Source: Catajapyx aquilonaris
Lineage: Eukaryota
DNA length: 64,000 nt
Assembly (NCBI GenBank): GCA_000934665.2
Contig: JYFJ02001276.1
Coordinates: 1-64,000 of the forward strand
Reading direction: 5' to 3'
Made by a program: the position numbers and the translations under genes. Positions 1 through 64,000 of this stretch are shown one piece after another (the stretch's first letter is position 1; each line of letters starts with the position of its first letter). Under the pieces are notes generated by a model. That model saw only the letters and a program-made list of their open reading frames with translations. It made no database searches and was not told the origin of the DNA.

Positions 1-16
1 AAATTATTTTGTCTAC

Positions 17-843
17 TTGGAAACAGGAATTTTGCCATTAACTGCTGTATTAATAAAATCAATAATCAGGAATATGGAAAAGATAATAAACCTGGACTAT
101 CAGAGGCTAGTGAAAGAAGCCTATAATTATTCTTTGAAAACTAATTCAGATAAGCCACTATTAAAAGAAAATTGGATATACACTTGCAAAAACCTAATTC
201 AAAAAAACGGAGTGAACTGGTCAGATATTTTTTCGGACATGGCCACTATTGCTGAAAAGATAAATGAGACCCAAAAGACAAATATTATGAACACACTTCA
301 ACAAACCAGTAGATACAAATACTACAAAGAAATTAAAAATTCTTTTGAACAAGAAGGATACCTAGCTTACGGTTTACCAATCATACAGACTAGAATGATA
401 AGCAATTTAAGAAATAAGTCAAAATATCTACGTCTAAAGAAAGACCCCATAAAGCTGTATGACGAGGTTTTCTGTGAATGGTGTAACATGCAAGAACCGT
501 TAACAGCACATCACATAATATATGAATGCAGATATTTCGACACACCGAGAAAAATTAATTTGTACAATCTCCCCTCTTACCCCCCTACACTTTTTCATTT
601 TCTTTTGGAAGGATTAACAAGAAACCAAATTTTCTGCTTATATGCTTTTTTTCACAATGTAAATAAAAGAATCAACTTTTCAATGTAATCCGGAAACCTC
701 TAAACATCTGATAATTTGCCAAATTTGTAACTACAAAAGTAAACTGTAAAAAAAAAATAGAGAGTGTGTATGTGTCCCCCAATACAGGCGCACGCCTGAG
801 TACGGGGTAGGAAAATAAATAAAAAATAAATAAATAAATAAAT
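17..843 (+). mobile_element. 3' end of a non-LTR retrotransposon (LINE): C-terminal ORF fragment plus A-rich/(TAAA)n tail
   Basis: AT-rich ORF 17-688 contains a CxxC...HxxxxC motif (CEWCNMQEPLTAHHIIYEC) of the kind found after LINE RT domains. It is followed by an A-run at about 747-758 and (TAAA)n at about 813-843. 5' part lies outside the window. Confidence 0.65.
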
Positions 844-1205
844 AGGTCCAAAAAAGTCACTTCTTGAAAACAACACCGGATAGATGCCCATCTTTGCGGG
901 CAACACATTCCTCCAAGCGCTGGACGAAACCCTTCATAACGCTCTCCAGCATGTCCAGGGGAATGTTTCTCATGGCGTGTCTTAGCTGTTCCTTAAGATC
1001 AGCCAATGACTGAGGGTTTGTGGCGAACACCAAACTCTTCAAGTACCCACCCCCACAAGAAGTCGGAGGTGGTCAAATCCGGCGACCGCGGCAGCCATGG
1101 AATGTCCATAAATCTCGAGATGACCCGCCCGGGAAACACTTGACTTTTAATTTGTTTGGAGCCATCTATCAGGCGTTGTTTTCAAGAAGTGGCTTTTTTG
1201 GACCT
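844..1205 (-). mobile_element. Internally deleted Tc1/mariner derivative with ~43-bp imperfect inverted repeats
   Basis: Minus strand gives WLPRSPDLTTSDFLWG and, after a frame change, KSLVFATNPQSLADLKEQLRHAMRNIPLDMLESVMKGFVQRLEECVARKDGHL, a mariner-type transposase C-terminus. 844-886 (aggtccaaaaaagtcacttcttgaaaacaac...) is inverted at 1163-1205. Confidence 0.8.
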
Positions 1206-2406
1206 TGATCCATAAATTGCATATATTTTTATGTGTTGTGTAATTTAAAAAATATAATTATATCCTCGTTCGTTACTTACGCCATGCGGCGTCGTTTTTA
1301 TCCACCCTTGACTTTTGACCCACGACTTGTAATATTCCTAGTAAAGATTTTGGTTCACTTACTGCTGTGACAACAGGGGCAACGTAACTAATCCATTAAT
1401 TAAGTCTTATTATTATTCATTACTACTCAAAAATTATTAGTGTCAAATGATGAGGAACTCCAGTGTACGACTCATCGACTCATAACCAAGTTATGTGAAT
1501 ATTTTTACTCGGATTTCATAATGTATCCATGCAGCATATATTATGTGTCAACTATTATTCCCTCAATCCCTCTCGTTCTTCGTATGTCAAGAGGGATGTT
1601 CCTCAAGACAGGTACAGCAGAAAATCAACATGTAGATTTTAGGTCAGGATACGGCCATATATATTGCATATGTATTCAGGCATATAGTATATCAGGGGAA
1701 GTTCTTTGCCACTTTAAACAAGTCCGATTACTTAAAAACTGTGGGTTCTAGAAAATATGAGGTAACATAATTATTTAGAATATGTGCAAAAAAGGATAAG
1801 AATTGATGTGTTTTCAAGTGTCAAAGCTCGAAGACTGCATTGATCCTAACTACGATAGCTCTCGTATGATGCAGAATTATTTTAAAGTTGGAGTGTGAAT
1901 ACTTCTTGTAAAGTTTAGCAATAGTTTAAATACAATATATATTTTACTCAATTGAACTGTTAAATTAAACATGCCTTAAATCTTCAGTGTATTTGTGCTG
2001 TGCCATCAAATCTATTTGGAGATTTAGCATGGGAACCATATGAACGCTTGATAGATAGATTTTTAAAGTTCAGGATAATACGCGTAGTTGGCAAACTTTT
2101 TCAGCAAAGTCATCATGACCGTACATTAGAGATGAGCTGCACACTGAGCAAGTCACGGACAAACATTCAAAATATTTGTTGTTCTGTAAACTAAATTAAA
2201 TGCAGATATGCAATATTGCCATATCTCCATTCGCATATAAGGTTACCGTCATTCATTCGTAATTTTTCCTGTCTACCCAAGGGAGTTACAAAATGCAATC
2301 GTACATGGAGCTAAGGAAGCCCCGCTATTAGTAGTGCTACGGGACCGCGGATCCTTAAACCGACAATGTCTACAGTGAAAGAGAAAAACATCTGCGCAGA
2401 CATATA

Positions 2407-2847
2407 CATGGTGAAGGGAAACTCGCGCCAAATCGCCAGGTAGACTGATAGTACTCGCAAAACTAATGTAGGGATGTGCAATTAGTTTTGGGCTCCGTTG
2501 CGTAGTTAATGCGTACGGCGCCGTCAAAGTTTCGTGACGTCACATCCGTTCCGCCAGCTTCTAAGAAGGAAAAGACAGTTCGAGGGCTCTTGCCTTGGCC
2601 CCCTAACACATCGTCCATTTGCAAAAGGCGATCAAATCCCATCAGAGTAAGAATCCGGGTACGACACCCGTGCACTTTGTCATTTTTATCTCGTATCGTA
2701 CCATCCGGCCGTGTACACTTTAAGGGCGCCGTACACATTAACTACGCGACGGAGCCAAACACTAATTGCACATCCCTATACTGTATTAGTTTTGCGAGTA
2801 CGGTATCAGGCTACCTGGCGATTTGGGGCGAGTTTCCCTTCACCCTG
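2407..2847. mobile_element. MITE (Tc1/mariner type), ~125-bp TIRs, TA flanks
   Basis: ta|catggtgaagggaaactcgcgccaaatcgccaggtag... at the left end and ...ctacctggcgatttggggcgagtttcccttcaccctg|ta at the right end. Confidence 0.85.
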
Positions 2848-4215
2848 TATGTAAGCAAGGAAGTTAATGTTGCAGGCATCCCTATTTAAAAAACCAGTTT
2901 TCATAGTGTGCAAACTTTATTTTACAAATCAAGAATTTGTGAAGCAAGCCTCTTGTCCATTTTGGGGGCATGATTGATTACCACACGCCTAAGTTGTTGT
3001 TGTTGTTTTTTTACAATCGTGGGTTAATATTTAAATATGTAGACCTACTAGCAGCGGAGCCCGTTCTTCACACCGGCGATTTCCGCATATGGTAAAGTAA
3101 GCCAGATTTGCCGCAGACCGTAAAATCCTAAATTTAGACTCAAGAAGTGCAGTTTTCGGACTTTTCCCTGAATCAGGAGCACGTAAACCATCAGTGTGCC
3201 AGGGGACCCATTTGAGGATTGAAAAATGAAAGAAGTTTGTAAAGCATGCATATACTGTATAGTGAGCTAAGTCAGAGGGAGTGATGGCTTCGAACATGTC
3301 ACATGAGCAAGACTTGGCGTGGTCTCATCTGCCATCACTCTGCTCCCGAAATAAATACCCGGGGCAAACAGCCTTTCACTTGCATCTACAATGTTTAGCA
3401 GTGGCCTCCGAAGCCGAGAGTTCAGGTTCAATCCAGTGTTTAAGGGTAGGATAAAGGTCCCGGCGCTTATGGAGGTTGACATGTTAAATGTCGGGCCTAA
3501 TAACTCCGTAATTACTGAACAGCATGACATGAAATTTTTGACACAACACGACACAACAACCCTAGCCATGGCTATGTTGAGAGAAACCTGTTGTAGGGAT
3601 TCAGTTAATTATGAAAACCACGAAACTCAGAGGGATTTGAAGGCCTACTGCTCTGAGTAGGTTGCATGCTCAGTGGCCGGGTCCGGATGGTTCAGCAGCC
3701 CCGTAATCGGAACCGATCTCTTCCCCAGAATGTCCTCTTTCTACCTGCCACAGTCTCCGGGCCCAGGGCCGCCCTGGATTCCCAGAAAACCCCCGAAACC
3801 CCGATTTTGTGCTCTGCCCGCGCGTCGCACTCCGGCTTTCATAACCACCTGAGAGTTTTCCAGGGGTTTGTCAGCCTGAACCAACTAGACATAGTCCTAT
3901 ATGTATAGTCCGAAACGTCCCGCATCTCCCTACACAGGTCCCGGGTCCGCCCGCGGGCGCGCACTGTGCTAAAAAAATAGGCAAAAAGGTCGACGAGGAA
4001 GCACAGTTGGATCAAGTTGAAGAAGTCGAGCAGGAGCTCGGCCTAGCGCCAGCTCGCGCGCGTCCCCTCCGAGGTCCGCGCCTCCCATAAAATGCCACTC
4101 GTTAGTGAGTAGGGAATGGCGCTTCATTCCAGATCCAGCAGTCGTTGAGGTAGCATCAGCTCCTGCTCGTCTACTCTTTACCGCTTGACTCCAGTTGTTC
4201 CCGTACACCGCCAAG

Positions 4216-4677
4216 ATGTCCGACGTAGCAGCAGCAGCAGCAGTGCCCCAGGGCACACCCAAGAAGGGGGCCAAGTCCAAGAAGCCGAGGCCAAAGCCCG
4301 ACCATCCCCCCACCTGTGAAATGGTCAACAGCGCCATCAAGAGCCTTAGGGAGCGTCGTGGGTCCTCTCTGCAGGCCATCAAGAAGTACATCGGCTCCAA
4401 CTACAAGGCCGACCCCGAGAAGCTGGCACCCTTCATCAAGAAGTACTTGAGGACCGCTGTCCTGTGCGGCGGTCTGGTCCAGATCAAGGGCAGGGGGGCC
4501 ACCGGCTCATTCAAGATCAACAAGCCGGTCGTGGCCAAGAAGAAGTCTCTAATTCAGGTCGCTGCTGGGGACGCTCGTGAGCCTCCCGCAGGTGGCCATT
4601 TGACCCTGCCTCGTGACCAATGTGCTGTTCCATGTGATGATGAGCGGACTTATCCATCAGGCATGCTCCACAGGTAA
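4216..4677 (+). CDS. Histone H1-like protein (globular winged-helix domain, lacking the long Lys-rich C-tail); probable splice donor after 4673
   Basis: [53 protein letters not shown]...[15 protein letters not shown] is a typical H1 globular domain. H1 similarity stops at ...VVAKKKS. The ORF stop sits inside CAG|GTAACA. Confidence 0.85.
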
Positions 4678-5666
4678 CACAACGAATATTTACGTATTTG
4701 GTCAGTAGGATGGACTATATGTGCCCTTTTACAGACCTTTAGTATATAAAGATGTGAAAACAGGCTCATGGAGGCAAATCTCACAGGAGTACCGACATGG
4801 AAAGGAGTGATTGCGGTTCAAAGTCAAAGTCTTTACCTGTGAGCACAGCCGACGCAAAAATTGCCACAGGAGAAAAATAAGAACAGTACCTGAAACTTTC
4901 CCGACCAGATACTCAAATCTCATTACGATACCGCCATATTTGTGCCCGTCACAGCGAGAGGCAGAAGAGTCAACCTCGCTGCGAGGGCAGGCTTGAGAGG
5001 GCCCACGGTCGTGACGATTTTTCGTACTGTTCTCTTTGCACCGCCTCGCCGATGCGAGTGTCATTGAGGCCACCAATCAACCAGTCTATCAATCCAGAGC
5101 GTATTCACTTTGCTAAAGTAACTAAATTATCCACCTGGGTGATATGTTTCTTCCGGCATTCATAATATATTTGCCTTATTTCAAGCAGTGGTGTTTGGAA
5201 AATAACGTTTGTGGAATATATCATAGATGGACTCGTTCATATGCTACTGAGTACTCTGAACAAGGTAGGCTTAGTGGTTACTTGGTACTACATAACTACA
5301 GTAGACAGATATTCCAAAAATAAAGAGTCGGCACGGCAGAAAGGCTATATGTATCACCACAGCCTTCCACCTTTGAGGTCCCGCGTTCAATCCCCGGATC
5401 ACTTGTCCGCAATAATATTTGGCCGATCACATTACAAGGTAACCTGGGCTTCCTTTCCACTCTTGAATAGTTTCAGTACTCCCTGGAATTCCATGATGCG
5501 ATAGTGCTGAACTTACCGATTCGTCAGCACCTATATGTGTGAGGCATTCGTCTAACAGTGCACTGGGAATTCGTTGCGGTCGGAGATTGACTACGAAACA
5601 AATTAAATATCAGTACAAGTTCGATCGAAGTTTGGCGTTCGGTGGTGTGCATCTACTTGGTGAATC

Positions 5667-5866
5667 ATGGAACTTACAAACTTAAAGTCAATACGCAACA
5701 AGCCCAAATTGGTTCATGACGGCTTTGTCTATCTGAAAAAACAAACCGTCAAGGATAAAACCTACTGGACCTGTGAACGACGGGGACAATGCCTTGCGAA
5801 GGTGCACACTATCGGGGGAGTAGTTGTTGCCGTAGTGGGACAGCACACACATGAAGGTGGAACCAG
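5667..5866 (+). CDS. FLYWCH zinc-finger exon (first coding exon)
   Basis: KPKLVHDGFVYLKKQTVKDKTYWTCERRGQCLAKVHT...GQHTH fits the FLYWCH pattern (F/Y..W.C..C..H.H). In-frame TGA two codons upstream of the ATG; strong donor CAG|GTACGT after 5866 (phase 2). Confidence 0.8.
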
Positions 5867-6637
5867 GTACGTGTACAATGTTGTGTTCACATCTCTTGTA
5901 AGGGTAAAGAGAGGGTGAAAGCATGAAGTGATCAAAACTCCCGATCACTCCATGTAAAAATTTGAATAATGAGTTTTAATAATACGGTGTTTACCAGTTA
6001 ATACACTATATAGAGTTAAACTTCCCATACACGCCCTATTTCCTCTCTTCCTTGTCCCAAGAACAAGTATGGCAGTGGCTCAACATGCATTGTGACATGA
6101 GTTAGAAGCACTTGGCAGGCCCTAATTGGCACAAGTTGAGATGAATATCTTTCACTCGTTTGATAACTGCACCGATGAAATGGCGAAGCTTATTATTAGG
6201 CTTTGTCGTCTGTTTAGTCTAGTTGTTTCAATCACATTAGTCCATATAAACTGATCTGGGTCAGGTTGTAGCACTCAAGGTAGATGCTGTGACGAAGATT
6301 TAATGGATGTTATTCGTTATTGGCAACAATAATTAATAAACAGTGAATGACATCTTTTAAACTCTTTGAACCTTGAGTATAGTGCGAACCCGCCCAAAAA
6401 TAACTTTGTGTTCAGTCATAGTCAGCCAAATAAAAGGCTGCATGTGGAACGTGTTTGACAGTGCCACTAGTAATTCCGGCACGTGCTGTGGGTACATTAC
6501 ATATCTGGTTTATTTGCAAACACGATCGACAATCGTTCCGATCCATTTTGAAATATACATGAGCGATTCTGTGGCCACCATGTGAAGTACTGTAGGAGGA
6601 GGGCCTTGGAAGGACCGGGGGTAGAAAGAGGGCAGCT

Positions 6638-8815
6638 ATGTTTTCTTCAGGTTGTGGACCCGGCGACAAAGCGAGAATGAAGGCAGCCATGAGGCAAGAA
6701 AAAGCCGAGAAACGGCGGATAGATGTGGCCAGAAAGGAGATGTTCATTGATGTGGTTTACCAGCGACCTGCGCTTTGGAAAGTCAAGAGCAGAGAGCACC
6801 GAAACCGTCCACTGGTCAACGCATTATGGGAAGAGGTCGCTGAGATCATGGGGATGTCAAGTAAGTATTGGGAAGGAAACCAGTACCTGGCGGAAGCGGG
6901 ATAAGATAAATATTTTAACAAATGGTTGTAAGCTTACAGAAAAATCGCTAACACTAGAGTATAGACAATTAAGTTGAATACACAATTTCTTTCATGAGGA
7001 CTTCTATTGATGGCTAAGAAAGGACTTGCAAACTAGTTTTAAGACATTTAACTGATGCGGTGTGAAGAGTTATTGCTATGTACCTGCATGCCCTTTTTTA
7101 ACTTGCAGAAATCGAGTGCATCGCAGGATGGAAGAATCTTACTGATGTCTTTCGCCGCAAGTTTTGGGAGGTCCAGAGCGCGCGAAGTGGATCAGGAGAT
7201 GAAGCTGCATCCCGTGTCACTTGGGTTTTCTTTGACCGCTTGCAATTCTTGCGGTACAACTTCGAAAGCACAGCGTCAGTATTCACTTGAACAAAATTGC
7301 TACTCTTCATTCTGTCATTTGTTATGCACAGTAATTCTTATTGAACATTCATAGCAGTGCACTGGCAAACCGATCCACACGCTGATCTGTGTACAATGTG
7401 CAACTGATTCTGTTTGTGTGTCACTACAGTATAATATGGATACCTAAGTTGTAGGCAAATTGTGTACATGCAATCAACCTGTCCATTGCCCAGGCAAAAT
7501 TCATGCCACTTTCACACCAGTGAGCCACTTCATTTTTAGGATAATGCAGCACTACGGCTGGGTTCGTTGTCTTGTGTAATGCAATTGATTTGAGCATGTA
7601 GGTCCATAGAATGTGCATAATCGCAGATTTTCTCTAAATGTTGTTGACTCAAGCTCTAAAATCTATAAGTCAGGTTTCTAAAGTGTTCACAACTAGAGCG
7701 ATCCAAATTATAGAATTTAGCAGGACTGAAATTCTCCACCGTCAAGGGGAACAATAAAGGAAGCACAACATATTGCTAAAATGTTATAATCGAAAAGTAA
7801 TTTATAAAATGGTCATATTGGATTCCTGATTTTATATGATTCTGAACATGTTGAAGTATTTTACTTGCTCTCAAAGTCAACATCAATGATACATCTAGGG
7901 TTAGGCTGATTACAATCTCGTTCTCAATCACTGTGCCTCGATTTTGCAGGCAAACTCGCAAGAATGCTCGAGAAGGAGGAACTTCACAGTCACCCCGTAG
8001 GCAATCGAAGCAACAAGTCGTACCTGGTAACGACCCAGGAGCCAGCACCAGCGGTGCTAACCCAGTCCAGTTGGCCTCCGTAGATGAAACAGCGTCGACA
8101 TCTGCGGGAGAGACGACCTGCCAGTCAACTTCAGGGTTACATCTACACATCATCAAGAGTGAGCCAGTGTTAATGGAAGAAGACGAACCTGCTGTTCATC
8201 TCAGAGACATGGACACCATTGCAAGTACGTTGTTGGACAATTTCTTATGGAATTTGACAGCAACTTCGAAAAGACGTCACCCTGAAGTCCTCATTTCAGT
8301 GGGGATATTAAAGAGCGCTTTGGGTGAAAGAGGATTGGTCAATCTGGAAACCTTAAAGTCTTTGAAACCTGTTTAACTGACTGTATGTAACTTACTTCCA
8401 ACTCTTATAATGTGTTTCAGGTGAAACCTGGGGTGACCCTCTTTCTGAGGAACAGCCTCCTCTGATGCCAGCCACAGTTGCTGAACCTATTTCTCTGAAA
8501 GACGGTTCTGCAACTGAAATGTGTAATAAGGATCAAGTGCTCGGAGAGAAAAACTTTTTCCTCACAAATGCAAATGCGGAAGTGGAAGGAGGTTCCAGTG
8601 AAGGCGAGCTTATACGAGCTGCTCAGTGCATGATTACAGCAACCAGACATTTGACCAATCAATTGGACGAGTGGAGGAAAGAGAACAAGAAATCTCAAGA
8701 CAAGATGGTTCGAATGCAGGAAGAAGCTCTTAAAATGAAGAAAATGGATTTGGAACTACAAGAACGTATCGCTAATGCTCTGGAACAATTGCTAGCTCAG
8801 AGTGCCAAATCATAG
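6638..8815 (+). CDS. MADF (Myb/SANT-like) domain protein with C-terminal coiled coil; exons 6638-6860, 7109-7274, 7950-8224, 8421-8815
   Basis: Spliced translation gives FIDVVYQRPALWKVKSREHRNRPLVNALWEEVAEIMGMS|KIECIAGWKNLTDVFRRKFWEVQSARSGSG...VTWVFFDRLQFL, a MADF pattern. All three introns are GT-AG and phase-compatible (1, 2, 1). AATAAA at 8992. Confidence 0.8.
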
Positions 8816-9038
8816 GACAGTAGTTCTGGTGTTCATGTATGATATTCATTTCACTGTAACTGATGTGATATATATTAAGTGAGCACGGCATTGTTTTTGT
8901 ACTATTTTTTTTATTAAAAAAAGGACGAACACATCACTGACGCCATTGTTTTGTCCTTCTTTGCCCATTACCGGTTGGTTTTGTGCTTAGAAATAAACGA
9001 CAGCTCAGTGTAATATGATTTTTGTGTTTTCATAGACA

Positions 9039-9103
9039 TTGGGGTGGCATTTTCGTTCCACTGCTCTTAACAGTAACTAGCAGTGGGACTAAAATTCCAC
9101 CCA
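9039..9103. repeat. Short inverted repeat (hairpin or tiny MITE remnant)
   Basis: gggtggcattttcgttccactgct ... agcagtgggactaaaattccaccc. Confidence 0.5.
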
Positions 9104-9455
9104 TAATCCTTATAGAGTCGTATTCAGTTATGTTTCTTTATAATCGATGAGCAACTCACATATTTGACGGGCCTTGATCATGGAACCGTTTTATTTTCCC
9201 ACTATCGTTGTGGCATTTTCCTCCCCGTTTCCGATCGGTTTTGGGTTTACTTGAAATTCTGGCGGGTTCTATAAGCTATTAGAATTCAATCATTTCGATG
9301 TACTGTACAGTACATGCGGACGTTGAAGTTTGTTCATGCTGCACCTTTCACCTTTTCTTCCGGCTGGAATTTACCCGACAGATTTTTTTGTATACAGTGT
9401 CGTCAGCCATTGAGACCAGGAACCACGGCCGAGGAGTGTTTGTATAATTATATGG

Positions 9456-9612
9456 CAGGATGAAGGGAAACTCGCGGACAATCGCCAGGTAAACTTATAG
9501 TACTCGCAAAACTAATATAGGGATAGGTATAGTGTGGAGGGCCGGATGGTAAAATACTAGGTAAAAACGACAAAGTGCACGGGTGTCGTACCTGGATTAT
9601 TACTCTGACGGC
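9456..9612 (-). mobile_element. Partial second copy of the 2407-2847 MITE family
   Basis: caggatgaagggaaactcgcggacaatcgccaggt matches the TIR; 9540-9610 is the reverse complement of about 2640-2710. Confidence 0.75.
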
Positions 9613-10049
9613 AATTGTTAAAAATTATTCCTGCAAAATGTATGCAGCAATGTATGGGAGACAAGCTCGAGGCAAAGAGGGCAGTGATCGCTTACTACCC
9701 GAAAGGAATCATAAAAATGCGTGGTCCCTTCTTGTAGGGGAAAAGACCCTTCCGAACCCTTTAGAAAGCGGGATACAACCTGCCGGCCTTGTCGGTTTTC
9801 AAACAGCTATCGGAATCCATCCCCAAAGTAGAAACAAGTGACAGTCTGGAACCGGCGCGTAATATTGGGCGCACAATTCGTAGCGGAAGGCGGTGCGTAA
9901 TGTGGTGCGTAAAGTGACGCGTAGTGCGGTGCGTAATCGATGAATCTTATCGTTTATGGTGCTAATGCGTAATGCGATGAGATATTTCCCCCTTTTTAGC
10001 ACCATAAGGGAGAGGGAAGAAAGCTGGAAGAGGTATTTTCTTTATCCCC

Positions 10050-10243
10050 ATGGGAAACAAGAAAAAGTGGGTTCGAAGACAGAAGAGAATTATACCCCCT
10101 CAGAAGCGTAAACGGAAGGTCATACCACGTGAGAATGAATCGGCGACTGCTGGGTCTAATTCTGGGCCCTGTGACTTGTCGCTCGAACACGGATTGTTCC
10201 CACCGTCAACTGTCTCACCTGAAGGATTTCAAGTGAATGAATG
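10050..10243 (+). CDS. Candidate first coding exon with basic, NLS-like segments
   Basis: MGNKKKWVRRQKRIIPPQKRKRKVIP...VNEW ends at a strong donor ATG|GTAAGA (phase 2). No recognisable domain. Confidence 0.5.
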
Positions 10244-11143
10244 GTAAGAAATATGCCATAAAAGTACCACGTTCAGTTGCAAAAGGGGGGCAAAAATCCA
10301 ACCGAGTTTGATCTTAGATAATGTAAGTTGTGGGAAGAAAATATGACTGTAGAAAATTCATTCCATCATCACAATATTCGTATGAAAGCGGCGTTCGTTC
10401 TTCTACGTACTACTAGTAACTATATAGTTACTGCTAACTTAGCAGTACTGGTACCATTGCACTACACTGGTACTGCTAAGTAAGTTAGAAGTAACTAGTA
10501 CTATGATGAATATCCATCCATTGTTTTCAGAAAGGAGAATTTACGAGCAGTAAATTGGAAATTGCTTGAGAAAGACCTGTGCCCTATGGCACAGCTTAAA
10601 TCAATTGGTGAAGGTCTTACCTGCGCTTGACTCGTTTCAGTGCTACTTTCCTTCCACCACGGAGGTCTTACTACCCTTTTTTCACTGAAGGGAATGTTTT
10701 TGCTCTGATTATATTCTGTATGGCGTATGCGATGGCTTTTTTTCGCACGCATATTCCCGGCAGCAATGATTTGTACATATACAGGGTGTTCCAAGTACGG
10801 TACCTGTACCAAAATAATAAGGCCCACGCCCAGGCCCCAATAAGGCCCAGTATTGATATCTCTGTTAATTTGCGGTCGTAACGCAAGATGGCATCCAGAC
10901 GGTCGATTATGCATCAAAAAGTGGGTACAGTTCGGTAGAGGGCACGCTCGTGCAGGACACATCGGTCCATGAATTTAGCCAGTCATTGTCCAGAGGCCAT
11001 AGAAACAGCTGCGTTGTAATTTTGGCCGCTGAGAAAAGCCTGGATACGAGACAAGTGCGACGTGCTACGCCTGTGTAATGGTACCTACAGACACCTGAGC
11101 GACTGAGGATAGCTATCATAGTGGCACAGAGGATTAAAACATT

Positions 11144-12187
11144 GGGTCATTCCATCTCAATTCAGTAAATTTTCTGAAACGTTGTGGCTCGACCCCTTCC
11201 GATTTAACTGAAAAAAATCATGTAGGTAGGGATCCGTACCTTATTGCGAAATCCTAAAGTAGAGGCCGCTGGAATCAAATCTCACGGAGATATAACAATG
11301 GAAAGTTCAACAATGACATCCATGTAAAGTATTTTTAACTGTTCAGACTGTTCTCCCAACATCAACATGTCACATATCAAATGGAAGGTAATGGAGAGAG
11401 GAATGACAGGGTTGCAAAATATTCGACCTAACTCGAAAAACGACGTCGAAAAAAAATCGCACGTATAATTATGTCCAAATCACTCTATATTCCCGATAGC
11501 CGTAACTCATAACATTATTATGATTTAACAAAGTGATATTTAGGATACAGGGCAATCACCTTTGCCTAAATCCTCACGGGTCAAGAATGGTTTATACATT
11601 TCTGAATAGGGGATGATCCAAGGAATCCATTGACACACCAACACTCATAATTGGTTCAGCCCCACCTGGAGCAATTTGAGCTCGAAAATAGGAGAAATGG
11701 GGTGATTCATATTTTTGAGCTTTTTTATTTCCAACCCTGCGTGACCTATCACAATGAGGTTTTGCGTGTGCATTTAGGCAAAGGTGATTGCCCTGTATCC
11801 TAAATATGACTTTGTTAAAATCATGATGCTATGAGTTACGGCTATGGGGAATATAGAGTGATTCGGACATACTATACGTGCGAATTTTATTCGACGTCGT
11901 TTTTCGAGTTAGGTCGAATATTTTGTAACCAAGTTATTCATCTCTGCATTACCTTACACTTGATATGCGACATGTTGGTGTTGGGAGAACAGTCTGAGCA
12001 GTTAAAAATGCTTTACATGGACGTCATTGTGGCATTTTCCATTGCTATATCTCCGTGAGATTTGACACCAGTGGCCTCAATTTTATGATTTCGCAATAAG
12101 GCACGAATCCCTACCTGCATGATTATTTTCAGTTAAATCGTAAGGGGTCGAGCCACCACCATTTAGAGAACTGACACGGAATGACCC
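11144..12187. mobile_element. Non-autonomous foldback DNA transposon with ~430-bp TIRs (GGGTCATTCC termini, possibly Sola2-like)
   Basis: 11144 to about 11575 is the reverse complement, with scattered mismatches, of about 11765-12187. No clear TSD seen. Superfamily call is tentative. Confidence 0.85.
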
Positions 12188-12398
12188 AGCTTCCTTCATG
12201 TAATTCAGGTCACCTGCTGAATGGCTCCTGCGTTCCTAATAAGGCCCAGTCAACATCGTGGTGGACCTTATTAGGTACAACTGCACATACAACCATCCTT
12301 GAGTGGGAATAGTGACACAGTAGGTAATGTAATCCCTGTAAGAACTCTATCATGGCTAGAACGTGTGTGAGGAACAACTCTATTTTATTAGGGAAGGA

Positions 12399-13859
12399 AT
12401 GGCCACTGCAAACATAGATCGGCAGAAGCAGCGCCGTGCGCAATGGACAGAAGAAAATCTGCAGAGCGCCTTGAATGCGATCCGGCGTGGGAAAGTAAGC
12501 CAACGAGAGGCGCAGGCACGTTTTGGAATCCCTAGGAGGACACTCAGAAACCATATAAAGAGTGACAAGGAATCACGGAAGCTAGGTCGAAGCCCACTGT
12601 TGTCATTCGAACAGGAAGAGGATTTAAAAGCACGCCTTTTTCGACTATCTGAAATTGGAATTCCTCTTACTAGAAAAGTGCTGCAGCACTCAGTGCACCG
12701 ATGCTGCAAATTAAACGGGATAGCACACACCTTCAATCTCGAAAAAGGGTGTGCAGGGAGAAAATGGCTGAAACTTTTCATGAACAGGCATCCGGACGTG
12801 GTGGTCAGGAAAGATCAGCTGATGAATCAGGCGCGAGCTCAGAAATTGAATCGTCACATTGTAAATGACTACTTTCAAACACTTAGGCGAACTTTAGAAG
12901 ACATGCAAGTGACAACCAGACCCGAAAAAATCTTCAATATGGACGAGAAAGGCTGTCGATTGACTGTCCACCATCAGCAAAATGTGTCTTCACGCAAGGG
13001 AGCGAAGCGTGTTCATCTCATTGCAAACGAACACACTGAGAATGTCACGATCGTAGCTTGCGCAAGCGCGGTAGGCACAGTTATCCCGCCAATGGTGATA
13101 TTCAAAGGCACCCGGATGAAACCTGAGTATGAGGACAACTTGCCGCCAGGCTCAGCCGTGGCTATGAGCGCGAAAGGATCGATGACTACAGATATTTTCC
13201 TGGTGTGGCTGGATCATCTCGCAAGGTTCAAACCCGCTGGTCCAATCCTTCTCATCTTCGATGGTGCTTCGTGTCATCTGGACTACGACATTGTAGAACG
13301 AGCAGAAGAACATGAGATAAAATTACTGTGCTTGCCTAGTAATACGACCCATGAATTACACCCATTTGACAAGAGTGTCTTCAAATCTTTCGAGAGCTCC
13401 TGGGACGAGGAGGTTCTAAGATTCTGGGACACACATCCGGATCAAATGCTAACAAAGACCAGATTTGGCACCATGTTTACCCGAGTGTGGGGCAAGGCGC
13501 TTACATCGGACAACGTGATCAGTGGCTTCCGTGCAACTGGCATCTACCCTTTTGACCCCTCAGTTATTCCCGATGAAGCTTTCGCACCCAGCGTGCTTAC
13601 ACAGACTGACAAACCTCACCTTGCTGAGGAACGAGCAGGTAGCCCAGCAACCAGCCCTGCATCTGTCAATGCAGCTAGTCCTGAAAATGAAGTTCCATCA
13701 GAGGATGAAGCTGATATGGCCTCAGTGACACCTGAATCAGCGGACAGTGCCATCCTTGATTCACCTGATCATGGCTCCCAGCAAAATAAGTCCAAGTATA
13801 TATTAGTCCTTTTAGTTGTAGGAAATTTTGCTCCAATCTGTTATTTTTGTGTAGCTTGA
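12399..13859 (+). mobile_element. pogo-superfamily DD35D transposase ORF (psq-type HTH + CENP-B-type HTH + DDE_1)
   Basis: WTEENLQSALNAIRRGKVSQREAQARFGIPRRTL (HTH_psq); AGRKWLKLFMNRHP (CENP-B HTH); catalytic NMDEKG, IFDGASCH and HPFDKSVF with 35 residues between the last two Asp. ORF is uninterrupted. Confidence 0.92.
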
Positions 13860-13982
13860 TGCGCTCCTATCCAGGTGCCCTATTCTATAGCCACTGCTAC
13901 ATTCGACCACGTAATATAATGGGGCACCTGGATTGGGGCGCAACAAGATGCACAAAAATAACTACTCTGGATCCTGATGAAT

Positions 13983-14540
13983 CCGCTGAATCCGGATATA
14001 GCAGACTTAAAGGGACCTCAGAAAAAGTCTTTTATAACCGAGGTTTGTTATAGCCTAATCGCCACTTTAGCAACGAATACACAATATTTTCATATTTCCG
14101 TAATTATGCTTATAATGCACACTACTGAATGCGGTACCGTACAGATTGAAACTATCCACAAAAATGCGAAATTAGCTCATCAGTAATATAAGGAAGGACC
14201 AAAAAAAAACCGTAATTTTTCTCCTACTTCTTGCCAAATATACCAGAAAAAGAATAATTTTGATCTTTTCATCAAGTGTCAGATCAGTGACAGATGCGAA
14301 AATCACCTCTCCAATGTGCAGTGCTTTCCTCCCTTGGGAAAGGAAGCTGAGTAATCAAAAAGAGCACATTTTCCCACCGAGCGGCCAAAAAAATTGTCTG
14401 TTACACCGAGGTGAGGTGAAAATGAGTCTGTTATATCAGGAGTGAAAATGGCGCCTTATGGATGTTTGCTGGGACAGGTTTCGAGTCTGTTATATCCGAA
14501 AATCCGTTATACCCGAGGCTGTTATATTTCTGATTGAACT

Positions 14541-14541
<1 letters not shown>
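13983..14541. mobile_element. Tigger/pogo-like MITE, long degenerate copy of the CAGTTGAATCCGGATATAAC family
   Basis: ctgaatccggatatagcagacttaaaggga at the left end and gttatacccgaggctgttatatttctgattgaactg|ta at the right end; same family as 26394-26493 and 54684-54833. Confidence 0.7.

Positions 14542-14619
<78 letters not shown>
14542..14619. repeat. (TAT)n microsatellite
   Basis: About 26 perfect TAT units starting at the TA flank of the MITE. Confidence 0.97.
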
Positions 14620-15754
14620 GCAGCCGTCGATACGGACGCGGACGTAAGGCTGAAGCCGCACCAGCCAATTGTGATCAAGAAGCTCCTGTTCCTAATAATT
14701 CTGTGTAAGTAAAGGAATATCGAGGGGGGGGGGGGGGAGAGAGAAGCTGCTGNGAAGCTGCTGTCAGGCACCCTGGTTAGTGATTTAACATCTACGTACT
14801 GTAATTAATTATGAACGCAGTACTTGTGATACAACACCACCTGATGCCACGTCTAATAAGGGCACGTCCTTGTCCTCGCCGCAATATTACAATGATCATG
14901 CCGTATGCAACATTCTTGTGATTTTTAATGATCCATAAAGTATAACGAAACATTTAAGTGCAAAAATAATAACATAAACTATGGCAAGTGCTTGGGCTTA
15001 CGATCCAGCCTGCGCCATACAACACTAATAAAATATTTCCATGGGAATCATCATTATGTCTGGAGTCATTCGGGAGAGCACCACTCCTCCACACTTCACC
15101 CCTTATACCATTAGGCCTACCTTTTTAAATCGCGGCGTCTGAGAATAAATAAAATAAAATAAAATAAAATATCCGGAAACAATATCTCGGACTAATATCA
15201 TATTCCGGGGCCCACGGGCTTAATTACTGACTCTCCCTGAATTACATATCAGCAATGGTATGGCGTATGGGTAAATTACGGTATATGGCAATAAAGCCTC
15301 GGGTGCTCGTATCCTGGCGCTATGCGACCATCAGAACCAATAAAGTGGTAGGTAACTTATGTCAAACCACCTTCATCATGGTAGAGAGTTCTGATGGTGT
15401 TATATGAGACTTTGATTAGTGCCAGTGGATAAAGTGAGAAACGGTGGCAGGTTCTATGTTCTATCTGCTATGTCTTGCTATTGTATGCTCTAGAACACCA
15501 CATTTCAAATGTTGGGGACACGGCTCGAATTGCGTGCTTTCATCATGATTAAATTTTGTACTTCAACTTGGGCAATTCATTATGTTCAACGTAAAGGAGA
15601 AACAACATCCGGATTTTAATGGACATAAAAAACAATCCGTATAAATCCACATAAATCTGATGTGCACCGCAAGTGTTGTTTCTCCTTTGGTCGAACAGCC
15701 TCTAGCTTGGATTTTGCACCCTCTGAAACTCTCGTGTCTCGACTATAATTTCAG

Positions 15755-16792
15755 GCAACGGAAGAAGAAGGCTCAGGAAACCGGCGAGACTCCGAAATGG
15801 CGCTTTTGGCAGCCGATGCAACAAATCATGTCAGGCTGCGATCCCGGAGCCAGTACCAGCGGTGTCCATCATCCCACCCACCCAGCTGAACCAGCGTCAA
15901 CATCTGCTGGGGAGATGTCCGGCGAGTCAAATCAACAAGGATTGTACCCGTACATCGTCAAGGTGGAACCTCCAGCAACGGAGGAAGAAGAACCTGTTCT
16001 TCAACAGCAACGTGGATTCGAGGGTATGTTACACGAAATACACTGGGCCTATTGAAATGTTCGGAATGATTAGCTATATTTTCCCGGAATAAGCTGCTTA
16101 AGAAGCTGTCACTTTTGAACGATTACTTCTAACGACATCACTACTATTTTAAAGCTAAATACATTTTAAGAGCTTCTGCCTTTGGTGAATAAATACTGAT
16201 ATCTTCAATGTCTTCACGCCAAATTGGGAAGTGGATGACATGTGGAGGATTGCAGCTGTGTATGCGTAAGTTGAACTGCTGCCTCAATAAATTGTGTATT
16301 TCAGAGACTTGGGGTGAACCCCTTGGTCAGGAACATCATGCTCCGTCCAAGTTTGCGGAATCGCATCTTTTGGAAGAAAGTGTTACTCCGGACGAAAATG
16401 GTGAGGTGGGTGAGGATATGCCGGAGGCTGATGATGAAGAATATGGTGCAGATGTATTGTTCCAAGCTGCCCAGTGCATGGTGAAAGCGTCCAAGGACTT
16501 GTCACACAAAATGAGCCAGTGGCAGGAAGACAGCAAGAAATCACAAGACCGTTTGGTGCGATTACAGGAAGAAGCCCTAGAAATGAAAAAGAAGGACTTG
16601 CGGTTACAGGAGGAGGCTCTCGAAATGAAGAAAAAAGACTTGCGGATGCAGGAAGAAGCCCTGGAAATGAAGAAAAAAGACTTGCAGCTTCAGTTTCGCA
16701 TCGCGAATGCTCTGGAAAAGCTGCTTCCAGCACGCAGCGCCGAAACGAGAGATGAATCTCAAATGGTGTCTCTTAGTCCTATCAGTCCATAA
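15755..16792 (+). CDS. Paralog of the last two exons of the MADF gene; exons 15755-16023 and 16305-16792, upstream exons uncertain
   Basis: Shares DPGASTSG, ASTSAGE, I.K.EP...EE.EP, ETWG.PL, AAQCM, KKSQD..VR.QEEAL.MKK.DL and RIANALE.LL with 7950-8815, and has the same intron phases. Starts with KWRFWQPMQQIM, resembling the end of a Myb/SANT-like domain. AATAAA at 16906. Confidence 0.8.
16559..16684 (+). repeat. Coding tandem repeat, 3 x 42 bp (R[L/M]QEEALEMKKKDL)
   Basis: Three units at 16559, 16601 and 16643. Confidence 0.95.
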
Positions 16793-18184
16793 AGTGATGC
16801 GTAGTATTAAGAAGTGAGTATTGAACTCCTATCCAGATTTGTACACCAGTTATTTAGGGAGAAGAAAATACTGTTCGTGGAATTCTCAGTTTGGACTTTG
16901 GTGGCAATAAAAAGTGGATTGACATTGTGCGCCATGGGTATTACTCACTCAGTCAATAAGAAAGGTACATTTTGACAAGAGCACTGCTGATATCCTGGAG
17001 ATTGTGTGGGGAAGCTGAGTCCAAAAATAGACCCTGCGCACAATTCCCAAAACAGGGAAGAGAGTGCTTTCTGGTGGTTGGCTGGCTGCACATGCATACA
17101 GGTGGGTTGGGTGCAAGCACGTGGTCCTCAGTGTAATAGATCGATATCTCTCCTTCGGGCCTTTCCATAAATTTGACCATTCCGCCCCAAAAAATTTAAC
17201 CAGATTAAAAATAATCGGTTGAATTATTTGATTGAAATAAGTACAAGAAAATATGGAAATAGTTTCACACTTTCTGTAATTGTCTGCGATCTTGAAATGT
17301 GATTTCAAATCTTATTTCACACATCTAAGGCACTTGATTAAATCCGGTAATAACTTGCAATCCGGAATTCCTGAATCCGGTGGTTATTTCGATAAGCGAA
17401 ATTAAATTTCCAAGAAACGACCCGTCAGTTCCACAGAGTGTTGGGCTGTAGGCAGTTCCTAACGGTGACGTAATCAACCCCAGGTCGTTTGATTGGTGGC
17501 CCGTAATACCCATTGCAAGGGAGACTCCCAAATCTCCGAAGACCCATCTACACTGCATCTGCATCCTGTCGGAATACCACCACGTTCCTCAAAAGGTCCT
17601 GGTGATACATGGTTTTTCAGATGGTGCCGAGTAGTGTTTTGATGGCCTTCATATTCCAGCTATTTCCCAATAGCACGAAACGCGCCTGGCCTGCAGAAAA
17701 GGTAAGGGCACGCTTCAACAGGTTGCTGCGACGCATTATCCTTTATTTTAACGAGGGTTTTTATTTTGTCGCAGTCTGTGTTTCTTAGAGAAATGTGACG
17801 CTGTTTTCGTATGGCACCTGCTTTTTGGTGCATTCTAACAGGTGATGTCTAAATTAATTTACGAGTTTCGGGAATGTAGATTCGCAACTAGGCCAATTAC
17901 CAATTATGGTTTATCATGTACTACTGAAAGTATGCCAAAATATTTCGTAGCATGTGGACAGTTTAATTAAGCCATTCGTGGCCAACTATGATTTTTTTTG
18001 CATGAGAAGTAGGTTGTTTGTTTACTTACGTATAGATGTATAGGTGGTGCAAGTGAACTGAGTGTGTGGGATGATATTATGTTTATTGCATGTAATAAAT
18101 TCTTAAATTTATTGGCGCATATGCGTGTGTTTGGGCTACATTTTGCGGATGTTCATCATTAACTATCCCATTTGCACTGCTGTA

Positions 18185-18510
18185 CACTGTACTCCCTCTT
18201 ATCCGGGATAATGGCTGCACAGGTGTCACCGGATAATCGGAAAATGGTCGCCGTATAGATACCGTAATATGAGCTATTCACAGATTTTTAATGAACGACT
18301 GTAGATGTATTTTGCTTTAAATAAGATTTAATTAAAATCAGAAAATTTGCCGTAATTTTTTCGTTTGTGTTCTGGAAAGAGTCTGTTAAATTTCTTTGTT
18401 TGCGAGATATTTGACATTTTCGGAGGAATTTTCTTTGTTTTAGTCATGCACGGATAATCCGAAACACGGTTAACCATAATCCGCACCCGGATAATCGGGA
18501 GTATACAGTG
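18185..18510. mobile_element. Tigger-like MITE
   Basis: cactgtactccctcttatccgg ... ccggataatcgggagtatacagtg inverted ends, with internal ggataatc repeats. Confidence 0.6.
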
Positions 18511-20145
18511 TCTAAGCAAATGTGATGGTTGCGTCCATGCGTGCTTGGTATCGTAAAATAATATTGTCTAGTACTCTAGTGCAACAACCCAGTGTAAAGG
18601 TAAAATAACTTTTAACGCAAATCTGACCAACACACTTGCAAATTGATGATACACCTTTGCACATACATTTTTATAAGCACAAAAAGCACATTATGAATAA
18701 GACCTGAAAAATTAATGCAAAACGATCGTTGACATTTTGGATGAAAGTAAGAGTCATTGAGTCACGTAATTCTTAACGCGTAATTCATCATAGTCAAGTC
18801 AGTTTTCTGATATAGAAATTACAGCACTTATATAGAAATGTTTGGGGGGGACGTAATGGGTGTATAATAAAATCTTCCAACTTTAACTCTGACAATTTTG
18901 TATTTAGGTCACATTTTTGCTGCCTTGCAGAGGTGTTGGCAAATCGGCTTTTATACGGTCCACTTTAATGATTTAATCAACTGCATTTCTCAAATAGTTT
19001 TTCTAGCTCTTAGTGCGTTGTCTGCTATACATTTACCCGATAATTAAAGTATCGCGTTCATTTCATTACTTTCTTAATATAATTAATCATTAATTATTAC
19101 TACACGTGTAGAGCTGCAAATCGATCGATATCACTTCCAAGTTTAATAAATTAATTCCAATCTGGGAAACTAATTTATCAGCGGCTTACCGACATAATTA
19201 CACGCATTCCCTCATTTCTGGTTATCCATCTGGGATATTATTGATCACATAATGTCGATACTGACGAGGGAAACAGTCTGGTCCCTTCGTGACGTCAACC
19301 AACTCTTTTTCAAACTGAAGCACTGACAAAATTAACGTCAAAAGGTTAAACGTTAAAAATGCATGTTATAATACCTGCACCATGGTCATAGTTTGTCAAT
19401 ATGCCTCAACTCTGATTTTCCCTACAGATTTTGTCCCCTTTCAACCCCAGTGGCTATAAAGACTCACATTTTGGCCAGGTTCGCTTTGTCAGTACTGCGA
19501 AGTACATAAAAGGTACAATAATTTAATCATTTGTACTTTTTGCAGTGTTTATACAAGTGGCTGTATTTATTATTTAAAAATCGTGCACTAAAATATAAAA
19601 AATTATGCAAGTTAATGGACTATGAAACATTAACCATGCTGCACCAGTTACACTATTAGCGTCGTACAATAAAATATGCAAGCACAGCAGGCTAAAAGTA
19701 ACCCTTTGCAAAGTCAGTCTTATAATATTAATGCACCGCTTGACAATGCATATTAACACTTTAATGGCCCCCAGAGCCGGAATTAGGCCAACTCATCCAT
19801 GGCATTCATTCAGAGTGACAAAAAAAAGACAAGTGCCCGTCGATCATCCTCCGACAGTGTCGATTATGGTCCCGTTAATTGCTTGCTTTCAGATGTGTTT
19901 ACTTGCGCAAGAGCCCCGCTGAACCATACATGAGTGGGTGTGCGTATTAAGAGGCCTGCAGCGGTGGTTTGCTGAGCAGAGACATTCGAGGGATTCTGTG
20001 TGTAGAGTATATAGAGGAGTTCATCTGGGCCGAGAGGAGTGGGTGGGTTCAAAGGGTGGAGAGGCAGGAGAGGGGGTTGGGGAGGGTTTTTCGGTGGTCA
20101 TAGCGACCGTATCCCTGGCGACGGTTTTCGGGCGTCGCCGACACG

Positions 20146-23100
20146 ATGACAGGGGGACAGAAGCTGCAGGAGGATGCTCGGAGGGACCGAAAGGAAGTAA
20201 CAGGTAGCGAAGATGAGGAGGATGAGGACAGCGGGGACGATGAGGAGCAAACACTTCAGATCAAATCCACCTGCAACCTGGACCTTTGGGATGTGAGTAT
20301 TTGATTTTATTTCATGGATATTGATGTGGAAATCTCGATGAATATCTTCCTTCCCGAGATCGTTGTTGGTGTATATGATTTAAATTTTGCGCCTGCCCGA
20401 AACCCGTGAGCTCAACATGAATTGGTAATCGATTATTTTTTTGTATGAATCGTCGAGATTTAAATCCTATCGTACGGCCGCATCAGTATACGTAGATAAT
20501 TTGTGAATGGGTAGACTGTCCCGCAGTCTACAGAAATACCACACCACATTCATAAGTCCTCTATATGGACAAAAGTCACATTAGGAGTCTGAAATGTTTA
20601 ACTTATACAGCCGCAGGGGCCAGGGGTAATTACAATGGTATCGTATCTGAAATGTTAGAAGTGAACTTATTACCCGCTGGCAAAATTGCTTCCGCTGTAT
20701 GCAGGCCCACACGTAATAAGCAGTAACTTTTAATGAATTCTCTCTCGACTATATAGCTTCTTTCAATGATTGCGAATTAAATGACAAAAATTGGTGCCTC
20801 TCATAAACATATACCATTTCCTGTTCTCGGAACACTGCTACGAGAACCAAGGCAAACTGTCAATAGTGCAGAATAAATTGAAGACCTGCGATGTATGATC
20901 ACTTCTAAGAGAGTAAGAGCCGATATTTCAGAATGACGACAAAGAATCGGTGGCCAACTCCCAAGCACCAATGCTGCAGACCAAGGGCTGCCGAGACCTG
21001 GTCCGTCCCGATGGCGGCACCAGTGAGGAAGACGAAGAATCCTGGTCTCCTCCAGTCAAGCCCTCAACCAGCAGGGGCACCTGGTCTGGTCAGTTCGACT
21101 TCCTTCTGTCCCTCCTGGGCTACAGCGTGGGCCTGGGCAACGTCTGGCGATTCCCGTACCTGTGCTACAGCAACGGAGGTGGTGCGTTCCTGCTGCCCTT
21201 CTGCGCCATGCTGCTCCTGGCCGGACTGCCCCTGCTCTTCCTGGAGCTGGCCCTGGGTCAGTTCGTCTCCCTGGGGCCAACCGCCCTGTTCTCCGCCCTC
21301 TGCCCGCTCTGGGCCGGACTCGGGGCAGGCATGGTGGTGGTATCCGCCGTGGTAATGCTCTACTACAACTTGGTCATCGCCTGGACCTTATACTACCTGG
21401 TGGCCTCCGCTGCTGTGGAGTTGCCCTGGGCAGAGTGCAGGGCGCCATGGGCCTCACCCAACTGCTTCGTTTCCAGTCGAAACCACTGCTCAGTCCAGTT
21501 CAGTCCATCCTGGTGCATTCAGCTGGACAATCCGATCTCCCCTAGGAAGCCTCCTGCTCAGGATTATTTTGAGTAAGCCAGACTCTATTTGTACTGACCC
21601 TTCGCGACAGTCAACACGTCAACTAATATTAGCACATCTTTGTACACTAAACGAGTGCAGTGTAAACAAGGTGTAAACCAACAAGACCTGGCAGTGTTGT
21701 AAAGCAGCTAACAGAGCAACTGTACTGGGCAGGCTACTTGTTGTTGGTTCATTCTGTGAAATGTCGATCGATTGTTGATTTTTGACCGTGCACCACTGTC
21801 TCCTGGGTCCGTTCAAAGCCAAACCTCGTAATATCCTCATCCCGACATTTCCATCGCATCGGCTAGCTCCCATTGGACTCCGGTAATATCCTGTTAGGCA
21901 GGCATTCAGGTGAACAGGAGAGCCGTGCGTTTAGCTCTCGATAGTCAGGATAAGTAATGAAATGACCTTTCCCCGTCGCTTTGGTCTTCCGATATAGATT
22001 TTTACACAACCTCGTTCATTTCAGGTCAAAGGTCACGTTGTTTGACCTCACAGATAATTCTGTAATTACCTTACAAAATTAACTGAGTTACATATAGGAT
22101 ACTCAATTACTCATGCACAATAAGATGCTCAATTAGATTGGCATGTTTAGATTTCCTGACCACAATGTTTAAAAAATATCTTGATATTCGTCAGGAACCA
22201 CGTCCTGGGCATGTCCAGTGGTATTGAAGACACCGGGAGCATCCGCTGGCCCCTGGCATTGTCCCTGGCCTCAGCCTGGGCCATCGTGTTCGTGTGCCTG
22301 AGTCGCGGGGTCCAATCCTCAGGCAAGGTGGTCTACTTCACAGCCCTATTCCCATACGCCGTGCTGGTGGCCCTCTTCATACGGGGCATCACCCTGCCCG
22401 GGGCAGCAGACGGAATGATCTTCTACCTGAGTCCGGACTGGACCCGGTTAGGAACTGCCCAGGTTTGGGGAGACGCAGCTGTGCAGGTCTTCTTTGCCCT
22501 CAGCCCTGCCTGGGGAGGGCTAATCACGCTGGCCTCTTACAACAAGTTCCATAACAACTGCTACCGGTATGCAGAATTGCAGACCTGGACAGTATACTGT
22601 ACACCACCCTCTACATGCCTATAGAGTGGACAGTATAGGCTAATAAGTTGACATCTTATTGTTACTTCCTCAGAGACGCCTTGATTGTGTCTGTGTCGAA
22701 TGTGCTGACCTCGTTCTTCGCTGGATTGGTCATTTTCGCGGCCATTGGTTTCTTGGCCCATGAGCTGCAGGTAGGGGTGGCCACTGTGGTGGATCAAGGA
22801 GCCGGACTGGCTTTCATTGTGATACCAGAAGTGGTGGCAAGACTCCTGGCAGCTCCGGTGTGGTCCTTGCTCTTCTTTCTAATGCTGCTCACACTGGGAC
22901 TGGATTCGCAGGTCAGGTCATCGTTCCCAAAACCATGTCATCGGCAGAAAATTAATGTGTATGATTTCGTTGCAGTTTGCACTAATGGAGACTGTAACCA
23001 CAGCCATATTCGACAGATTCCCTGCACTACGCAAGCACACAACTTTGGTGGTATTCGCAGTATCCGTACTGGGATATCTAGGAGGTCTCATCTTTACCAC

Positions 23101-23894
23101 TAGTGTAAGTACAGCCTTGATATTCCATTGTACCAAGCACTACAATGGGTGTGCCATGCAGAGCGGTATGTACTGGCTGCAGCTTGCAGACAAGTACGCT
23201 GCCAACTGGTCCGTTCTCCTGATCGCCATCGCTGAATGTCTCCTCATCTCATGGTCATATGGTACCGACCGGTTTCTAAACAACGTGGAAGAGATGCTGG
23301 GGCCTAAATCACTTCTGTTTCGGGCCTTCTGGGGGTTCATGTGGCGATATGCAACACCTGCTACTCTCACGGTAAGACGGTTCGGTTTGGCGCTATCGAA
23401 ACATCTGGTGACATCAATGTTGGTTCACAGTTTATCCTGGTTTTCAACTGGGTGGAATATGCACCTGCACGAATCGGCAGGTACACATACCCTTTCTGGG
23501 CGGACGTGGTTGGTTGGATACTGGCAGCTCTTCCTGTAGTCATCATCCTGGGGTTTGCCTCTTACCGCTTGCAACATGAGAAGGGAACTATGCTGAAGGT
23601 TAGTAGTTGTTGTCACGAGTCACCGAACACAAGTAACCAACTTTATTTCAGAGAGTACGTCATCTAATGCAACCCACATCCAACTGGGGTCCAGAAGCTG
23701 GACGGAAGCCACCACCTCCACCTTCTTCAGCTTCTTCGCCAACTTTGGACTCACTTCAAAGGCTCATCCGAGGAGGAGCGTACATAAATGGCATCGAAGT
23801 AGTAGTCGAGACCAGAATAAACGCTGTTCCACGTAGTAACATTGTCACAAGGGCTATCAAAGCAGCGACGCGTAAGAGAGAAACAGACATTTGA
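20146..23894 (+). CDS. SLC6 sodium/chloride-dependent neurotransmitter or amino-acid transporter; exons 20146-20292, 20932-21572, 22195-22566, 22674-22911, 22976-23104, 23162-23371, 23431-23598, 23652-23894
   Basis: [73 protein letters not shown] and [10 protein letters not shown] are SLC6 signature motifs. All introns are GT-AG and in phase. Substrate not determinable by eye. Confidence 0.95.
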
Positions 23895-25035
23895 GGTGTT
23901 CGTGTATCCAAAGTCTGAGAGTCAAATATGTCCAGTATATTTGCAGCTGAAGTTGTAGTGGCTGTAGTCTGCTTCACTTAGGCGAGATGTTATAGAGTCT
24001 TACAGGATTTTGGATAAATTGTCGGATTAATCTGACGCAGCACTCAAGTAAACGTTAAGACTGATGTATACGAGCTTCAAATATCAGGTGTGTAGCTTAA
24101 ATATTGTAAAGTAGTTCTATTTTTGTGAGCGAAACGCACGCCAGACAACTTATCAATGGAGAGAAAAAATATTTATGTAAGTTTTGATGTATGAGCAGAA
24201 GTCATGATTATAATCATGTATCATGCAACGTACACAATCAGTATTTTAGTAATAACATAATCTATATCGACGGCTATGTTAAATGATATTCCGTGAGACC
24301 GAAGTAATTTCTCGATATTGCGGAGAGAGTCTAAATTCTCATGGTGATTCCAAACTTTTAGGACGTATACAGGGTGCTACAATTGAAGAAGTTCAAAGCA
24401 AAAGCGTCGTCTCCAAACCTTGACTCGTTTTCATCCCCAATATTTCGAAATATCAGAAAATAATCTCCACTGAATTGTGTTTGACATCACTGTTGCTGCA
24501 CATAAATTAATATTTATCGCGGTTACGAAGAGAAAAAGATGAGTACCTTTGCCGCGCTACGAAAAATGAGATTTAAACGCCTTGTGTGTACAACCACTTC
24601 AATTAAACTGAAATGTCTGTGTTACATACGACACTGAATGCTAACAATAAGCTTTAAAAATGTGATGACAGATAATAATCGCAGATAATCGCATAATGAC
24701 ATGGGAACTGTACTGTACTACATGCCACAATGGCATGCATCCTGTCGCCAATCCTTGCTGTATATCACGCATATGTAATCCTGCAGGTGACAGTGATGAA
24801 TAAAGTCAGTATAACATTAATTTCATTTTTATGCATCATCATATTCTCTATTCAACAAGTTCATTACCCAACTGGTAGAATTATTATATTTTGCATCATT
24901 ACATCCTGCAGTTAAATAATTACTGCACGTTTCCTACACTTTCTAATCGTTACTTAGCATTGTGCAATAACCAAATTCTTTATATGGAAGGTGGCCCACT
25001 TTTGTTCAAATCTCCCTCCACCCAAGCTACCAACG

Positions 25036-25074
25036 GCGCATGCGCCCAGTGACGTCACTCTTCCTGTGACGTCA
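25036..25074. promoter_or_regulatory. Promoter motifs upstream of ZFAND2: NRF1-type GCGCATGCGC and two CRE palindromes TGACGTCA
   Basis: gcgcatgcgc 25036-25045; tgacgtca 25050-25057 and 25067-25074; about 140-180 bp upstream of the ATG. Confidence 0.6.
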
Positions 25075-25213
25075 TGACAGCTGAATCACGCACTGCACAT
25101 TCTGGCCCTTTCTGGCTCTTTCCATTCATTACTTTCATCTTTCATGTGATAAATACAAGTCACTGCGGTGTACGGGCAGTCAGTCGTCCACCTGGATCTG
25201 CAGTCGCATGGTC

Positions 25214-27357
25214 ATGGAGTTCCCAGATCTAGGAAAGCACTGCTCTGAGCCTACGTGCCACCAGCTAGGTACTGTACATTGCATCATTACACAGGTCCAG
25301 ATGGTCTCATTACCAGAGAGAGCAAGGGGAATAAGTTTCTGCCATGGTGACTTAATTTAACCAGTAATGACTCAAATAATTGGCATTTACAATACATCAC
25401 ATGGTAATGGCCAAACTTCCGCTGCAATCTCACGGACCATGTTAAGCGATGTTGCGTTGCTGATGGTGAATGCGTCTTGTTTCAGATTTCTTGCCGCTCA
25501 AGTGCGACGCATGCGGATCCATTTTCTGGTAACTATCACTTCTAGCACTTGCAATAACATGCATTCATAAGCACTGTTAAGCATATTTAGGACATTATCT
25601 GGCTGGGATTGTACTCACTATTTGTTGCTGGTTAATTTTTGTGAACAATTAATAATAATGAGCATAATCCGGCCAGGTTTGTTGTACTGAGTTTGGTCCC
25701 TGCCCAACGGTGAATTTTCGCCTTCAGTTGGCACTTGTGACCAAGCAAGTTTTTTGAAGCACTTCAACAAGTGCTATGAAATTTTGCATCTATTTATGCA
25801 GTTGTTGACAATCAGGGCAGCCACACCCAACTAGGACAAGCATGATAAGAGATAACCTGGCTCGAATCAATATATTGTGCTCGAGGTGCTCATTGTTTCA
25901 GATAAGAGTGACTTACAGGAAATGTTGCAATGCTTGCAGGACAATGGAGTAGATTCATAGTTGCACCCCTCTTTGTATGATTTAACAATATCCCAACAGC
26001 AAATGCGTAAGGTGCTGACAGTCAGCCTAATGAAATAATATTTATCCTACAAGTAATATTTTGTTCCTAAAAGACATGCTAATGGTTCTAGCATGTCCAA
26101 AGTAGTCATTAATCTAATTATGTAGGCCCAGGAATGATGCAACATGTATCTTTTCATCCTCATCACTACAAGAGGATTTTATCAAAAAAATTACACTATA
26201 TCACACAGCAAAGTTTTGTAACAAAATGAAAATTGGAGTAAGCTTTCCCCAATTAGCTTCAAGACCAAACAGTAAATTGGGGAAATTATGTTGTGTCTTT
26301 GTGGTAAGATGATTTCTCTTTTGAGTAGAAAAATTGCTGTGTCATTCACAGGTGCCAATGAGTTCAAGTAAATAGAAAGTTTGTAACTTATTACAGTTGA
26401 ATCCGGATATAACAAACTTAAAGGGAACCCAGAAATAAGTTTTTTATAACCAAGATGTGTTATAGCCGAGGCTGTTATATCCGGATTCAACTGTATTAGC
26501 AGAACTCCTATTGACACTTTCTTTTGATATTCTCAGTTGTTTTGCATTCGCTCTAATCTAAGTGAACAGCGTAATGCGTGTGAGATTGCAATTTGGGTCT
26601 TGTTAAACTATTTGCAGCAGTGACCATTTTGGCTACACATCACACCAGTGCCCCAACTCTTACTTGAAGGATGCCCAGGTTCCTGTGTGTCCTCTTTGCA
26701 ACAAACCCGTCCCAACCCCACGTGGGCAGCCACCAGATGTCCATGTGGGACAGCACATTGACAATGACTGCCAGTCTGATTCAGCAAAGTCAAGGCGAAA
26801 GGTGTGTGACTGTATATTTTTGTACTGGAGTTCCATAGATTACTGTACCTTCATTTCTCTGTTGAATAGGTGTTCAAGAACCGATGCACTGCAAAAGGAT
26901 GCAAAGTGAAGGAGTTGATGCCAGTGACATGCAATGACTGTGGACGCAACTTCTGCCTACGTCACCGCCACCCTCAAGATCACAGCTGCTCTGGGCCAGT
27001 CACTCCAGCCCAAAGGGCAAGGGATGCTGCTATGGCAAGGACTTCTGGGAGCAAGGCTGTTCCCGCACCTGCACAAGCGAGCATGGTAAATTATTTGACT
27101 ATAATATTCCTCCTTGAATTATGTTGAACTGTTTTATGTGACCTGCACTTATTTAGCGTGAAGATGAAGCATTGGCTCGTGCCTTGCAAGCATCACTTCA
27201 GGACAGCGCCCCTCCTGCTTCTACATCACGGACACAGCAAGAAGAGGAAGACTTCATGTTGGCCCAAGCTCTGGCCCAGAGTGAGTTGGAAGCTCGCAGG
27301 GCTAACCAACCAGCTGCTGCCCCTGCTCGGGACAAAGATCGATGCTGCCTCTGCTAA
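25214..27357 (+). CDS. ZFAND2B: AN1-type zinc finger protein 2B / AIRAPL-like (AN1 fingers, UIMs, C-terminal CaaX-like motif); exons 25214-25268, 25486-25528, 26618-26801, 26870-27085, 27157-27357
   Basis: MEFPDLGKHCSEPTCHQLDFLPLKCDACGSIFCSDH..., VPVCPLCNKPVP, CNDCGRNFCLRHRHPQDHSC, UIM-like EDEALARALQASL and EEEDFMLAQALAQSE; ends CCLC. Confidence 0.9.
26394..26493. mobile_element. 100-bp Tigger/pogo-like MITE with perfect 20-bp TIRs and TA flanks (intronic)
   Basis: ta|cagttgaatccggatataac ... gttatatccggattcaactg|ta. Confidence 0.9.
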
Positions 27358-27541
27358 TGTCCTCTGCTGGATCCACCTTTACAATCCATCCAAGGAAATG
27401 GGAATACCTGCAGTTTTAAAAAGAAAAACATTCCGGTGAATCGGCAAGCAAGCCTTTATTGTATCATTAATCATGCAACAGAAATCACGCACACTGTATT
27501 CTTATACTGACTTATTAATTATACTTAATATTAAACTTTAA

Positions 27542-27686
27542 AGGGCCACTGTCTCCAAATTCAACAGTTTTGATGTAATGCAGTCACATTGCCTCCAGCC
27601 AGTTTCAAACTTTGAAAATTCACTTCTCTTCTAGGAATAAAAGTGTGGACATTCCTGCAATATATAATTTTTGAGACAGGAGCCCT
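27542..27686. mobile_element. Kolobok-like MITE in the ZFAND2 3' region
   Basis: ttaa|agggccactgtctccaaatt ... aatttttgagacaggagccct|tgaa; TTAA-type target, with one mismatch on the right. Confidence 0.55.
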
Positions 27687-28839
27687 TGAAATAAGTTATG
27701 ATTCTGGATTCTAATGTATGAAATAAATCATATGGTGTTAACTCATATTTTGTGTACGATACTATAATTATTATAGGAAGCCAAACAGAACAATACAGAA
27801 GGTCGTTTCACCTCTGTGTTATCAAATTGCGATTTAAAATAACTTAGTGTGAAACCATTCACCATTAAAAACGTTGTTGTATGTGATACTATGAGCCAAC
27901 ATCGAAGCTTTCATTCTATGAGACATTTTTAAAGCAGGAAGGTCAATTTTGTCCCACCCCACCTGAATGACTTTCCAGATGCTTGCCAGATACCAGATGG
28001 GTCTCCTCGTGAGGGTCCTTTTTAGCAGACCAAACCAGTAGAAATCCATGTGAGAGATATGGATGTCGGAATGCAATGGTTCCCTTCTTCAATCTCCATA
28101 CATTTCACGTAGGCCACCATCGATCGAGACGTATGACTCGATGCTTATCGTGATGCATCAACACCTTTGAAGTGTCCCAGCCATGCAGCCGAGAGATATC
28201 ATGTCGATACGATGGTGTCAATATGTTCCTCCGGTTGCATGGTGAAAATTTTTAGCTCACACTGATTCCTGATCTGAATGTAGTATATTCCACGTTGGAA
28301 AGATCAACAACGTACCCTGCTTCCCAAAAGGGAATATTATTCTTGAAGGCATGCCACACTGTGCAGCTGTCTTGTACACGATGCCGATGAGTCCTGGTCT
28401 GGGCTTTTCACCAAGGCCCATTTCGCCCCAGGAATCTCGCCATGGTACTTTTCTACTGCCATTTAAACTTTGATCACATAGATGTATTCCTGGACAGTTG
28501 ACTCACATAGTGGACAGAACGTCTACAAAGGTTCCTGCCTCTGAAACTCCCAGTGACTTATCCTTCTGTACTGAACCATACGCCTGAGGGTCACACGTTT
28601 GACCCGTCTGTCTCACCTTTGACCCAGCCAGAAACTGCATATTAATCATCCGACCCTGACACTGCCCGACTTGGCGCCATATTTTCTGATCTGGTACCCT
28701 TGGAATAGCGGAAAGGAAGCTGACCACTTTCCTCACCTGGTCACCCTGCCGTTCTGATGGAAACATGGCGGCCAGCTTGTAAACGTAACTTGGAATTTCG
28801 GGAAGGAAATTGTGCAAAATTGTGAATGAAACAGTCGAG

Positions 28840-29691
28840 ATGTCCGGCGAATCCGATTCAGACCAGTCCGAATCCGAGCTGGGAAGGAAGGACTACTGGG
28901 ACAGGCTGTACCAGGAGGACATGGCCAACTATGAGTCGTATGGGGACAGCGGTCAGGTGGGTGTCCTTCAGTAGATTGCAACTTATCTAGAAAAATCTAA
29001 TTACATGTCATTACAGGCGTGGTTTGGATCTAAACTTACCCGTGATATTGTGTCATGGATTGTGAGCGAGTCTGGTTGTTCCCACTCTGAGCCTGTCCTG
29101 GACCTGGGCTGCGGAAATGGGCATCTCCTCGTGGCGTTGGCTCATGCAGGGTTTATGGACCTGACTGGAGTGGACTACTCCACATCGGCTCTGGAACTAG
29201 CCCAATCGGTTGCTCAAAGGGAAAGAGTACTCGGATGCAGATTTGAGCAAGTGGACATCACCTGTCCTCCTAATGAATCCAAGGCCATGGGACGCCAGTA
29301 CGCTCTGTGTGTGGACAAAGGTACAGCGTACGAGACTGTAGCTCACCGTCATGTTAAACACAAAGAATCACAGGCACTAATGAGGTCACATTGTTTAACT
29401 GACTGTCACGATAATTCCACAGGTACCTACGATGCAATAGGTCTCTCGGAGTCAGGGAAGGCTGCTCAGGAGGCTTACAAATCCGTGGTGGAAAGGCTGA
29501 TCTTGCCTGGAGGTTACCTCCTTTTGGCGTCGTGCAACTGGACTCGTGCTGAGTTACTTAAGGACTTTGGTGTGCAGTTTGAACTGGTGCATGTCATCCC
29601 TACACCTGTGCTCCAGTATGGCGGGAAGACAGGTGCTAACGTAACTGCTCTTATTCTCAAAAGGAAAAGTGATGACCACGATGAGGACTGA
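28840..29691 (+). CDS. EEF1AKMT2: EEF1A lysine methyltransferase 2 (METTL10/Efm4); exons 28840-28956, 29017-29320, 29423-29691
   Basis: SELGRKDYWDRLY..., AWFG, VLDLGCGNGHLL, GVDYS, DKGTYDAIGL (after splicing), SCNWTRAEL and QYGGKTG. Confidence 0.92.
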
Positions 29692-31082
29692 ACTGGAAGG
29701 AGGGAGGAAAAAAATCTTTTCGTATTATTTACCTCCAGCAACATCATGTTTTTATTGGGCTGTAAATAACAAGTGTGTATAGTCGCCCCACCAAGACCTC
29801 AGTCCAAAATCACATACTTGAACAAAATTCAATGGCATGTCAATAAATGTATATAACACTCCTGTTAGTACTCAAGACTTTTTGTGTATCTGCAGTTTTA
29901 AAAAGGCTGCAATTCACGTAATATAAAATAGCACAGCTCTAAGGAGCCGATGTATGCAGATGCTCTTTTACATTACTAGAAAACTGCTATGTGCGAGATG
30001 TCGTAGCTGCAGGTGAACCACATTCATTCCATCTGTACCGTACTGAAAAGTGTCAAGCATTGTATGCTATACGTATAAAAGTTTCCCTCTCTCAAGTGCA
30101 AATCTTACTATCTCGATGGCATGTCCTGATGAAAAGCCCGCGTGTACACGATGTCCAACTGATGTTTCGATAGTGCGACTATATGTGGCGGAGTGTATGT
30201 ATATGTGTCTATGCGTGTGTGGTGATATCTTTTTTTTTTAACCACTAGAACAGTTGCAGCTGACCACTGCCTACAACTACAACTCACTTTCATCACTTGT
30301 ACACATTGTCATGACAAGTTCTTTTTGGAGGCAGCTGGAATGTGTCCATCTGGATTTTTGTTTTTGTTACTTTTTTGGGGTGGTGGGTGGAGGAGAAAGG
30401 AGAGGGGAATGAGAATCACTACAGCTGCATTTGGATTACCGTTTTTCCCCAACTGTAAGGCCTTTGGAGGTATGATCATTTTTTTTTTCTCTCTCTCTCT
30501 TTTAAACATTACATTCTATTAGGTCCCGTCTGGTAAAGACTGATGAAAATAAAACACATTATAAAAAATGAGCATAAATGTGTACAAAATGAAACCTGTG
30601 AAAACTCTCCCAACAAAGGATATGTGTAAAAAAATCAGTACAAATCACTTGAGCCTAAATAAACATATCACAACTCATGTACGAAATTAATCTCATTAAT
30701 GAGTAAAACTTGTGAGCAAAGCAACATAAAAGTCACGATTGAGATACAAAAAAGGAGCATGAGAACAATGTGAGTGATTGACTTAGATCCAAATGTAGCT
30801 GCTCACACATTTCTTTTTAAAAAACCATGGGAGCGGACACACCGGAAAATATGAGCGCGCGCGTCTTCTATATGTACACCACTACCCGAGTCAGTCGCAT
30901 TTTTTGCTAGGCCCACTAAACACTACTGGCTCACTTTTGACTAGCAGATTGTCAATGGATTTTGGCTCTGGGATGGGGGAGGCATGGGGCAGGAGTCAAG
31001 TTTCATGGCAGTGAATTTACCATCAACAATCTTCCGCATGTGAGGGAGGATGAGGGTTGGGGAAAGGAGGGTTGAATAGTGA

Positions 31083-34000
31083 TCACAATGGCCTGGGGTC
31101 ATGCAACCCCTTGACATTTGGCTCCACAGTGGGCCAGTGCTCCGTGTCACTTGGCCCCCAATCGTGGAGCCCACTGACTAAGGAGGGCCGGTGAGTCAGT
31201 CGGTGAGCTATGGAGAACCCGCCACTGCCCTCCAGCTGAGTCAACACAATTATCACTTGTCTGTCAAGGGAAAAGGATGCGAAAATTAACACCAGGTTCA
31301 ACCTTTAACGTTTTAAGCACAGCGAGGTCCTCACCTGTGAAGAGGTGGTACAGCATCAACAGTCCTGAGCTCACCCCTGGTGGAGACAACGTTGTAGCTC
31401 TCCTGACAATCACATTTGACTTGAATCCACCGATCCTCATGTCGGTTTTCAACGACCACCACAAGGCCAGCCCAACCTTTGGTCAAGTAGTAGGCTGTCA
31501 TGCCTTCTCTGCCCTAAAATGCAAATGTATTGGCTTTAGTAGGTGGCACTTGTGATGCGATTAGTATCCCCAAGGGACATGCTCCAAATCCCTGTTATTG
31601 CTCTTTGCATTGTTAACATGAGTACGTTACTTGTTACCTGTAAGTTATTTTGTACGACTACACACAGAAGAATTCTAGACATCGAATTTTTCAATTATTT
31701 TAGACAATCAATATGATCGCATAATTTACAAGGTAAGGAAATTGCATTAGTCTCCCTATTAGCCAGACTATAATACATAACCATCCGTCAAACTGGGTCA
31801 GTAAGAGATGATCGACAGATACAAAAGTAGAACATTGAATGAAGGTTATGAGAGCAAATAAAAATTTTATGGACATACCTCATGTCTTTGTCCTTTGTCC
31901 AATGTGAGGCGGATGATTGCATCAGCCAGAATGTAAGGCGATGGCACCAGCTGCTCAGCCAGCAGTCGTTTAGAGCTGTGAAGTGCCAGGATGTACTCTG
32001 GGTATTGTGCAGGGCTGTCCAGACCTGCAGAATAAAAGGCAGTTTTAAAAAAATTCAGCGGCTGTGCTCAAATTATTCACTATGATAAAATCGGGTCATA
32101 TGGCTTATCATGCAGACTATGAAGCAACTTTTTACCTGTGTGCCAGTGATTGAAGGCGAGTGGCACAACAAGGTACATCCCAGGCTCCAGCATCTTGTGG
32201 CATCCAACAAACCCCCGAACCTGTCGCTTGCTGTGCTCGACCAGTCTTCCCACAGATAGGGAACCCAGCTGTGCCTTGCGAAACACCACCACACACAAGT
32301 CCAGTTGAGATCTAGGATGAATGAAGATTACAGTCACTCATCATGTGGTGAAAGACCATGCAATGTCCTTTTTCCCTTACCTGTGTGCCTTCTCTGAGTT
32401 GCGCTGTCCCTCTTGGAAAAGAGTGACTTCAACCTCAGTGGGCTCCAGCACGGTCAGCAGTACACACGAAAGGTGGTCAGCAGATGCCAGCGGGGGCAGC
32501 ATCCCCTGCAGCCGCATTTCATTCCAGTTTGGCCTCACCTTACAAATGTCAATACAGTCAAAGAATCGGAGCACATCCTCGAAAGCAATCCAAAAGACTC
32601 CATCCCTAGCCCCATGAGGCATCAGTCTTGCTCGCAAATTAGGGGTCCAGTTGGGAGACTCATCACTCCAATCTCCTTTCCATGAGTAGCGGCCCCAGGG
32701 GTTGCGGAGCCGCAAAAGGCGATTACCACTGACGTCTTGCACATCTAGGACCGAATAGGCATGGCGAGGGCGCAGACCCCAGGTGCGGTACTCTTCGTCA
32801 TCAACCTTCATGTTGCCCCCACCACATGATGCACCCATTAAAAAGCCAGCCGTGTGTGAGCTTAGAAGCTGTGCCCACACCAAGTCCCTGTCGAGTTCTT
32901 CCTCACTTGGGGCTGAACTTGGTTGTAATGGGATGCTCTCACATGGTGCCCCAGTGAGGGTCGCCAGTCCCTCAATGGCCCGTCCTGACACCAATGCCTC
33001 ATAACAGCCATGCATCTTGGCCACTGCCTTTTCTATAAGAGGAACCCAGAGTTGGCGTCGCTTGGCCTGGCTGTACACAAGCCGATGGCGACGATCACAC
33101 GGGAGGAGATCATCCAAGAGCACCGTGGTCCACCGGCCATCCTTGCACAAACGCACCTGGTATGCCCCCTGTGGACACACTTCACGAGTCACCATGACCT
33201 GTTCCACAAGTGGCTTGCGTTCTGCCAATACTGCCAAAGCTGACAGAAGCCAGCAGTTTCCTAGTACTCCCTGTGAGATGTCTGACGGCAGAGGAGTACG
33301 GAATACAGCCCAGGGCAAGCCACCGTCACCCTCAGCAACCACTTGTTGTGGTCGCACCCAGTGTGCAACGTGGCTCTCCCTTGGCCCACCCTCATTTGAT
33401 TGGTAAAATAGGGAGCGACGTGCTGGTGGGAAACTGTCATCCACAAATGGTTCCCCAGTCTTCTGACAGTACTGCACTATTCGCTCCCATTTCTGGCGTG
33501 CCTCACGTTCCTCAGCACGCCTCAGTTCATCCATCAATTCACTTCGACGTCCTGTCATTGTGGGTAGAGGTGGTGGTGGCATTGGAGGAGGGGCCACAGC
33601 TGGCTCTGTGACCAGCCCTGTTGACGGGGATGAAGTTGACATCTGCATTGCTGGAGGAGTAGCTGGCATTGGGAGCAATGAAGAGTGTGGGCGTCGTGGA
33701 TGGCGACATATATCACACTGTGTGGCAGAGCCTGCATTGTCGTAAGTGCACTGAGGGCAGTTCCAGTTATGGCCCTGGCCAGCACCACGACGCAATGAGG
33801 GTCTGCTGGTGAGGAGGTCCACTAGGGCAGCGCCAGTTGAACCGGGACTTAAACCCAGAGCAGTGGCAGCTGACACAATGTCAGAAGTTGTGATGCGGCC
33901 CACTGATACGCCTCCACCATTTCCTCCACCCCTCTCACCACTTCTGGTTGCACCTCGTTCAGAAACCCCACCTCTCTCAGGCATCCCACCTCTTTCAGGC

Positions 34001-37000
34001 ATCCCACCTCTTTCAGGCATCCCACCTCTTTCAGGCATCCCACCTCTTTCAGGCATCCCACCTCTTTCAGGCATCCCACCTCTTTCAGGCATCCCGCTTC
34101 TTTCAGGTACCCCACCTCTTTCAGGTATCCCACCTCTTTCATTAACCCCAGCACCAGCCACAACCCTCTCAGAAATGGCAGCTCGTTCAAAAACCCCTTC
34201 TCCAGATCCACTCCTTTCTTCCCTTCCAACCCTGGCTGCTACAGCACTCCTTTCAGACACTCCAGCTCCTGGCCCACCCCTCTCAGAAGCCCCACTCCTT
34301 TGCTGCAGGTTCCCACCACATGCTCGGCACTGGTTTGATCCCAGTGGATTCTTCAACGTGCAGAGTGGGCAGATCCAAAAATGACCACGTCTCAGGGTTG
34401 GATCCTCAGCCAAGCCCAAACTCCGCAGCTTGGATGCCCCACAAGCCTCACAAGCCATCCGCCCTCCACTGTTGAGTAGAGTGCACTTATGGCACTGCCA
34501 CGCCTGCTCCGGTGAAGCTCCTGCCCCTCTTGTGGATCCTATCACCCTTAGCTCTGTGCCTTGGGGCCGATCCTCAGGACTTAATCCCTCATGTGCTAGG
34601 GGCATTGCAGGGTTGACAGTTCTCCCATTTGGAGAGGGAGTTCTGACTGCCTCCTTCACGACAGTCACCAAACTGGGCTGCAGTAAAGAAGGAGATGCCC
34701 TTTGCTGCTTGCAGATGTCACAGCAATTCATCCCAAATGGATTATATGCAAAGGAGCATTTGGTGCATGTCCACATGCGGTCTGTGGTCCTCTCACGGGT
34801 TGTGTCCACCAAGGAGCGGCGATGGGCTGCCAGGCGCACTAGGGCCAAGCCGTTGCCATTAGTACCACCTGGAGAACCCGTGCCAAGCTCAGACAGGGAG
34901 CGGGCATAAGCTGGTCGGAGGGGAGAGGAGTTGCTGCTAACCGTGGAAGGTGCAGGCACAGCAATCACCAGACCATTTCGAGATGCAGGTTGTACCTGAA
35001 GCAAAAAAAATTGCCCTTACTACACCATCAGAACTACAGATAGCAGTCTTTTTACATGGGGTGCATATTTTGTGACAAAACAGTACAGGCCTATTAAACT
35101 CCCAAGTGCTCATGACTATAAAACAAAACAAAAATATCAGACAAACGGGATCCACCACTGGCCCATTTAGCATGTTAGGTCGGCTGCAAGTAAGGTACAT
35201 TTCACCGTGTCTTGCATGTGTTGCACTATTCAGAGTGTGCAAGAGTATGATTACATACCTTAAGAGCCTCGCAGGCCTCACATCTGTCCAAGTCATGAGA
35301 ATTCTTCAGGGTGCATCTCCTGCAGGTCCACATCATCCCTGCAGATGTGGGAGGAGTTGGGGGTCGTCGTGGGGAGTGATGGTTGTAATGGTGATGGTGA
35401 TGGTAATGGTAGTGATGCTGTGGGGTCAAGCTGATTCCCCCTCCCCCACCATTGCTGCCGCCACCTGTACCTCCTCCACATCCTAAATACAAACAGTAAA
35501 TTAGTCACAGCAAGTCGTAAGGGCTCCTTGATTCAAAGGGTGTGTATTTATGAGTATGCATTTACATGCATTCATGCTTATATTCATCAAGAGAGACATA
35601 TTAATCAATTTTTGAAATGGTACGTTTAGTTCCTTGCTGCTCAAATACTTCGCATCGGTATTATTGTCTCACAACACAAATCTCAAAATTCTGTACCTGA
35701 CTCACCTGAGACAGAGCGGCTCAGCTTAGCCTTGACTCTCTCGCAGACACCACCTGATGCGGTGTTTCCAGGGGAAACATGGCGTTTGGGCGAGCGCAGG
35801 GGTTGGTTGGTGGGTGTCAGAGGGTGAGGACGGTGGGGACGAGGTCGGTGGAGAGTAGGAGGGCCACCATCAATTTCTGACACTCCGAGAGTATTTGAGA
35901 GTGGAGGTGGGGACGATGGCGAGGGTGATGCAGAAGGGGTTGGAGATGGGGTGGGGGAAGGAGAAGGGTGGGAGTGGGGGTCAGAAGATGACGATGTTGG
36001 GGCACATCGGGCACAACAAGGGCGCCGGGGCCAGGGGGGAAGGGCCACTGATGACAACATTGTGGATGAGATTCGGTCCTGGAAAAATGACAGTGTCTCA
36101 TTAACACGGATTGCAACACTTGTTGACTATGGCAGTTACATAGCCACTCGAAGGAGGAGCATTGTCAGATGCAATTTACTTACCCCTGTGGAAAGTGATC
36201 TGCGCAAGGCACCCTGAGACTGACAGCAACGGCAGTGGGCCAGGTCACTGGTGCTGGCGACCCTCCTGAGTCCCAGCAACTCTCTCTCTTCACCGTCCTC
36301 TGCTACTCCTTCCCCTGACCTCTGAGATTCGGACTGCTGAGCTGAGATCAGGTCCTCCAAGGAAAGACTTGGCTTGTCCGAGTCCGAGAGCAAGATGAGC
36401 GGTGGGGAAGGTGGCAGAGGGGGTAGCTCAAGGGCAAGGTCAGAGGTCGCTGAGATGGAGGTGGCCTCACAGCCACCCAACAAAACTTCTGAGGAGCTCA
36501 CAGAGACACCAGCTGGAGAGCCGACATCGACCACAATCTCCTCTGTTGTCTCAGGGCTGGGGGGAATTTAAAAAACAGCACATAAGATACAGCAAATTAT
36601 AATAATAAAAAGCATATGTGCGCATATAGTGTCACAAAAGTACCACCGAATAATACTAAAACTTCACATACTGCTTCCTTCAGCAACAATGACAATCAGA
36701 GTATTTAAAGTAGCCTTACTCTGTCCAAATTCATCTACTAATTGCAATGTTATGGAAAACAAACTGACAGCAGTGTATGTGTGGCGGAAATAGGTTGGCT
36801 TTCCATAATTATATAAAAGAAGCAATCAGCTACAATTTCCAACATGTAATTATCCACAGAATCATGTAACATAACTGTTTCTAAGCAGTGTTCTTCACTT
36901 TCAGAAATTCATCGAAGAGTCTTCAAAAATGCGCCCAGACCGCAAGGAAAACCTATGTGTCACCCGCCCACAAGTGAGTCATGGCAAAAGTTAGCAAGGA

Positions 37001-38537
37001 AGATCAATATGATCATGCAGTGTTCAAAACAGATCAATGCAATGTCAAAGCCCTACAAAATCATTATGATTGTGCGACGGAACTACTAAATAATAAGCTT
37101 CTTGCAATATCCAGGGTAGGGACATGCTCTTCAAACTGCAGGTCTGTTGAAAATATGTTAAGACCTCTTCAAAAGAAACTTAAGATAGCATGTAAATTTT
37201 CCCAGGCAACTCAACTGCCACATTACATAGTGTCATAAAGTAACTGACCACATATGCTTGACATGGGCAACATTTTTGAGTTGCAGGACCCCTTTTGCTG
37301 GACAACTTTGTCCCAACAGTGTACTAGAATACAGCTGACAAGTGCTCATCCAAATCTGAAGTTCAAAAAGTTCTAAAAACTAAAAGTTTCTTCATGAAGG
37401 TCATCGCACTAAGGCTTGCAATTGGTGCCAGGTATATCCTACAGTTGCCAGGAAAAGGATGACGACATCAGCCCTACTCCAACCTAGCTCTCGGCACTTG
37501 CTTCTTGCTATGGCTTTCATCTCCGAAGTTGACTGTACACACACACACGAATTTTAAAGTTCAGGGGATGACCTATTACTAGTATACACAAGGACATAAT
37601 TATGGTGTGCACATATCTGCATCATTTAAAAAAAATGTCTGGTCCTAAAGGTTTCAGATAGTGCACTGTACTCTCCACAATTTCATAAATCTTTAACGAC
37701 AGCCATGGAATCCCTTCTACATTAAATACAGCAGAACAGCGATTATCCGACCATCCTGCTCCAGCAATTAATCTTGTTTTCTCATCTAATGCTCTTAGGT
37801 ACTAAATAAGCATTTGTTTTGTATTGCCAGTAGTTACACTGCAAATATAGTACAGCAGTGTGTGTAGGAAGAGAAAAATATGTCGATATGTCTGAGAAGA
37901 CGGTATATGTTTTTGTGGTGTTTCATTAAGTTTTCTTTGCACCTTGGATTATCCGACTTTTGTGTTCCGACCATGCCCTGCTCCCATGGGTGATGGATAA
38001 TCGGAGTTCTGCTGTACATAATGTCGCCATATGTACTCGCGTGGAATCGAAATAAATTTACACATGATCGGGGTTCTACTGTACATAGATGTCACCATAT
38101 GTTTATACTCTTGTGGAATTGAAATAAATGAACACATGAAGAACTGCCAATATTAATAACGGATTGTACATGATGGTGCCAGCGCTTGTCTGAAGCAGGG
38201 TTAGGAGAGGATGTAGCGACTGATGGAGTGTGTCGATGGCAGGTGCGTACCATTCCTGAGCGCTGTCCTCCTCGTCCTCCTGGTCATCATGGTCGGAGGG
38301 TGGCGTGGAAGTGGCCCTGAGAGAGGGCCCGGCATGCCAGGTGGCAGTCCCCCTGAGCCCCGGCCTGGTGACCACAGGCAGGCAGAACCCTACGCTGTCC
38401 CCCCTTCCCCCCAAGTGTTGGTCCTGGCAGACGGGCGGCCTCCTCTGCCCGCACCCGAGGCAGCGGTCCCTCTCCGTGGGGCTGATCAGGCCGCACCCCT
38501 CGCACTTCCACTGCAGCACCGACGCGATCGAACCCAT
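31083..38537 (-). CDS. CAPN15: Calpain-15 / small optic lobes (RanBP2-type zinc fingers, calpain catalytic domain, SOH domain); about 9 exons including a ~2.6-kb exon at about 32381-34976
   Basis: N-terminus [15 protein letters not shown]; several W.C..CT..N......C..C fingers; [11 protein letters not shown] (catalytic Cys), HAYSVL, LRNPWG; C-terminal [25 protein letters not shown]...LHDPRPL. Confidence 0.95.
33956..34145 (-). repeat. Coding minisatellite, about 10 x 18 bp (ERGG[M/V/I]P) inside CAPN15
   Basis: ggcatcccacctctttca repeated on the + strand. Confidence 0.95.
37729..38014. mobile_element. Tigger-like MITE in CAPN15 intron 1, TA flanks
   Basis: ta|cagcagaacagcgattatcc ... ggataatcggagttctgctg|ta. 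Confidence 0.7.
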
Positions 38538-38995
38538 GCTGAACCCACGGCTGATGCTGGATGCAACATGGCTCTTTCTCAAGGGGCTTTTAGGGCGCGG
38601 GGTGACTGCTGCTGGCTGCCTTCCTTCCTCCTTCACACCACCACCACTACTGTGACACTACTTCACACACACACTGACTGGAGGGAGGCGCCTGCCCTTG
38701 GGCCGGGACCAGGGTCGGGGGGCGCTGGCAGCACGGGCTCTCCCCAACCCCAGAGAGGTCCTGCCTGCCCTGCGATTAACCTTCCCCGACCTGTCCCAAG
38801 TCTGCCATCTTCAGTTGTTGCTAAGCCAGGGCGGGTTTTCACTGCCTCGCTCCAGGTCACGTCTCTGGTCGTCTCACGACCATCAAAGCGCGTGCGTCCT
38901 GTCCGCCGATTGGGGCGCTCCTCCTTACTGTCACATGTAAACCGGACCTGGTCATACCCTCGAAGAAAACGCGGGCTGTTGTTAAGCACAGTGTG

Positions 38996-39171
38996 ATTGG
39001 TTGCACGTTCAGATGCGGACCAATGGAGGACCGGTTTTGCCAGAGCAGCTGTGGATTTGCGGGCCAATAGCATCGCGGCTGGATCCATATTGGACGTCTC
39101 CTGGTTGCTCATTGGCCAGATAGGACGCCATCTTGGAGCCCCATGTGGCAATGAACACGTCCGCTGATTGG
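38996..39171. promoter_or_regulatory. CCAAT-box cluster and YY1-like site; probable CAPN15 promoter
   Basis: CCAAT/ATTGG at 38996, 39020, 39064, 39089, 39111 and 39167; cgccatctt at about 39126. Confidence 0.55.
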
Positions 39172-40475
39172 TCCGTCCACTTGTAACATGCCTGCTTAGT
39201 TCTCAGGCAAGCAAAAGGGATGGTCTTATGCGCGATTTGTCAGAAAATATGTTTCACCGCGATTGCTTTTGTTTGTTTGTTTGTTCGTTATAGATATCAA
39301 GAGAAATGCAGGCACAACCTACAACGCCTATCTACCAGGGTTTACTTTTACTTTGTACCGCTTTGTACGATGAATTTAATCTTCGGTTTCTGAAAAGCAG
39401 CCGAAATCGCACAACACACATTCTCCTCTCATTTTTATATGACCTGTCCGTATCGCGCATACATCGATGACCCTAACCGGGGCGTGATGGCCACCTCACA
39501 TGAGCATAGTCGCCGGTGACGCCCCAAGAAATGACTACATGCAGTGCATGGGATATCGGGATTTCGAAGTCTACCAGGCCAAAATGGAACCCGTCATCAG
39601 CACGTTTCTTCAGGTACACGATGTGCACATGGGGGCAGCATAGGTGATGCATGCATAGTAACATGACACACGCTAAAACATGTAGTCTTGTTACAATCAC
39701 AACAATCCACCTGAATGCGCTGCGGACTCATAAGGAGTAGATAATTATTGTCTTTTGATTTGGTTTATCCGCCTGCTCCTGGCAGGCGACAAGAAATTAC
39801 ATAAGACTCAGAGTGTACCTCTCCACGGAAATCTTTAGTAAAAGGCGAAAGATTTACACGAGGATTGAAGAGGAACCAGAGTATGAATTTCTGCTCGCAA
39901 CAGGCGCCCAGACCTACGCGGGACTGGACGTGCTCGATCCCCTCAACGCTCGCTATGAATCATCGTAGCAATTTAAATCACATCCTATGTGTGAAGAAAT
40001 GGATGTGTCAGCAACGGGTCGTCACGTATATTTCTGTCTGTCATTTTAAAAGTGCATTAATGTCAACTAGAAAGTTTAAAAAATTGCATATGTACAATTT
40101 TGCGGTTAGTTTTTCGTCCCCACACCCAGGTGGTGCTTCAAGCTTATGGATCCGGCCACTAGATGGCAGCTATCTATCTGGTATCCTGTAAAGTAGCAGC
40201 TGGTTTGTAACCGCGATGCTATTTCCACCCCGCCCAATACACATATGCACACGCACATATGTAACGAGGCTGGCTGGCTGGCCCTTGTTGTATTGCGTGG
40301 AGCAGAAACTGGATTAGTGCGGATGGAGTGCAGCCACAACATAATGGTCGTCGTTAGCCCTCGTTTGCATCCTTCATTCGTCATAATCCGTCCTTGAGCT
40401 TGTTCTCCGCCCCCGCCACACCGGAAGGGGGGGAAAAAAGAAGAAGAAGAGGACCATCCCAGGGAGGCCTTCGAG

Positions 40476-43400
40476 ATGTCAAGCAGTAGCCTGGAAGTGG
40501 TGCACGAGGGATGGCTCACCAAGTCTCCTCCTTCCAAGGGACTCTGGAGGGCTGTGAGTATATGGCAGGGAAAGGGAGACACATGGGAACTGAACCTGGC
40601 CCCGACCGGGCCCACTTTATACAAGTGGACCAGGTACAGAAAAGGAGACAGGTCGTTTACATTGGGAACTGAACCTGGACTAGATCCGGCCCGTTTGTAT
40701 GTGGACCAGGTCCATGGAAGGAGACAAGGCATTTTCATTTGGAACTGAACCTGGTCCAGACCCGGCCCACTTCCAGTCGGGCTGGATTCAGAAATGGTGC
40801 AGGGAGACACGTTTCGTGTCGTTTACATTAGGTGACCTGGTCCAGACACACGCTGGTTCCAGAACTGGTTCAGTTTCCTCATTGCACACACAAGTTGCAG
40901 GAAAGTAGGGCATGTGGCCATCTTCTCTAATTGATGAGCTGTTGTTGAGCATTGTCGTTCGTTAGAATGGGAGGTGCTGAGGGGGTGGAGTTTTGTCACT
41001 TTAGGTGTTTGTTGCTGCTTGTCAGACGATACATGATGGCGTATGTGTTGGAAGCGTAGCTTCTCATTGCTTATTCAGGTTTAATTCTGGTTGCTGATAA
41101 GGGGGATGGATAGAGTGTGGTTGTGTCGTCAAGCTTGTTGATTAGATAACATGCCTTTTTTGAGTGACCTGGGGCATAAGAGAGTAATTCCTGTTAAATC
41201 TACCTCTCTGATAAATCTATGTTGTAGGGAAGGTCGTGAGGCCCAAGTCATCATTCTTATCATCAAGGCTATTCACACCTAACCTAACCTAACGTTGTTT
41301 GTCATATTGATACGATATTGTATTGACACAAACATGTTGGACCAAGGAGGCTGCAGTATTGCAGAATCATCTTGTGTTTTTGGGCATGGGAAGCTGGTTA
41401 TTTGTTTCGATAGTTGTTTTTTTCCACTCTGATCAGCAGGATCATGCGCTAAACAAAAACCAGCAAATCCACTTTTTTCAAGGAAGAGGGAGAAACCATT
41501 TGCAATGAAGTAGAAGCAAATGCATTAATGATAATATACAGTACTCGTTAAATGTGGGTGTAATTAAGTTAAGTTTAGGAAGCTGATTTAACTGATGATC
41601 AGTGGGTGGGGCCTTTTGATGAACTGATCGGCAGTAATAAGTTGCACTCAAGTGTAGAATCTAGCAAGGTGACTGGTGCATGAATCATGGTACTTTGCTG
41701 ACATGTCTGAATGCTTATTTCACAATGGACGCATACTTATTTTGTTAATATTCACTGGGCACAAAATGACATCAGTGTAACGTGACATATTATTTTATGT
41801 TGTCATGCAGGATGGTGAGAATAATGTCTTGTTTATGTCCATTAATCTTGCTTTATCTGTGCAGAGCTAATCAATAGTACCCAAGGTTACTTAGAAGGAG
41901 CACTAAACTTGACATCATCATACATATTTGTGCAATTGTGGATGCTTAGATAATGACTGTTTGACTGATGTATAAACTATGTGCAGTACAGTGTAATTAT
42001 GGTGGGTGTAAATAATAATTATTCTAGATGTAATTCTTATTAAAGTCACTCAAGTTTTCATACTGTATTAGTCTTTTCAGATTTTATTTTTACAGGACTC
42101 CATTTCTGAAGTACGCATACAAGTTCTTTCACTCTCAGAATGAACACATTGCTTATTATTTATAGCACAGAGTGATGATGACCTTTGACATAGTTGCTGC
42201 ATGTTGTACTTTAAATCATTCCCTTCAATATTGCACTGTTGTATGTCCCTAATTTAATGAAGCGAGGTTAGATTAGGTTTCAACTTCTTTGTCAAGTACC
42301 AAGTCTTATTCAGTAGAAGAAGTTATGATCTTGCATTGTATGACCCATTTGTGAGACCCAAAGAGCTCTGGTAATCTTCCTCATAAAATCCTGTAGTGTC
42401 AGCGTCACTTGCTTCAATCTCCTATGCAAGGGACATTGAGCCGCACAGCTTCATTGTCCAAGGTCACCCTAACCTTATTTACCCTGACCCCCAACAATAA
42501 TGCTGCGCTTATATGTAATACTAATAGGCTCGTCTGTCCTTCTCCCGCTTATTTTTAGAAGTGGAGGCGCCGTTGGTTTGTACTGCGTCACTCTGGGGAG
42601 CTACCGGGTCAGTTTGTGCTGGAATATTTTGCAGACTGCAACTGCCAGAAGCTGAAAGGCAGAATTGACCTTGACCAGTGCGAACAGGTGGATGCAGGGT
42701 TAACATTCAAGCAAGGGAAACACCGATACCAGTACCTATTTGATGTGCGTACCCCCAAGAGAGTGTACTACCTGGCCGCAGAGTCAGAGGCAGACATGGC
42801 CAAGTGGGTCGACTGCATCTGCCAGGTCTGCGGGCTTAAAGCTTACAACCGAGAGGACGAGTGTAAGTATCTTTCTTTACGAACCTACAGCTTAACTGCG
42901 TGTTAAAGAATGAGAGGTCACTTCAAAGGCCGTTTTATCATAATAAGGCCCTGTTTACATGCGAGAGATTTGATCAGCGATAAGCCCAATTGTTTGGGGC
43001 GTAAGTAACAATTGATTTTTGTCCCCAAACAATTGGATTCATCGCTTTTAATACATGTAAATGCTGCATTATGCAAACATTAATTATTAACATTGTTCTT
43101 TTGCAGACTACGACTACATGCCACCAGCAGATGGTAGCAGTGTTGGTGGGAACAGCCTTGCACCTTCAACAGCCCCTTCTTCGTCAGGTTCATCCCGTTC
43201 GCCCTCACCTCCCCCTGCAAACCCGTCTCCCTTTCCCTCGCCTTCACCTCATCGCACACCGTCCCCGTCTCCACCCCACTCCCCGTCCAGCTCTATATCA
43301 GGACCATACATCCCAATAAGTGAGTGCATTACTGGCAGACCAATCCGAGGCTCAATAGAGGAGGCTGAGTTCTACGACATGCCCAGGAGGCTAGGTCCAG

Positions 43401-44672
43401 CCCCTGAGGTCAACTGGAACACCTATCCAAGGGCGGAATCTAGTGACAGGGACACTGGAAGCATTCGACAGGGTGGGGTTAGCCCAGCAAACCCTGCCTT
43501 GGTCTCTGCCCCTCCCCGCCCACCAAAGCCAGCCCACTTGAGGGACACTCTACCTAGTGAAGCTGTTCCGATTGTCACTGAAAATGCTGACGCACCAGCT
43601 GGTGATCCTGAAGTGACACCCACTTGTGAAACCCCACCCACTGCAACTCTTGATGACACCTACGACTTTCCAAGGAGTCACACTGCAGAGAAGCGAGGCT
43701 GCTACACCAACGCTGCCCCGGGGCAGGCTGATGGAACTGTTTTCTTTTATGACTTTCAGACAGCAGGTCCCGACGGCACGGCTCCTCCTCCACCAGTTGT
43801 CAACCGGCAACTTAAGCCAGGAAGGAAGACATCTGACAGCGTCGTTTCTGGCTCCACCTCATCTCTTCGTGATTGGACTGCAGGTAACTGTAAGATTGAT
43901 AATGATGATAAAGTGATTTACCACTAGTAACTGATTATGCAAATTAGATGCTTTTGACTTTGACCGCAGCCAAAATGTCATTTAATTACAGCTAATTAAC
44001 TTGTTTCAGTGGGATCTAGCCAAACATTGCCTTCCTCCTGGGTTCCTCCTCCATCTGTTGACCGGACACTCAAGCCTCACCGTCCACTGCTAAACTCAGT
44101 CCGGTGGAAGGGGCGCAGGCGATCAGAGGCATCCAGTTCTGATGATGACGTTACACTCAATGCGGATGGAACTTGGGCCAGTCTGGATGAACAGGTAGAG
44201 TGATTGAATTTGTGTACCATTGCCTCAACGTGATAATCACAATAGGAAGCAATGACTATCGACAATTAAAAGTAACAATTAATGGCTAGTGGCCTCAAAC
44301 CCTAATTACATTTCCGGGCGTGCATCTGAGAGTCTGTATGCTGCATTTTGGCAAATTCATATCGCCAATTATTATTCTGCAATTTTTATCTTGACGTCAG
44401 ACATTCTTATGGACATAATGTTCTAGGCACTTCGATATGGTGGTGGCCGAAGAGGTGATGAGATCCAGTACTTGGACCTGGACCTTGAGTCAGAGGGTGC
44501 AGGAAAGGGGGACTGGATGGAACCTGGATCAGGACCTGAGACGGGTGGAGGAATAGTTGAGCCCTCTCCTGGTGTGGTCTACGACAAAGTGGACTTTGTG
44601 AAGACCAATGCTTTCAATAAGACCAGACATGATGCCGAGGCGATGCGGAAACCCAAGGCAAACAATGCGTGA
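40476..44672 (+). CDS. dos: Gab-family docking protein / daughter of sevenless; exons 40476-40553, 42559-42862, 43107-43883, 44010-44194, 44427-44672
   Basis: N-terminal PH domain (HEGWLTKSPP..., KWRRRWFVL, KGRIDLDQCEQVD, YYLAAESEADMAKWVDCICQVCG); PPRPPKP and PxxxRxxKP Grb2/Drk-type motifs; C-terminal IQYLDL...VVYDKVDFVKT SHP2/Csw-type tandem tyrosines. Confidence 0.92.
40575..40870. repeat. Degenerate minisatellite of ~75-80 bp, 3-4 copies, at the start of dos intron 1
   Basis: Recurring ggagaca...ggaactgaacctgg...ccggccc...gtggaccagg. Confidence 0.75.
42947..43068. mobile_element. PIF/Harbinger-like MITE (intronic)
   Basis: taa|ggccctgtttacatg ... catgtaaatgctgca|tta, plus an internal inverted repeat ccaattgtttgggg / ccccaaacaattgg. 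Confidence 0.6.
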
Positions 44673-45319
44673 CATGTTTCATTACCAGACACACACACAC
44701 ATATATGCGCATAGATCTCATATCCCTTCTCCTACTGTTTTTTTAAAAGTGCCTTTTAAAATGTTTCGATATGCGTATCGAGCTATATTGATATTGCTTG
44801 TATATATGCCCCGAGATTCAGTGGAATCCTTGCAAGTTTCATGTGTCTCTCTTCTTCCTGGTGTGATGTTCACATGTAAAATGTGGATAGTACCGGAATA
44901 TTCTTCCCTGGTAGCTCAAGAGTTCCTTCAAATGCAATTACATGGTTCGCTATGTACAGCACAGATCAATCTAATGCTAATATTTTCAAGAATGTGGTCC
45001 TTCATTATCACATGGGAGCTGGTTTAGCCAAAATATTGCATCATAAATAATATATTTACAAATTCTATTAAATAGTCACCCTGTGCCTGTGCAAGCTTCT
45101 CTCGTAGGTTTTAGACCTACGCCACTCCTGACAGCTCATGACAAGCACTTGCAAGGATTTCTACAGGAAATGCAATTGGTGCTCATCTATTTTCCAGTCA
45201 CAAGTGTGTTCATGAAATTATTACCCCAACATGTTTGGCCTAAGTGCTCCATCTTACGGTTCTTGGAACCAAAAAATAAAGTTTGACAATCATGGCAAAT
45301 AGTTCAATGTAATTTCCTC

Positions 45320-48300
45320 TTAGTAATTAAGTGCGCATATTAACGCTACACCTCTCTTGACCCAGTGCTTGGGCTCCTTCTGGGATGGCAGTTCCATAGT
45401 TAGGACGTAGTTCGTCGAGTGCCCAGTGGTTGAGAGCGTCCCTGCCCTGCTGAGTGTCTTGTAAACAGGGCACATGTAATTATCAACGTTCTTTTTGTAG
45501 TTGACTTCTGGCACAAGCCAAATGGGAGGCATGGATGTGTGGAGCTCCTTAGGACGGGACTCGGCCAGGTAATGGGTAACTGAGTCCCATCTAGCCCCCT
45601 CCATGTACAGGCCTTTTATGTAGCAGCCATCGTCTGGAGAAACTAGTGGCACTTCCTCATCTGTCACCTATCAGTCAGTTAACAAAGCAGAAGTGTCAAG
45701 AAAAAATATTTCAGATAATATTTTCTTAGCTCAAACCTACGTCTAGTCAAAGCCTGAGGACACAACAAGAGGTTAAGTGTTCCGTATGGTATTTTTGTAA
45801 TGTGCATGGCTGGAAATGCTGCTGGAAATTAATATTAACAACTAGAATTTACCTCTTATACTGCACATTACATAACCAACAGTTTTAACCTACGTGGTGG
45901 ACTTTGAATCAGGGGTGCTTTACCTTAAAAGAAAATTCAATGGTGTCTATGGATATGACGTGCTTCCTCGCAAAATTCTGCAGCGTCCCTGTGAGGAACG
46001 CCTGTGGAAAAAAGAAACCCGATACCCAGAAGATCACGGGAGGTCCGTCATGCACCCACTGGTTCAGGAAGCTAACTCTGTCCCTCAGGTCAGCAGCCCA
46101 GGAACCTGTTGTGAAATAATAAGAATGCATAGAGAATACAGTATTTCATCGATGTCTGAATGGGTAGAGGTATTCCAGCATGAGCAGTCACACAAAATCA
46201 TGAAATGAATGGCACCAACTAATTTCCTGTATTTCCATTAGTACCTGCCTGATACGTTTCATAATAATTGTAATAAAAGGGAAATATTAAATGATTTTCT
46301 ACAGCACCCAGAATTGGTGTCATGGATATTAATTGAACTTGTGCTAATTTCCATTCCTAAAGCAGTTGAAGAGACAATGACAAAATAATAGAGGAGGAGT
46401 TTGCCAATTAAACCAAATAATGGAGTGGGCACTATTCTAATTTGCAATTATTTGTGTTGTTCCATATCACATGTCATTTGGGTTCCACTTACATCCAATA
46501 ATCAAAACTGCGGCCTTGGGAGAGAGCTCGTAGCTGGATGCCAAAGTGCACTTACCTAGGGGCTTCAGAGATGGATATGCCTTGGAGGCCCATTTTGCGG
46601 GAACGGCATTGGTGAAGAGTGAGTTGGACATGAGCTCCAGGGGCTGCGACATCACCTGCAGCCCCTGCAGAGCTCTGAGGAGATCTTTCAAGCTCTGTTT
46701 TATCTCAGACAGCAGACGGTTGAAACGAATAGCTTCCTGGATCAGCACCGTGTTCAAAGACTCGGTGTACAGCACTGGGTAGCTGCAATTACATGCAATA
46801 GGAACAGTTCACCTTCCACTCTGGAAATGTGGTGGCAGACACTTTGTTGTCAAAAGACATGGTATATGCTGTGTTCCCGTCTCCGCAGATACTATTGCAC
46901 AAAAATATGACTGCACAACTAGTGAATCACTCTGTAGTTCTTTGTAGCGAGTACTATATGGCCTGAAAATTCACTACTCACCTTTCCATGATAGCTGACA
47001 TGACAAACAAGTCTGGCGTGCTTTCCAGCAGCCTCCTGGCTGTGCTGGCCACTATCTCCTCAGGAGAGAGGACTGTTTTGACCACTTCTTCTTCTTCATC
47101 CTCCTCGTCATCCCCACCCCCACCTCCACCACCCCCCTTGGGCTGCAATGCCAGTAGGGTTGCGAGGCATGTGTAAGCCTCATTCTGAGCGAAGGAAATC
47201 TCTGCGTTGGCATGAAGCCCAAACAGAGCCGGGTGGTCATAGAGTGGGAGGTTGCGAAGGTATGTTAGGTATTCCTTGTGTGTGGATTCATGTGATATTT
47301 GGTAATATGAGGCTGAGGCGTCTTCATCAAAGCAGTGACTTTCCATGACTGCTTCAGGGCAGTAGTAGTCCCCCAGCACATTGAGGAGGCATCGCCGATC
47401 CCAGTCGTCAGTTACTCGTCCACCATAATTGATCTCACCTGCTGTGTATTTCAGTACCTTGAATATCAATGATACACCAGTTATTATTTGTATGTTCCTG
47501 AAAGTACGAGTGCAAATATCTGTATTGATATGGACATGTTTATGAACTGTGTGGCTAGCTAGAGGGTCCAAGGCCAGAGAGCATTTAACTCAGCAAAAAA
47601 CGAAGGGTCTGCCTGTTATTAATTGTTGACAAAACCCAACCAACAATTATTGATTCAAGGGGAAAACCCTATATTTTTGATAAATTGGCATGAGTTCGAA
47701 GCTCCCAGCCCCATGGGAAGCAGTACTACAAGGAGGACATTGCTGGAATTGGCTGTTTTCCACCACAGTCTCTGACCTTGAATGGTGGCCGTCCATACTC
47801 CAGCAGGAACATCTTTAGTTGGGACACGCATATACGTAGGTCGCCATCAGTGAACTCATATGGGATGTTGAATCCAAGGGCCCCAAACTTACGTCGCTCC
47901 AAGCACACACCATGGAAGAGACAAAGGGAGAAGAGAAGGCAGCGGAAGTCTCCTGCAGTGTGTACAAACTTCTCATGCTCTTCATTCTCAGTGTTCTTGT
48001 AGGCAGCCGTCGCAGCATGTACTACTGATTCCATAAACTCCTTGGTGACGTGAGTGTTGTATGCCTTCAGAAGGGTGGCCTTGATGCCACGAGGCGGTTC
48101 CACTGTCAGCTTAGCTCCGTTCTGGAGGATGGAGACTGGAAAGGAAGCTGATGGGAGAGAAGTCAGCCACAGCCTAAATTCTCGATGGATATGCTCTGGG
48201 TTCATGCGCTCTACCAATCTCTCCAGGCTTGGCATCCAGCTTGGGGCCAGATGACAGTTCTAAGTGTATGGAAATACAGGAATTAGTCTGAAGGAGTCAG

Positions 48301-51300
48301 AGGAGATTTCCTGGCACATGCGCAGGCCTCATTATTACTATCACACGTTTTATAAACCAATTTCTTGGACGCCAAAGGAAACACCTGCATTTGAGGCCCA
48401 GAAATGTTAAATCCATCATTGTCCTGCCAGTTATAACTAACCTGGAAGAACAGCCAGCATCCATCCAGGGTGGCCATCTTAAACAGCTCCTCTGCCTTAG
48501 GTCCCTGTCCCTGTCCTAGCGAGCAAGCATGCAGCTTCTGCACAAAGTTCATCTCCTCTGCAAATTTATACAAGTCAGAGGCAGGGTCTGTCCCTGGAGA
48601 GAGTACTATGAGCAACGGAGTGGTGGAGTTGGACTCGAGGAAGATGGATGAAAGGGCAGTGGTTTGGGGCTCTACAAAGCGCTGACCAAGAAACTTTGCC
48701 ACAAAGTCTTGGAAAGCGTTTGTTATGCGGTCTGGCCGGAAAGCCTTCAACACAAGGAGGCGCTTGAAGTCGTCCAGGATTGTACCGAATTCCCCAGGCA
48801 GCCTTTCTCTGTGAGCAAAAGTTATGTTACACAGTGTATGGGAAACACAAGGTGACTGACTCTAACTGTAAGGGCCAGTTGCACCAGGACAATAAGGTTC
48901 AGGTTCAGTTGTGGGCATGCCCTTGTTAGTAATAATTGTTGCCAAACAATGAGCACATAATTATTAATGACAAGAAGTGTAGATCTGCACCTGAACCTGG
49001 CTCTTGTGTTGGTGCAACCAGCTGTGTCTTAAATTTTGAAATTTCAAACAATCTGCTTGCTATTCAGAACCTTCGTATGCACCATCTTTGACTGCCCCGA
49101 AATGAATTAATGAATGCACCCGGCACAAGACATGTTGACGCTTAGGAGCAAGAAAAAAAAAAGGGATATTGATGCTAATCACCAAAAAAATAATTGAAGA
49201 CCTCAGGGGAAGAACTATCAAGGTCCACTCAGGTGAAACCGAGGTATTCCATATTTAAATTTCGAAGGCCCATAAGCTTCTATTGTAAATCCCACTTCCA
49301 TAGTGACCTATGATCATTACTCCACAGCCACGACCAATCCATCATATTCTACACTAGTGAAAGTATCTTCTGAGATATGTAACTAATTTTTGACAACATG
49401 TGGACCTTGATGGTTCTTCCCCCGAGGTCTTCAATTTGTGTTAAATGATAGTACATATACCAATTTTGTAAATGTGAACCTCCCTTGCTCTCCACTCATA
49501 GACGTGATGCTGTACACATTCATCATACCTGTGAGGCTCTGCTGAATCATAAACTCTCTTCCACGCTGCAAGGTTTGTATAAACGTGCACAGGAAGTGGC
49601 GAGAACACAGGTAGGAAATTAGAAAGGGCACACAGCTCCTGCCAGGCCCTTTGAGGGAGCCAATCAGGCGCAGGATTGGGTATCGCTGCTCCGGCGTCAT
49701 CTGATGACCCTCCTGTCAGCAGGAACATCCACTCATTTGGGTCGATATAGCCCCCATGCATCTGGAGGCGGGCAGTCATCAGGAAGGAAAAAGTAAGCTT
49801 GTGTTTCTCAAACAGAGATCGGCAGATGCTCGAGTACACATTGAATGTGAAGTGCTCATTAATTATCTCCACACGTTCTTCCACCGAGTCTGGGGACAAG
49901 AAAACACAGTTGTCACTGTTACGTCTCTGGAAAGGCATAGCCTCAAGAGTTACCGCAATAATTATTATGAGGTTATGACTAAACAATGAGATTAACTTAC
50001 CAGTGGGTGTGGAGCTCTGTATAGAGTTAATGAAAAGAGTAACAAAAAACTCAAGAGAGTACTGGTACATGGGGTCAGCTGCTGCCAGGTCAGCCACGCA
50101 GAAGAACAATATCTGAGCCCTGACTGCCACAGGGATGTAGAGGGAGCGTGTCGCATTGATCTGCAGGGATGTCTTCTCCGCAGCAGCCACCTTAATCTTG
50201 ATCTCAGTACTTGTCACCTTGGAGGCCTGCAACGTCTCAATCAGATCAATGTCATCCACAGGAGAGCCCTCTGAACTGGAGAGAAGTTCCAGGATCTTGT
50301 TCTCAATAGACACAAGGTCCTGCTGCATCTGAGCTTGCGACACCACCAGAGCATTCCTTGAGGCCTCCAGATCAGCACGCTCCTCTGCCACCACCAAGGC
50401 TAGCAGCTGGGCTTCCAGCCCAGCTGGAGCGAGGGCAAAGTTCACCAACAACACCTGAAAATGCAGAGAAGAGGCATTGCAGTATTTTATGTACAGCTTC
50501 TAAATATATTGTTGAGTGAAGTCGCTATGTCATTATTTAAAGTTGTTGGCCTGCATGCATAAAGAAGCAATCTGCTAACCTGTACTGCAAGTTCAGGTGA
50601 GTAGGACGGGTTTGGAAGCTTGGTGGTGATGTAGAGCCTGAAGGATTCATGGTACTGCACAACAGAATCCCCAAGTTTGATGACTAAAAACCCACCCTGC
50701 TTGAAAGTTTGCCTTTGAAGCACTGTTTCCAGGGCAGGGTCTAGCTCCTCCCCAACTCCCTCTAGTAGACAGGCCCTCCCAAGCCGTATGGCGGTCTCCA
50801 AGATGCGAAGGAAATCCTTGTCCGACAGTCGAGTCACCATCACTCCCTTTTCCTTCTCCGAGTTGCGAATCCACTTGTTGGCCTGCCCCTGAGGATCAAT
50901 CAGAAGAGGCCACCTGCGGGAGTTCTGCACCATTATCGCATTGTCAACTGACAAGTCATCCTGAGGCAGGCCTGCAAGTTGCCAGTTGCGAATGGTCACT
51001 GGGTCTCCAAAGGTGGCCCTCAAGGTAGGGGTTGATGTGTGGGGGATTCCAGCTTCATCCAGAGCTTCCAGCCACCTGAGAAAATGGAAATATCAAGAGC
51101 CAAGCAAAAAACATCAATCTTCTTTCCTTGTTGTGTATTACATGACATGATAATATTATATTTCATCATGCAATCAAAATCCATCATCATTGAGGTACGA
51201 ATTAATAAAACCAAGAATTTAAAAGACCACAGACTAATCACAGGATTGCATTGTAAAAGGTGTATGCATAGTGGTCCCTTTGACTTTTCAAAGTGTAATG

Positions 51301-54300
51301 TTGTGAACATGCTAATTCACTGCTGCACAAAATGGATTAACAGTTCCTCAGAATATTTTCCAGGGCAAAAGTAAACTTCAATAATAAGAATACAAACAGA
51401 TATCTATTATTCTTGCTACTCTAATGTACATACCAGGCGCTTAACGAGTTTCTCAGCTGCTCAGTGAAGGGAGCTAGGTATGCAATGTGCCCTGCACAAA
51501 GCAGGACATCCCCTATCACCAGCCCTAGCTCCATCTCGTATTTCTCGGCATTCTCCTTCCAGCGCACCTGCTCCCCTGCCAGACCTCCCAGCAACACATC
51601 AGCTCTATCCAACCGAGCTTCACATAATGCAGCCCTTGCTTCCAGCATGGCCTTTTCAGCCTCTACAGCCTCCAGAGCAGCTCTCAGCTGACCCAACCGG
51701 TCCTCCAGCCTCTGCATTTCATCCTTAGTGAATGCCAACTTAGCCTCTGTCTCTGCCAGCTGTGATCTTGCAATAGACAGAGCCTGCCTCTTGGGTGCCA
51801 CGTTGAGAGCCACAAAATGATACTTGTACATGGCTCGCACCCACATGCAGATGGAACGACAAGCATGTGACACCTTGGCCACAACTTCTGGCTGGAATGT
51901 CTCTGAATTCATGTATGGTTCAATCTTCCGAATGATTTCATCTGGGATGTGATCTTTGTCATATTCCTTCAGTGAATCCAAAAATTTGGCAGGATCAGCA
52001 AGAAGGGCTTTGCCTACTTCCCAGTAATCATCCAGCTTCTCTCCAGGTTTCTCTCCAGGCACCCTCTTAGGCTTCACACCTTTCATAATGCACACAGCCT
52101 CAATCACCTGGATAAATGTGATAGGACAATAATTAGAAATGAAATATAAATCATCAAGTGAGGAACATTTACTTGCATAATAATCTAGCATGAATTAGTA
52201 CACTCATTTTAATTTAATCTAGAAATCACAGAACAGACATTCGACTTTAGATTTAGGTACATCACCTGGACAACTCCTTTGGGAGGACGTTGCATTGCCC
52301 GAACTTCAACAATGTCATTGCGGCTTAGCAGTTTCAAGCTGGAGAGGGCCTCATCTAGTAGGGGCAGAGCTTCATCCAGATCTCGCTGGGCATCATCTGC
52401 TATGGCCTGAGTGGCAGCTGTCTGCTCCTGTGCCAGCTGCTCCTCCACCTGAACACTGGCCCTCTTCTCCTCCGCCTCAGCAGCATCCCCAGCCATTGCC
52501 TCAAGCATCTCCTCGGCATGATGGCGTTTCTCCTCCAGCACTGGTGCCATCTCACCAAGTTCCACCTGGAGAACTGCCACTTCCTCCTGGGTGCTCTTCA
52601 GCTACAGAGGAATTTTTAACTTGTACTTCTGTTCTATTGCTGATATGTTAAAACTTTCCTATTTCCTTTGGATTATTACAAATCACTTGCCAAGTGCCAG
52701 TCAGGTAAAATTGGATTATGCAAATAAACAATGTAAAGCTAATTCATCACAATAATGCATAATGTGTATGTGTGAAAATCACACAGTGTCCAATCTAGTC
52801 AGTTGTGTGATGTAATCCTTAATTCTGTAATGTCTTTTTTTCCTCAGATATTTTCTCCTTCTACAAAAACATGTATTGCAGCTGAAACTCAAATTATGTA
52901 CTATCGTAGCCATCAATATTCGCTACATTATTTATTCCAGAGTAACTTATTACACAGTTCATTTATAGCTTAGTAAAAATCAAATTTTACGTCATTAAAA
53001 GAAACCTTAGCAGGCCGTACCTTGAGCAGGCCAGTCCTGAGCCTTTTAGCGCTGGCTACCAGCTGACCTGTGCACTTGTCCAGCAGAATCGAAAAGCACC
53101 CCAGCAGCTCCAGATATGAAGTAGGTGTCACATGAGCATGGCGACCAAACTCTTTGATGAACTGCACACATGCTTCTCCAGATGTCAAATGCATTAGTTG
53201 GCATACTGACACCAATCCTTTCACAGTCTTGTCACTTGTCAGCAAGTCATTCGTGCTCTGGCAGAGAGTGGACTCTGCCACGGACACCAGGGCCTCGGAA
53301 GGCCACTCTGAGAACCAGTCAATTGTGCAGCAATTAACCAGGGCAGGGAATTGCCTGAGGCGTGCTCTGAACACCTCCCCGATTGGACTCATTGCGAATA
53401 TGACGTGCACATTTTCACGGACCCTCTTGGTGAAGGTGGCAAACAGGTTAACCTTGGTTGGGGGCAATCCCTGGTTCTGGCAGGGAATCAGCATGCAATG
53501 GTAGATCTTCTCCAGTTCTTCAGAAGGATACAAGTTGGGGATGTCACCTGAATTGAGCAAGGAGTTCAGGTCCTCCAGGAAAGTCTCCGACTTGAGCTGG
53601 GTGTCAGCCAGAAGAAAGGCAGCAGCATTGTTGTTGTTTCCTGCAGGCAGAAGCATGCGCCGAAGATCTTCCCGCCACTCATTCATACCATAATTGCGGC
53701 TCAGTTCAATCTAAATAAGAAGAGATGAATAAACAGTTACGCACGCCCAGCTACATGGCTTGGATTTCATCCTGTGCTTGCAATGTAAGCAAAATCAAAG
53801 CTAAGTGGAGAAACTACAGGTACAACTAGGATTCATAAGAGGAAAATGGGGGGATTATGATCTCATTTGGGCATAAACATATCAGAATGGAGCTGGTTTT
53901 CATTTTCAGTAAGTTCAAAAGGTGGGGCAGTGAATCAGATTGTTCACCCCACCAACTGAAAAAGAAACTTGCTGCAAGGAAATATCAGGAGCACATTCCT
54001 TGTAGTGTTCTCTTCCCTTTAAATTGATTGATGGGGAGGCAAAATCCGACAAAAGTTTTCACCCTGGCGACTTGGGCAGGAAACCACCTTGCTTGTATAA
54101 ACTACATTTCATGCAAATTTTTCCAATGAATTCACTATCATAAACCAAAAACTAGCTACTGACACATCATAATTTCAGTACTGAATATCACAGAAACATA
54201 ATCAACCTGCGTGCAAGGCAGCTCTGCAGCATGTATTGCGAGTCTGGCCAGGCTCCTCCTGCCAGATCCACCAACGCCAAGAAGCAGAGCATGTCCCCTG

Positions 54301-57300
54301 GGTTGCCGAATCACTCTAGACATGCGGCAAGTATGCTCTATGGCATCAGCAAAGAGCACCAGCTTCATTGGGGCAGTGGTGGCTTGATTGTAATCATCTA
54401 AAAGTTCATTCAAAGCTTTAGACACCCTCTCCCGAGGAGTCATCTCCATGTAAGCAGGGTTGTCTGATGAAGGGCTCAGCACGTGTCCAAAGAGGGGAGG
54501 GGGCAGGCTTGGATCATTCAGCTTTGTCTGCACCAACATCTCAGTGTTGATGTGTTGTGACAGCTCCCAAGTCAGTTCCGCATTCAGCCAACTGCGATCT
54601 TCTTCACAAGTTAGCCTGCAACATTTCCAGATTTAAGCTACTCCCACTATTTATCAAGTAACTTACACTACAGAGTGCACATACACTTGAATCTGGATAT
54701 AACAGACATCAAGGGAACACAGAAGCCAGTCTGTTATAGCCAAATACACAAACCATGATTATATTATGGAAGTATGGCAGGACCGGCCTTTTGAGTCTGT
54801 TATACCCGAGGCTGTTATATCCAGATTCACCTGTACATGAAAGCGTACAGTACAATCCAGGTGTTTAAAAAATTCTAACCAACTCAATTTTCTCGCCAAA
54901 AAATTCCACTTGCATGTCAGAACCTGGCACATCACGATAGCAAAAGAGGAGAGTTGAAATCATAAATGAAAACCTGTTTCTAAAAATCCACAACTTGTAT
55001 CACTCGCTAACAAAAATCACCAAGGTACCTGTCTCCAAACACTCGCAAGTGTTCATGCCACCAAAGGCGAACCATGTTTCGTTTTCCCTCTGCCTCTGCC
55101 ATGACCATGCCTTGAAACACCTTGGACATGTCCCGCAGGTTGAAAGTGTAGTGGGACTTTGCTGGGGTTGGAAGTAGCTGAGCAGCAATGGCATTGTACA
55201 CAGCAATAGAAGCAGTTACCAGGCCTGTTCCGGTCCCTTCTGTTACACTGTCATCCCAGTCATCCACAGCAGCAATTGGTGTGTCGGAACCACTTTCACT
55301 GACACCCACTTCCTCCACAACAATTTTTTTGGCGGTAAGGGGCTTCTTGGAGGGTTTATTCAGCCACCAGCTTATTACTGTGCCAAATATCCTCTCCTGT
55401 TGATGACAAATAAATAAACATGGTGTCAAATAATGACAATTGGACAAAATAGTAAACATAAAGCACTTCTGCAAGAGACACTCAAGCATGAATTTCCCTT
55501 CTTATTCAATTACGCATGTTCCACACATTTCAGCTTAAACTGCATCAATTCCATTAATAAATAATAATGGCACATTCATTATTATGCTAAGGACAAACAG
55601 GTTGGGAAATAAACACACCCTGTCAAAGAGGGTAGAGGCCCGCAGCATAAAATTTTAAAGTAAATATGCGCACACATATTATTTTACATAACTTATTCAT
55701 AACATAACCATATAAATTCTTCACTGTCACAGCAGTCAACTACAACACACCTTGCTGGAATCTTCCACCTCTGGAAAGGCAAGGAAATTGAAGTGCCTCA
55801 GCAGTCTTGCAGTAACTGGATTCCTGCCACCTCCAGGCAGTCCCATGGCCCCTACCAGGTTGACGTCCACCAGGGTCAGGAACTCACCAACCTGCCTCCG
55901 ATCATACCACCCTCCACAGTCCATCCATTGCCTCAGCAGCTCAATGGGTGGCTGGGCTCCATACACCTCCAAAGCGGGCATGTTCAAGTCATCCACAAAA
56001 AACACCATCTTCTTGCCCAGTGGTGGACCATAGACGCCTTTCCTTCGCTTGTCCAGCTTCACATCCACCAGGTCCTGAGTCTGGTTGGCTGATGTCCGAG
56101 CCGAGAACACAAGGCAATCGGCAATAAAGTTCGATGGCAAACCACGAGCCAGCTTTTCCCCTACAGCTGTGCTTTTGCCAGTTCCAGTTGGACCAAGGCA
56201 CAGAACTGGTTTCTCTGCCTCAACCAGACGGCCTAAAAGTGCCGAGCTTCGGACTGTGTCCAGAGTGGGAACAAAGATGTCTGAATACCGCACCTGGACA
56301 AGGATGGTAATATGGAATATGGTAAAATGTCATAGATGGAAGTACTGTATTTAAAATAATTACGTCCTACAACCAATACTTATTTGCTAAAACTGAAGCC
56401 ACATGTATTTTGCAATAAATTTAACAAAAACAACAGTTACCCTGCCATGACATTCTCCGTGAAAGGAGTAGTCAGTGATTAAGAAAGTGACACAATAAAT
56501 ATGCAAAATTAAAATTAACAAAATATAACCACACTGTACTTCGTAAAACAATATTCCAAGCAAAAAAGTCCTACCTCCTGATCAGTAGGTATTTTGTAAG
56601 GAGGGCGTCCCTCCATCCACCCAACCCACATGGGTGGCCTGAACTCTGTGACGTCCAGATTGTTGGTACCACCATCGTCCAAACGATAGTCGTACACCAA
56701 CCCTTCCTCAGGAAACAGCATTGGAACCTTCACAAAGGTATTGGACTCCCTTGACTTTTCGTAAAGGGTGTTGCGAAGCCAGTAATCAAACTTATTACGG
56801 CCATCATTGTCACAAGTTGCCCCCACAGACCACACCAGTGAGAAGAGAAAGTAGTATTCAATCACATTTGCTGGAAAAATATTAGAAGATGCAAGGAAGT
56901 ACTATTACAACCAGTTAGAAGTGAATTAGTCTCTACACAATTAGCGTACCAACTAAGAAAAATATGAATAATGCATGCATGAGAACATTTCTTTAGCAAC
57001 AGCACCTGTGATGATTTGAGTGTGAACACCACAAAAGACCGATGCAAGAGCATCCATAATGCAAGTAACATTCAAAAACCACTCACGCAGTGTTTGCAGC
57101 CTGGGATCCACCATGGCTCTAGGCTCCCCAGCTAAAAATGGAGCCAGAAGTGATTCCATGAGCTTGAGCAGGGAGGCCACCAGGCCACAATCTGCTGAAG
57201 GCACCATCTCTTTCACATCACTTCGGATGCACTTTATGGCAGGTTCCACTAACTCCATCATGATGGTTTTTGCTCTGGCACCTGCCATTATGAGCGGCTT

Positions 57301-60300
57301 GGGAAGGCCTTTAAAAAACCATTGATAAGATTGAAATCAAATAATTTTGTTTGTGGTCATTCCATTCCACAAAAAAGCCACATAATCTATCTCACCAAGA
57401 AGCCAGCAGGTGATGAATGGCTGCAGACCCAGCAGCCTAGGTTCCAGATAAACCATCCCGCATCTGGACACTGTGGCTGGGGATGCTACAGCTAGGTCAG
57501 CCACCTCGAACATCATGGTCATACGGCTAGTGAGTATGATGATCTCTCCTGAAGTCAGGCAGAGCTTCTTGTTGTCATCAAGCACTGTGTTCAGGTTCTC
57601 GATCCAAACAGCATCCACAGGCCCATCCAGGATATACCAGTGCCTTTCTGTGTTGTCCTCTGTGGATGCTCCACCTCGCATCAGAGAAGCAAGGACACCG
57701 TCAGTCCATTCATGGGTCATCATGTTGAACTCTCCATACAACTGGCCCATTGTGATAGATTTGGGGTTGAGAATCTGAGCATGCACTCCCTGGAATGGCT
57801 GTCCAGATGGGGAGGGCTCACCCTTGAGAGAGTTGAGGGCAGCCTGCAGGACCTTGTAGCATTTAGTCTTTCCAGAGCCAGTAGGACCAACCAGCATAAG
57901 TCCATGGCGGACAACTGTTGTTTCATACAGCTGGATAGTCTTCATTACAAAGGCTGAAGATGCATGTGAATATTATTGAAATATCATTGTCATTCATATG
58001 CAATTGGGGTGCTCAGAGGAAGAACGACATATCCCAATCATCCTCTCCAATATTTTCAAGTTGGTAGTGCTGTTGTACTCTCCTTCCATCTACCTTTCAT
58101 GTGCTGAAGTACCAAATGAATTGGGACATGCCAAAGCTCACATATTCCACTTGTAAAATTTGTCTGTAGGCTTGTAGCTTTAGCTGCATGATAAACCAAA
58201 ACACAAAAAGCCACTTTTCTCAAAACGAACTCCGGTTGGGATAAGCCATTCTTCCTCTGAGTGCCTCAATTAATTAGATAAGCTCATCATCAATAAAAAT
58301 GTAAAGTATTCAACAGGTGCACAGGAAAGAGAGCCATACATTTGCTTCAGAGTAATTCATAAGAAAATATTTCACATCAAAATTAAGTGAGACGTAATAA
58401 TTATATTGATTGATTTCTTAGGAAGAAGACAATGTAACTAAGGCTAATATGGTTATAACTTCTTATGTAAAATAAATTATGTGATATAATTATGACAGAT
58501 GAGGACAAATCAGGAAAAAATAAAAGAGACACCCATGCAGGCTGGGGTAGGACAATCATGTATTCTTCTTGTCAGGGAAAAATATTCCACCGAGGAAACA
58601 GCCTTGCAGAGCATGCACACATCAGCTGAGTCCAAGCTGAATAAAGCAAATGAATTTCTGATATTTTTAAAATCATTATTTTTACTTTTATATCACTTTT
58701 TTCACCTAGTATCCATCAGGAAGTGAAAAAAGCCTATGATTTGCTTTACAGCGAAAGTGTGGAACTGAACATGCCGTATTATCAAGGTATGCCTGCACAT
58801 TGCTTGCCTTATTAAATAACTACAACTTTAATGCCATATTATGAGTGGAAGGTCATAAATCAAAGTATAGGCTCACCATCTACATCTTCCAGCAGCATCT
58901 TCTTGCAGCCCTTCCGTATGCTTAGCTCTAGAGATCCATAGTCCACCTGTTTCATCACTAGGCCAGGAAACAGGTCTGAAACAATGCCTGCAAAGATACG
59001 TCAACAAAATATGTTAACAAACTTGGCGCATGTGCAATTGTACAAGAGAAAGGCCCTCACCATCGAATAACTTTAGGTCATCTTGCAGGAACTTTGGTAC
59101 ATTGACATCTCTTATAGCCCTCAGCACAATCTGGTCCTCCTCTAAATGCGACTGCTCCCTCTTCAGATTCCCAGCAGCTGCAATGACAGTCTTCACAGCC
59201 CGCATGCCAAAGTCGTAGTGATCTTGAGCGGAGAGCTGCTCTGAGCTAAGTTTAAATGTAGTAGTGATCTTCCCAGCAAGAAGCTTAGCTTCACTAAATC
59301 CAAAGGAGAATAGCGATATCTCAGCAATTAGGGTGTAGTTGGGAACCATCATGGCCACAGGACGGAACAATGCCTTCAGGTTGTCAGGCAACTCTGTCCG
59401 GCCAGCATATCCTGGATTCATTGTGATGAAAACGGCACATGATGCCTTTAGGCTCAGCTCCATTCCCTCAAATACAAATCGCTCTGCGTGAGCTGCTTGT
59501 GCCTTCTGTATAGTGGTTATCTGCTGAGCCACCACAGACAATACCTCCACATCAATGCGGTTAAATTCATCAAAGCAGGCCCAGGCCCCAGCTGTGGCTA
59601 GTCCCTTGAAGAATTTACCCATAGCCATGACGTCCAGCTGATCAGAGCAGTTGAACACCACACACTGAACAGCCATTGCCTTAGCTAGATCTTTTGTGGT
59701 TTCAGTTTTTCCTGTGCCTGCAGGGCCAGCAGGTGCACCTCCAAACTTCAGGTGCAGGGCCCCGGTCAGGGTCAAATAGCAACGATCTGTCAGAGGGGTG
59801 ATGACCAATCGCCCACTGTTTCCAAGGTACTCAAACCCATATGGAAACTCAGCATTCACTGCACGAACCACCAGGCTATCATTCAGCCAGTAGTACCTGA
59901 ATCATTAGCCAAAAATACTTTGAGTAGTTTTCTTTCTGAACAATCGAGTCTACTTTAATCAGCTACATACTTCAAAGTTATCACAAAACTTCTCTGAGTT
60001 GTACTTCTTGGATATGTATTATAATATTATAAATTCAGAGCAATAAAATTCTCTTCATACTCTGACAATGTTTGATGCCAAATAGCCTTAATTTCATTGT
60101 GTCACAAAATAACTCAATTACACGGCTAGCACCTAAACTGCTATTGCTTTCTAATTACTGTATTATTATTCATTTCAGAGAAAAATTCCACTCACCTCAG
60201 TTGACTGATCCATTCAAAATCGTTGCAAGATGCAACTTGCTCAGTGACCAGGGTGCTCACAACATCTCTGGCATGGACCTCAATAACAATCAATGCTGAC

Positions 60301-63161
60301 AGCACCTCTCTCTCCACTCTGAGGAGATCCCCTTTCACTAATTCTCGAAGACCATCCAGCTGAAATTTGAAATAATAATGTAATAACCACCAGAATTTAT
60401 TGTCATATGCCTAATAAAAACCACAACAGCAGCAGAATATTGACCAATCAAAACTCCTTCCAAAACTGCAAGTAAGTTTATCTTATAAAATAACCGAAGC
60501 AGGTTGGTGTAGTGGATATGGAGTCCGCCTGCTAATCGGGAGGTCCTGGGTTCGAATCCCGGTGCCGGCAACTCTAACCGTGGTTTTCTGTGGTTTCCCA
60601 CGGTTCCTCCAGGAGAATTCCGGAGTTGTTTCCTAAACTAATAGGCCACAGCCGCCTCCTTCCTTTCCTATCCTATCCCGAAAAGCACAGTAAAAACGAA
60701 ATGAAGAGTTCCAGTCAAAAAAATCCCCCCTAAAGAGCCGCCGGCTGATAACGGGGTATGAATTATTATATCTTATAAAATAAACCATCGTGTTCCTGTG
60801 CATGAAGCCACAAGTTTGATATCAATCTACTCATATATTATAGTCTTCAGTTTCATTGTACGGTGCAGTACAGTAGGCCTACCGTTCATAAAGAATGGTA
60901 TGGACGAAATGTTTATTCTGTTCCCAACCCCTGGATCACCAGCATGTTTTTAGGGGTCACGAGAAAGTCTGGGAAAAGGGAAACAAAATAAATAAAAAAG
61001 AGAAGAAAAAACAAAGCAAAATAGGAAAACCTTAGTGGTGAAATCCACATCAAATCTACGTAAGCATTGCACCGGGTTGAACATTTTGGTCATTAAAATC
61101 CTTATTTAAAAATTGGGATGGGTTATACCAGTCACCAGAGGTCCAGAAAAGGTTGTCCATAGGGTGTTGTCGAATTAAGGTTGGGAATAACGCTCGACAA
61201 TCTGGATAAACATTTCGTCCACAGAGTCGCACGATTCTTATGAGCGGGACTGTACATCATCCATCCAGCATAAGCACACACCCATCACAATATCCCCCAC
61301 TACCATCAGTCTAATGCTGCTATATTCATGGGTAATTTCAACTCAAGGAGGTGGCCACACCTGTCTGAAGTGTACACCTTATTAAAATTGTGATTATGAA
61401 CTGATTACTCATTTTCCATCGGGCATAATATATTTAGTCTCCTAATGGTTTTGTTTATACATCCTGTAATGCAAGTGGCCAACCCCTCATGTTAACCCTA
61501 GGACCTCTTCCACCTTCCTTGATCACAATACCTGCTTTAGCATGACGCTGTAATAGTCTGCGAGTGCCCCAACCGAGATGGCATTTTCCACTTGTGCTGA
61601 CCAGAAGACCTGCCCACCAGCAATGACTAATTGGCCAGGCCATTGCAGAACCCACTTGTCTCGTGGCACCTTCAGGTAGTCAACTAGGGAATCAGCCAGC
61701 ACCAACCTCAGCGATTCCCTCATTGCTTCCTCCACCATGGACAGCCATTCTTCCACATTGCTTGTAGGTTGAATATGCATCCTGAATTCCACCACCTCCC
61801 CCTCGGCAGACATCATGGCTGTGATCCTCTGACCCTTCTCAGGTGACTCAAAGCGCAATCGGTGAATGCTCTCAAAACATTTACGCAGATGAGGCTGCAC
61901 AGCTGAAGGGTCTCGCGTCTGGCTCAGGATCTCCAGAAGCTCATCGTCTGAGAGGAAGTAGAAGCGTGGGAAGTAGAGACGCTTGGTCTCCAGGTATTCA
62001 CTCAGGCCCTTCTCGACTTGAACCAAGAGCTGGTTGCACTCACGCATGTTTTTCACCTGGAGTTATGGGTTGGAGAGGGATCAGGGATTTCGAGGTGATT
62101 AGGGTTACATTTTTTGAACATGGCTACAATATTTCGCAAAGGCCGTTATGAGTCATGTCATGAGGGTATTTACAAATTACTACGGATTTACAAGGAGACA
62201 GAATGCAGGATTGACAATATCATTTTAAAAACTGACAGTAGTAGAAGCAATTGGTATACAGTATATAAATCTCAGTTTAAAACACTAAAAACAAAGTGGG
62301 CATTAAAAACAAAAATAAAATAAATTCATAAATCATTACAATACCAGCTTCTGGTCGGCACAAAAGTCGATTAATTGTGGGTTTTCCTTTGCATTCTTCA
62401 TAACTCTCCTCCACGTCCTCTCCATGCTCTGAAACAGCTTTGTCTCAAGGGGGAGCTGCTGGGCTATGTCTGGGCTAGAGAAGATGGCCTCTAAATAAAG
62501 CCAGCTTCTCTGGCACTCCACCCACTGCTCCAATGCATCCTGGGCCAGGCGAAGCTTCTTCTCCCATTCCATGATCCTCGTCACAAAGGCCTCTCTGTAG
62601 GGGCTAAACACCATGGCCTGAGTCATCACAATATGGTCATCCAGCTGTTGGGTCACTTCCTCAGGGCAACTCATGATGTATGTGCCTGTGTCCTTGTATG
62701 GCATGATGTCCAGCATGATGGGTTCCCACTCATGCTGCATCTTGTCCAGGGTTTGCTCAATGGCATATTCTTTTCCAGCCGTCTCACCAATGCGAGCAAT
62801 GGCATCCACATAAGTGGATAGCCCCATCTGCAAGCACTTCTCAAAGTTCGTAGTAGTTTTGACCACAAGTTTAATGCCAGTCTCATCAGAGAGCTGTTCC
62901 CAGTGGCGCTGGCGCATTCCAGGATTCCGTAGGGCTTGGATAAGAGGGAGGTGCTGCTTGAAGTCGTCCAGCTGAATCTTGGTGTCTTCCGCAATGATGC
63001 GCACATTGTCAAGCTCCACAAATGTTCTTATGCACTTTGCCATATTACGTGATGACTCTATCAAAGTCTTCTCTACAATGTCTGGGTCCACAGATGACAT
63101 TGGGTCTTTCAGCCAGCTGTCACGCAGCTTCATCCACTCAGCAACAGTGACCCACAAGGAC
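45320..63161 (-). CDS. DNAH1: Axonemal dynein heavy chain, DNAH1-like (multi-exon; 5' part lies beyond the window)
   Basis: AAA P-loops [24 protein letters not shown] and [53 protein letters not shown]; ends [15 protein letters not shown]. Dynein call is firm; the DNAH1 subtype rests on recall of the C-terminus. Confidence 0.9.
48872..49023. mobile_element. PIF/Harbinger-like MITE in a dynein intron
   Basis: taa|gggccagttgcacca...ggttcagg at the left and cctgaacc...tggtgcaaccagc at the right. Confidence 0.55.
54684..54833. mobile_element. 150-bp copy of the CAGTTGAATCCGGATATAAC MITE family, TA flanks
   Basis: ta|cacttgaatctggatataac ... gttatatccagattcacctg|ta. Confidence 0.85.
60494..60768 (+). 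mobile_element. tRNA-derived SINE with 15-bp TSD, in a dynein intron
   Basis: A box TGGTGTAGTGG at 60505 and B box GGTTCGAATCC at 60549; TSD tatcttataaaataa at 60479-60493 and 60769-60783; short ATT-type tail. Confidence 0.9.
60871..61252. mobile_element. Tc1-like MITE containing a probable nested hAT(Charlie)-like fragment
   Basis: Outer: ta|cagt...cgttcataaagaat...tggacgaaatgtttat versus ataaacatttcgtcca...attcttatgagcgggactg|ta. Inner: gttcccaacc (about 60920) and ggttgggaa (about 61179). Confidence 0.55.
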
Positions 63162-63347
63162 CTGTCATTCAAGTTATTTTAGTTTTTTATAAGTACAATG
63201 AAGTTAACTATGTTTTCAAAATGATGCTATTCTTGTGACTAGTTATATGCAGAATCTCAATCGCACATGATATATTACCCCACGGCTTTCTTGGGGATTT
63301 CTGAATATTATCTTCTTCCACCATTTTCGTCGCTCAAACTTTTTATA

Positions 63348-63985
63348 TAGGGTAAATCGGGCAAGTGCAGACGGATTTTGATTAGGTGCAGTATAAAGGC
63401 ATGCTACTTCCTCAGTAATTAGCTCATGAGGAAAAAAAGGAATGGATCATATACCTTACCTGATTGGCTTTCAAAATGACATCTTGTACAACATTCATCT
63501 ATGTGGGTACTACGAAAAATAATTAAAATATGCACATGGTGCACAGTGACACACTTGCCCCGCAACATGGGGCAAGTGCGACTTTGGAATTTTATCACAG
63601 TAATAAACATTTTTCAGGTTGGATAGGACTGGTGCCACAAAGACACAAACTTCCTCTGTCAGTCTGTGTTTTCCAAATAAAAATTTACCAACTAGTTATT
63701 TCAGGACAAACTTTTATTCACTGAGACTATGAAACAGATTGGCTAACAGTACTGGCATTATCTGATTTAAATGCATCATGTCAAAGTGTTTTCACACCAG
63801 TGTTCGAAATTAGCCTGTCACCAGTCACGGACTATCCATTGGTGACCACAAAAATACGTCTTGTCACCTCTTCTGGCGACATATAACTTTATTCCTCAAA
63901 TATTGCATTTAGATCCACATATCCGTATTAATTGGGTATGCACTTGCCCCTGACGATGCCTAGTAAGGGTCAAGTGCGTCACCCT
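63348..63985. mobile_element. Degenerate DNA-transposon remnant with repeated GGGCAAGTGC / CACTTGCCC motifs
   Basis: Motif recurs in both orientations at about 63359, 63552, 63570, 63940 and 63968. Confidence 0.4.
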
Positions 63986-64000
63986 TTAAAAAACCATCCT

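Follow-up and report, generated by a model that had tools for sequence, protein, structure and literature searches.

The locus studied here, positions 4216..16792 of a 64,000-nt stretch of an arthropod-like genome (the window), combines a series of 5′ coding segments, or heads, with two paralogous 3′ modules, or tails, on the + strand. Four unrelated Pfam families are represented among the head domains (H1, FLYWCH, a split MADF and pogo transposase); every head is intact and opens with an ATG, and one strand carries them all. The arrangement is real and non-random. As judged from the sequence, all heads could join the tails in frame, and their use as alternatives is, tentatively, plausible.

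Pfam places the H1, FLYWCH, MADF and pogo domains where the first-pass annotation had put them, and every donor, acceptor and phase it listed proved correct when the junction strings were recomputed and checked by hand. No further Pfam domain was detected in 109 more ORFs at 3-18 kb or in 51 flanking ORFs. The features of the locus are as follows.

4216..4673, + strand: H1 head exon; ATG at 4216, donor CAG/GTAACA (phase 2, score 3.05), TAA stop at 4675-4677
5667..5866, + strand: FLYWCH head exon; ATG at 5667, strong donor CAG/GTACGT (phase 2, score 5.28)
6638..6860, + strand: MADF exon 1; in-frame ATGs, the first at 6638 and the second at 6677, donor CAA/GTAAGT (phase 1, score 5.3)
7109..7274, + strand: MADF exon 2; acceptor TTTTTTAACTTGCAG/A (phase 1), donor AGC/GTCAGT (phase 2)
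7950..8224, + strand: tail 1 exon 1; acceptor GATTTTGCAG/G (phase 2), donor CAA/GTACGT (phase 1)
8421..8815, + strand: tail 1 exon 2; ETWGDPL motif, acidic disordered stretch, ~70-residue helix, TAG stop at 8813-8815
10050..10243, + strand: basic exon; ATG at 10050, donor ATG/GTAAGA (phase 2, score 4.9) overlapping a TAA stop
11143..12188, no strand assigned: foldback/MITE-like element inside a putative intron; arms of ~436 nt, 87% identical to each other
12392..13795, + strand: pogo/Tigger-type transposase segment; own ATG at 12399, preceded at 7 nt by acceptor TTTTATTAG/G (phase 2)
13838..13966, no strand assigned: hairpin MITE-like insertion; inverted repeat that extends over the pogo ORF's final 7 codons
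15755..16023, + strand: tail 2 exon 1; acceptor TATAATTTCAG/G (phase 2), donor GAG/GGTATGT (phase 1), exon end at 16023
16305..16792, + strand: tail 2 exon 2; TWGEPL motif, acidic stretch, helix, TAA stop at 16790-16792

The two tails

The two 3′ modules are true paralogues, as had been claimed, with 38-50% amino-acid identity (46% in exon 1 and 38-50% in exon 2). Their alignment is confined to exons, and the internal intron is phase 1 in both (8224/8421 and 16023/16305). Exon 1 of tail 1 encodes the motifs DPGASTSG, ASTSAGE and IKSEP followed by an acidic run, whereas tail 2 carries the same DPGASTSG and ASTSAGE motifs together with VKVEPP and an acidic run. The helix in exon 2 of tail 2 contains an in-frame 3x42-nt (14-aa) repeat. 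Polyadenylation signals are found 98-177 nt past the stop in both tails (ATTAAA at 8913 and AATAAA at 8992 for tail 1, AATAAA at 16906 for tail 2).

In the AF2 model of tail 1 exon 2, residues 1-56 have a pLDDT <50 and a helix at residues 59-129 has a pLDDT >90. A helix of ~70 residues at the tail end is confidently predicted, and it may serve in oligomerization. None of the four tail segments matches a Pfam family above cut-off, and homologue searches revealed no detectable relative anywhere, with six matches in one search judged spurious (BLASTP on two of the six). Orthologous loci were not detected either. The tail thus appears to be an orphan, lineage-restricted module.

Tail 1 exon 1 needs an upstream exon, because no ATG is found ahead of its conserved part. 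Comparison of the two tails gives a dN/dS of about 0.1-0.36 with dS saturated, and pN/pS values of 0.33/0.60 and 0.31/0.69. Tail 2 has been maintained under purifying selection, and no MADF remnant is found near it. Therefore some head other than MADF must serve it, unless splicing from MADF exon 2 reaches it.

The heads

The MADF domain is split between two exons (profile positions 1-42 in 6596-6904, 7.3e-07; positions 44-84 in 7102-7290, 2.2e-04), a phase-1 intron (GTAAGT...CAG) separating halves that abut at profile positions 42/44. The second half scores 21.9 bits against a cut-off of 22, on half a domain. The exon 2 donor at 7274 is weak (score -2.25); a second candidate, GCG/GTACAA at 7253, is also in phase 2 (score -3.06), and the ORF has its own stop at 7288-7290. 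Together, MADF and tail 1 would make up a coherent 4-exon gene of 352 codons at 6638-8815.

The H1 head matches Linker_histone over the complete profile (9.5e-25 in 4189-4677, positions 1-74 of 74). It consists of the N-terminal tail and the globular winged-helix domain, followed from ~4546 by 40 non-H1 codons, and its ORF extends over 153 aa to its own stop, which overlaps the 'donor' (..G/GTAA..). It has 108 matches, and its identity to arthropod H1 is 65-78% over only the first ~105 aa, with homology stopping after GSFKINK in the alignment. The lysine-rich C-terminal domain is absent with no K-rich frame downstream, and no histone stem-loop was matched at E<=1 in 3000-18000. A canonical histone gene was rejected, as homology ends at ~105 aa and the stem-loop is missing from that interval. 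The head is a truncated copy of a canonical arthropod-type H1.

The FLYWCH head contains a complete zinc finger (1.6e-14 in 5664-5918, profile positions 3-62 of 62). An in-frame TGA lies one codon before the ATG, no credible acceptor is found upstream, and the donor lies three codons past the end of the domain. Unspliced, the ORF would reach a stop at 5916-5918, giving 83 aa. No polyadenylation signal occurs within 417-642 nt of the H1 and FLYWCH stops. In a protein atlas, rotifers and arthropods have clusters of FLYWCH-only proteins of 79-92 aa, which we take as a lead only.

The basic exon comprises 64 K/R-rich codons and looks like a nuclear localization signal, with no Pfam family above cut-off. 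Its donor is the second best of the locus. Taken alone the exon is not significant, as we estimate a ~17% chance of such an ORF (between the tails lie 6.9 kb with ~ten ORFs on the + strand, each counted at 1.8%). It may serve as first exon to tail 2, to the pogo exon or to both.

In the pogo ORF at 12360-13859, Pfam detects DDE_1 (2.3e-19), HTH_psq (1.3e-11) and a weak Tc5 HTH. The frame is open for 486 codons to a TGA at 13857-13859, although the DNA 3′ of it is full of insertions. In an alignment by eye, NMDEKG, LIFDGA and HPFDKS match up with homologues, and we take these motifs to be the catalytic acidic positions. The C-terminal third is missing, and the family's C-terminal motif and PHD finger are gone. 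The candidate donor CAA/GTATAT at 13795 is in phase 2 and was rightly called weak (score -1.06); the best donor there is phase 1. Junctions 10243>12392 and 13795>15755 keep the frame, for a total of 2352 nt or 784 codons.

Pogo/Tigger elements have terminal inverted repeats with a TA duplication. A possible 11-12-nt inverted match (ATGTAATTCAGG at 12198-12209, its complement at 15236-15247; E 0.028) has TA on one side only. Neither further copies nor orthologues of the element were found. The hairpin at 13838..13966 gives sub-threshold matches to MITE-derived plant miRNA families. The neighborhood of the locus is rich in transposable elements, with MITEs at 2404-2850, 9456-9617, 11143-12188 and 13838-13966, and repeat fragments at 13987-14546.

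Splice phases and possible explanations

All five head-end donors (4673, 5866, 7274, 10243 and 13795) are in phase 2, as are the tail acceptors at 7950 and 15755 and the pogo acceptor at 12392, which are the only credible in-phase acceptors downstream of the heads. The phase of the tail 2 acceptor is inherited from tail 1. Since the donor GT overlaps the TAA stop at H1 and at the basic exon, phase 2 is automatic at these two and not an independent coincidence. Behind each of the H1, FLYWCH and basic ORFs, the highest-scoring donor is in phase 2 (3.05, 5.28 and 4.9, respectively). As controls we took the 334 ORFs of >=60 codons in the window and sought a donor within the last 20 codons: a phase-2 donor at least equalling that of H1 was found in 15/334 (4.5%), that of FLYWCH in 5/334 (1.5%) and that of the basic exon in 6/334 (1.8%), percentages that are upper bounds, some of the controls being real exons. 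At H1 and FLYWCH the quality of the donor is non-random. Codon-usage scoring failed to separate the doubtful exons from random ORFs.

The heads cannot be consecutive exons, and we rejected that arrangement, because there is no credible in-phase acceptor before FLYWCH or MADF. The FLYWCH donor is out of phase with the MADF-side acceptors (6596, phase 0; 6651, phase 1), as the first-pass annotation had stated, and none of the six phase-2 AGs ahead of MADF has a pyrimidine tract (Py 0.18-0.35). Both the 7108 (MADF exon 2) and the 6650 acceptor are strong, and neither is in frame with the H1 or the FLYWCH donor; transcripts reading through from these two heads would tend to take in the exons behind them and terminate early. 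For H1 and FLYWCH, the ATG has an in-frame stop ahead of it and the exon ends in a donor but lacks a credible acceptor, whereas MADF deviates in being a two-exon unit. No 7-10-mer is common to three or four of the four 400-nt regions upstream of the head ATGs. Local CpG o/e peaks occur ahead of each head, on a noisy measure, and no docking/selector complementarities were found.

The proposal that alternative promoters join the heads to a common tail is supported in part. It gains from the intact ATG-starting heads, the uncommon phase-2 donors, the exclusion of consecutive splicing, the restriction of credible in-phase acceptors to 7950, 12392 and 15755, the constraint on tail 2 and the predicted tail helix, but it is weakened by the lack of a promoter element common to the heads, the weak MADF exon 2 and pogo donors and the competing phase-1 acceptor. 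The best explanation overall, which we favor with caution, is an exon-shuffling hot spot with alternative heads on shared tails; of the possible readings this would be the most likely. At the locus, a lineage-restricted tail of nuclear proteins would be present as two old tandem paralogues, each with a conserved psi-K-x-E-P motif plus acidic residues, the motif TWGxPL, a disordered acidic stretch and the ~70-residue helix, and each entered via a conserved phase-2 acceptor. Tail 1 would be the 3′ half of the 4-exon MADF gene, and the DNA upstream of the tails would have gathered extra intact ATG-starting 5′ coding exons that close with a phase-2 donor (truncated H1, FLYWCH, basic and pogo). Alternative promoters or splicing would then put different DNA/chromatin-binding heads on the same effector/oligomerization tail. 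A separate promoter for each head, and the use of junctions outside MADF-tail 1, are inferred.

It is also possible, if somewhat doubtful, that the locus holds two ordinary genes plus debris, the only real transcripts being MADF-tail 1 and tail 2 with a single head, probably the basic exon. H1 would be a non-functional truncated histone duplicate, FLYWCH the leftover first exon of a Mutator-like element or dead gene, and pogo an intronic transposon copy without a 3′ end, the phases being part forced (stop = GTAA) and part coincidence. Consistent with this, MITEs and repeat fragments abound, the H1 and basic donors double as stops and may simply be stops, the pogo donor is weak and a promoter motif common to the heads was not found in the upstream regions compared. 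The possible terminal inverted repeats at 12198-12209/15236-15247 (E 0.028) would frame a ~3-kb pogo copy, and FLYWCH is described as Mutator-derived in the available portions of two papers (PMC10027918; PMC1702500). The FLYWCH donor could derive from its source gene, reducing the phase match to a 1-in-3 event. However, no MULE or other transposase domain was detected by Pfam near FLYWCH in the ORFs at 3-18 kb. Furthermore, H1 and FLYWCH both remain fully intact in ATG and domain residues, donors like those at their ends, which both agree in phase with the tails, occur in few controls (at most 4.5% and 1.5%), and the pogo ORF has stayed open for 486 codons despite the insertion-riddled DNA 3′ of it.

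Splicing of MADF exon 2 directly to tail 2 (7274>15755), skipping tail 1, would instead make the locus a single gene whose MADF part takes either of two 3′ cassettes; tail 2 would have no head to itself, and the basic exon and pogo would be intronic and non-coding. Both sites are in phase 2, tail 2 is constrained without a MADF remnant near it, and the basic exon is indistinguishable from a chance ORF, statistically or by composition. Nevertheless, this is unlikely: the tail 1 stop is followed 98-177 nt on by polyadenylation signals, so that transcription must run another 7 kb, and the basic exon ends in the second-best donor of the locus (ATG/GTAAGA, 4.9). We consider it very improbable that H1 (153 aa) and FLYWCH (83 aa) are stand-alone small genes encoding mini chromatin proteins beside the MADF gene, unrelated to the tails. 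Both ORFs have an ATG and a stop, and the atlas clusters of 79-92-aa FLYWCH-only proteins in rotifers and arthropods offer a lead, but those short clusters may be single-exon gene calls, polyadenylation signals are missing within 417-642 nt of the stops, and a consensus donor lies three codons after the FLYWCH domain.

Comparison with known systems

In the protocadherin and UGT1A loci, ATG-bearing 5′ exons with a donor and without an acceptor lie upstream of shared, phase-compatible 3′ exons. These variable exons are paralogues of one another, and the protocadherins have a conserved promoter element. The analogy drawn earlier holds for the layout, as at least two ATG-bearing 5′ exons here (H1 and FLYWCH) have a donor but no acceptor and are phase-compatible with shared 3′ exons. 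It fails for the heads themselves, which are not paralogues but unrelated folds from four unrelated Pfam families without a shared upstream motif, and the MADF head has two exons with an internal acceptor.

Of canonical H1, the H1 head retains the globular domain and the tail N-terminal to it, at 65-78% identity to arthropod H1, but lacks the lysine-rich C-terminal domain and 3′ stem-loop, having instead 40 unrelated codons and a splice-donor-like end. The ORF at 12360-13859 resembles pogo/Tigger in its HTH_psq, Tc5 HTH and DDE_1 domains.

The constant exon of mod(mdg4) is the 5′ one, which encodes BTB, and it is joined, often via trans-splicing, to variable FLYWCH exons on the 3′ side (PMC4667647). 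As far as the available text of that source goes, mod(mdg4)/lola and our locus would share a constant part with variable DNA-binding exons, FLYWCH among them, and many isoforms from one locus, but the polarity is reversed, since here FLYWCH has a donor and no acceptor; nor does Pfam detect a BTB domain in 3-18 kb. Insect MADF-BESS proteins, in the accessible part of PMC10573801, have an N-terminal MADF followed by a C-terminal protein-interaction module, an order similar to MADF and tail 1, whereas no tail segment matches the BESS motif at E<=0.1 in Pfam. The plant-specific TRBs (Single-Myb-Histone) unite a Myb/SANT-like domain, an H1/H5 globular domain and, at the C-terminus, a coiled coil in one polypeptide, according to the portion of PMC10167121 at hand. 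This locus likewise brings together domains of the Myb/SANT-like and H1/H5 globular kinds and a long C-terminal helix, but H1 and MADF are not joinable in frame and would be alternatives, and the tail sequence showed no detectable homology.

In the part available of a tetrapod survey (Cosby et al., bioRxiv 10.1101/2020.05.07.082677), 8/9 captured transposases use an acceptor just upstream of the transposase ATG. Similar to the host-transposase fusion genes described there, the pogo segment is a same-strand transposase ORF in a putative intron, with a candidate acceptor directly before its ATG, in frame with an upstream exon and with its HTH domains retained. It differs in keeping the whole catalytic DDE domain rather than the DNA-binding part alone, in its putative continuation into downstream exons via a weak donor and in its arthropod-like host. 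The pogo part of the locus would thus have followed the 'transposase capture' route.

Domain content and limits of the 5' segments

The first-pass annotation had proposed that variable DNA-binding 'heads' (5' coding segments) are spliced in phase 2 onto constant 'tails', two paralogous two-exon modules, across 4216..16792. Its four domain-bearing segments (H1, FLYWCH, MADF and pogo) are borne out by Pfam; the basic exon and the four tail segments gave no Pfam family above cut-off.

Pfam matches to the 5' segments
4189-4677, + strand, Linker_histone (9.5e-25)
5664-5918, + strand, FLYWCH (1.6e-14; profile positions 3-62 of 62)
6596-6904 and 7102-7290, + strand, MADF in two abutting halves (profile positions 1-42 and 44-84)
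12360-13859, + strand, pogo transposase (DDE_1 2.3e-19, HTH_psq 1.3e-11, weak Tc5 HTH)

The window is nuclear DNA of an animal. The neighbouring ORFs encode an SLC6 transporter (Pfam SNF, 2.3e-57), a calpain with RanBP2 zinc fingers (Peptidase_C2, 5.2e-82), a methyltransferase, a PH-domain protein and a dynein heavy chain (AAA_6, 3.4e-134). The H1 and pogo segments have their closest relatives in insects and other arthropods, which points to an arthropod-like source. The calpain, calpain-15/SOLH-like by domain content, is a single 879-codon ORF on the minus strand (32377-35016) that carries a PERGGM tandem repeat and three zinc fingers of the RanBP2 type. At the window start, a 228-codon ORF on the plus strand (2-688), open at that edge and with no Pfam family above cut-off, looks by eye like the end of a retroelement ORF.

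Each junction was read on the sequence, and the strings and phases previously reported are all correct. The acceptors ahead of MADF are out of phase as claimed, 6596 being phase 0 and 6651 phase 1. Six phase-2 AGs precede the MADF domain, with a pyrimidine content of only 0.18-0.35, and no credible acceptor was found for FLYWCH. It is therefore ruled out that H1, FLYWCH and MADF follow one another as exons in a single protein, since the in-phase AGs lack a pyrimidine tract. No second copy of MADF, H1 or FLYWCH was found in the whole window.

Over its first ~105 residues, which span N-terminal tail and globular domain, the H1 head shares 65-78% identity with canonical arthropod H1 (108 matches among 283 candidates, at no more than 75% query coverage, plus one alignment). 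Homology ends past GSFKINK, and near 4545 the codon style, as read on the sequence, switches from GC-ending to T-ending. No histone stem-loop was found for this head, and a frameshifted canonical H1 is ruled out, as no lysine-rich frame lies downstream. The segment is thus the 5' fragment of an H1 gene followed by 40 new codons, ending at CAG/GTAACA. Because this donor overlaps the TAA stop, phase 2 is automatic here and the evidence is the quality of the donor, which scores 3.05 versus 0.59 for the region's next best (scored on a donor matrix). The FLYWCH ATG is preceded one codon upstream by an in-frame TGA, and the domain is complete, with its C..C..H.H ligands present (spacing judged against the consensus). 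Its consensus donor, CAG/GTACGT, lies three codons past the domain and 17 codons ahead of the ORF's own stop, and scores 5.28 versus 2.14 for the next best.

Donors of this quality were sought in 334 stop-to-stop control ORFs of 60 codons or more, taken from both strands of the rest of the window; the control set includes real exons, so the percentages are upper bounds. A phase-2 donor of at least 3.05 falls within the last 20 codons in 15 of the 334 (at most 4.5%) and one of at least 5.28 in five (at most 1.5%), so that H1 and FLYWCH both qualifying is unlikely by chance (roughly 7e-4, if independent). If the FLYWCH donor came along from its source gene, the remaining evidence would be only the phase match (1 in 3). 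Terminal donors of at least 4.9, the score of the basic exon, occur in six controls (at most 1.8%); that exon was chosen among about ten ORFs between the tails and is not significant alone. Codon-usage log-odds trained on neighbouring genes (0.07-0.10 per codon for the doubtful exons; null median 0.018, 75th percentile 0.068) are uninformative, because the genuine FLYWCH domain itself reaches only 0.069, and give no help to the alternative-head model. Both H1 and FLYWCH have the look of 5' exons suited to splicing in the phase of the tails.

The MADF gene and the paralogous tails

MADF and tail 1 are predicted to form a gene (gene A), whose four exons join into 1056 nt, or 352 codons.

Predicted exons of gene A
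6638 or 6677 (ATG) to 6860, + strand, MADF exon 1, donor CAA/GTAAGT
7109-7274, + strand, MADF exon 2
7950-8224, + strand, tail 1 exon 1
8421-8815, + strand, tail 1 exon 2

The first intron splits the MADF profile exactly (Pfam), and polyA signals lie 98 and 177 nt past the stop. The weak point is the MADF exon-2 donor, AGC/GTCAGT (score -2.25); the sole alternative is another phase-2 donor, at 7253, with a score of -3.06. A palindromic MITE-like repeat (2404-2850) and a partial second copy (9456-9617) flank the H1-FLYWCH-MADF-tail 1 block on both sides, a bracketing that is probably coincidence.

Tails 1 and 2 (the latter at 15755-16023 and 16305-16792) are true paralogues, as had been claimed: their first exons are 46% identical in amino acids and their second exons 38-50%, and both tails keep the phase-2 entry and an internal phase-1 intron. 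Nucleotide similarity persists inside exons only. Synonymous sites are saturated (pS 0.60-0.72) and pN is lower (0.21-0.33), which argues that the duplication is old and that both copies are under purifying selection. The two tails have in common DPGASTSG, ASTSAGE, I/V-K-x-E-P with acidic residues after it, TWG(D/E)PL, an acidic stretch and, at the end, a helix; K-x-E-P is a candidate match to the SUMO/synergy-control consensus. From a two-sequence alignment, AlphaFold2 gives residues 1-56 a pLDDT below 50 and predicts one helix at 59-129 with pLDDT above 90. In the helix of tail 2, a 42-nt unit (14 residues, LQEEALEMKKKDLR) is triplicated in frame (16557-16682), its copies mutually 81-83% identical; tail 1 has a single copy.

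The tail module is apparently an orphan. A word search for longer proteins returned 393 candidates, none scoring. Six matches came from a profile search run exhaustively over 1.84 billion representatives; all of them are multi-stretch and to repetitive or unrelated proteins (Pfam for all six, BLASTP for two), and they are judged spurious. Two metagenome scans yielded 582 and 213 pattern matches with none confirmed, and a profile search of the PDB found no homologue (best E-value 0.1). Its look-alikes in a protein atlas (0.82-0.92) include Myb/SANT-like and trihelix clusters, a position that fits a MADF partner and is only a lead.

The basic exon, the pogo transposase and tail 2

Tail 2, an old and constrained paralogue, would need either a head other than MADF or an entry from MADF exon 2. 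No MADF remnant was found near it, nor any other Pfam domain in 109 further ORFs located between 3 and 18 kb or in another 51 that flank them. Joined to tail 2, the basic exon would give 948 nt, or 316 codons (gene B).

Features upstream of tail 2
10050-10243, + strand, basic ORF, candidate first exon of gene B (donor ATG/GTAAGA, score 4.9)
11143-12188, foldback/MITE-like element between the basic exon and the pogo ORF (~436-nt arms 87% identical, ~186-nt centre)
13838-13966, 129-nt hairpin MITE overlapping the last codons of the pogo ORF

Relatives of the pogo ORF number 419 (best 60% identity); they are widespread in insects and also occur in a tunicate. Full-length relatives have 575-707 aa and end with a conserved ..INYKAQ.. 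motif and a PHD finger, no remnant of which was found downstream of the ORF in the window. No stop interrupts the first 486 codons, and the three acidic catalytic motifs are retained, as judged by eye against relatives. Candidate element ends amount to only one 11-12-nt inverted match. In Rfam, the hairpin matches MITE-derived plant miRNA families below threshold (at best 35 bits versus a gathering score of 80), and 3' of it lie more repeat fragments and a microsatellite. Short dispersed fragments in the pogo 3' flank (13987-14055 and 14484-14546) are shared with intergenic 26398-26498 at 81-87% identity; the interval before tail 2 also holds a long (TAT)n microsatellite (14545-14620), a poly-G run (14725-14740) and a single N at 14753, possibly an assembly gap.

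An acceptor, TTTTATTAG/G, sits 7 nt 5' of the transposase ATG, in frame with the basic exon. This position is the geometry reported for captured transposases, present in eight of nine cases in Cosby et al. (bioRxiv 10.1101/2020.05.07.082677). Onward splicing would depend on a weak donor at 13795 (-1.06), and the highest-scoring donor there is phase 1; for these reasons a basic exon plus a transposase ending at its own stop would be more credible than a three-part fusion.

Alternative heads and rival readings

The arrangement of heads and tails is real, not random. That different heads are placed on the tails, through the acceptors at 7950 or 15755, is a tentative reading to which we give nearly half our weight. 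Apart from the donors, two small points favor it. No polyA signal follows the stop of H1 or of FLYWCH within 417-642 nt, whereas those of the tails lie within 98-177 nt; taking these two segments as stand-alone small genes is, in our estimate, very improbable. In noisy 250-nt windows, CpG o/e also has a local peak ahead of every head, reaching 0.9-1.47 just upstream of the ATGs (3751-4250, 5501-5750, 6501-6750 and 9751-10000), with depletion to 0.26-0.7 over much of the locus, a pattern that hints at mosaic DNA methylation in the Catajapyx aquilonaris genome.

Against alternative heads stand the strong acceptors at 7108 (MADF exon 2) and 6650, neither of which is in frame with the donors of H1 and FLYWCH; followed through them on the sequence, the frame meets a stop within about 31 codons. 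No k-mer is common to the upstream regions of the four heads, and docking/selector complementarities between introns are at chance level only, both of which count against the model. A core-promoter scan with insect motifs found no Inr+DPE and only scattered single motifs. That there are two ordinary genes plus debris we regard as doubtful, with appreciable weight. One gene with two alternative tails would provide tail 2 with a head by way of MADF exon 2, and is improbable.

The fullest form of the alternative-head model is itself unlikely. It would be a combinatorial locus in which at least three unrelated heads (H1 winged helix, FLYWCH, MADF, whole pogo transposase) are joined by promoter choice and splicing to either diverged tail, so that 13 kb could yield as many as about ten nuclear proteins, with an H1 globular domain as the targeting head of a transcription-factor-like animal protein.

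If the junctions are not real, the locus is an ordinary MADF gene and its paralogue within transposon-rich DNA. If they are, exon shuffling would have been caught in progress: unrelated DNA-binding domains, namely a fragment of a histone, two fingers of transposon origin and a transposase that is nearly complete, would be entering service as alternative 5' exons of a single effector/oligomerisation tail. 'Transposase capture' would then extend beyond single fusions to a locus with several heads, and beyond vertebrates to an arthropod-like genome. Such a locus would be a novel variation on exon shuffling, transposase capture and alternative first exons. Relative to mod(mdg4) (PMC4667647), the head-tail polarity would be reversed. 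The domain set echoes the plant Myb-H1-coiled-coil proteins (PMC10167121), to which the H1 head would be an animal parallel, with an H1 globular domain outside linker histone.
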